Shown here in pieces: positions 1 through 64,000 of a stretch of 64,000 nucleotides of DNA. The translations under genes and the position numbers were made by a program. The stretch spans positions 6,611,888-6,675,887 of the forward strand of contig NC_092676.1 of the NCBI RefSeq assembly GCF_964355755.1, in the 5' to 3' direction. The stretch comes from Antedon mediterranea (Eukaryota > Animalia > Echinodermata). The notes under the pieces were generated by a model that saw only the letters and a list, made by a program, of their open reading frames with translations, searched no databases and had not been told where the DNA came from. Every line of letters starts with the position of its first letter. The stretch's first letter is position 1.

Positions 1-668
1 TATCACTATACTTGTTATCACTATAAAATTCAATGTTACACTTTGACACATTATACAGCTAAATATTCAACTTTGACATTTGTTAGAAGCATACTTACTT
101 CAACATCCCCACTCTCCCAAAAAGGAAAACCTACCAGTGGCCAACAAGATATACTACACTAGACATAATGTCATACCGTATAACAAACAAGAAATAATTA
201 ACAAAAGCAAAAACTGAAAACAAATTGAGTATCTAGGCCTACTGTCATAAAGTTTGAAAAAACTGTTAACATGTAAAACAATTAAATAAACGGGTTATTT
301 TAAAATAATGTATACTTCAAGCAGTGACAAGCAAAAAAAAATTAAAACAATTGGAATTTTAAGTTTATGTAATTTGTTTCTGTTATTGTTGCAAATTCCA
401 TTTACCAAATTGTTTATCCTTTGCATTATTTTATTTTTGATGCTAAAATAATTAATATCAATTAATAATTACTCAGTCAATACTTTGTGTGACAATTGAA
501 TCTGTATGATGTCGTCTGATCTTGGTAATTTTATTAAATAATATAGTCTGATAATTTAATAACAATCGTGTATCACATTATTGATGAATTTTATTACATT
601 TTATGATATTACAACTGCATGCTTTGATCCTACCCTCTACTCGTTTTGTAGTGTTTGCGTTCAATAAG

Positions 669-830
669 CGACTTCGATAACTCCAAGGTCAATCAGGACA
701 AAAAGTTCCATCTAGCCCCGAGTCTAGCGCGACGATGCAAATTTACATCACTACGCTAGGGCCTGCTAGATGGAACTTTTTGTCCCGATTGATCTTGTAA
801 ATATGGCGCCATCTGGAGTTATCACAGTCG
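669..830. mobile_element. Short palindromic (hairpin) MITE-like element
   Basis: Arms cgact..gataactcca / tggagttatc..agtcg and ggtcaatcaggacaaaaagttccatctagc / gctagatggaactttttgtcccgattgatc are inverted copies. No clear TSD. Confidence 0.55.
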
Positions 831-2137
831 ATTTAATGGTTATATGTAGGCCTATACATATTCAGAAAAGGAAGCTTCTTTGATTTTTGTTTTTCACTTG
901 TTAACCTAAATCCGATTCCGTAAACAATTAGAAATCTTATAAAATAAACAATTGAATATACAGCTCTAAAATACAGAGTAAGTTATATTATACATTACAC
1001 TATGATTCATAGTTCATCCTTCATATAAATACAGTATACTAACATTAGAGAGGTTTCGCAACGCTACAAATACGATAACGAAAACGGATTTGTCACGCAC
1101 ACGTATTCGTTTTCGTAAGCTAGTAACAATCTTGTTTCACATGGCAACGATTGTAAACCCTATGCTATTAATAATGCTGCAACGTGCTCCACTAGTAACC
1201 ACGTGTTGATAATCTGTTTAGATAATATTTAAACAATTGTCTTCCTTATTTAAATGATTCTGTTTAGTTTTAGTTTCATATTTCACGTTCTTACTAAGTG
1301 TAATACAATAGCACTAATTAAGGTAAATATTAACTCTTTAAAGACGCGAGGTTTCTACCTCAAGTGACTGAGGCTAAGAAAGAGAGAAATTATATTTAAC
1401 ATTAAGCAGGCAAGCAGGCGATGTATAAGTTTTGTTTCTTCTATATATAAATTATACTTAATTATGACATAGGCGAGCACAATGGAAAAACTTCGGGACA
1501 AATCTCAGCCCTAGATACCTACCTCATTCGTCTCATCTGTACCACGAAACGTAGATTTGATAACATTAGTACTTGCTATTACGATATCGTCCCATATTTC
1601 TATCTTAGGAAGATATTATAAAGGGTTTTAAAACAAAAGGTTTGATTTCATCGGCAGATTTTCAATCGAACGTGGTGGCGATAGCCATTTTAATTTTTTT
1701 ATTATTTTCTGACAAAAATAAAAATTATACTGCAAATTATAAAGATCAAATTAAATATATTTCATAAAGCATCGGAGTATATTGTGGGGAATAGTGTATA
1801 AAATTACATCAGGAGAACTGATGATAAGAAATCGAGTGAAACCCCGATAGCCTAGTAAGCTGACAGGAATAACTGTGATCTATGTGTCCCGTTAGGACCC
1901 TGGGATACTTCTGCTTATGTCGCAAGCCGTCTAAAACGTCTTTCTTCCTAGGCCGAAACGGTCCACCGTGTCGCGGAAGTTAGTTTAAAAAAATATTTAA
2001 AATAAATAATGTATTAATTATACCAATTAGGATGGTATTTATTTAAATAAACGCCCAACACCCATATAAAACATCACTTATAATAATAATCACCACCCCC
2101 TCCCTCAACCATCTAACAAATGCCGCCCCCATCCACA

Positions 2138-3070
2138 TTCAAGTTCAAGTTCAAGTTCAAATTTATTCACATAATGCAAACATATACAAAATATAAAAGA
2201 TACAAGTGGTTGGAAATTAAGTAAATAATAGTTGCATTATGCCTGGAGAATACCATTTAAACCCCAAGGGGCTTTAAGCCTGGATCCACCAGAAAGAATA
2301 AAAAAGTTAAAAATAATAATAATAAGCATAAGGTGAAGGTTAGCTACTGACAGACAGGGACGGACATGTACGACGATACAAACACGACAAGGACGACAGG
2401 AAGGACAAACTGTATTTATATGATTTGCCTAATTAAATCTAATTATAAGTTATTAATATGATCAAAATAATTAATTTACTTTATATTTTGATATTAGATA
2501 AGATTTGTAGTTTCTTTTTAGAGTATTATTTGTTTTGCTATTAGTTATTGACGGATTAAGAGAGTTCCAGAGTAGGGGACCGGTATGTAGTATAGAGTTA
2601 AGTATTTGCTTACTGCTATAGTTTTTGGAAATGTAGTTGTTTGCGTTCCTAGTGTTATATTTGTGTAGTTCGTTATTTTTAGTGAAGAAACCGTTGAAAG
2701 TGGATGGTAGTTTGTTCTTTGAGTACCTAAACATGAAGAGGGCAGTTTGCAATTTATTAATTTCAAAAATGTTTAGGGTATTTAGGGTGTGAAAAAGAGG
2801 TTTAGAGTGGGAGAGGTATTTTGAGAGAGTGCAAATGCGAAGGGCCTTTTTTTGGAGTTTGAAAAGTTTGTCTATTTTGGTTGTTTCCGTGCTGGTCCAT
2901 GGACAGAGAGTTCGATGTTTTGAGTTAGTGGCTGCCCATGCAATGTTGCAGTAAAAGAGATGTGGAAGTATTAGAGTATTATATAAAGAAAAAAGGATGT
3001 TAGACGGAAGAGTGAATTTAAGTTTATTTAGTATGCCAAGAACCACACTTCCTAATTTACATTTATACAC
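2138..3070 (-). mobile_element. 5'-truncated LINE (CR1/L2 group, Crack/Daphne-like), C-terminal ORF2 fragment plus 3' UTR and tail
   Basis: ORF 2471..3070 has post-RT motifs LYNTLILPHLFYCNIAW, LQKKALRI, HSKPLF, HKYNTR and GPLLWNSL. (TTCAAG)n at 2138-2160 is the 3' microsatellite tail. Confidence 0.85.
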
Positions 3071-3511
3071 ACAACATTGTATTATATTTATAACACAATT
3101 ATACTATTAGCCCCCCCCCCTTCTTTCTGATTTGGATTGCCTCTCTGATTCTACGCTTGAATGGGCTAGAGTCTCTGTCAAGGATTTTAGCCCCCTCCAA
3201 GTCGATGATGCGGTTTTCTTGAGCTACATGGTTTGTGATGGCGGATTTGTGGGTTTCGGATGTTGATTCTTTACTAGTTTATTACTTGTTACCACTTTTT
3301 ATATCTATTAAAGGGTTTTATTTGATTATAAATGTTACCATATTATTAAACTAAAAAAATAAACGTATTCTTCGAGTAAGCACCTCCCTCAAATGAACTC
3401 CTCCCCATCACGCGTTATATCACATGACTACTGAAACCAATTATTTATAATTATATGAGACTATTAGACGTTGTCATTCAGGTTTTGCATTTGAATCTGT
3501 TCGTACGAAAC

Positions 3512-10084
<6,573 letters not shown>

Positions 10085-10516
10085 TTTTAGGTAAGTTAAA
10101 ATTAGTTAATTATTTAGTTATCCCACCCGCTCGATTAAAAAATGAATAAATAAATCGCCTTCTTAGTTTTAAATTATGGATACGGCCACAACTATGCAAA
10201 AGAAAAGGAAAAACCAAAAACCAAAACAACTGCAGTTTATAATAAGTTAAAAAGATTCAGCAAAGATAATTATGGCGACGTTAACTTGATAACAGTGACA
10301 TTACATTTTGATTGGCTGTTTTAAGCACCCGTTCTTTGTAGGCTACCTGTATTTAGATTTCTCCAGTATTATAAGAAAATTTGGTAAATAAATATACAAC
10401 ATCACATGTATTTCATATTTATCTCCAATTATCATACCATAAACAAATCATTAACATAAAACCATGATGCGGGCACCACATGTGATCCAACAGCATTAGT
10501 AGAAGCAAAAATAACA

Positions 10517-11730
10517 TCAGCAGCAGCAACAACAGCAGCAGCAACAGCAGGAAAGCAACAGCAACGACAGTAGCAGCATCAATAATAACAGCAGCAACAA
10601 CAGTAGCAGCAACAACAGTAGTAGCAGCAACAGCAGCAGCAGAAACAACAACAGCAGCAGCAACAGCAAAACAGTAGCAGCAAAAACAACAGAAGCAGCA
10701 ATATCAGCAGCAGCAGCAGCAACAACAGTAGCAGCAACATCAGCAAAGGAGCAACAGCAGCAAAAGAGCAACATAAACCACATCAGTAGCAAGAATCATA
10801 GCAGCAACAGCAGCAGCAACAACGGCAGCAGCAGCAACAATAGCATCAGTAAAATCAGCAACAACAACAGTAGTAGCAGCAACAACAATAGTAACATCAA
10901 CAACAGTAGCATTATCCCCTGTAGCAGCAACAGCAGCAACAACAGCAGCAACAGCAGCAACAACAACAGCAGCAGCAACGACATCAGCAAAAACAGCAGC
11001 AGTAACAACAGCAGCAACAGCAAAAGTAGCAGCAGCAACATCAGCAGCAACAACAGTAGCAGCAACAACAGCAGTAGCAGCAGCAACATCAACAGCAGCA
11101 ACAACAGTAGCAGCAACAACAGTAGCAGCAACAACAGCAGTAGCAGCAGCAGCAACATCAGTAGCAACAACAGCAGCAACAACAGTAGTAGCAGCAGCAG
11201 CATCAGCAGCTACAACAGCAGCAGCAACAATGGAAGAACTAATGTCAGCATAACTCATTCATTTCATCTTTTATTTCGGAAAAAATAATACAGCAGCAGC
11301 AACAATAGCATCAGTAAAATCAGCAACAACAACAGTAGTAGCAGCAACAACAATAGTAACATCAACAACAGTAGCATTATCCCCTGTAGCAGCAACAGCA
11401 GCAACAACAGCAGCAACAGCAGCAACAACAACAGCAGCAGCAACGACATCAGCAAAAACAGCAGCAGTAACAACAGCAGCAGCAGCAACATCAGCAGCAA
11501 CAACAGTAGCAGCAACAACAGCAGTAGCAGCAGCAACATCAACAGCAGCAACAACAGTAGCAGCAACAACAGTAGCAGCAACAACAGCAGTAGCAGCAGC
11601 AGCAACATCAGTAGCAACAACAGCAGCAACAACAGTAGTAGCAGCAGCAGCATCAGCAGCAGCAACAATGGAAGAACTAATGTCAGCATAACTCATTCAT
11701 TTCATCTTTTATTTCGGAAAAAATAATACA
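10517..11730. repeat. Cryptic triplet repeat (GCA/ACA/GTA/TCA) with an internal ~440-bp tandem duplication
   Basis: The block ending atggaagaactaatgtcagcataactcattcatttcatcttttatttcggaaaaaataataca occurs twice (ends near 11290 and 11730). It is the source of the poly-Leu and Ala/Val ORFs. Confidence 0.9.
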
Positions 11731-13906
11731 GAGTACAAAATTCTCCATAGGTCAAGAGCAAATTAGTGTCTACAAGAAGTAAACACAAATAGTAAATACA
11801 GCATCAACTAATAATGCTATCATACTTTGGACTAGAAAACACACTTCATCTGCAAAGAAAAATTTACTTAGGTGTTTATCAATCTTGATATAATAACAAA
11901 TTTACAACCTACACCTATAATACATAAAGTCAAGCCGTCAGACATGAATGAATGAATAACGATTAAAACTTACTCATTTGGTTTTTGTATTTTTGTTGCA
12001 ATCAATAATCTTTTGTTTAATTCTAGAAAGTGTGTACGGTCATTAAAGAGTATAAGCGATATATAAACAGCAGTTCAATTATGCAAATCATAACCCACAA
12101 TGCATTTAATAATAATAATTTATTTGGAGATTACACTTTTACAACAGTGGCACTCGACCAAATGGAAGGTGCATCCAAGAGAAATATACATTTTATTCTT
12201 TTTTCTTCTAGATTTACATTTTAGGTCAATTGTTATCGACGATAATAGGTAATACGTACATTTAAAAAATTCAGAAGATATTGTGATTTTGAAGTGGTTA
12301 GCAGGCCTAGTAAAATCATCTAATTGTTGGAAATGTAGAAAATGTAAAAACAACGCACACACATATTATTCTGAGGCACGCGTTCAGGTGATGGTAATGC
12401 TGAAGTGACATGTCGAATGTAGGAAGATAAACATAGATGATTCTCTAAACTAAAAATTGGAAGCGTAATGGTTTTTTTTTAAAAATATAGGATTTGCATA
12501 GTTTTAAAAAGCTCTTATGATACGTTCGATGTATTACTTCGATAAAATAATAACAATTTTTTGTTTATCTTTTCAATCATAGTCAAAATAAGTACAAGGG
12601 TATGCCAACGTTCCATCTTTTCTGCCGACAGAACACGGACCGCCAACAATGTTGCAAAATAAACACTATTGGAACGGTTAGTGACGTATCAGGACGATTT
12701 AGCCAGCCAACCCAGATCAGAGACCTCAGTTTTAATTTGATTAAACCCGCTGATTGGCTGTGACATAGATGACCTAAGCATTATAATACACTATTTCAAT
12801 TTAATCACCAGGCACCACAATATAAATAAAATCACATCAAAAAGATTCACACAAAAAAACGGTGCTTTGTCATATACTGTATTTAAAACTAAATTATGGC
12901 ACATGGTTAATAAATACATGGTCAAATGCGTAATTTAGTATTGTAACGTAATTTTAAATTTTCGGAGGTTTTCTGAAGAAGAAGATAATTCAAATAAAAA
13001 TTACATTTTATTAATAATAATTATGAACTACTTAAAACATTTCCTAAAAAAGTGAACTTTCCGTAGTCCGATTTTAATCAAAATAGTTGTATTTATTTAT
13101 TTTTTATTTTTATTTATTAAAACATATTTAGGCAGAATAATTCAGAAAAGAAAAGTTCACAAAAAGATCACAAATTTCTGTATGGCAATATCTTGTTCTC
13201 AATCACTCGATGCAGATGCATCAATAGAGTAATATTATATTGCGCATACGATTTCTAAATGTTGTTGATCTTGATTAGCGGCAACATACATGGTGTTCAA
13301 AGAGCATGTTTGGCAACCGTGCTTTTGCATAGGATAGCTCGGTGGAAACTCGTTTGATGTCACCGTCGATATAATATCCTCCTACTTATTTTGTCCATGA
13401 TTCAATCATCATTTAGTTTCATATTATAAATAAGTTATAAATATTAAACTATATAACTATTATATCAATACGTTGTCTCTTGATTGTTTACATTTTGTTA
13501 ACGGTCTCTTCAATACTTAATATCATAAAAGTACATATTTATGATTGTTTTATGATTAGCTGCTGTTCTAAAAATGTTAATAGGGACTTGACAAAACAGG
13601 ACGGGAAGCCACAGGACGGTGCTCATTAATAATGAATGAGCTTCAACAAAGTGGGCGGAGCTTAGCGTGAAATTCCGTCGTAACTTTTTGAAGACGATAA
13701 AGTTCGAATTTTACCGTTTACGGATAACGACTAGAAATAATGGCATATAACCTTAAAAAGACAGTTCAAATTAAACTTAAAAGTGGCATTTTCGAAACTC
13801 TAAATAACATTTAAACTTCTAATTTAATTGTTTAACGAAATAACATTTTAATTGGATTAAAATGGCTGTGTTAAAAGCAATACCTTTTGCGCGGCGTTTG
13901 AATGCG
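10727..13906 (+). repeat. Copy 1 of a ~3-kb direct repeat (copy 2 at 61215-64000, running off the window)
   Basis: Colinear match from acatcagcaaaggagcaac through gcgcggcgtttgaatgcg, with a non-matching patch near 12000-12200. Confidence 0.9.
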
Positions 13907-14177
13907 ATGCCTCTAGCTAGGAAGGCCTATGCTGTATCACCAGAGCCAAGCGATTCAGAAGGGCCCCGCGCCGCGTGACAGGGGAGGGAGAGAGATATAC
14001 TGGCGGTCGTCGTCTACGCTCAAGAGTGCCTATTATTTGTACATGCACGGTAACATTTGGCAACATGTTTGGTAGGCCTACAAAAAGTCTTTAAGAAAAA
14101 AATTTACAATTTTGATAGAATAGCGACAATATTACTGTAATATCGTGGCTATTCCATACATGCGCTGCCAACATTAA

Positions 14178-14267
14178 ACAAGGCCATATACATGGCTGCA
14201 GTCGCCTGCTCAAGTTAGTGTTTCAACCGAACAATCGACCGACCAACCCACATAGTGAACTGTATAT
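14178..14267 (-). mobile_element. Degenerate HINE/Helentron copy (family of 3943-4050)
   Basis: aacaaggccatatacatggctgcagtcgc..cgaccgaccaacccacatagtgaactgtata. Confidence 0.5.
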
Positions 14268-14289
14268 AAACAGGAGATTGTGTTTGTTA

Positions 14290-14885
14290 CAGAGCCATAT
14301 ATATAGAGAGAGTTACGACTTTGCGTTCACGGATTTTAGAAAGTCACGTGGTGTGCACGCCGGCCATGTTTGTGTCCAACTATGCTTATGTAGCGTATGG
14401 AATTCGAGTCATTTGCTTAAAAAATGTATAACATTCACAAGGCTTTAAATATCGAATTTAATATCAAAACAATCAATTTGTTTAAAGGTTTTTGTTAAGA
14501 TAATAACGAAATCATAAAGTTACTGCGAACATGATTTTAAACAACAACATGTAAAAACAATGCATTACTAGCTATAGAGAATCCCTGTACAAACTAAACG
14601 CGCACGCGTAGAGCGTGCATGGAGCGCACAACCAGAGCCGTTCCGAAATTGCTATTTTTGTTGTTTTAAATCATGTTCGCAGTAACTTTATAATTTTTTT
14701 ATTATTTTAACAAAAACCTTTAATCAAATTGATTGTTTTGATATTAAATTCGATAATTAAAGCCTTTTGAACGTTATACATTTTCAAAACAAAAGACTCA
14801 ACTCCATACGCTACATAGGAATAGTTGGACACAAACACGGCTTCTAATCCATTCAATGCCGTAACTCTCTCTATATATGGCTCTG
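14290..14885. mobile_element. MITE copy 1 (CAGAGCC..GGCTCTG ends, 8-bp TSD gtttgtta; P- or hAT-like)
   Basis: TIR cagagccatatatatagagagagttacg / cgtaactctctctatatatggctctg, with gtttgtta at 14282-14289 and 14886-14893. Confidence 0.88.
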
Positions 14886-16555
14886 GTTTGTTACAGAGCC
14901 ATATATAGAGAGAGTTACGACTTTGCGTTCACGGATTTTAGAAATAATAATAATAATAATAAGATTTGTATAGCACACATACCACTCCAGAGTGCTCAAG
15001 GCGCATTTAAAAATAAAAAAGAAATAAATCATACAAATTCCTGGCAAATAAAATGCAATTTCTTTGGAGGGTCCCCATCCGTTGTCGTTCTGTCGCGGTC
15101 CCGGACCCCTACCTAGGTGACCAAACAAAGGAACAGGATACACATTTGCCTTGCCACAGACGACCGGGTGCTCAGAGACAACAACCAAGACAGAGGCACC
15201 CCAAAGATAATGCTGGCCAGGAAAAGGTATACAAAACAATTCTAAGTCTAAACAACTTTAAGGAACCTCATGATTTCCATATGCCTTAATGAATAAATGT
15301 GTTTTTAATAATTTTTTAAAAGTATCAACAGTTTTGCAAAATCTTATAGAGCTCGGTAGAGCATTCCACAGACGAGGAGCAGTAACGGAGAATGCTCTGC
15401 CACCCCATGAGTGGTGAGACTTAGGCTGATGTAGAAGCAGCGAGTCACTAGAGCGCAGATTACGTCCGGGAACATACAGCCTAAGCATGTCAGAAATATA
15501 TTCAGGAGCCATGCCATTTATAGACTTAAAAACAAAGAGTAATATTTTAAAAACAATGCGGTACCTAACAGGGAGCCAATGCAATATTTCCAAAGTATTT
15601 GATATGTGTCCATATCTTGGTAATTTTTTAACAACTCGTGCCGCTGTATTTTGAATCAGTTGGAGCCTGTGGAGTTGTTTTTGTGGTAGCCCGTATAGCA
15701 AAGAGTTTACCATATCAAGTTGTGAAGTGACAAAAGCATGAACAAGTTGTTTAGCTGCTGTCTCATTTATAAACTTACGAATCCTTCGAATGTTTCGCAA
15801 GTGAAAAGACGACGCAGAAATAGTTTTTGAGATATGAGAAATCATAGTCATACCCACATCCATTTCAACCCCAAGATTTCTAACCTGCCTAGCCGGGTCA
15901 ATTTGGGTTTCACCAATGTGAATAAAGCTTGGTGGCAGTTTTTCCAACTGCTGTTTTGATCCAAAAAGAACAAATTCTGTTTTTTCATCATTTAATTTAA
16001 GAAAGTTGTTTTTCATCCAGACACGCAATTCATAGATACAATGTTGGAGCAATTCCAAAGAAATGTCACTGTGTTTCATAGTAGGTTTAAAAGAAATATA
16101 AATCTGAGTATCATCAGCATAAACATGATAGCACAGATCATATTTACTTATGATATCCCGTATCGGGTGTAAATAAATAGTAAACCATTGCGGCCCAAGA
16201 ACAGATCCTGGTGGTACCGAAAAGTTTAGAAAAGAAGCTTTTGAAATAGCATCACCAATACATACGTGTTGAGGTCGTTTTTCCAAATATGACCGACACC
16301 AATCATAAGTGCATTTCCTTCAATACCAATATAAGTACTGAGTCTATTTAGCAACACAGAATGATCAACCGTATCAAATGCTGCACTTAAATCTAATAAT
16401 ACTAGAGCAGTTAGCTTTCCATCATCCATCCCACGTACTGTAGGATGTCATTATTTACACGAAGTAATGCCGTTTCAGTACTGTGATGCGCTTTGTAGGC
16501 AGATTGATACGGATCAAGTAGGCCATGTTTTTGTACATGCGATAAAATCCGTTTA

Positions 16556-19500
16556 TTTATTTTATTTCATCATCACCCTACAGTGACCAAACGTCACCAT
16601 TAACAGGGCTGAAAGTCGTAAAATATAACATATAATATACAAGCAAAAATCAACAGATAACAAGACAACATTTAAATATTACTGACATTAGACAAAACCT
16701 TGTGACGGAAACAAGCAAGGGAATCAAAAAAAATATCAACAGATTCATCAATTTTACATAGTGAGTGGTATAACTTAGGCAAACGATTAACAAAACCATT
16801 TTTAGTAATATTTACCCTCCCTCTTGATATAGAAAATAAAGCAGGATAACGCAATTGATATTGTGGAACAGAAATAGGAAAGTACACTTCAAAATTACCA
16901 TGAAAAATTGAGTTCACAGCCTTAAAAAGAAAAATTAAATCAAATAACTTACGCCTACCCGCTAAATTAATAAGAACGTCTTTGCTAATAGAACCAAATT
17001 TACGCACATAAAATCGACAAAACTTGTTCTGAACACTTTGTAATCTAGAAGACTGGGCAAGAGAAATAGAGTTAAAAATAACACTGCAGAATTCAAGATT
17101 CGACCTAACTAAAGATTTGTATAAAATAACTAATGCCTTTTTATCGTTGATATGTCTGCAATGTCTCCAAAGAAAACCCAAAAGTCTATTGCATTTAGAG
17201 ACTATAAAATCAATATGTTTACAGAAGGTTAATGAACTATCTAAAAAAACACCAAGGTCTTTGTGAACAGAGACTCTTTCAAGTATAATATTCTTAATAT
17301 AAAAGTCAAAATAGATGGGTTTTTTCTTAAGAGTAAAAGACATTGATTTGCATTTAGAGGCATTGACTGACATATTCCAAGTGTCGCACCAGTGAATGAG
17401 TCTGTCAACGTCTTCTTGTAACAACAACATATCATTTAAAGTTTGTATAGACTTAAATAATTTGATATCGTCAGCAAACATAAGAACATTAGAATGACGA
17501 GGAACAAAGGAAAAATCGTTAATAAACATAATGAAAAAAAGAGGCCCCAAAATAGACCCCTGAGGCACGCCAGATAAAACTGGAAGCCATTCAGACGCGT
17601 TACCATCAAAAGTGACTCTCTGAAACCTGTCCGATAAATAACTTGTAAAAAATAAAATTAAATCGTGATTTAGACCAAATTGTTGAAGTTTAAACAAGAG
17701 CAACTTATGGGAGACCCTGTCAAAGGCTTTAGCCATGTCTGTATATACAACTTCGCATTGCCCTTTTGCATTTATTGCGTCATACGCATGTGACAACAGA
17801 ACAGACAAATTTGTTTCACAAGACCTTCCTGGGTAAAATCCGTGTTGATGGTCACTAATAACTGGTGATATATGTTTAAAAATTTGGTCGTGAACAATTT
17901 TTTCAAAAACTTTAGAAATAGTTGGCAACAATGAAACCGGTCTATAATTGCGTACATCAGATTTAGAACCAGCTTTAAAGATAGGGCACACGTTAGCTTG
18001 CTTCCATTTTATCGGAAAACGTTTCTCAGAAATGCATCTTTCAAATAAAATTTTACAAGGGAAAGAAAGAGGTTTGGCAGCTAAAGACAAAACAATATTA
18101 CTTAGACCATCATTACCTGAAGCCTTATGAGAATCAATTCCATTAATGTGCTTTTCTATAACCTCCTGATTAAACTCAAGTTTAGATAAGCAATCGATGG
18201 GATATTCAGGAAGATTAGGAACATCCAAATCGTTGTTAACAGGACTAAAAACAGAATAAAAAAATTGATTAAGTAAGCTTGCTTTGTCTTTTACAGTGTA
18301 AGCTGACTGATTATTAAAATGTAGTTCCGAAGGAATGTTATTATTATTTTTTCTTGAGGATTTTATCCAAGACCAAAAACGTTTCGGATTACAACTTAAA
18401 TTACAACATAATGAATTAACATAGGTTCGATACTTAAATCTACAAAGTCGTTTAAAATTTGACCTAGCAAATCGAAAATTTTCAATATTTAACCTATTTG
18501 GATTACGTTTTTTTTCTCTAAAATATGATTCTTTAGATTTCAAAGCAGTGTAGAGCTCATTATCAAACCATGGTGGGAGTTTTCTCTTAGGTCTGAAAAC
18601 AGGGACGAGATCTTTGATAGTAGCAAAAATAAAATCATAAAATAAATTAACTGCCTCATCAATGTCAACGGCAAGATCAAGTAAATTCCAAGGAATATGA
18701 GAAAGTGTTTGTATAAAATCTAATTTGTTAAGTTTTTTAAAATTATATAACAATCGATCGTCATTATTGATAAGGTGTTTGTTAAACTCTATAGGATATT
18801 TAAAATTTATTGCACAGTGATCAGAAGTGAAAATATCTTCACCGAATGAAACTTCATGGCATATAGTATTGCACAAGGCAAGATCAAGAGTGTGATCGGC
18901 ACATGTCGGAAAATATACAAATTGATTAAAATTATTACCCTGTAAAATATTATCTATAAAAAATTTGCCATTGGAGTTGTCGGGAGCTTCACATTCTACA
19001 ATATTGCACTTATTATAACTATTCAAACGCCATTTTATCTCAGGTAGATTAAAATCTCCTAATAACATAACGTCATGATTGAAACCCTGAAATTCATATT
19101 GCACATTGTTTATAGATTCACAGAGACGATCGATTTGAGATTTAGGTGCCGATGGTGGGCGATAATATATACCAATAATTAAACATTTTTTTCTAGACAG
19201 TTGAATTTTGACCCACATTAGTTCTTGACTTTCATCTTCAAACTTAATGAGACGACACGACCTGTATTTGTTGTTAATTAAGAGTAAAACTCCACCGCCT
19301 CTCTTGTCCTCTTGCCGGTCCCTGCGATATAGATTAAAGCCATCTAAAGACATTTCACAATCAATTAAAGTGTTATTTAACCAGGTTTCAGTTAATGCTA
19401 CAACGTCTATGTATCTTGTGCACATGTGACTAAACAATTCCGATTTATATGATTCCATTTTATTTTTTACACTACGAACGTTTTGGTAGTACACCTTTAA

Positions 19501-20291
19501 AGAGCTACTTTTGTTGTTCGAATTAGTAGCATTCGGGCCAGGATTGACTTCTATGTCCCCTCCAAGTACAACAGACCAAATACGTAGAGTACTAACCGAA
19601 TTTGAATAGTATGACACAGCCCTGCCAAGGAATTTAAACTTCGATTTCTTTCGTACTTGTAATGATGTAAGGCCAGTTATTGTTATTGCACATTTTGAAT
19701 AATAAATAGGTATCGGATGAAAATCGTCGTCAATGTAAACAGCATCATTAAAATAGTAGAAAAAGTATTGCACAAAGTTGTTCATAGAACGTTGTGTAAG
19801 TTCCAATTCGACTTGGTTCCACTTAACATACTGACCTGGACAGCTGGTTATTGCACATTTTGAATAATAAAATGGTATCGGATGAAAATCGTCGTCAAGA
19901 ATAAATCGAATGTAGACTGCATCAGTAAAATAGTAGAAAAAATATTGCACAAAGTTGTTCATAGAACGCTTTGTATATTCCATTTCAACTAGGCTCCATT
20001 TAACATTTGCATACTGACCTGGACAGCTGACTACACAGACCCCTTCACACACCGGTAATGCTATTCTTTGAAATTCGCTCTGCCGGCCTAGGCTTATTGT
20101 GCTAAAATTCACGTATTTATACAAAGATTGGTGAAAATTGTTGTCACAATTGCATCCATATCCACTCCAAAACACTTCGTGATCATCATTAAAGGGATAT
20201 TGTGTTGGGGTAAACGAGAAAGTAAATGAAATAAACCAGACACAACAGAGCAAAAATACGGCGGTGTTCATTGTTCAAATTCCGACTGGCT
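16556..20291 (-). mobile_element. Apparently intact single-ORF CR1-group LINE inserted in the L2
   Basis: Candidate TSD gttta (16551-16555 and 20292-20296). It has an A-rich (TAAA/ATAAA) tail, a 3' stem-loop gtgac-caaac-gtcac at ~16582-16597, and a 20-nt leader before the ATG. Confidence 0.88.
16672..20271 (-). CDS. LINE polyprotein, 1199 aa: N-terminal 245-aa module, 2A-like peptide, APE endonuclease and reverse transcriptase
   Basis: Uninterrupted ORF with DIEVNPGP at aa 239-246. APE motifs: YQNVRS, LTETWL, GGGV, YYRPP, GDFN, LDL, SDH. RT motifs: NYRPVSLL, DMAKAFDRVSH, GVPQGSILGP, FADD. Confidence 0.93.
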   Translation of the reverse strand: MNTAVFLLCCVWFISFTFSFTPTQYPFNDDHEVFWSGYGCNCDNNFHQSLYKYVNFSTISLGRQSEFQRIALPVCEGVCVVSCPGQYANVKWSLVEMEYTKRSMNNFVQYFFYYFTDAVYIRFILDDDFHPIPFYYSKCAITSCPGQYVKWNQVELELTQRSMNNFVQYFFYYFNDAVYIDDDFHPIPIYYSKCAITITGLTSLQVRKKSKFKFLGRAVSYYSNSVSTLRIWSVVLGGDIEVNPGPNATNSNNKSSSLKVYYQNVRSVKNKMESYKSELFSHMCTRYIDVVALTETWLNNTLIDCEMSLDGFNLYRRDRQEDKRGGGVLLLINNKYRSCRLIKFEDESQELMWVKIQLSRKKCLIIGIYYRPPSAPKSQIDRLCESINNVQYEFQGFNHDVMLLGDFNLPEIKWRLNSYNKCNIVECEAPDNSNGKFFIDNILQGNNFNQFVYFPTCADHTLDLALCNTICHEVSFGEDIFTSDHCAINFKYPIEFNKHLINNDDRLLYNFKKLNKLDFIQTLSHIPWNLLDLAVDIDEAVNLFYDFIFATIKDLVPVFRPKRKLPPWFDNELYTALKSKESYFREKKRNPNRLNIENFRFARSNFKRLCRFKYRTYVNSLCCNLSCNPKRFWSWIKSSRKNNNNIPSELHFNNQSAYTVKDKASLLNQFFYSVFSPVNNDLDVPNLPEYPIDCLSKLEFNQEVIEKHINGIDSHKASGNDGLSNIVLSLAAKPLSFPCKILFERCISEKRFPIKWKQANVCPIFKAGSKSDVRNYRPVSLLPTISKVFEKIVHDQIFKHISPVISDHQHGFYPGRSCETNLSVLLSHAYDAINAKGQCEVVYTDMAKAFDRVSHKLLLFKLQQFGLNHDLILFFTSYLSDRFQRVTFDGNASEWLPVLSGVPQGSILGPLFFIMFINDFSFVPRHSNVLMFADDIKLFKSIQTLNDMLLLQEDVDRLIHWCDTWNMSVNASKCKSMSFTLKKKPIYFDFYIKNIILERVSVHKDLGVFLDSSLTFCKHIDFIVSKCNRLLGFLWRHCRHINDKKALVILYKSLVRSNLEFCSVIFNSISLAQSSRLQSVQNKFCRFYVRKFGSISKDVLINLAGRRKLFDLIFLFKAVNSIFHGNFEVYFPISVPQYQLRYPALFSISRGRVNITKNGFVNRLPKLYHSLCKIDESVDIFFDSLACFRHKVLSNVSNI

Positions 20292-20634
20292 GTTTAGAAA
20301 CAACCTTCTCAATTATTTTTCCTAAAAAACTAAGATTCGAGATAGGTCTGTAGTTTTTCAGAATCTCGGGATCTAGACCTGTTTTTTTCAATGTGGGTCG
20401 AACATGGGTGACTTTTAGAGACTCTGGGAAAGAACCACTTTCAAGAGATGTCTGTGAAGTTGGTTACTAGTTCCTAGTTCCTTATTCAAATTCAATTAAA
20501 GGGACAGTCAAAAATATTTTTAAAAACAAATTTTAATATGTAATAACTGTCTAATTGAGTTGTTATTGCATCAACATGTTAGCCTTGACCTCCTTTTACT
20601 TCTTCCGGTCAAAGTTCAATAACATTTTATGCAT

Positions 20635-21870
20635 TTACGCCTTCTACGGCGAATAAGTAACTAGCTTTTACGAACGTTATAACACTTGACCTACTTAATA
20701 TTTTCAAAATATTTTGGTATAGATCGATGACTCTTGACCTACTCTACCATTTTCCACCCTAGTTCCGCGAAATTTTGTTCATCTACGCCCTCTACGGCGA
20801 ATAAGTAACTGGCTTTACGAACGTTATAACACTTGACCTGCTTAATTTTTTCAAAATATTTTTTGTTATGAATCGATCACCCTTGACCTACTCTACCGTT
20901 TGCCACCCCAGTTCCGCGAACTTTTTTGCGTCTACGCCCTCTACGGCGAATAAGTAACTGGCGTTACGAATGTTATAACACTTGACCTACTTAATTTTTT
21001 CAAAATGTTTTGGTATGGATCGATCACCCGTGACCTACTTTACCATTTGCCACCCCAGTTCCGCGAACTGTTATGCATCTACTCCCTCTACGGCGAATAA
21101 GTAACTGGGTTTACGAACGTTATAACACTTGACCTACTTAATTTTTTCAAAATATTTTGCTATAGATCGATCACCCTTGACCTACTCTACCATTTGCCAC
21201 CCCAGTTCCGCGAACTTGTTTGCGTCTACGCCCTCTACGGCGAATAAGTAACTGGCTTTTACGAACGTTATAACACTTGACCTACTTAATTTTTCCAAAA
21301 TATTTTGGCATGAATCGATCACCCTTGACCTACTCTACCATTTGCCACCCCAGTTCCGCGAACTTTTTTGCGTCTACGCCCTCTACGGTGAATAAGTAAC
21401 TGGCTTTTACGAACGTTATAACACTTGACCTACTTAATTTTTTCAAAATATTTTGGTATGAATCGATCACCCTTGACCTACTTTACCAATTGCAACCCTA
21501 GTTCCGCGATTTTTTTTGCATCTACGCCCTCTACGGCGAATAAGTAACTGGTTTTACGAACGTTATAACACTTAACCTACTTAATTTTTTCAAAATATTT
21601 TGGTATGAATCGATGACCCTTGACCTACTTTACCATTTGCCACCCCAGTTCCGCGAACTTTTTTGCGTCTACGCCCTCTACGGCGAATAAGTAACTGGCT
21701 TTTACCAACGTTATAACACTTGACCTACTTAATTTTTTCAAAATATTTTTTGCATCTACGCCCTCTACGGTGAATACGTAATTTGTTATGGGTAGATGAC
21801 CCTTGACTACTTTACCATTTGCCAAACTAGTTCCGCGAACTTGTACCTATGTCCTTTTATGGCGAATTCA
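20635..21870 (+). repeat. 147-149-bp tandem array (~8 units), left arm of the foldback
   Basis: tctacggcga-type motif recurs at 20643, 20791, 20940, 21087, 21234, 21382, 21530 and 21677. Confidence 0.92.
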
Positions 21871-23233
21871 TTTTAGTTTTGTTTTGACTTGTTACAACAT
21901 GCAATTTTAGAAGATAATTTCTGAAGCAAACACAAATACAACAGTTTGCTTATAAACGATAACCACAAGTTATTATTCCGTTATGATTCATTAACACTTT
22001 CCAACACAAGTACAACATGAATACCTGAAATTAAAACAGCATTTAAAGTAGGCTCTATCGTAGTAAATAAACTAGAACTAATAAATAACTTCTTACGTCA
22101 ACATGTGACGACACACTGCATAGTTATTTAATACCGCCCCACAATGTTAAGCCGGGCTATTTTTTCTTGTTAATTACAACAGTTGCAATCGATCAAATGT
22201 AATATCTTTTTAAACGTGCTTACAGTATCCATTCTATAAAAGCGCACAAACAAAACAAATCTGAACTGACGTTTTTTTTTAATGTCATTAAACAGCAACT
22301 GTTACTTAAAAACAGTTTACACTACCTAACAGCAAAATTAACATATTATTCATTAATACTGTTATTAATATTAAAAAGCGCACAATATTCATTGAGTGAT
22401 AATAGTCGTTTAAACACAATATACAGTAATATTTTTAAAGCTATATTTGCACAGTACCCGTCTATACCTCACAATATAAATTGGGTGGAATATTGTTTGA
22501 AAAACGGTTTAGGCTTATAGACTTTATAACAACAAAATTAACATATTGTGAAATAGGCCTTTAACCTTTAATGTGAAACATAGTCATTAATAATCCTTTA
22601 TTAATTAACAATTAAAAAGCGCACATTCTTCCCTGGGTGAATAAAGTTGTTTTAAAAACAATACAATAATTGTAATGTAACGAATGTAATGTTGAACTGT
22701 AAGTAGCCGGGGTCCAAGGGCCGAGTGCCCGGGAAAAATTTCGGTATCTGACGCTTTCAAGACTGATTTATGGATTGTTATTTTATCGATGACCATCAGA
22801 ATCTCACACAAAAACAACAGCTTCAGTGAATGCAACTATACAAAATATGTAAACGAACATACTGTAAGGCGGCATAGATTAGACCGCATGTATTTTTTGT
22901 CAAGAGGATCACAAAACTCGCACTGAATAAATAAGAGTAAAATGACATTTGTAGATATTGTTTATTGCTATGAAATTATCTCCTCAACACCATGGCCAAT
23001 GAAATACCCGACAAATAATTAGGCCTACTAAAAGGCTAGGCCTAAAGACCGTCCACGAGAGGATTCACCACGAGCCACTTAGGTAGGCCTAGTGCATGTT
23101 TCTCTCTTTTTATCATATTTACCATAAAACGTACATTTAAGACAAGGAATGACATGGCTTAATGTTTTTAAGGTATATATATATGCATTTATTTTTAAAA
23201 ACGTCACAAATTGTTGAATTTGCCAATTAAATG

Positions 23234-25110
23234 TTTTTTTTTTTTTAATTTAATTTAATTTGATTTCATTACCATCTTTATTGAGGGTAGCCTATCCAGT
23301 TCCAAATAGAACTGATCATTCAGGGCACTCGATAAAACATACATACAGTACAATACAGTACAGAATATAAAATTCAATAGGAGTTAAAATCGTTGACAGA
23401 TAAAATATATATACATGGTACAAACAATATTAACTGGAAATAAATTCTTTAAGTTCACGTTTAAAGGAAATAATATTTTCAGATTGTCGAATGATTTTAG
23501 GAATTATATTAAAATACATAGGCGCTTTATAACTGAAACATTGTTTAAAAATCTCTAATGAAGGTCGAGGAATAATATAATTACAATTAGAGATGGATCT
23601 GGTAGTTGGTCGACCTCCGGGCTGAGTCCTGGTTAACATGCGACTGATGTAATCCGGAACGGTATTGATGGAAGCCAGATAGGCGAGACAACCAAGTTGA
23701 AACTGATAACGTTGAGAAACGGATGAAATAGAAAGGGTGTTATCAATAAGGTGGGATGAGGTATGAGGGTGAACTTTCAAAATAACTCTTTTAGCTCTAT
23801 TTTGAAGTTTCTGGACTTTAGCAACGAGTGGTGCTCGTGAGCCCCAGATAGAACAACAATAGTCAATATGAGGTAAGACAAGAGCATTGTATAATATAAG
23901 AGATGTAGCTTGGTGGACAAATTTTCGAGTTCGGGCGAGGTTGGAGATAGAGGAACTTAATTTGTTGCACAACTTATCAACGTCCGGAATAAAAGTAAGA
24001 TGATGGTCTAGAATGATGCCAAGATTCTTATGTTGGGTGACCTGTTTGATAGGTAAGTTGCTAATAGAAACATTTATAGGCCAGAGTGAAGAAAGCCTTT
24101 GTTGCGTTCCAATTACCATCACTTCAGTTTTTTTAGTATTGAGCGCTAGACGATTAGCTAGAAGCCAAGTGGAGATTTTATCGAAGTCAAAATTAAGATT
24201 GGTTACAATATCGTCAACCTTATCGCTAGAATTGTAAATTATGGTATCATCAGCAAACATATCCATAGAAGAGTACGATAAAAAATTGGGGAGATCATTT
24301 ATGTATATGGAGAATAATAGTGGTCCAAGGTTGGATCCTTGAGGTATACCAGCGTTGAAATTAATAGATGACGATATAGTTGATTTGTAACAGGCATGTT
24401 GCTGACGTCCAGTAAGATAGGCTGTAAACCATTTCACAGCCGATTCGGAAAAACCATAAAGGGAAGTTTACGTAACAGAATTTCGTAGTTTACTAGATCG
24501 AACGCTTTCCTTAGATCAATAAAAACTGAACCAATGATTTTACCTTCATTTATACTGTGGATCCAGCTGTCATGAGTTTTAGTGATAGCAGTAATTGTAG
24601 AATATGTGGGACGAAATCCAGATTGGTTAGGGCAGAGAAGATTATTTGAAGAAAGATATTCCAGTACTTGCATGCCGACGGCCTTCTCAATCACCTTAGA
24701 CATGATAGGTAACACAGATATAGGTCTGTAGTTATCCGGTAGATGTTTGTTACCGGATTTAAAGATGGGAGTAACCTTACCAATTTTCCACGAGAGAGGG
24801 AAGCTCTGACTGGAGATGGAAGTATTAATAATCTGTGTGAGGAAATTTGCGATGATGGGGGCTGCCGTCCGAACGAGCTTACCATCAATACCGTCGTGTC
24901 CAGCAGATTTCGCAGAATTCAGTTCGGAGATTTCCTTCAATACAAAATCAGTACTAACATTATGAAAAGAAGAACATTGTTTAAGAAATGAACATGGATC
25001 AACATCAGTAAACTGAAGGTTTGACGTTATATTATTTGCAACATTTGTAAAATAAGTATTCAATTCCTCTGCAATTATAGCAGGTTCGTTAGTGGTAGCA
25101 CTAACTACCA
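23234..25110 (-). mobile_element. 5'-truncated, frameshifted CR1/L2-group (Crack/Daphne-like) LINE inside the foldback
   Basis: ORFs 24434..25150 and 23430..24437 carry NYRPISVL, FIDLRKAFDLV, GIPQGSNLGP, FADDT and LPHIDYCCSIWG. The 3' tail (ttaat)n/poly-T is near 23234-23262. Confidence 0.88.
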
Positions 25111-25285
25111 AAAAAAACAAACAAAGCTGAACTAATGTTTTTTTTTTCAAATGTCATTACAGCAACTGTAAAAAAAGTTTACACTACCTTATAACAGCAA
25201 AATTAACATATTCATTAAAACTGTTACCGTTAATATTAACAATTAAAAAGCGCACACTATTCATTGAGTGATAATAGTTACGACA

Positions 25286-26285
25286 GGTCAAGGGTGATCG
25301 ATTCATACAAAAATATTTTTAAAAATTAAGTATGTCAAGTGTTATAACGTTCGTAAAAGCCAGTTACTTATTCGCTGTAGAGGGCGTAGACGCAAAAAAG
25401 TTAGCGGAACTGGGGTGGCAAATGGTAGAGTAGGTCAAGGGTGATCGATCCATACCAAAATATTTTTAAAAATTAAGTATGTCAAGTGTTATAACGTTCG
25501 TAAAAGCCAGTTACTTATTCGCCGTTGAGGACGTAGACGCAAAAAAGTTTGCGGAACTGGGGTGGCAAACGGTAGAGTAGGTCAAGGGTCATCGATCTAT
25601 ACCAAAATATTATGAAAAAAATTAAGCAGGTCAAGTGTTTTAATGTTCGTAAAGCCAGTTACTTATTCGCCGTAGAGGGCGTAGATGCAAAAAAATTCGC
25701 GGAACTAAGGTGGAAAATGGTAGAGTAGGTCAAGGGTCATCGATCTATACCAAAATATTTTGAAAATATTAAGTAGGTCAAGTGTTATAACGTTCGTAAA
25801 AGCCAGTTACTTATTCGCCGTTGAGGACGTAGACGCAAAAAAGTTCGCGGAACTGGGGTGGCAAATGGTAGAGTAGGTCAAGGGTGATCGATCCATACCA
25901 AACTATTTTGAAAAAATTAAGTAGGTCAAGTGTTATAACGTTGGTAAAAGCCAGTTACTTATTCGCCGTAGAGGGCGTAGACGCAAAAAAGTTCGCGGAA
26001 CTGGGGTGGCAAATGGTAAAGTAGGTCAAGGGTGATCGATTCATACCAAAATGATATGAAAAAATTAAGCAGGTCAAGTGTTCCAACGTTCGTAAAGCCA
26101 GTTACTTATTCGCCGTAGAGGGCGTAGATGCAACAAAGTTCGCGGAACTAGGGTGGAAAATGGTAGAGTAGGTCAAGAGTCATCGATCTATACCAAAATA
26201 TTTTGAAAATATTAAGTAGGTCAAGTGTTATAACGTTCGTAAAAGCTAGTTACTTATTCGCCGTAGAGGGCGTAAATGCATAAAA
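25286..26285 (-). repeat. Inverted copy of the 147-149-bp array (~6-7 units), right arm of the foldback
   Basis: ttattcgccgtagagggcgtaga and aagtaggtcaagtgttataacgttcgtaaa units. Confidence 0.92.
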
Positions 26286-28317
26286 TGTTATTGAACTTTG
26301 ACCGGAAGAAGTAGAGGAGGTCAAGGCTAACATGTTGATGCAATAACACCTCAATTACACAGTTATTACATATTAAAATCTGTTTTTAAAAATATATTTG
26401 TGACTGTCCCTTTAATTGAATTTGAATAAGGAACTAGGAACTAGGAACTAGTAACCAACTTCACAGACATTTTCAAGAGACTTATTAACAATATGTGTGA
26501 TTAATGGAATAAATGCAGAAGTACATTTCTTAATCAGTGAAGTTGGTACCGGGTCAAGTGCACACGATTTAGAGGGAGAATTTTTGACAATTTTTAAAAT
26601 TTCCTCATCACTTGCAGGTTCGAACTGAGAAAACCGTATAGACCTAGTAAAACCATAAGATATATTACATTTATCAGAAGCAGTTATAACTTCGCCAGTA
26701 TTTTCATTTTCTAGTGAATCACGAATTGATTTAATTTTATTTACAAAAAACACAGAAAATCTTTCAGCAAGAGCTTCATCGGAGACAGACGAAGGAAGGA
26801 CCGATGACTTGGAGTGATGTAAAAGTTTATTTACTATATTGAAAAGTTTCTTTTGATCACCTGTGCAGTCACTAACCAGACTAGAGTAATACCGCGTCTT
26901 GGCCTTTTCAATCAGTCCATTTACAACGCATCTTTGAACACAGTATTCCTGTCTATCCTTAGGAAGCTTTGATTTCATCCATTTACGTTCAAGTTGACGA
27001 CGTACTTTCCTTTCAGATCGAATTTCATCGGTATACCACGGTTTAGCTTCCTTTTGCCTAATTGTTTTGTTTTGTTCTGAACTGGCGCATGTAAATCAAG
27101 TACAGCTCTGAGATCAGAATAGCTTTCTACACTGTCTTCAAGAATTACACTTACATCGGTTATATTAGACACACAGGCTTTAATGTCATTTGTGAATTTC
27201 TCAATATCAATTTGTTTTAGGTTGCGACTTTTTCTTACAGTTTTGTGTGTTGTGGGCCGTTTAAGATCAAACTTGCAAAATATGGCAAAATGATCTGACA
27301 GGCCAGGGTGTATCTTTACATCCGAGAGAAGTAGATCATCTCTAGTGATGATAAGGTCGAGGCAGTGCCCACTACAGTGTGTGGGTTCATTTATATGCTG
27401 CTGGAGACCAAACGATCTAAGCAGTGTTTTAAATCTATCGGGCTGCCACATTTTTTTTATTATCCATATGGATATTAAAGTCTCCGCAGAAAACAATTTC
27501 AGACGAAAAGAGAATAAAGTCAAACAACGTTTTTTCAAAATCATTTAGGAACTCTGTAACAGACAAGGTTGGTGGTCGATATATGTTAACTAAACGAAGA
27601 GATTTCGAGTTAGACGTAATATGCACATGTATAGCCTCAAATGATGCATATGTATGTACATCCGTTTTCAAGTTAACAACTAAGCTTGACTTAGACAGAA
27701 TTCCAACACCACCCCCAGTTTTGTCCACCCTAGGGACATGCACAAAGCGATATCCTAGTATCGAATTTAATATCAAAACAATCAATTTGTTTAAAGGTTT
27801 TTGTTAAGATATTTAACGAAATCATAAAGTTACTGCGAACATGATTTTAAACAACAAAATGTAAAAACAATGCATTACTATAGAGAATCGCTGTACAAAC
27901 TAAACGCGCACGCGTAGAGCGTGCATGGAGCGCACAACCAGAGCCGTTCCGAAATTGCTATTTTTGTTGTTTTAAATCATGTTCGCAGTAACTTTATAAT
28001 TTTTTTATTATTTTAACAAAAACCTTTAATCAAATTGATTGTTTTGATATTAAATTCGATAATTAAAGCCTTTTGAACGTTATACATTTTCAAAACAAAA
28101 GACTCAACTCCATACGCTATATAGGAATAGTTGGACCATGGAGGTATAAAAAAGATGGTTGGACACAAACACGGCTTCTAATCCATTCAATGCCGTAACT
28201 CTCTCTACATTATGGCTCTGGTTTGTTAAGGTCAACAGCGCCCTCTATCTATTATCGAGAAGTAAGGAGTGCAGTATCTTACGTCACAGGCAGTATCGCG
28301 GGGTGGTGGCTATGTAA

Positions 28318-28520
28318 AGCCTGGTTTCCATAAAATCGCTACACCGTGTCGCCGACTGCTGTCGCCGACAGAGCGTAGCGATTCTATGGAAACGCTAGAA
28401 TTTATCGGGGATCTAGTACGCGAGCGCTAAATATTCTTTGGTACACGCGTATACGAACGACTCATCGCCGACAAAATCGGCAAAGTTGAAACGGTGTAGC
28501 GATTTTATGGAAACCAGGCT
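28318..28520. mobile_element. PIF/Harbinger-like palindromic MITE (TAA TSD)
   Basis: taa|AGCCTGGTTTCCATAAAATCGCTACACCG..CGGTGTAGCGATTTTATGGAAACCAGGCT|taa. Confidence 0.8.
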
Positions 28521-28522
28521 TA

Positions 28523-28717
28523 AGGGTCTTTCACACCTGCTCCGGCACGGTTCCGGTCCGGCGACGGCAAATCCAATCGAACGTCAATGTTTCGTTTTTA
28601 CGCGGCTACGCGCATATCGATTGGTGCTTGGCCGCGTGGAGCGTCGTGAAAACGAAACATTGGCGTTCGATTTGCCGGACCGGAACCGTGCCGGAACATA
28701 CAGGTGTGAAAGGCCCG
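28523..28717. mobile_element. Second Harbinger-like MITE abutting the first
   Basis: GGGTCTTTCACACCTG..CAGGTGTGAAAGGCCC with tta flanks and internal ccggcacggttccggtccgg / ccggaccggaaccgtgccgg. Confidence 0.75.
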
Positions 28718-29167
28718 TTAAGGGGAAAAATGACGGCAGAATGATGGTCGTACATGCCTTAAATATCGTAAATGTGCTTGTCGTGTGCAAGCCTTTTTGT
28801 TATATTTTAATACAGAAAACCACACATATAAATCAAAATTCAGTTATCTTCGTAATACGGGAGAAAAACGGGAGCACAACATTTGGCTCCCGGGAGACGA
28901 ACCCAAACGGGAGTGTTGGCAATGTTTGCTATTCTATCAACATTTCACAGTAGATTTATAATACTCGTTAGGTAGTGCTTTTTGCCATGTGTTAATATTT
29001 CATATATTATGTGGACATATTGTACCCTTGGCTATAATATGTTTTAACCAATTATGTAAACAAATACAAAAGTCGGAAAAATGTGAGTTTTGAAATGGAT
29101 GGGTAAAAGTAATACGAAATCATGACTTCTAGAAAATCACTTACAAGATCTTTTGATGCGTGCTTAA

Positions 29168-30268
29168 AATGGACCTGAAATGGAATTTCGATTTTCAAGA
29201 AATTCACACATGTTATTTAAATGTATCAAATTAACACAAACCCATACAAATAAAAACAAAATGTATAGTATTTTGAGTAAAAACGACATTTTAAGATACC
29301 ATGGTAAATTAGCGAAAATTACTCACGCCATTACAATATTCTATTTCAACGGCCGTCGGAAGCCTCTATATTCATGACGTCACATAGGCTTATACACACG
29401 ATGATATCGAGAGCGTGTATGCCGCCCCGATAGTCAGTGAATGATCGACGGCCTGGAAAGATACGCGAAGCGTTGACACTAATACTCATTTATTCAATAT
29501 CTAATGTTGTTGAAATATAGGTCCCTAAAATGTACTTCGTTTGTTCTAAAACCCGAATTTAGAAGCCCTACCTCCCAAACCTTTACAAGGCCTAGGCCCC
29601 CAATCCAGCGCGCGGAGTCGATCCACATCATGCGGCGAGGCTCCGTTTCATGTGCATCCAAGGACCAAAGCGATATCAACAACTTGCTGCGCTCATTGTC
29701 AAGCCAAAGTAAAATATGAGTAAAATTCGTTTTCGAACTGCCTGATTCGTGACAAATAAATTATCATCTCATATTACTAATTTACATTTTAGCAGTATAA
29801 ATTACGAACGATATACAAAATACACGTCACAAACGGAAAATATGGATACGCATCATTGCGCACGGAGCTGTATCCCGGACAACGTTGCCAGGCCAACTTC
29901 GGTATTGCCAGAAAAAAAACGTTGATTTTAAGATTTTAAATCGTCATTTACTCGATGAATAACCGTTTATACGGTAATAATTTTATCTAAAAAAATTCTA
30001 AATACGTTTCTGCAAATGCACAAGCATTTTTTAGAAAATACTCCATAGATTTCAAGAGTTATAGCCAAAAAACTGCAAATTGTCCATTGGAGGGATAGGA
30101 ATATATTCGCAAAGTGACGTCACCCGCGAATTTTTTTGATTTTCAAATGGGGCTTTCCCCAAAAGGGCCAATTTATATTTTGTAACAATATACATTCTAG
30201 CAACACCTAATAGCCCCCAAAACATCATTCTAAAATGAAAAAAATCGAAAATCCATTTCAGGTCCATT
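29168..30268. mobile_element. Non-autonomous TTAA-specific TIR element (Kolobok-like)
   Basis: ttaa|AATGGACCTGAAATGGA..TCCATTTCAGGTCCATT|ttaa. Confidence 0.8.
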
Positions 30269-30879
30269 TTAACAAAAATTATAAAATACTAAAAAAATAT
30301 GTAAAAAGAGACATTTTATCGAATTACAGAACTTAAAATGCTTCACTCATAAAATATAGATGCATATATTATGCATTTGTGTTGGTGTGTGCGAGTATAC
30401 ACACATAGCCTGTTTTATTTTATATGTATTCATACTTTTGCTATAATATATATAGAAAGAATCCACATGTACTGGAAGTAATAAACTGAATATCTTCTTT
30501 TTTAAGACAAAATGTATAAATAATCATGTTAGAAAAACAGTATCGCTTTTTGATGATGAACAACTCTAAAATGTATATAGGAAATGTTTTTTTTTTATTT
30601 TGTATCTATTATGTTGTGTTTATTGTTTTATGTTTTATGTGTAAAAGGGTCCTGCAGAAGTGTAAACTTCTCTATGCAGGATCCTTGCCATCATTTATGC
30701 TATGAAACTGTATTTATAAACGATGAGTAAATAAATGTGAATTGAATTTGAATTCATTGCAACGAAGTTGCGTTACAAACGGATATGATGTCACTCGCTG
30801 GCGATTAACCAAACTCTAACGCACGCATAGACCTACCTTCGTTGTTATTAAAATTAGGCCTAGTTGTGGTTGGTTTAGG

Positions 30880-31312
30880 AGTTACAGGCCTAGACCGCCG
30901 AACACTTGGGCTCGGCATCATCGATTGGTTGTCAGGCATACCAACCAGCCGATCGTTACAGGCCTAGACCGAACACTTGGGCTCGGCATTATCGATTGGT
31001 TGTCAGGCATACCAACCAGCCGATCGTTTCAGGCCTAGACCGAACACTTGGGCTCGGCATTATCGATTGGTTGTCAGGCATACCAACCAGCCGATCGTTT
31101 CAGGCCTAGACCGAACACTTGGGCTCGGCATTATCGATTGGTTGTCAGGCATATCAACCAGCCGATCGTTACAGGCCTAGACCGAACACTTGGGCTCGGC
31201 ATTATCGATTGGTTGTCAGGCATACCAACCAGCCGATCGTTTTAGGCCTAGACCAAACACTTGGGCTCGGCATTATCGATTGGTTGTCAGGCATACCAAC
31301 CAGCCGATCGTT
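30880..31312 (+). repeat. 71-bp minisatellite, ~6 near-identical units, each with an internal hairpin
   Basis: Unit aggcctagaccgaacacttgggctcggcattatcgattggttgtcaggcataccaaccagccgatcgttwc. Confidence 0.93.
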
Positions 31313-31326
31313 TTGGGGTTTGGGTT

Positions 31327-31652
31327 TATACTGTAGGTCTATGACCTAAAATATCATTTATGGCAGAAAAATGTTCAAATCCCGTACTTGCACCGGCTCC
31401 AGATTTATTTACTCGGTCTTTCGCCGCTTTATACGACGACCCCTTCAATTTCGTTTGGATATTAAATCCTTCTTATGAGGATGGCCCATCTGCTAACGTG
31501 TCCGCCATGTCGTTGAACATAGACATCTTGTTGCCGCCGGTGCTTTTACGACAGTTTTTTACTTCCAACCGATCTCTGAACTCAGGGCTTCCCCACAATG
31601 AAATAAGGTATTTTACTTCGGTTTCTCGCCAATGCGCACGCTTTGATGACAT
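31327..31652 (-). pseudogene. Degenerate Myb/SANT-like (trihelix) DNA-binding protein of a Harbinger transposon
   Basis: Not in the ORF track. Reads MSSKRAHWRETEVKYLISLWGSPEFRDRLE..MFNDMADTL..*..IQTKLK..YKAAKDRVNKSGAGASTGFEHFSAINDILGHRP. A Harbinger-type end ttaAGGGCCTGTTCAGAC lies upstream at ~32004-32022. Confidence 0.7.
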
Positions 31653-32378
31653 TTTAAATTAATTAATATAATAATAATAATACTGTATAGTGTAACAACA
31701 AAAGGTATGATTTTTTCGCACGTTCACCGATCACAACAAATGGATCAGCTTGGCTATACGATGAGGAGCACATGTCACGATGTGATGTGGCGAATATTGT
31801 AATTTGATTGGCTAGATATCTAACCTAGGTCATATTCATCGATGCGTGACTTTCGTATTGTAAGCGACGTCCACTAAACTCATACCTTGAGCTTTCGTAG
31901 CGTACGAAATATCAGTGTCGTACGAGGTGGCTTCCACTAATCTTTTCCTGGTTCAGACCTATGGACTTGTACGCCGCGTACAATACGAAAGCATAACTCC
32001 GTATGTCTGAACAGGCCCTTAAAAAGCAATCGTCAAAACATGCTTTGATGGAATGGCATGGTAAGGATGTTATTTATTTTCTAAACTTATGTTTTATATT
32101 CACTGTAGAATTATTTGGGCATTTGGTTCGGAATCATCGACTTTATTTATGTATTGTCATTTTTGGTTTGACACACATATATATACGGTGCATTTAATAC
32201 ATGTTAACTGTTGATTTTATTTACAATTGTTGCGTAAATATATTAATTATTATCTTTCATTCTTCTTCATGCTCCTATTGCATCTTCCATGTATTGTGAT
32301 GTTCTTCGGCGCTTAAACAGACACCCATGCCTCCTAGGCCTAGTAGACGAAGTACCACATCAGGCAACGCAACCGGGC

Positions 32379-32714
32379 GCGATATTTCTTTTCGTACATA
32401 AGTTGGGGACCCCTCGTGAAACGTCACAAAATAAACATGAATATTCATTATTCATATCCATAAGGTGTGACGTAAGAATTCAGCTCACTACAATTCGCTA
32501 ATGCAAACGATTTCTGTCGAGCCGTCTGTGTAGTCGAGTGGATAAGACTATGGACTTCACATGTCGATGTATGGGGTTCGACTCCCATGAGCTACTTCTT
32601 TTACTTTATAGTGAGAGAGAGATTATTTGGAGGGTTAGGTTTAGTTATATTTAGGAAGTAGTTCGGCTATCTTTCACATGGGGTCCCCAACTTATGTACG
32701 AAAAAAAAAATCGC
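32379..32714. mobile_element. MITE with 9-bp TSD (MULE-like) carrying a degenerate tRNA-like segment
   Basis: TIR GCGAT..TTCGTACATAAGTTGGGGACCC and its inverse. TSD caaccgggc at 32370-32378 and 32715-32723. It is absent from copy B near 52436. A/B-box-like tagtcgagtgg..ggttcgactccc lies at ~32531-32586. Confidence 0.85.
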
Positions 32715-33649
32715 CAACCGGGCGGGCGGAGAGACACGAGCACATCGTGGACGTACCTTTCCTTGAAAAATTTCCAAGATTTTGCGCCACTATCCTTCGG
32801 AGCCGACGCAAACCACTCAGCAAGTGTTTTAAAATTAAAAACAGGAATATTATTCAGTGATTTTGTGTAGTTAAATTCACGATTTATCCAACATATACAA
32901 CATTTATGATGCACCTTGCAACAAAAGCACTCGGCAGTCGCCATTTCGCTATGCTTCAACACGCACTAGAGGCGAGAGGTGTTCGGTTTGTTTACAAATC
33001 TATACCCACTATTTTTGATTGGTCGCGAGCGCGAAACGTGTCTATTAGTGAAGCTAAATAATGACCTTGAAAATTTGTCTGCAACATGGGAACATTTTAT
33101 AAATGCTGATTTTAATGCAAAAAAAAACATACTATAGTTTTAGGGGGTGTGGGGGGATATTAACTTGTCGAGGATTTTTGCACCAATGCGTAACACTTGT
33201 GTCGTCCTACGGTGGCATCGACCAGTTTGATCAGAAGACTGGTTTTTCGGTGGGTCTAAAAACATATCCTTCGCCTTGTCCCACGCACTGGAATTTCAAA
33301 TTCGGAAAAACGAGATCCGTTGTCGTCATGGCATTGCCGACTTCATCGATGATTATCTTGTTGTTTGTATTGTCGCACATCAATTATTGTTTAGAAAAAT
33401 AAATACATAATTGACCTGTAGCAGACCTACCACATAGCTTTTAAACAATTCAACATTTACTTTTAATTTGATTATTTATACATCCTTTATATATCTCTTT
33501 ATAACCTCACATTGACAGGTTACCTTCCTGTTACCTTCACTTTTCTAGCTAATGGATTTTAAGAATGTTAATTACTCTAACAGAAAACCACATTAATTCT
33601 CTTAATCCTAATTGGTCAGATGAGATGGGCCAAGCCCAATATTACCATG

Positions 33650-34561
33650 TGTGAGGGTGTAAATTGTACTCCTCCGCATAGAATAAATAGGACGGGACAA
33701 TTTACATGTTAGTCCAGTTTTATGACACTGGTTAATAAAAATAAATAAATAGTGTTACATAAATATTTATTATCACGGTCTAATATGGCATTTTTAATGT
33801 ATGGGTAGATAATGTGTTAAGCGGAATAATCCATTACGCGTATTCGTCGGAGAATGGTAAGCTTGGGATGATACCTGATACATCCTCTCTCCTTCGGACG
33901 CTTGCATCGACTAGACGTGTATTTGCCTAGCCTGTTAAACAATTTAATTATTTCTTTTTGTTGAGAGCACATCGTTTGATCTTGATGTAATCTGTAAGTT
34001 TTAAATATTGTTTAATTTATAATATGTTTAGGTTAAATACAGGTTAACCTGGTTTAAGTTTGTTAAATTTACTTTTGTCTCTATATGCATTAGCACTCCA
34101 CTGGTACGGCGACGGTTGCACTGGGTGTAACCTGTTGAGTGTTGTGTGCGGTACATACGATCGTAATTCTTAGCTTAGCGATGTTAGAAGATTGATCCAA
34201 ATATCCCTTAAGGAATCTGAATTAAGGCTAAAACCTTATTTACTTTGTTTATCATATGTTAGCCTAGTATGGAATATTATGTTTTACCGTGTTAATTGAT
34301 AGTTATGTTAATTTAAGTCTGATAAAGTTCTATGACCTTGTGTTTAGTGGGTCGTTGATTATTCGAACATGTGCGATGTTTATGGCTTTCAATCCTGTTT
34401 ACTGTTAGCGACGGCTGCAGTGTTGTGTTGGGTTTTAGCTTCTGTTTCTGTTATTAAACAATTGCGATTAAACTGGAAACTGAATCAGGTCTGTGTCAGT
34501 GATCATTAATTGCTCTCTCACAAGCTATTCAAACACCAACGGACACGATCCGAAGGTCACA
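33650..34561 (+). repeat. 5' LTR (912 bp)
   Basis: tgtgagggtg...ggtcaca, directly repeated at 40188. Confidence 0.93.
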
Positions 34562-34665
34562 TAATTTTGGTGCCGAAACCTGTTTTATAAATCCAATTTG
34601 TTTAAAAAAAAAAAAAATAAATAAAATAAAATAAAAAGGTAACAGTATGGCTAGTAACCAACACA

Positions 34666-36000
34666 ATGCTGCAGCGGGTTCATCGCTGGATGCATCAATA
34701 CCAGATACCGATTTCTACAAACACACCTATAATGCCGGAACTTAGTATCCAAGGACAACCGAGGCGACCACGACCAAGACTTCCCAGATCCAGTACACCA
34801 ATGAGTGGTACAGTAAACAGCCCAGAGATGGCATCGGACGTCAGCGTAGTTCAACCAGGGTCATCGCCGCTGCTGTTGGCTGGATTTGATCCACCACCTA
34901 CAATGGATACTGTACCAAGAGTGATCTCATCCCATCAGATAAAGACTGTTCCCACATTTACTGGGAGGGACAAGGATGGATTAAAGGTGGAAGACTGGGT
35001 TAGAGATATTAAGTATTTGTTAAGATCTAAAGGTTATTCTGCACCGTTTCCCCAATTCCATGAGATTGTAAGACACACTGGGAGTCGGGCCCGTGACCTG
35101 GTATTGAACTTGGAGAGTAGGGGTCCAGACCTAATGACACCTGATGCTGCTCTGAAAGAATTGGTCAGAGAGTACGGGGACTTAAACGTTACTCTGTCAC
35201 CTATGGCAGCTTTTTATGCCCGTTTTCAGCAGTCCACGGAAACGCCAAGGGACTATGCAATTGCGCTTGAAGCACTGTTACGCCGAGTATGTGGCCAACT
35301 CAAGTCACAACATTCTGAACTGATGGATCGAGATGGGGTTTTATGCACCCAGTTCATGTATGGCCTGCGAGATGTAGAGGTAAAGAATCGGCTGGCTCCG
35401 ATGCGGCCAAGGCAGATGAAATTCGGAGCTTTAAGGGAAGAATTACGCATCATCTCCTATGAGTTGGCACAAGACCGTGATCGGTTTGGCGGGTCCCACC
35501 AAGCAAAGCTGTATTCACAAAACCGTGGTACAAAGGCCGAAGCAAAATCAACGACACCAATCACGGATATCAGCCTCGAGATATTAGAGAGATTGAAGGC
35601 TTTAGAGGTACGTATCCATGGGATCGAGAACAAGGCAGAAGATTATGGCAGACCTCGGGCACAACCCCGAAGGAATGCCTGCTTCAAATGCGGCAAAATT
35701 GGTCATTTTGCCAGAAACTGTTTTCAGACTAACAATCACCCCGCATCAGTGTCACAGCAGCAACAACAGGCTTACTTTGAAAATCAGACACCTTTTCAGC
35801 CACAAAATCACCCTGTACAAATACCACAGCAGCCGCCACAACAAATGTACTTTGAACATCAGATTCCATTCCCACCACAAGGCCCTCTTTAACAATTTGG
35901 CAGACCATGGTATCCCACTAGTCAACAGCTTCCAGTAAACCAACAAACAAGGCGACCTGAAACAGCTGCTGCCAGCCATAAGCCTTCTTTAAACGGGTAG
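34666..36000 (+). pseudogene. Gypsy gag (PNMA-like capsid, CCHC knuckle) with premature TAA at 35890-35892
   Basis: Motifs VPTFTG..VEDWVRDI, QFMYGL and CFKCGKIGHFARNC. The same frame continues past the TAA to PSLNG*, with slippery TTTAAAC at 35988-35994. Confidence 0.85.
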
Positions 36001-39000
36001 GACCTGCAGACGACGGGCTATCTGTTGGTATGAATTTTCACAAGTGCCCAAAGAAATCGATAAAGGGATTAATCGGTCCAGTGAATGAAGCTATTGTATC
36101 CATATCTGGTCAAGTTTGTAATGCTCTTTTAGATACAGGTTCGCAAGTTACAACCATCACTGCAGATTTCGTCAATACTCATCCAACTTTAAAGATCCAA
36201 AAGCTACAGCCAGTTGCTGTAACATTGAAGGGGCTGGGGGTCAGTTAGTACCCCACCATGGTGTTCTGCTCATCAACTTGGAAGTAATGGGAGTAAAGTT
36301 GGAGGCGGTTCCGGTACTGGTTGTACCATCAACGACATCTAGAGTAAAGATGCCCTGTCTCGTTGGAACGAATGTGATACGACCAACACGTGACAAACTA
36401 CATGGTCAGTATGGACGGTCATTTATGGAAATCGTTCGGGAGAAATCTACTACATGGTTTGCAGCATACCAATCTCTAAATGGTGATGGGATGGACCTTG
36501 CTGATGCAACTGGTGAAATAGGAGCGATTCATTATAGGGGACGTCCAATCACTTTTAAGCCTGGGGCCCAGCGAGATGTCGTTGGATGTGCACCAACCCA
36601 CACAGACGGCCGCACATTTTGTGGACTTGTTGAGGATGGTGACCCGCAGGAAAATTTGAGGGTAGGCAGTTTACTGACAGAAGTCAAGGAGGGTAAAGTA
36701 ACTGTGCGGATGTGTAACCTTTCATCAACAACAGTGATGCTTAATAAAGGTAATCTAATAGCTAACTTGTTGTATGCAACACCAGCCGAAGACTTAGCAC
36801 ATACAACTCGACTCGTTCTTTCCAGTGAAAACTCGGTGTTGGTAAACAAACAGGAATTAAAGCAAATACCTGATGTACATGTTCGAACTGGAGACTTGTC
36901 AGAAACAGAAATTAAGGCCCTCCACAATATCCTCTGTCAAAACTCTGATGTCTTTTCCATGGGTTCAGATGATTTTGGCCACACCAAAACTCTTCAGCAT
37001 GATATACCCCTCATCGATTCAACCCCATTCAGAATGCCATATCGCCGCATACCACCCTCAGACTTCAAGGAAGTAAGAGAAAATATTCAAGGCCTAGAAA
37101 GTGCTGGTGTTATAAAGGGAAGCAAGAGCCCATTTGCCTCTCCTATCGTCATTGTTAGAAAGAAGACTGGCCAGATCAGACTATGCGTCGACTACCGAAA
37201 ACTCAACTCAAGGACGGTTCGTGATGCGTATCCGCTTCCGAGGATCGACGAATCTTTAGATGCATTGGAGAAAGCTCGTTATTTTTCAAGTTTGGACTTA
37301 ATGTCTGGCTATCTGCAAGTGCAGATGGCCGAAGCTGACCAACCTAAGACGGCATTCACAACTCCACTGGGTTTATTCGAGTATACGAGGATGCCTTTCG
37401 GATTAACTAATGCCCCTGCTACCTTTCAACGCCTAATGACTGTAGTATTTGGAGATATGAACTTAACAGAGGTACTCATTTACCTGGACGATATTATCAT
37501 ATTTAGCTCAACTATAGAAGAACACCTCATGCGTTTAGAAAAAGTATTTTCTCGATTGCGAGAACATGGACTTAAATTACAACCAAATAAGTGTCACCTA
37601 CTTCAGCGAGAGGTCAAATATCTGGGACACAGGGTCTCCGAACACGGCATCTCGACCGACCCAGAGAAAACTGAAGCAGTAAGAGAATGGCCGGTCCCTA
37701 AGTCCAAGAAAGATGTTAGAAGTTTTTTGGGATTCACAGGATACTACCGGAGATTCATTCAAAACTATGCCAAGATAGCGAAACCTTTGTTTGAGATGAT
37801 CGGAGGTAAACACAAGCCTAAGGGTACAACCAAGCTGCCAGAGTTAAAATGGACTGACGAGTGTTTAGTATCATACAATACCTTGAAGCAGAAGATGTTA
37901 GCTACTCCTATTCTATCTTATCCAGATTTCACACTACCATTTGTTTTGCAGACGGACGCCTCCCTAGATGGCTTTGGAGCCATCCTGGCTCAAATCCAGG
38001 ATGGGCAAGAGAAGGTAATCGCTTATGCAAGTAGAAGCCTCACCGCTGGTGAAAAGCATTATCCGGCACACAAACTGGAGTTTAGAGCGCTACATTGGGC
38101 TGCGACTGTGAAATTTAAAGATTACGTCTACGGACATAAGGTATTGGCTCGCACCGATAATAACCCACTCACGTATGTCCTTAAATCAGCTAAGCTAGAT
38201 GCACATGGTCAGCGCTGGGTTAACGATATGGCAAGGTGTGATCTTGAGATCGAGTACCGACCGGGAAAGTCGAACGATAATGCAGATGGTCTATCTCGTA
38301 TTACAAGGTTCGAAGTTCAAAAGGCCCTAGACAGCGCTACTGGCATTATGGGTGCCCATCACGCCAACCCTGTTATATCTCACTACTCACAAATCCTACC
38401 AGAATTAGATACCGAAGAAATTATCCGTGCGCAACGGAATGATGAATCCATAGGAAGGGTATTGGAATTGTTCAGCTGTGGTGGAAAACCAAGTAGACGA
38501 CAGGCTAACAAAGAAAGCAGAATGGTGCAGACATTGTTAAGAAAATGGGATCATTTTGCAGTTCAGGCGGGAGTCTTAGTTTTCCAACAGGTAGATGGCC
38601 AACGAAGGGTACTTTTGCCAAAACTTTACCGCAACAGAGTATTGAAGAGCGTCCACGACCAGATGGGTCATCTCGGATATGACCGCACTCTCTCCCTTCT
38701 TGAAGAACGATGTTTTGGCCAAACTTGCGAAAAGAAGTACGAACCTATATTGACAGATGTAAAAGATGTACTTTACGTAAAACTCAGGACCCACCAGCCA
38801 TAGCACCATTATCTGGAATTAAATCATCTCGACCATTGGAGTTAGTTTGTCTGGATTTTCTGAGTCTGGAAGCTTCGTCGGGTGGAATAGAAAATGTTCT
38901 TGTAATCACGGATCATTTTACTCGATACGCGCAAGCTTACCCAACAAGGAACCAGACAGCTGTGACGGTGGCCCAGACCTTGTGGAGCAAATTTATCATA

Positions 39001-39936
39001 CACTATGGGACACCGGAAAGGATACACAGCGACCAAGGGAAGTATTTTGAGGCTGAGGTTATACAGGAACTGTGCAAACTGCTTAAAATAAAAAAGAGCC
39101 GAACCACACCTTATCACCCACATGGGAATAGCATGACGGAGCGATTCAACTCTACATTACTCAATATGTTGGAAACGCTTCAGCCTCACCAGAAACCTCG
39201 GTGGCGTGACTATGTAGAGACCATGACGCACGCCTACAATTGTACCACGCATTCATCAACTGGGTTCACTCCATTCTTTTTAATGTTTATGCGGAAACCG
39301 AGAGTGCCTTCAGACTTAGTATTTGAACTAGAGACAGATGGAGAGGAATTCACTGACACAAATGAAGCTGATTTCGTCCATCGACTCAGAAACCAACTTC
39401 AAGAAGCTTACGACTTAGCAGCGACGCATGCAAATGCTGCAAGAAAGAAGCAGAAAAATGCGTACAACAAAAGGTCCCGTGGAGTTGATTTGAACGTTGG
39501 AGACTCTGTTTTAGTTGCTAACAAATCATTGCGTGGCCGTAATAAACTGAGAAATAGATGGGAGGAAACACCATATACCATTATTCATCACATCCAAGGC
39601 CAGCCCACATTCACTGTGCGCCGAAATAATGATGGCAGAGACCGAACTGTTCACCGTAACCTATTGACGCCATGTACCTTTGAAAATATTGATAGTGGTG
39701 GTAGTAGTTGCAACAGCGCACAAGAGTCTCCTTCAACTGATGATGATGATCCAGAAGTTTACAGAACGGATAATCCAGACTTGATTCCTCCTCCCGCTGA
39801 ATTTTGTACTCACTCCCCCACTACTAACATTACGGATAAGGATGGGCACGGCAGTGATTACTTTGCCAAAAGAGTTAGACTCCCACCTAAACGGTTTGGA
39901 GAATGGGAAACTAATGCTGTTTTTTCTCGTAAATAA
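35988..39936 (+). pseudogene. Gypsy pol (PR-RT-RNaseH-IN), broken by frameshifts near 36235 and 38710
   Basis: LLDTGSQVT, RLCVDYRKLN, YLDD, TDAS, RTDNNPL, HDQMGH..CKRC, CLDF, HSDQG, TERFN. Confidence 0.93.
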
Positions 39937-40187
39937 GAATATGCTTATAATTTTTATCTGATTATGTCGTTGGGACAACATCACTCTTAACCTGGGGTGG
40001 TGTGAAGGTACATACCTGTATATGCAGACATTTTTAAAAGTATTTACTGTAGATAGGTTACACGGCTTAATTTTTTTTAAAAATTTTATATCTTTCATTT
40101 TATATTTTTAATTTTATCTAATTATGTAACTATGGTATATCATATGTAATGTTGTTAGGGACTAACAACGATTTAAGCTGTGGTGGA

Positions 40188-41292
40188 TGTGAGGGTGTAA
40201 ATTGTACTCCTCCGCATAGAATAAATAGGACGGGACAATTTACATGTTAGTCCAGTTTTATGACACTGGTTAATAAAAATAAATAAATAGTGTTACATAA
40301 ATATTTATTATCACGGTCTAATATGGCATTTTTAATGTATGGGTAGATAATGTGTTAAGCGGAATAATCCGCACCCATTACGCGTATTCGTCGGAGAATG
40401 GTAAGCTTGGGATGATACCTGATACATCCTCTCTCCTTCGGACGCTTGCATCGACTAGACGTGTATTTGCCTAGCCTGTTAAACAATTTAATTATTTCTT
40501 TTTGTTGAGAGCACATTGTTTGATCTTGATGTAATCTGTAAGTTTTAAATATTGTTTAATTTATAATATGTTTAGGTTAAATACAGGTTAACCTGGTTTA
40601 AGTTTGTTAAATTTACTTTTGTCTCTATATGCATTAGCACTCCACTGGTACGGCGACGGTTGCACTGGGTGTAACCTGTTGAGTGTTGTGTGCGGTACAT
40701 ACGATCGTAATTCTTAGCTTAGCGATGTTAGAAGATTGATCCAAATATCCCTTAAGGAATCTGAATTAAGGCTAAAACATTATTTACTTTGTTTATCATA
40801 TGTTAGCCTAGTATAGAATATTATGTTTTACCGTGTTAATTGATAGTTATGTTAATTTAAGTCTGATAAAGTTCTATGACCTTGTGTTTAGTGGGTCGTT
40901 GATTATTCGAACATGTGCGATGTTTATGGCTTTCAATCAGCGATCTGGTTGAGGGCAGCACATAATGTAAACAAATATGTCTGCGCCCATGAGACGATGT
41001 GCGATGCATATCGCGACGATTTTAGATACTAGATTGCATGGCCTAGCTTTATTATATATTCCATTTTACAGTATATTATTCTGTTCCAATTAATAATACT
41101 ATAATTGATGTTTTTAAACTTAAATGCTGTATAGTTAGTGGTCTTCATTTATTGAACAATGAGATGATTTATATTTTGTTTAGTTTTGAGATATGTTTTA
41201 TGATTTTGTTACACAGGTCTTGTTCCTGTTTACTGTTAGCGACGGCTGCAGTGTTGTGTTGGGTTTTAGCTTCTGTTTCTGTTATTAAACAA
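40188..41292 (+). repeat. 3' LTR with a 287-bp insert (40939-41225) and its last ~100 bp deleted
   Basis: Matches 33650-34461 on both sides of the insert, then joins host sequence cactcttttctc. Confidence 0.9.
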
Positions 41293-41454
41293 CACTCTTT
41301 TCTCAACCAGCATCTTAGCTACACCGTTTATTGCATTGTCTTATCAAATATTGTATATTGTATATTTTATATATTTATTGAGAATCCTCACTTGATTCAC
41401 TTGGAATAAATTGCATAGTTTACTATATACATTTAGTAGTTGTTTTATTTTACA

Positions 41455-41775
41455 ATGGCACAAGCGCAAGTTGTGATGTTCGTATTAGAAGAAAAACTAA
41501 AAAAATTAGAAAAAGAAAGAAACAATTTAAAGCAATTGGTGCTTCAACTGAAGCAGAAAAACATTAGATTGGCAGCCGAACAAAGACAATTAAATCGCCG
41601 CTTGCAAAGGCGTGCAGGGGTGATATCATATTTAGAAAATCAGAATTATCATCTTAACAGAAGAATAGAGGAAGTAGAAGAAGAAGTGAGACCAGATGAA
41701 GAAAATATATCAATATCTCAGAAGAAGAAGAAAATATCAATATCGCAGAAGAAGAAGAAGAAGAATAAGTGGTAA
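41455..41775 (+). CDS. Small coiled-coil orphan ORF (probably element- or virus-derived, degenerate)
   Basis: MAQAQVVMFVLEEKLKKLEKERNNLKQLVLQLKQKNIRLAAEQRQLNRRL.. shows a heptad pattern. Copy B (53488-) has GAA>TAA at 53668. Confidence 0.4.
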   Translation: MAQAQVVMFVLEEKLKKLEKERNNLKQLVLQLKQKNIRLAAEQRQLNRRLQRRAGVISYLENQNYHLNRRIEEVEEEVRPDEENISISQKKKKISISQKKKKKNKW

Positions 41776-41944
41776 CGGAAGAAGATTGCGACACAAGGGG
41801 AAACATCTTGCGAAGTGCAGTGATGTTGGCGAACGGTTTGCATTTGCAATTTTTGACAGTGAAGAGAAGGCAAAAATGGAGTCTTCAGTGGTCATGAGAA
41901 TCAATGTGTTCATTGTGTCCACCATAAAACTGTCAGGAAATATT

Positions 41945-42870
41945 ATCAGTGGGAATACTCTCTCACTGATGCGCTTTCTTTTAAACGCTAGAATGAGGTT
42001 ACGCAATAGAACAAATTTATTTATTTATTATTGTTCATTTCAGATCAAGAGAAGTGTTAAAGTCACAAAGTTACAGCCACTGCAACAAGGAAGAAGAATA
42101 GCACACACAGCCAGGAGTGCTCGCATGCAAAAACAAATTTTGACGTAATTTATAGTGAAGGGAATGTGTCAATAGGAACCTAGTGTTGGAATTAGATAAT
42201 CTTGATATCAGTGGGAATACTCTCTCACTGATGCGCTTTCTTTTAAACGCTAGAAAGAGATTACGCAATAGAACAAATTTATTTATTTTTGTTCATTTCA
42301 GATCAAGAGAAGTGTTAAAGTCACAAAGTTACAGCCACTGCAACAAGGAAGAAGAATAGCACACACAGCCAGGAGTGCTCGCAAGCAAAAACAAATTTTG
42401 ACGTAATTTATAGTGAAGGGAATGTGTCAATAGGAACCTAGTGTTGGAATTAGATAATCTTGATATCAGTGGGAATACTCTCTCACTGATGCGCTTTCTT
42501 TTAAACGCTAGAAAGAGAACAATAGAACAAATTTATTTATGTATTATTGTTCATTTCAGATCAAGAGAAGTGTTAAAGTCACAAAGTTACAGCCACTGCA
42601 ACAAGGAAGAAGAATAGCACACACAGCCAAGAGTGCTCGCAAGCAAAAACAAATTTAGACGTAATTTATAGTGAAGGGAATGTGTCAATAGGAACCTAGT
42701 GTTGGAATTAGATAATCTTGATAACAGTGGGAATACTCTCTCACTGATGCGCTTTCTTTTAAACGCTAGAAAGAGGTTACGCAATAGAACAAATTTATTT
42801 ATATTATTATTGTTCATTTCAGATCAAGAGAAGTGTTAAACCCACAAAGTTACAGCCACTGCGACAAGGA
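41945..42870 (+). repeat. ~260-bp tandem repeat, ~3.5 units
   Basis: cagtgggaatactctctcactgatgcgc recurs at ~41947, 42208, 42466 and 42725. Confidence 0.9.
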
Positions 42871-43229
42871 AAGGGCTGCGCAGACTACGAAATTGCAAAT
42901 ATAACCAGTGTCATTCAGTGTCTACTGCAAATTTTGCAAAGAACGTTTGAAGAAAAAGAGGGGAAAGAAATGAAGTGCGATTCACACTATAATTATAAAT
43001 TTAAAAAAAAGAAAAGAAATACTTTTTGTATACTTTTTGATTGCTGGACTACGCGCAAGGCACCACCTGAACTTGAACATTTTGTGCACATCCCCAATTA
43101 TTATCTAACGTGAGCAGTACTTGACTAGAATCGAAGGACGCTAAAGATCTGGTATATGAAATGACCTAATAAACAAAAAATGTCGAAACAATTTGGAAAA
43201 AATCTAGGCACATATTAAAGTTACCACCC

Positions 43230-43760
43230 ATGGAAAAACAAAAAATGAAAAGTGTACATCGACAACAAAGAATGAAAAAGAAAAAGATAGCGCTGCGACA
43301 AACAGACGGAGGAGCGTACAAGGTGTTCGTGACCGACTCTTGCCATGACGAAAACACCGGAGGATGGGACGGTTGCGCTTACACAGGCTTTGTTTGGGTA
43401 AACGAAGAAGAAAAATTAGGTGACGTTGAGCCGTACACCATCAGCGTGTATATCGATCACACGTTCAAAGACAGCGGAGAACCGTGTTGCCTAAAAGGGC
43501 GATACACGACATTTCTGGCGAGTGACTTCACTCTCACTTGCGTAGTGGAGGATCTGCGAAAACCGTTCTACGCCAGTCACGGAAACACAGCAGTCACTGC
43601 GGTGATAAGAAAGGGGCAGCGAAGGATAGCCGCGTCAGCTAAACTTTTTCACGAACTGTCTTGGACCAACCTGACAGGGGAGCAGATCGATCGAAGTGGC
43701 AGTTTTATGGCCGTCGTAAACGCCACGAAAAGGTCAGGCTGCAAAGAAACGATTCTGTAA
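43230..43760 (+). CDS. Orphan ORF, 176 aa, unknown function
   Basis: GC-richer than its flanks with complex composition. Part of it (EEKLGDVEPYTISVYIDHTFKDSGEPCCL) has a diverged copy at 44635-44719. Confidence 0.4.
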   Translation: MEKQKMKSVHRQQRMKKKKIALRQTDGGAYKVFVTDSCHDENTGGWDGCAYTGFVWVNEEEKLGDVEPYTISVYIDHTFKDSGEPCCLKGRYTTFLASDFTLTCVVEDLRKPFYASHGNTAVTAVIRKGQRRIAASAKLFHELSWTNLTGEQIDRSGSFMAVVNATKRSGCKETIL

Positions 43761-46700
43761 CACGATTATTATGTTTTTTAAATTTTGTTTTGGCATAAAA
43801 CAACAGGAGGAGGACAATGTCATTCTTTTGGCATAAGAGTTGTTGCGGCAAATTGAAAAAAAAACACCGAAAGATGATTATAGGATGCCTGCAAAAGTAG
43901 AAAATGAATTCACAAGAATTTGTTAATTTATAAAAAAAAGATGGAATAAAATTAAAGCATTACAATTTGAAGTTTTTTGTTGTTTTTTGTTTTGTCAATT
44001 GGGTTTTCTGCAAGTCCCATAATAATATACACCCTCTTTCCCACATCAGGTAATAATAAGAAAAATTTAACCAATTTGCAATTTTCAATAATGCAACATT
44101 ACAAGCACTGTAGTACTGTAATAGTTTTAGAATTTGTTTTGTTTAATTTAAACAATTTAAACTCCTCTGGAAGCTAAAACATCTGTTTTAAAACAATATT
44201 GCAGTCTTCGAAGTGTTGATAGTAGTGTTGCAGTATTCAATTCTTGTTATCCTGAATCAACTTGTCTTTATTGTCAGTATCTGTCACACCCTCTGTCATC
44301 ATTTTCACCTGCAAAAGATTTGTTAAAAACAAAAACAAAACAAAAATTTAAAAGAGTAGATGACGTGCGAGATGTGGGGGGGGGGGGGGGGCGCAGGCTG
44401 TGCGAGTGTCGTGCCTATAATATGCCGCACATCTTTATCGTCTGTTTACCTCATTTTTTTCCAATCTCCAATGTGAATAGACTTTGTCTTTTTTCTTCAT
44501 TTTTTTAATCTCCAATGTCATCATTTCCGGGTGTGTTTCATTACTCTTTCCTGCAAAAGATTTATAATATACATATATATATACAATTCCTACTACTTCT
44601 ACAATTCCTACTACTTCTTACATTTCATTTACAGAAGAAAAATTAGGTAAAGTTGAGCCGTACACCATCAGCGTGAATATCGATCACACGTTCAGAGACG
44701 GTGGAGAACCATGTTGCCTATAAAAAGGGCAATTTTAGGCACATATTTGAATGCATCTTTAAAAAAAAAAATCATACCTACTACATGTTTGAATTTTGAA
44801 AACCGGTTAAGTTAATCACACGATAAAATTTAATCCACTAATCTATATAAAAAAATAGAAATATTGTATTTGTAGTTTGTTCACCTGCACATTTTTTTAC
44901 AAAATATTTTATTGCAATGCTGTATCCATATCGAGTAAAGAATATTACTCCATGCTGTATTGCTGTACTGCTGTATTTTTATTAAAATTATATAGTAGTG
45001 GTTGCCTTAAATAGTTTAAATATTTACACATTATTGACAGTTATTTTTTTTTTTAAATCAGTATACAACCAGAAATAATTTGTGTACAATTATACTGTCT
45101 GTGATGCATTCACTTGAATAGATCCAAGATACAATAGTATGAATGTCCAGCTGACCTTGCCTAGTAACTGTTTATTTATAATCCCATTAGCAGAAGTAAT
45201 TAATCACAGTTAGTAGTGCATTTAAGCCCTACCAGCACAAAATAAGGAGAGATTTCTCTATATTTATTATAAACACATGTCTACCAGCAATTGATTTAAT
45301 ATTTAAACTGTACTGAATTGCATTATATATTGCACTAACATTTTCACGCTGCTGCATGCTCTAGCCCGCTACGTCCCATTAGGACTACTCAATCAGAAGC
45401 TAAAGCAAGCAGCAGTTATAGTTCTAAGGACAGACAGTTTTGTGAAAAATTTATCGATTCCAGCTGCTACAGTAGAGCCAAAAAACGTCTGGGAAAGAGT
45501 CTATTAGGACATTTCATGCTAAAATTACAAATCCCTAAGACAGTCCATTAAAGTTTGTGTTTGTAAAAGGATACTTCACAATTGAAATATCTAGGGTGAT
45601 GGAAGTGACACCCAGATTTGACCTTAGCAATAAAATTAACTAAAGTGACAGAAATTGAGTATTCACTTCTGTAAAGTGTAACAAAAAAATAATATTTATT
45701 CACATATAAAAAAAGAAAAGAACCCAAAAACCATTGTCTGACAGACAATTTAAGTATTTGTTGCTTTAAATTACATTTTATTCAGGTAAAATAACTATTA
45801 TGTGACAATAAAATGACACATTAAAAAACATTTGAAATAAAAAATATTTTTCAATAAGTGAGCAGCGTTTTTTGTAAGAAATATTTCTTGTTTATGCTAG
45901 GAATAATTTTTAGAAAATCTAGCATAATTAAATTCAGTTATTTACTATATCTAGTGTATAATTTACACTTTATATTGGTGGTAGTAATTTGTGGGTTAGT
46001 GGGATATAATTGATAGGGCTAAAAAGGTGACAGTATTAAACAGCTTACAAAAATACAAATTTACAAAAACAGCACTATTAAAATATATTTTTTATAAATA
46101 AGAAATATATTTGTGGCACATGCAAGTGAAATGTGTCGCGTGTGTAGTAGATTTGTAGAAACAAGCCAAAAACAAGAAAAGACTGATGAAAAAATCATCA
46201 TCGCATGATAAAAATTTAAACCAAACTTTATGTGTACGAGAGTATACTCCAGAACGATACAGTACTCTCGAATGTCAGTTTATTGCAATTTACAATCTAC
46301 ATATAGAAAATACATGTAGTTTGTTTACCAACGTTTTTTTTTAAATATTCAATTGGTTTTTTTTTTATATCAATAATGCTGTATCCATATCGAGTAGTAC
46401 CTTAATTTACAGTTGCCATTCTAGTCTGTATGTAATAGTGTGCATTTTTTTTTGGATTTTTAAACTTAGTTTTATATTTCTTTTAATTAATTTTACATTT
46501 TATTTGTTAACACTTCAATGATAAGTTTTCTTTAAATTAATTCTTAGTTTGTAGTTTGTACACCCCCAATTCCTAACATCTAGAAAGAATATGATATTCT
46601 GTCAACTGTTCACTAGGTTGGTATATTGTGGAATTCATAATCGCTCTAATGGGATTTCTAATGGAGTTACTATAAACAAGTGTTGCTGTCCAGTGGTCCA

Positions 46701-46884
46701 TTTTGACCTAGCTTTAACTGAAGTGACACCACCACAGAGATATAGTTATAGTTATACTACTACAGAACTGAACACAAAGAACGAAACGAGAGTTTTTGTT
46801 TTCAATTATTTGGCCATAAAACCAAGAACCAGCTATCTTCCCTACGTTTTTTAGATCTAATTTAAGATCAAAAACTATATTTAA

Positions 46885-47514
46885 AGCCCCATTCCCTACG
46901 TTTTTTAGATCTAATTTAAGATCACAAACTATATTTAATGTAAAAATAATACTATATGGTCCTATTGCGATAACTTTTTTCGTCTTTAAACGGTTAAAAA
47001 TGTGAAAAATAAATCGATTCTAATAATTATAGCGACCGGCCCGCTATAAATCCCAAAATGCATTGCGCGCGGATTGATATTTTTGTTTTTCACCTGTAAT
47101 TCGCCCACTTTTCGATCGATCGTGAAGCCAAAACAAATGGAAGACTCCTAACTTTTCAGCGAAAATACCGGGTTTTCTCCAATTTGTATCAACGGAGTCT
47201 GGCAAAAATAGAAAGACAATTAATGCAGCAACTATACAACGTCAGGCTAGGTATATAGCTAGCGTACGATGTTCGTACGTTATCGATGTTTACCAGCTAG
47301 GCCTACAAAACTAAGCCTAGCTAGGCTAGGCCTAAGACCGTCCACGAGAGGTCGATCGCCGCGAGCTACTTAGGTAGTGCATTGTTTCTCACTTTTTATC
47401 ATAATTTACCATAAAACGTACATTTAAGACAAGGAATGACATGGTTTAATGTTTTTAAAGTGATATATATGTACTATTTTCCAAAAAACGTCCAAAATTG
47501 CAGGGAAGGGGTCT
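46885..47514. mobile_element. Kolobok-like non-autonomous element inserted at TTAA inside a fragment of its own family
   Basis: ttaa|AGCCCCATTCCCT..AGGGAAGGGGTCT|ttaa. The flanks 46838-46884 and 47515-47553 reconstruct its own internal sequence. A related fragment lies at ~23020-23230. Confidence 0.8.
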
Positions 47515-48984
47515 TTAATGTAAAAATAATACTATATGGACCTATTGCGATAAATTTTTGTGAAAAATAAGTCGATTCTAATAAGTCCACCCACCCACTT
47601 CTTAATAATTTTAAGAAAAATGAAAGTTCAGCACTTTATTTCAAAATTGTATAAGCCCTTTTTGTCCTCATATTTTAAGATTATGAATCAGCCACAAGAA
47701 TAACAATCGAGGGGCCAATCAATGATGAAGCGCATCTTCCCTCATTCTCTTCATTCCAGCCCTGTCGCGTCATCCTAGGCCTACTACTACGCGCACCGTG
47801 CTTTCGCTTAAAACACACATATATTCAACTCCTTATAGAATTTGTTTGAAAAATATCACCAAGCTTATTTTTGGAAATCTTAGAAAATACATATAATACT
47901 ATATTATAGCGTTTTCAGAAGTTCATTTAAAAATTCCAAATTAATGTTAACTATTTTAACAAACTAGTTAGTTTTCACTGTCTTGTTTTCGTCGTATGAC
48001 TCGCTTTGTTTACGCTTGGCTTAGACGTTTATCTTAGAATTCAAATAAATTAATCCATAATCAACTAAAATTGGTACTGTTGTAGTTTTTGTTTAATATA
48101 AATATTCCTAATACAGAGAAATCAATTAAATAGCAATATAATTTAATATAAACGAGTTAAAAAGGAAATTTAGACAGCCTATAAAACACGGAAGTCAGAA
48201 CTCGCGTCGCTCGAAATGTTCGGTAACTTTCTATTTATAGCCTCCCCATTTTTCGCTATTTGACGTGGATGTGTCTTATTTTATATAGGAGGTGTCCTAT
48301 ATTATAACTAATCTAAAGAATAAAATAATAACAGTATTTAAATAAAAAATAATGAATACTAATATTTTTCAACTTACCGAAATTCCCAAGAAATAAAAAC
48401 AGTGTTTTATGATCGGATGATGTCGACATCTCAGGGTGTGGGCATCAATCCAACCTATTATTAAATATTATTACACAGAGTACGGATGATGAGAAACCTC
48501 AAGCCTTAATTACTCTTTTTGTTTGTTTCGGGAGTGTCCACAACATAACTCACAGCAAATAAACTGCTAAAAAAAAAAAACTTCATCGGCTGGAATAACG
48601 AAAATATAAACGACGATATGAAACCGGACAAGTCTAGTAGTAGGCTTCGAATTATAATTACTCATCTGATGAGGAGTCGTGTGCGAAGTGGTCAGCAATT
48701 TTTTTTTTAGGGAAGGATTGAGAGACGCCAAAGAAGTGGGTGTGGCTTAAAACAATCTCTTCAACCAATCGAAGTACCAGAATGATTTTGCCAGGCGGTA
48801 ATGGGAAGATTGTTGTTGGTGTGTTGATTTATTTATAGATAGATCCATCCATTTTCACCACGGTCAAGAAAGTAATTAATCTCTTCTAATCTGGTTCTAA
48901 ATGGACATTTGTTTTTAGAAGAATTTTGGAGTCAACAAATGGATCATGTGTTTGTTTTTTGACCATTAACCAAAGAAACGTTTG

Positions 48985-49250
48985 GTGTATTGGACACTAG
49001 ATATAAGTGGGGTGAATAGGTACTCTGACTGAATGTTTGCATCATGAAACAAAGGTGTAGTGTATTGGACACTAAGATAGGCCTATAAGTGGGGTGAATG
49101 GGTCAACGTCTCTGACTGAATGTTTGCATCATGAAACAAAGGTGTAGTGTATTGGACACTAAGATAGGCCTATAAGTGGGGTGAATGGGTCAACGTCTCT
49201 GACTGAATGTTTGCATCATGAAACAAAGGTACTGTAGTGTATTGGACACT
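48985..49250 (+). repeat. 87-bp minisatellite, ~3 units
   Basis: tctgactgaatgtttgcatcatgaaac at 49024, 49111 and 49198. Confidence 0.9.
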
Positions 49251-49849
49251 ATACATTAGGCTATTCTACATTTATTTAAACTTTTAAATTTTATTTGGGC
49301 GTGAACGTACGTCTCTGACTGAAATGTTTGAATAGCCAAATAAAAAGTTTGCGGTACGAACGACAGGTATCTTACTTTTTGTTCTGAAAAGAAGTGTTGA
49401 GTTTTAAATAATTTACAGAGATGTACACCAATCTTTCTCTGCAACATTAACTACAATATATAGTGAAAATTAATAAACAAAATTATAAAGCAACAATTCA
49501 GAGTGAATTGCTAAGCTTTTAATGCTATAAGGGAGATCCAATAGACACGTTTCGCGCTCGCGAGGTCACCGTCAGTTTGACCTTTTAGTGAGTATACAAT
49601 GGTAAACAAACACAGCGAGAGGTATGTTGGATCAGGTGCCGTTTTCGGCCACATCGACTTATATGGACTATACCATTATTATGCTAGGGGTGTGGTGTAT
49701 TATGTTTTATGTATAGAAGGGTGTCTATTGAATGGGAAGACAATACGATTGTTCTGTTATGTAACCTACAGTACAAACTACAAGGAACAATACAAAACAT
49801 CAAAAACTAGCAATGCATGTACTTTTTATAAGGCATGTTATTATTAGGT

Positions 49850-50716
49850 ACTGTGTTAGGGAATACCAAGATTTTGTAACAATATTATTTACTATATTAA
49901 CTAAAGATATTTTAAATAAAAAAAATTTTATAGACAAATTTAATAAAGAACCATCTACTAACTGGAAAACCCATTTAGGAAAAATAATAAAACAAGTTGA
50001 TCATAACGAGTGGTTTTTAAAGGCCCAAATGCAAAACGAAATTCCATCCAAAACAACGTTAACGGAATATACTATGTATAAAGGAACTCCAAACCTTGAA
50101 CAATATGTGTTAGATAAAACTAATTTTAGGAGTATCAATTTAAAATTTAAAGCAAAATCAAACTCTTGAGGGTCAAGGATTATGTAAGATGTGTAGTACT
50201 AACGAAAACAGTAAACCAGTTTTTATTTAAATGTCCTTCATTAAACTCTGTTCACTTTATGCTAGACAATTTATTCACTGAAAATGAAACATTCCTTGAT
50301 TTTTATTGTAAAAAATATTTAATGAAAGCATGGGTTACTAGATCTACAATGTTATCAGCATTACCTCTCTCAACTAATTGATTATAGTAAACAGAAATCC
50401 AGTAAACAAGCTACAGACATCTCTATGAGGATGTATCTGTAAGTTTGATTTATTTATTAGGCCTATCAGTGTATTTTTGTTGTTCTGTTTTTATTTTTGT
50501 AGTTATATATATTGTACAATTTACATATTATGTATTTTCATTCAGATCTAATTAATTAATTAGTTTACATTTTGTTTTGATGTTATGTATTAGTATTTAG
50601 AACTTTCTGGCTTATGTTATTTGTAATTTTGTCTGTAAATTGGATGCACCATTAACTGATAAATGTGTGACACCGATATAAAGGTGATTCCTATGAATAA
50701 ATAAATAAATAAATAA
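49850..50716 (+). mobile_element. Old degenerate LINE 3' fragment (RTE-X-like C-terminal zinc knuckle, (TAAA)n tail)
   Basis: LEQYVLDKTNFRSINLKFKAKSN, then C..C..ETVNQFLFKCPSL across frameshifts, and (taaa)n at 50698-50716. Confidence 0.55.
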
Positions 50717-51149
50717 AAACTATATAAGTAGGTATACTTACTTATTATATATAAAAACTAAACTAAACACTACAGTATAATCAAAAGTAAAGCATATTAA
50801 ATACTAGGCCTATGTTATTCCTATCTGGATTTAAACACTTCAAATTTAGTACAATCGGATTCGAAATTAGAAAATCTTAAATACTACAATACAATCGGAA
50901 TTAAAACATCCTAAATACTACAGTACAATCGCTATTAATATATCCTACTAAATACTACATTACAATCGGTTAAATTACCTAAACTCTATAATGTTGTGAA
51001 AGATGTAAAAGAATGTTGGCAAATGCATTCTAATCGGCCCAATCATAGCGGTAGATAAATCATATTTTTTATTTTCTTGAACTAAACATAAATAAAACGA
51101 AAGAAATAAGGATTGATTTTCGAAAACATAATTGCAGGTCTGACAGTAT

Positions 51150-51590
51150 ACATTAATTAAAGTAAAGGAAGTAGAGATTGTTAACAATTATAAGTATCTG
51201 GCAGTAGTGTTTGACTAAAGCTTAAATGGGTGGACATGTTGATCGTAGTTAAGAAGTTAAATACAAGGCTGACGTACTGCTTGAGGAAACTTGGTTCTTT
51301 GGGGTAAAGCAGGATATTTGTACTATAGAATGTTTATGTTTTACTAATCAGTGATGTTCTATTTGGGAATATTGTATATTGGGCTAGGAATATCAGTAAG
51401 GGAATGTAAAGGGGATAAAGACCGAATTGAGAAGGTGCTGGGTAGAGCGTGGAAAGTAATTGGTTTGTCTATGCAAATGCTTGACTCGTTCTACAGCGAA
51501 CGGCTTGCCGATGTATTCCATGTTATATTGGAAGACACCAATCATCCTCTTCATGGCGACATTAGCAGCTCCGTTTTGCATTCGCTATTA
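51150..51590 (+). mobile_element. Degenerate Rex1/Babar-like LINE RT C-terminal fragment
   Basis: EVEIVNNYKYLAVVFD, KKLNTRL..LRKLGS, DKDRIEKVLGRAWKVIG, ILEDTNHPLH. Confidence 0.7.
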
Positions 51591-52160
51591 TAACGTTTTG
51601 ATGCAAACGTTGGTCAATTAGAACATGTATTTCTACACAGAAACGTTTAAAAACGTGTTTAAAACGTTTTAGAAAAACCAAACCTAAAAACACGCAATGT
51701 CAAATGCTGTGTTTTCTGGGAACAAAATGGTACAGATTCATTGACAAAATTTTATTGTTTATTTGTTTTACTGATTACCTAATAATCAGTATGTTAAGAT
51801 CTTATTAAATGTACTACTGTCATCTTTATTAAATGTACTAATGCGTTAGGTAAATTATATTTGTAACTGGAATAAAAACTTTCTTTATATACTTTTTGTA
51901 TTTATAAATCTGTAAAAATTATATAGAAATAAAGAGCCATAATATACTGCATTAAGTTGAAAACTGAAGTTTATTTTACAGCATGCAGGGCGTAGTTGTT
52001 TTCCCTTTGTTGCTGAAACATAATGCACTAAACAAAAGAACAAAAGCAGCAGTATTTTAACACATTAACACACTCAATTAATAAATGGGACACCCCTATT
52101 TTCCCATCTTTTTATAATGGTATAGTCCATACAAGTCGAGGTGGCCGAAAACGGCACCTG

Positions 52161-53790
52161 ATTCACTGTAGAATTATTTGGGCATTTGGTTCGGAATCAT
52201 CGACTTTATTTATGTATTGTCATTTTTGGTTTGACACACATATATATACGGTGCATTTAATACATGTTAACTGTTGATTTCATTTACAAATGTTGCGTAA
52301 GTATATTAATTATTATCTTTCATTTTTATTCATGCTCCTATTGCATCTTCCATGTATTGTGATGTTCTTCGGCGCTTAAACAGACACCCATGCCTCCTAG
52401 GCCTAGTAGACGAAGTACCGCATCAGGCAACGCCACCGGGCGGGCGGAGAGACACGAGCACATCGTGGACGTACCTTTCCTTGAAAAATTTCCAAGATTT
52501 TGCGCCACTATCCTTCGGAGCCGACGCAAACCACTCAGCAAGTGTTTTAAAATTAAAAACAGGAATATTATTCAGTGATTTTGTGTAGTTAAATTCACGA
52601 TTTATCCAACATATTATACAACATTTATGATGCACCTTGCAACAAAAGCACTCGGCAGTCGCCATTTCGCTATGCCTCAACACGCACTAGAGGCGAGAGG
52701 TGTTCGGTTTGTTTACAAATCTATACCCACTATTTCTGATTGGTCGCGAGCGCGAAACGTGTCTATTAGTGAAGCTAAATAATGACCTTGAAAATTTGGA
52801 TGAGTCTGCAACATGGGAACATTTTATAAATGCTGATTTTAATGCAAAAAAAAACATACTATAGTTTTAGGGGGTGTGAGGGGATATTAACTTTTCGAGG
52901 ATTTTTGCACCAATGCGTAACACTTGTGTCGTCCTACGGTGGCATCGACCAGTTTGATCAGAAGACTGGTTTTTCGGGGGGTCTAAAAACATATCCTTCG
53001 CCTTGTCCCACGCACTGGAATTTCAAATTCGGAAAAACGAGATCCGTTGTCGTCATGGCATTGCCGACTTCATCGATGATTATCTTGTTGTTTGTATTGT
53101 CGCACATCAATTATTGTACCACATTCAACATTTACTTTTAATTTGATTATTTATACATCCTTTATATATCTCTTTATTTAACCTCACATTGACAGGTTAC
53201 CTTCACTTTTCTAGCTAATGGATTTTAAGAATGTTAATTACTCTAACAGAAAACCACATTAATTCTCTTAATCCTAATTGGTCAGATGAGATGGGTCAAG
53301 CCCAATATTACCATGCACTGACCACATTATTAACACACTCTTTTCTCTTAGCTACACCGTTTATTGCATTGTCTTATCAAATACTGTATATTGTATATTT
53401 TATCTATTTATTGAGAATCCTCACTTGATTCACTTGGAATAAATTGCATAGTTTACTGTATACATTTAGTAGTTGTTTTATTTTAGAATGGCACAAGCGC
53501 AAGTTGTGATGTTCGTATTAGAAGAAAAACTAAAAAAATTAGAAAAAGAAAGAAACAATTTAAAGCAATTGGTGCTTCAACTGAAGCAGAAAAACATTAG
53601 ATTGGCAGCCGAACAAAGACAATTAAATCGCCGCTTGCAAAGGCGTGCAGGGGTGATATCATATTTATAAAATCAGAATTATCATCTTAACAGAAGAATA
53701 GAGGAAGTAGAAGAAGAAGTGAGACCAGATGAAGAAAATATATCAATATCTCAGAAGAAGAAGAAAATATCAATATCGCAGAAGAAGAAG

Positions 53791-53821
<31 letters not shown>

Positions 53822-53836
53822 GGTAACGGAAGAAGA
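52161..53836. repeat. Copy B (empty site) of the orphan-ORF block
   Basis: Colinear with copy A but lacks the MITE and the Gypsy element. The empty site reads ccatgcactgaccacattattaacacactc at ~53311-53340. Confidence 0.9.
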
Positions 53837-53984
53837 AGAGCAATGACGATGAAGTTGTATTAATCGAATAACTGTAAGTAATTTGAAATAATTTTAAAAT
53901 TAAATAACATATTATCAAAAGTTTTAAATTTCATTCAATTTGTTATCTACGAAAGCCCATTAATGCCATTTTAAGTATATGTTT

Positions 53985-54277
53985 TTCGAACGTAATCCGT
54001 TCTAACAAATTAGTAATTCGTTTGAACAGATTAATAATCTGTTCAAACGAATTAGTAATCCGTTCAAACGAATTGCAACATATACAACAAGTGCCATTTA
54101 AAGTACAGTATATGTTGTAATTCGTTTAAACGGATTACTAATCCGTTCAAACGAATTGCAACATATATTACTAATTTGTTTAAACAAATTAATAATTTGT
54201 TCAAACAAATTAATAATTTGTTTCAACGGATTAGTAATCCGTTTGAACGAATTAGTAATTCGTTTAAACAAATTAGT
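53985..54277. repeat. 21-bp-unit direct/inverted repeat patch (MITE remnant)
   Basis: Variants of aacgaattagtaatccgttca and aacggattactaatccgttca. Confidence 0.7.
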
Positions 54278-54363
54278 ACTATCACTTATTGAATATTTAT
54301 TTTCAGATATTTATGGCGAAGACGGGCGAAGACTCGTTGGACGAGAGAAAAACACCATATTGC

Positions 54364-54421
<58 letters not shown>

Positions 54422-54470
54422 ATAGTAGTAGTAGTAATAGTAGTAGTAATAGTAGTAGTAATAGTAGTAA
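54364..54470. repeat. (AGT)n microsatellite
   Basis: Direct reading. Confidence 0.95.
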
Positions 54471-55840
54471 GAGTACTTATAGTAATTACTATTAAAAAAT
54501 CAAAAGAAAAAAAATAAATGATTTGTGTGATTTAATAATATAGTTTCTATAATTTATATAGACGATAATTTTCAAAAGATGGCGACGGACGTATTCTTTA
54601 TTTATTTTTATTTTTTTTGCAATGACATTGATACCGTTTTAATACGTACACATTTTGACAGTCTGACGGCGACACGTATTAACCTTTGTGGTTGGTGCAC
54701 GCTTTATCATCCTCCTCGATAAATATTATTGTTGAAGATGTTTGTTTAAGACTTGCTGAAACTCCCATTTTCTCTTGTTTGTGCACTGTATTTTACTTGA
54801 CTTATCCTGATTGGCCAAATCCTACTTTTGTGGGTGTGTTAACAACATCAAACCAATCGTAATAGCGTATTTTTGTTGAGGGCAAACAAAAAACACACCA
54901 TCTATAAAATATTTTGTTTTTTTCCAAAAGTTGGTAGTTCGTACTTTCGGTACTGATTTTAACCATCGGATATAATATGTAACCCTGTTAATTAAATTGA
55001 TGTTAGATATAATTAGTTATTGATAATAATTAAAACGAATTTAGGTTCAACGACGATTTTGTTCCAAATAGGGGGGATGTTTTCCGATCGTCGTGTTGGT
55101 ATGTAGTAGTAGTTCATAATGGATGTCTATCATCTTGAAAAAATACCCGCACGCAATAAATACGAGGATGTGTATGTATTAATTACTTATAATTAACAAA
55201 TCGACTATAATAGTTACAGTGACAACAATTAAGTATTCAATCGTGTTTTACTGTATTTATTATTTATTTATAGGCCCTATTATAAACAAGAAATATTTCT
55301 TACAAAAAACGCCGCGTAACTTTTAGACTGGACAGTTGTAAGAACAGTCTTCATTAATCTAATACTGTATAATAGGTCGGCCAATCAAAACGCAAGTGAA
55401 TAATTGAGACTTTACTTGTGATTTATGTCATTGGCCTGTCAGCACAGTCGTTTCTTTCTAGAATTAAACGCACAAACTTGTATTGGGAATAATGTATGTG
55501 GTTATTACTATCGCATTTAGGTATTGATAATAATAATAATATGGCTTTTGAATATATAATTACTGTCTGTAGAATAACATTTATACATTTTCAGTTCGCG
55601 ATGAAAGTTATATGAATGGATTTGTAATAGGTATTTATAATAATAGTATATGGGTTGTATTATTGCTAAGCTACTGTATCACCAAATCGCGTTATAACAT
55701 TATTTCTCAGGATTTTTTGCACCATTGATTAATACCAAACGCGTATCGGTATTATAGTTTTTAATGAATCATTACATTAATAAAAATACCCAATTAAATC
55801 AATCGCGTCAGTCCAATACCGACTTATGTTTCGATCACAT

Positions 55841-55994
55841 AGTTCTGTGTCTACACTGTCCCAACTAGTTTAACAAAAAAAGTGTGATGTGCCCAAATAT
55901 GGTAGTGATATGCCCGAATATCGTAGTGATATGACATCGTCATGTCTATATAATATGGAAACATCATATTTAGTTTGATAGTATAGACAGAGCT
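55841..55994. mobile_element. Short TIR MITE (family of 6200-6328)
   Basis: tctgtgtctacact..agtatagacagagct with gtgatgtgcccaaatatggtagtgatatg interior. Confidence 0.6.
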
Positions 55995-56024
55995 TAATGA
56001 TTATATTTAAAAAATGTTTTCTTA

Positions 56025-57040
56025 CATTTTGAAAAAAAGTATTTATTTGTTTATAAGCCCAATTTTCCAGTCTTAATTTTACATTTTGAAAAAAAGTATT
56101 TTATTTGTTGATAAGCCCAATTGTGCAGTCTTATTTTACATTTTGAACGAAAGTATTTATTTGTTGATAAGCCCAATTTCCAGTTTAATAATAATGACCC
56201 CTTCCACAGTGCTTATACCATATACATTTTACATGATATTGACCGTGGGTTCTTTACGCCTCTGATGCATTTGTTTTTATTGTACCTTTTTAATACATTA
56301 TTATATGTTTAGGCCTAATCACACCCAATTTAATGAAACGGTAAGATTCCGATTTCAATTGAACGAAAGTAGTACTGTATTTAGTATTCATTGATAAGCC
56401 AAGGGTCCCATGGCGTTAGCCGATATCTTGAGCATTTGACTCATGTGTCAACATGTAACACAAATCATTCTTCAAAATCTAAAGAAAGAACCTCACACGT
56501 CTTTTTTGTGAGTGATACACTATGGATATGCCCACGGAAATAATATGTGGACATTGCAAACAATCATAGGCCTACAGTAACAAACATAACATGGCTAATA
56601 AGACTTGTTTGTTTTCTAGTGGATTTTTATTTACTTTAGCATGTAGAATAAAACTAGTAACAGTGGCTATATTAATAATTATACTGATTATCCTTGATGT
56701 TATCGCGTCTAATAATAAAATATTTTGTTGTTGATAAGCCCAATTTTTCAGCCTTGATTTTAAATTTTGAACGAAAGTATTTATTTGTTGATAAGCCCAA
56801 TTTTGCAGTCTTAATAATGACCCTTCCACAGTGCATTTTACATGATATTGACCGAGGGTTTTTACGCCTCTATAGCCACTGATCAATACCATAATTAATG
56901 TACTTTTTTAAATGAATATTGAAATGTTTCAACATACCCAATTCAAAAACACGGTCCGTTTTCGAGTTCAATCTTTTGATTAGAGAGGTTGGAGTTTCAT
57001 TTTGAACGAAAGTATTTATTTGATTGATAAGCCAAATTTC
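56025..57040 (+). repeat. Cluster of ~7 dispersed or tandem ~40-60-bp repeats
   Basis: Core ttttgaacgaaagtatttatttgttgataagcccaattt, with 56100-56262 also repeated at 56725-56870. Confidence 0.75.
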
Positions 57041-57346
57041 TAGTCAATGATTTGAGATTCAACGGGTTTTGCTTTCAATTGTATAATAATATAATTATAT
57101 ATATATAAATATAATATTAAGTATAATTATGAATTCACCAACACTTTCAGGCCCAATAACAATGATCCCGGGCCCGAGTTTTTGTAGACCGGACTTCCAT
57201 GCACAGCCACATGTTAAGGAATATGAATCTCTTTATGATTTTAATATGGTTCGAAATGATATTACACAACAACGATTAGACAGCAACGGTACAAGAATCC
57301 AACTAATAAAATCGGAATGATCAATTAATTGAACATTTACAGCATA

Positions 57347-57706
57347 AGGCCCATACACTAGGACGATAACGATCGACGATAAATAGACAAATGTGCATTT
57401 TTAATACATAAACCAAAAGAAATATAAACAATTCCTATGATGAAAATTATATTTTCACACGTCCAATCAAATGACGTCATGATTAGTAAGACCAATAATA
57501 TCGTGACAATACAGCGATTTTATTGTTTTTATTTATCATGACGTCATTTGATTGGAATTTGAAAAACATTATTTTTATCAAAGACAGCATAAATGATTAT
57601 CCTATAGGTCTAGAACGAAAACCTTTCTAATTTCTTTTGGTTTATGTAAAAAAATGCATGCTATATATTTATCGTCCGTCGTTATCGTCATAGTGTAATT
57701 GGGCCT
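57347..57706. mobile_element. Harbinger-like palindromic MITE
   Basis: AGGCCCATACACTAGGACGATAACGA..CGTTATCGTCATAGTGTAATTGGGCCT with inner ccaatcaaatgacgtcatgat / atcatgacgtcatttgattgg. Confidence 0.75.
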
Positions 57707-59077
57707 TTATACAAAAAAAATAAATTGATTACGAAGTATGTCATTTTCACCTATCACCAAAAAACTAACCTTTTCAACACTAATTAATTGTTACGAAGCC
57801 AATTTATATTATATATTTCATTAAAACTGAACTTTACGGTAAATGAAGAGTAAGTATCAGTTAATATGAATAATATAACTAGTAGGTCTATGAACTTGCG
57901 CCCAGACACAGAACTGTGACATTACTATCATAAATGTTGAAACCACTTATAAAACCTTTTTTTAAAGAAAATATAATTGTGTTAGGAGAAGGCTAATAAA
58001 CAAATAGATAATGTACAAACCTTTTTCTGGATTAATTAATGGAGCAGGCGTTCCTAATAATCTGCTGCTGCTACCTAGACTGATTGTTCACCTTCTGACG
58101 ATAATTGATTGGACCCCCCCCCCCCTCCACGGCATCTGATAACCAACAAAAAATTTACCAGGACTGTTTCAATGATTTAATATCTGACGGCGTATTATTA
58201 TAACATTAACAGTCAAAAGAAAGTCATCAATACCTCCCTTTATGTTGACAGAGCCAAAATAAAGTTTTGACCATTATCGAATGATTATTTGACAGTGACT
58301 TATTATAATACCGGCCTGGTTGACAGCAAAACGAAGTTATTATTTATTGAACAAGATTTTACAGATTTCCGTCTACATCTCAATAATACTGTAGGCAAAG
58401 GCTTTCATATAGACTCTCTTCTCCCAGACGTTTTTTGGGTCCGGCAGCTACCTATAAATTATAGTCGAGTTTTCAAATTCACAAAACTGTCAGCCTTAGA
58501 TACTAAAGCTACCGCTATGAAACAGCTTATTAATGAATGTGTCCTCCTGGGACATAGCTGGCTAGAGCCGCGGCGCGAAAAAAAAAACATGACCAAAAAA
58601 AAAAGAATCTATAGAGGGCGCAAAATCGTTAATAGAGGGGGGAGGAGAGAGCGTGATGTGAATGTCAACAACAACCAACGTCGTAGGCCTAGTAGACTTT
58701 ATAAACGTCGTTTCAATACATTTTGCGAGTATTTAGTATTTTATTAAAAAAAATAACAACAAATATAATATTATGTACCACACAATGATTGTATGTTCGA
58801 CTAATTTTCCGTTATTCGGGGAGAAAATAGCGAGTAATGATAGAGAGTCTTGTCGCGTTGATCGGCGGGCTAGAAGGCCTAGCTAGTACTTCTACTGTAG
58901 TAGGCCTACACCCTACTACTAGCCTATGCCTGCCGGAGTATGGTCGAAGCGGTTTGCCAACCAAAGCGGATGCCAAACCAAAAACTATTATCTCCGACAT
59001 GATGATGCCTCATTTGTATTTTTGTAATTATATGTATTTATTAATTATTTATTTGTATTTATTTAGGCCTATATAAT

Positions 59078-59402
59078 GCACTTGTCAATTGTATGACCCA
59101 CTATACGACCCCCGTGAGAGGTGCGTCATTTACAAATAATTACTGACGCAGGGGTGCGTCAAAAAACCTAGATGGTACGTCACATCAATGAACAAGGTGT
59201 GTCGATGTCCGTCACTTTACCACCCACCATATCATAAACAACATGGTCACAGTGCGTCAAAATGGGTGCGTCATGGTCACCTAAAGGTAAGTCACCTTTT
59301 TGACGCACAGGTGCGTCATGGTATTCAAAAGTATGACGCACATCGGACAAATGACGCACCTCTCCCGGGGGTCGTATAGTGGGTCATACAATTGATAAGT
59401 GC
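59078..59402. mobile_element. Palindromic MITE with ~55-bp TIR and 5-bp flanking duplication ataat
   Basis: GCACTTGTCAATTGTATGACCCACTATACGACCCCCG / CGGGGGTCGTATAGTGGGTCATACAATTGATAAGTGC, with repeated tgacgca/tgcgtca motifs inside. Confidence 0.8.
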
Positions 59403-59699
59403 ATAATTATTGTACAGTGAGTGGAAGGTGTGGCGTACCGCTATCCCAACGCCACCACCGGCGGGTGGAGGAGGAGATGATGACCGGTAAGTCTGACCTG
59501 TGTTTTGATTTATATATTTACTACTTCTTTATATATATTGCTTCGTTTTGTATTCGCGCATTTGTTCTCAGCTTTATATAATTACGACATATTTACATCC
59601 AGAGGTGGTAGGCCTATATATATATATATACTGTATATATATATAGGCCTATATATATATTAATATTATAACAATCGAGTTTAAACAATTACTATGAAA

Positions 59700-59772
59700 G
59701 CCCCAGTGGTCTAATGGTTAGGACATCTGCATATCAAGCAGAAGGTTCCGGGTTCGAGTCTCGGTTGGGGCG
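59700..59772 (+). tRNA. tRNA-like gene, anticodon ATC (Asp-type); probably repeat-derived or a pseudogene
   Basis: Stems GCCCCAG/TTGGGGC, GTCT/GGAC, TCTGC/GCAGA and CCGGG/CTCGG. T-loop TTCGAGT, anticodon loop ATATCAA, and TTTTT just downstream. Confidence 0.55.
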
Positions 59773-60180
59773 ACTTTTTCTCATTCTCACAGATTTCCTC
59801 AGCTTTTAATCGTTTCAAATTAAATAATTAAATTTCAGTATATCACACCGAGCGGTTTAGAATTTATGTTCGATACCTGATGTGTTTTATAAATTTTATA
59901 AACATGTAATACTGTATTTACAGTCGAATTCGCGAAAGTCGAAAAATCGACTGTGTAATTTTTATTTAATTTAATTTTTTTGGTCCTAATACACACATCC
60001 TTTAGTGATATCGTATAAATCACAAATCACGCGGCAACAACGCGCTAAAAAATAAAAAATCACCGACGAAACGTACGTAATTTCGATGAACAAACGACAG
60101 AGGTGATCGTATGGTGGGACCATATCGGGTCTATAGCATAGGCGGCGTCCTATAACTTGCACTAGTATATATATGTTTTA

Positions 60181-60238
60181 GCGTTGAGAACTTGAGCGGC
60201 GTTGAGAACTTGAGCGGCGTTGAGAACTTGAGCGGCGT
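60181..60238. repeat. 18-bp tandem repeat x3
   Basis: gcgttgagaacttgagcg. Confidence 0.9.
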
Positions 60239-60325
60239 TTACAAATCTGCAAGTCATAACTCGAATTTTTATTACCAGTCCCATATTTCATTTATTAATG
60301 TACAGTGGAAGGCATGCTACACGTT

Positions 60326-61065
60326 TACCTGTTGTTGGCGTGCAAAGGTATTCCGAAAAAGGGGAAGGCATATATATACATACTGTATATCTCTGCCAGC
60401 GCAGAGATCATCTCATTCACTCTACCCGGTGGAGCCGAACGGGAAGGTAGTCGAAAGGGTTCAGCTCTTGCTGGCGTGCAAGGGTTTTTTTGGCTTAAAA
60501 AAGGGACGGCGTATACACACACATACATATATCTCTGGCGGCGCAGAGATCATCCGAATAGCTCACTCCGCCCCTCCGGTGGAGTCGAACGTGAAGGTGG
60601 TCGAATTTGTGGTGCCTCTTGCTGGAGTGCAAGGGTTTTTTGGCGAAAAAAAGGGACGGCGTATGCACACATTATACATATATCTCTGGCGGCGCAGAGA
60701 TCATCCGAATAGCTCACTCCGCCCCTCCGGTGGATTCGAACAGGGAAGGTAGTCGAAAGTGTTCAGCTCTTGCTGGCGTGCAAGGGTATTTTGGCTTTAA
60801 AAAGGGACGGCGTACACACATGTATCTCTGCCGGCGCAGAGATTATCCGAATAGCTCGCTCCGCCCCTCCAGTGGAGTCAGAGATTATCCGACTAGCTCA
60901 CTCTGCCCCTCCGGTGGAGTCGAACGTGAAGGCGGACATACACATATATCTCTGCCGGCGTAGAGATCATCCGAATAGCTCGCTCCGCCACTCCGATGGA
61001 GTCGTACGTGAAGGTGGTAAAAAAAAATATTCACCTCTTGCTGGCGTGCAAGGTTTTTTTTTTGG
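60326..61065. repeat. GC-rich ~150-bp tandem repeat (~5 degenerate units) inside an unclassified element
   Basis: ctcttgctggcgtgcaaggg at ~60466, 60617, 60767 and 61034, and gcgcagagatcatccgaatagctcactccgcccctccggtggagtcgaac. Confidence 0.85.
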
Positions 61066-61214
61066 CAAAAATCTCTCTTCCACTCTGAAGTGCAAGTTCT
61101 CGGAGTCGTTTTCTTGTTTGTTTTCCGAATAAAAAATGATTCCGAGACACGGTTCACATCTTGCGAGAGAAAGCACGTGCTTGCGGATTACTATTTCTCT
61201 GATGTGCAGATTTC

Positions 61215-61424
61215 AGTAGCAGCAACAACAACAGTAGTAGCAACATCAGCAAAGGAGCAACAACAGCAAAGGAGCAACATAAACCACATCAGTAGTAAGA
61301 ATCGTAGCAGCAACAGCAGCAGCAACAGCAACAATAGCATCAGCAACATCAGCAACAACAACAGTAGTAGCAGCAACAGCAACAATAGTAACATCAACAA
61401 CAGTAGCATTACCAACAGTAACAG

Positions 61425-61459
<35 letters not shown>

Positions 61460-64000
61460 GCAACAGCAGCAGCAGCAACAACAACAGCAGCAGCAATGAC
61501 ATCAGCAAAAACAGCAGCAGTAACAGCAAAAGTAGCAGCAGCAACATCAGCAACAACAACAGTAGCAGCAACAACAGCAGCAGTAGCAGCAGCAACATCA
61601 GCAGTAGCAGCAGCAACATCAGCAGCAACAACAGTAGCAGCAACAACAGTAGTAGCAACAACAGTAGTAGCAGCAGCAACATCAGCAGCAACAACAGTAG
61701 CAGCAACAACAGTAGCAGCAACAACAGTAGTAGCAACAACAGTAGCAGCAACATCAGTAGTAGCAGCAGCAGCATCAGCAGCAACAACAGCAGCAGCAAC
61801 AACAGCAGCAGCAACAATGGAAGAACTAATGTCAGCATAATTCATTCATTTCATCGTTTATTTCGGAAAAAATAATACAGAGTGCAAAATTCTCCATAGG
61901 TCAAGAACAAATTAGTGTCTACAAGAAATAAACACAAATAGTAAATACAGCATCAACTAATAATGCTATCATACTTTGGACTAGAAAACACACTTCTTCT
62001 GCAAGAACAAATTGACTTAGGTGTTTGGAGACTAGGCCGACCAAAGTCAATCTTGATAGAATAAAAACTTTACAACCTACACCTATAATACATAAAGTCA
62101 TAAGTCGAAAGTCATAAGCCGTCAGACATGAATGAATTGAATGAATGAATAACGATTGAAATTTACTCATTTGGTTTTTGTATTCAATTTTTTTTTTCAT
62201 TAGAAAGTTAAGGTCAATAAAGAGCACATAAACGATTTACAAACAGCAATTCAATTTTACAAATTATAACAATACATTTACATTTTGTTTACTTTTTTCT
62301 CCTAGATTTACATTTTAGGTTAATTGTTATCGACGATAATACGTACCTTGTAAAAAACTGAAGATATTGTGATTTGCAAGTGGTTAGCAGGCCTAGTAAA
62401 ATCATCTAATTGTTGGAAATGTAGAAAATGTAAAAACAACGCACACACATATTCTGATGCACGCGTTCAGGTGATGGTAATGCTGAAGTGACATTTAGGA
62501 AGATAAACATAGATGATTCTCTAAACTAAAAATTGGCAGCGTAATGGTTTTTTATTTTTTAAATATAGGATATGCATAGTGTAAAACGGTTTTAAAAAGC
62601 TCTTATGATACGTTCGATGTATTACTTCGACAAAATATTAACACTTTTTTGTTTATCTTTTCAATCATAGTCAAAATAAGTACAAGGGTATGCCAACGTT
62701 CCATCTTTTCTGCCGACAGAACACGGACCGCCAACAACGTTGCAAAATAAACACTATTGGAACGGTTAGTGACGTATCAGGACGATTTAGCCAGCCAACC
62801 CAGATCAGAGACCTCAGTTTTAATTTGATTAAACCCGCTGATTGGCTGTGACATAGATGACCTTAGCATTATAATACACTATTTCAATTAAATCACCAGG
62901 CACCACAATTATTATAAATAAAATCACATCAAAAAGATTCACAAAAAAAAAACTGGTGCTTTGTCATATACTGTATTTAAAACTAAATTATGGCACATGG
63001 TTAATAAATACATGGTCAAATGCGTAATTTAGTATTGTAACGTAATTTTAAATTTTCGGAGGTTTTCTGAAGAAGAAGATAATTCAAATAAAAATTACAT
63101 TTTATTAATAATATGAACTACTTAAAACCTTTCCTAAGAAAGTGAACTTTCCGTAGTCCGATTTTAATCAAAATAGTTGTATTTATTTATTTTTTATTTT
63201 TATTTATTAAAACATATTTAGGCAGAATAATTCAGAAAAGAAAAGTTCACAAAAAGATCACAAATTTCTGTATGGCAATATCTTGTTCTCAATCACTCGA
63301 TGCAGATGCATCAATAGAGTAATATTATATTGCGCATACGATTTCTAAATGTTGTTGATCTTGATTAGTGGCAACATACATGGTGTTCAAAGAGCATGTT
63401 TGGCAACCGTGCTTTTGCATAGGATAGCTCGGTGGAAACTCGTTTGATGTCACCGTCGATATAATATCATCCTACTTATTTTGTCCATGATTCAATCATC
63501 ATTTAGTTTCATATTATAAATAAGTTATAAATATTAAACTATATAACTATTATATCAATACGTTGTCTCTTGATTGTTTACAATTTTTTAACGGTCTCTT
63601 CAATACTTAATATCATAAAAGTACATATTTATGATTGTTTTATGATTAGCTGCTGTTCTAAAAATGTTAATAGGGACTTTACAAAACAGGACGGGAAGCC
63701 ACAGGACGGTGCTCATTAATAATGAATGAGCTTCAACAAAGTGGGCGGAGCTTAGCGTGAAATTCCGTCGTAACTTTTTGAAGACGATAAAGTTCGAATT
63801 TTACCGTTTACGGATAACGACTCACTAGAAATAATGGCATATAACCTTAAAAAGACAGTTCAAATTAAACTTAAAAGTGGCATTTTCGAAACTCTAAATA
63901 ACATTTGAACTTCTAATTTAATTGTTTAACGAAATAACATTTTAATTGGATTAAAATGGCTGTGTTAAAAGCAATACATTTTGCGCGGCGTTTGAATGCG
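61215..64000 (+). repeat. Copy 2 of the ~3-kb direct repeat, including the triplet tract 61215-61840
   Basis: Colinear with 10727-13906. Confidence 0.9.

Follow-up and report, generated by a model that had tools for sequence, protein, structure and literature searches.

2A peptides are already known in LINEs without ORF1 (Odon et al. 2013, PMC3708506; Luke et al. 2013, PMC3894237). In the accessible portions of these papers, such elements, mostly with a single ORF, have GD(V/I)ExNPGP towards the N-terminus of the APE-RT ORF and no ORF1. The motif lies ca 40-80 residues from the N-terminus, a typical rather than strict distance (PMC3708506), and the 2A is proposed to lower ORF2p output (PMC3894237). 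From the accessible text of De Felipe et al. (2010, PMC2978324), failed skipping behind an N-terminal signal takes the fusion into the ER, and a longer 2A protects the skipping from this effect. In the part available of Doh et al. (2014, PMC3945221), Ty1 Gag on SRP gives a precedent for ER-localised translation of a retrotransposon.

The element described here likewise has GD(V/I)ExNPGP in a single APE-RT ORF and probably lacks ORF1. Its 2A stands directly before APE, and the known 2A LINEs likewise have marine-invertebrate members. It differs in that its 2A lies at residue 245, behind a long leader that opens with a predicted signal peptide.

Boundaries and ends of the element

The window, a 64,000-nt stretch of DNA, contains the following features.

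16556-20291, minus strand: single-ORF LINE, CR1-like, full-length and intact (empty-site joint 16550->20292)
16551-16555: 5-bp target-site duplication on the element's 3' side, GTTTA on the plus strand
20292-20296: 5-bp target-site duplication on the element's 5' side, GTTTA on the plus strand
20272-20291, minus strand: 5' UTR of at most 20 nt (junction and copy ends)
16672-20271, minus strand: single ORF of 1199 aa with leader, 2A, APE and RT (open reading frame, Pfam)
20215-20271, minus strand: predicted signal peptide, aa 1-19, with an uncharged hydrophobic core (hydropathy; AF2 helix 3-19)
19846-20028, minus strand: leader repeat 1, aa 82-142 (DNA alignment)
19681-19845, minus strand: leader repeat 2, aa 143-197 (DNA alignment with repeat 1)
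19534-19662, minus strand: extended 2A cassette, aa 204-246 (profile of 13 relatives)
18808-19497, minus strand: APE endonuclease, ca aa 259-488 (Pfam PF03372, PF14529; start from profile of relatives)
17326-17964, minus strand: reverse transcriptase, aa 770-982 (Pfam PF00078, E 2.9e-33)
16556-16671, minus strand: 3' UTR with predicted terminal stem-loop and (AAAT)n tail

Copies of the element were read from contigs of public sequencing runs. The joint 16550->20292, at which five letters fit either side, is present in contigs of all four runs, and GTTTA stands at both 16551-16555 and 20292-20296; therefore the element is 16556-20291. When the two flanks are placed side by side, the reading frame of the host sequence is continuous across the element. 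We take this host to be an L2-like RT fragment that is older than the element. The joint makes the 5' junction at 20291 exact, and the ATG lies 20 nt inside it, as stated in the first-pass annotation. The same annotation described an intact ORF of 1199 aa, and this ORF is indeed uninterrupted by stops; its N-terminus is MNTAVFLLCCVWFISFTFS.

APE and RT share this one ORF (PF03372, PF14529, PF00078; the Pfam span of APE is aa 277-488). A target-site duplication, a simple-repeat 3' tail and 5'-truncated copies are all present, as in an APE-type non-LTR retrotransposon. Compared by eye with the Odon supplement, the RT segment near the YTD..KAFD motif is most like the CR1-19_NV, DMCR1A and T1 rows. 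In a tree of the matches, which holds no named reference elements, the clade of the window is sister to a group with mosquito and other insect matches. The stem-loop prediction for the 3' UTR is weak (z -1.59; 13 of 200 shuffles fold equally well). At the other end, the first 150 nt of the element fold worse than shuffles (z +1.42) and an Rfam search of 16400-20500 gave nothing at E 1, so that no 5' ribozyme is suggested.

Contig depth, which is not a copy number, drops steeply from 3' to 5' along the element, indicating that 5' truncation is common; truncated copies cut at 19574 and 19876 are present in run contigs. At the element's 3' end (16588-16731), depth in runs X1 and X4 is ca 50 times that of the leader, pointing either to numerous short copies or to a SINE with the same tail.

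The 5' ends of copies could be read in three of the four runs (X1, X3 and X4), the X12 contigs stopping short of the element end. In X1, over 19500-20316, loose 5'-side ends fall at 20278 and 20282. They fall at 20278, 20279 and 20282 in X3, two flanks being common to X1, and at 20271, 20274 and 20278 in X4. Counting the window's own, at least six different flanks lie no more than 21 nt from the ATG, and they are unlike one another over the first 30 letters. A 5634-nt contig joins at 20278 in X1 and X3 with its flank unread. No upstream sequence common to copies was seen in the flank letters read. Since full-length copies end at 20271-20282 with different flanks, the element probably has no ORF1 and almost no 5' UTR. 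A second signal-2A element gives the same picture: between two of its copies (L006 and L055, 91.5% identity, among 72 metagenome loci), homology starts 2 nt before the ATG and none is found upstream. The absence of a separate ORF1, claimed from the window alone, is supported by the clustering of copy 5' ends at the ATG that had been proposed as a check. In X1 and X3 the leader is contained in one contig with two differences from the window, which points to a young family. Many CR1-clade LINEs have an ORF1; the present element, whose likeness to CR1 was judged by eye, differs from them in this respect.

Upstream ORFs were considered in two related loci. In L056, the ORF is a beta-propeller exon of the host. 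In L006, Pfam gave no match and the ORF resembles a gene of another transposon, presumably DIRS-like. Neither was therefore counted as ORF1.

Other repeats lie near the element. At 20448-26470, a ca 6-kb element with long inverted ends (ca 1.2 kb, 92% identical) is built of 147-bp tandem repeats, interrupts the same L2-like host and shows very high contig depth at its end; it resembles a foldback-type DNA transposon. It contains a further LINE fragment (23430-24266). An LTR retrotransposon at 33650-40938 has 751-bp LTRs that are 98.8% identical; its gag- and pol-like ORFs occupy 34666-39936, with pol divided into two ORFs. Finally, 10488-13906 and 61214-64000 are related segments (95% over 1.7 kb), each adjoining a CAG/CAA-rich low-complexity array.

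2A cassette and hydrophobic start

A six-frame scan of the window for the 2A pattern gave a single match, the D-I-E-V-N-P-G-P core at 19557-19534. The predicted skip site, G245|P246, is 13 residues upstream of the APE start; the 2A motif had been correctly placed directly before APE from the sequence alone. The core closes a conserved cassette of ca 43 residues, in the order basic cluster, YYxN, hydrophobic tract and GDIEVNPG|P, with YYxN lying 22-29 residues upstream of the skip site. The window's cassette scores 53.3 bits against a profile built from 13 relatives with the window left out. When the core is excluded, the stretch upstream of it scores 27.3 bits, a value reached by 0 of 2000 shuffles. 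The window's 2A lacks the Phe that nearly all relatives have after YYxN, and it reads GGD where most relatives have SGD.

The motif belongs to a class with active published members. In supplement 2 of Rao et al. (2025, PMC12338488), as far as it is accessible, the YYxN-type sea-urchin 2As STR-51, STR-69 and STR-197 are marked active and STR-40 is untested. Activity of YYxN-type 2As is also in line with the available text of Odon et al. 2013 (PMC3708506). In a screen of retroelement 2As, 43 of 580 were highly active and 56% were mid-range according to the accessible part of the preprint (bioRxiv 10.64898/2026.09.24.754024). Because homologous YYxN 2As are active, ribosome skipping at G245|P246 is plausible; it would probably be partial, given the missing Phe after YYxN and the small number of highly active 2As in the screen.

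The start of the ORF had been described as hydrophobic and signal-peptide-like, and aa 1-19 are indeed hydrophobic and uncharged by hydropathy, a trait that recurs among relatives. The signal peptide is predicted from hydropathy and rules of thumb. Its n-region has no basic residue, and cleavage after T-F-S is presumably possible by the -3/-1 rule. Helix 3-19 is the only part of the AF2 model of the leader with pLDDT above 50. No second membrane-length segment was found in the leader by hydropathy. The predicted mature part contains 8 Cys and one N-glycan sequon, at N55. W12 occurs only in the window's copy; contigs of X1, X3, X4 and X8 have an allele encoding S.

Base composition contributes to this start. 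The first 36 codons are 41% T, another frame is nearly as hydrophobic (2.87 vs 3.02), and stop-free base shuffling yields a hydropathy this high in 44 of 878 cases. Judged by these counts, T-richness accounts for part of the window's signal-like hydropathy. For the starts of two related loci, L002 and L006, 49 of 496 and 41 of 630 stop-free shuffles match the observed score. Their coding frames are the most hydrophobic of the three (2.43 vs 1.54 and 0.35 for L002; 2.59 vs none and 0.23 for L006). As a control, one of 26 blocks of the APE-RT body passes the hydropathy cut-off used for signal-like starts.

Relatives were collected in two overlapping protein searches, of which the first gave 94 proteins and the second, seeded with chosen signal-bearing proteins, 108. 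The best named match is a protein of the crinoid Antedon mediterranea (41% identity over aa 215-720), with its own GDIEQNPGP. APE was located in 189 of 190 proteins and a 2A-like motif in 40. A signal-like start was defined as an uncharged segment of 10 residues near the start with mean hydropathy of at least 2.0, in leaders of at least 70 aa (n=53); the start codons of the relatives are automatic gene calls. Such a start is found in 19 of 27 leaders with a 2A, versus 3 of 26 without (counts with the window; a degenerate 2A is present in one of the three). As the second search was seeded with picked proteins, first-search matches alone were recounted: with the window excluded, 10 of 16 leaders with a 2A have a signal-like start versus 1 of 13 without (Fisher p 0.006). 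At hydropathy cut-offs of 1.8 and 2.3, the association gives p 0.002 and 0.02. A FastTree phylogeny was built from 183 rows after removal of 7 short ones. On it, the 16 rows with both signal and 2A need 13 label changes, compared with a shuffled mean of 15.5. Thus, they are scattered and do not form one cluster of near-copies.

Other arrangements were also observed among the relatives. Four loci (L007, L010, L011 and L012) form a second leader class that starts with M-x-x-D-I-x-T-(Y/F) and has a 2A but no signal-like start. Each of the four has a further ORF upstream (168-230 aa) that overlaps the start of ORF2 and for which Pfam gave no match. In L004 (799-975), two canonical 2A motifs stand in tandem, 30 residues apart, before APE.

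Composition and conservation of the leader

The leader of 245 aa is long for its group, since the leaders of 18 relatives with signal and 2A measure 85-123 aa. One relative, P0005, has a called leader of 236 aa that falls below the hydropathy cut-off. Among the relatives compared, none has a leader middle like the window's, and sister elements with 56-58% identical APEs carry unrelated leader middles. In another part of the group, P0081, P0106 and P0125 have leaders that are 46-57% identical and APEs that are only ca 36% identical, which suggests that signal-2A cassettes may have been exchanged between distant LINE families.

The Cys/aromatic-rich region noted in the first-pass annotation exists, but most of it consists of two tandem copies, aa 82-142 and aa 143-197, a duplication that the annotation had missed. 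The two repeats (61 and 55 codons) share 82% DNA identity over 183 aligned columns, with gaps in frame only (6 and 12 nt). The duplication accounts partly for the unusual length of the leader. Over 55 codons, we counted 8 synonymous and 8 nonsynonymous changes between the repeats. With transition weights from 1 to 5, these 16 changes give a dN/dS of 0.20-0.33 and a binomial P of 0.006-0.04. The values point to modest purifying selection on the duplicated segment, at the protein level, unlike the rest of the leader. Between copies, the alleles listed for aa 12-101, which mix active and decayed copies, show at least 11 nonsynonymous and at least 3 synonymous changes and look near neutral. The spacer of L006 and L055 has 12 nonsynonymous and 2 synonymous codon changes and their APE 30 and 18, L055 being a decayed copy. 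All leader indels seen are in frame: the 183-nt duplication, the 6- and 12-nt gaps and a 6-nt insertion present in one diverged copy. This suggests translation from M1, not that the residues matter.

Homology searches with the leader were negative. No homologue was found at E 0.01 among 5.8 billion proteins (659-2099 aa only; 411 candidates), among 1.84 billion representatives, or in ESM Atlas or PDB sequences, and tblastn against the 72 related metagenome loci gave no match. In Pfam, the leader has no profile match to RRM, PHD, CCHC or esterase ORF1 domains, in agreement with the earlier reading that it holds no known ORF1 domain. The only Pfam match, Myb-like, is sub-threshold (16.8 bits vs a cut-off of 22.9, E 0.0077) and was dismissed as chance. 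A BLAST hint that the repeats could be decayed 2A cassettes (E 0.011) was also discarded, as 672 of 1000 and 235 of 1000 shuffles score as high. AF2 models, for which there were no useful alignments, reached a pLDDT of 31 (leader) and 53 (one repeat). Foldseek found no match at E 0.001 to the repeat model in PDB or BFVD; the models being of low confidence, this speaks neither for nor against a fold.

Role of the leader and comparison with known systems

We favour, with a probability of roughly 0.55, a reading in which the leader is targeted to the ER and released by the 2A part of the time, the cassette limiting or localising APE-RT synthesis rather than delivering a conserved cargo. The observed basis is that the element starts ca 20 nt before the ATG and that the frame is kept open through the leader. 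SRP would bind aa 1-19 and dock the ribosome and the LINE RNA at the ER. As homologous 2As are active, some ribosomes may release the leader at G245|P246 and then make APE-RT from the Pro. The released leader would have ca 226 residues after signal cleavage, with its 8 Cys, the sequon and no second membrane segment. Reporter work suggests that unskipped chains would be pulled into the ER and their APE-RT lost to retrotransposition, so that activity would be dampened. The conserved 43-residue basic/YYxN cassette would shield the skip from the translocon. The leader middle would be lineage-specific, grown here by tandem duplication under modest constraint. The dN/dS of the duplication counts against this limiting or localising role, as it indicates more constraint than a pure spacer needs.

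That constraint would fit the idea put forward in the first-pass annotation, in which the leader works as a cargo protein, secreted or luminal, that the lineage acquired and expresses through the signal-2A cassette. The length of the leader relative to those of the 18 relatives, the Cys residues and sequon of the mature part, and the P0081/P0106/P0125 leaders, which indicate that some leaders are conserved or exchanged as units, would fit a cargo as well. However, the repeat test rests on 16 changes, no leader homologue was found in the protein, representative, ESM Atlas, PDB or 72-locus searches, and pLDDT values are low. The listed changes between copies in aa 12-101 are mostly nonsynonymous, as are those in the L006/L055 spacer relative to APE. 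A conserved cargo in place of ORF1 is not supported, given relatives whose leaders are short and whose middles are unrelated, and a constraint that is modest and confined to the duplicated segment. We consider a cargo function doubtful. The same holds for its broader form, in which an interchangeable signal-peptide/extended-2A cassette would serve marine-invertebrate LINEs as an expression slot, loaded here with a ca 226-aa secreted passenger made of two constrained Cys-/aromatic-rich repeats.

The leader could also be a translated 5' region, its hydrophobic start a T-rich by-product and the 2A merely trimming a peptide off APE-RT. With a 5' UTR of at most 20 nt, an internal promoter would have to lie in coding DNA, and this reading agrees with the T-rich start, its nearly as hydrophobic second frame, the 5-10% of stop-free shuffles that score as high in the three elements examined, and the lack of conservation of leader middles. 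It is unlikely, as the coding frame is clearly the most hydrophobic of three in L002 and L006, the signal-2A trait recurs on distant branches and the bias towards synonymous changes between the repeats indicates constraint on the protein. Finally, copies may be 5'-truncated at a hotspot, a master element having a longer UTR and an upstream ORF1. Truncation is common in this family, the flank of the 5634-nt contig is unread, four signal-less 2A relatives have an upstream ORF, and Odon et al. (PMC3708506) list, in the accessible text, 2A elements with ORF1. Against this stand the at least six distinct flanks within 21 nt of the ATG and the L006/L055 homology that likewise ends at the ATG. In 9 of 13 signal-type relatives, moreover, the longest contig exceeds the ORF by less than 600 nt, a weak indication because contigs may be broken. 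A longer master element is therefore highly improbable.

The usual picture places LINE proteins in the cytosol and the nucleus. Should the signal prove genuine, LINEs of a widespread ORF1-less group would be translated at the ER, with one frame divided between the secretory pathway and the cytosol. The arrangement of signal, spacer and 2A is a design also built by biotechnologists, and the YYxN cassette may be a 2A that still works during ER translocation. Were the cargo reading true, a non-LTR retrotransposon would make an extracellular protein in the same frame as its reverse transcriptase. Being intact, nearly the same as other full-length copies and unusually long in its leader, the present copy suits reporter and retrotransposition tests. 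It offers a testable handle on two questions raised by Odon et al. and Luke et al., the role of the sequence upstream of LINE 2As and the control of ORF2p without ORF1.

In the literature searched, which included few subscription journals and left Repbase notes and theses outside, we found no report of a separate signal peptide upstream of LINE 2As. The accessible main text of PMC3708506 makes no mention of signal, hydrophobic, transmembrane or secretion. The signal-plus-2A layout was not found by term searches of PMC12338488 and PMC11203168, nor in the available portions of PMC12846837 and PMC4120745. The present case adds copies whose 5' ends cluster at the ATG, a leader of unusual length and, within it, a duplication under constraint. 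The YYxN context of the 2A matches that of sea-urchin STR-51, STR-69 and STR-197 (PMC12338488, accessible part); STR-51 and STR-69 are placed in L2 and STR-197 in Rex1, whereas the window's RT looks CR1 by eye. Ty1 Gag, as described in the available part of Doh et al. (PMC3945221), likewise brings retrotransposon RNA to the ER co-translationally via the first product; unlike the present LINE, Ty1 is an LTR element without 2A, and its Gag returns to the cytoplasm. In sea-urchin NLRs (Roulston et al. 2016, PMC4981915, accessible text), a signal and 2A recoding likewise divide the product between the cytosol and the secretory pathway. There, the 26-aa 2A is itself the signal and the genes are host immune genes, whereas in the window the predicted signal and the 2A are ca 185 residues apart and belong to a transposon.
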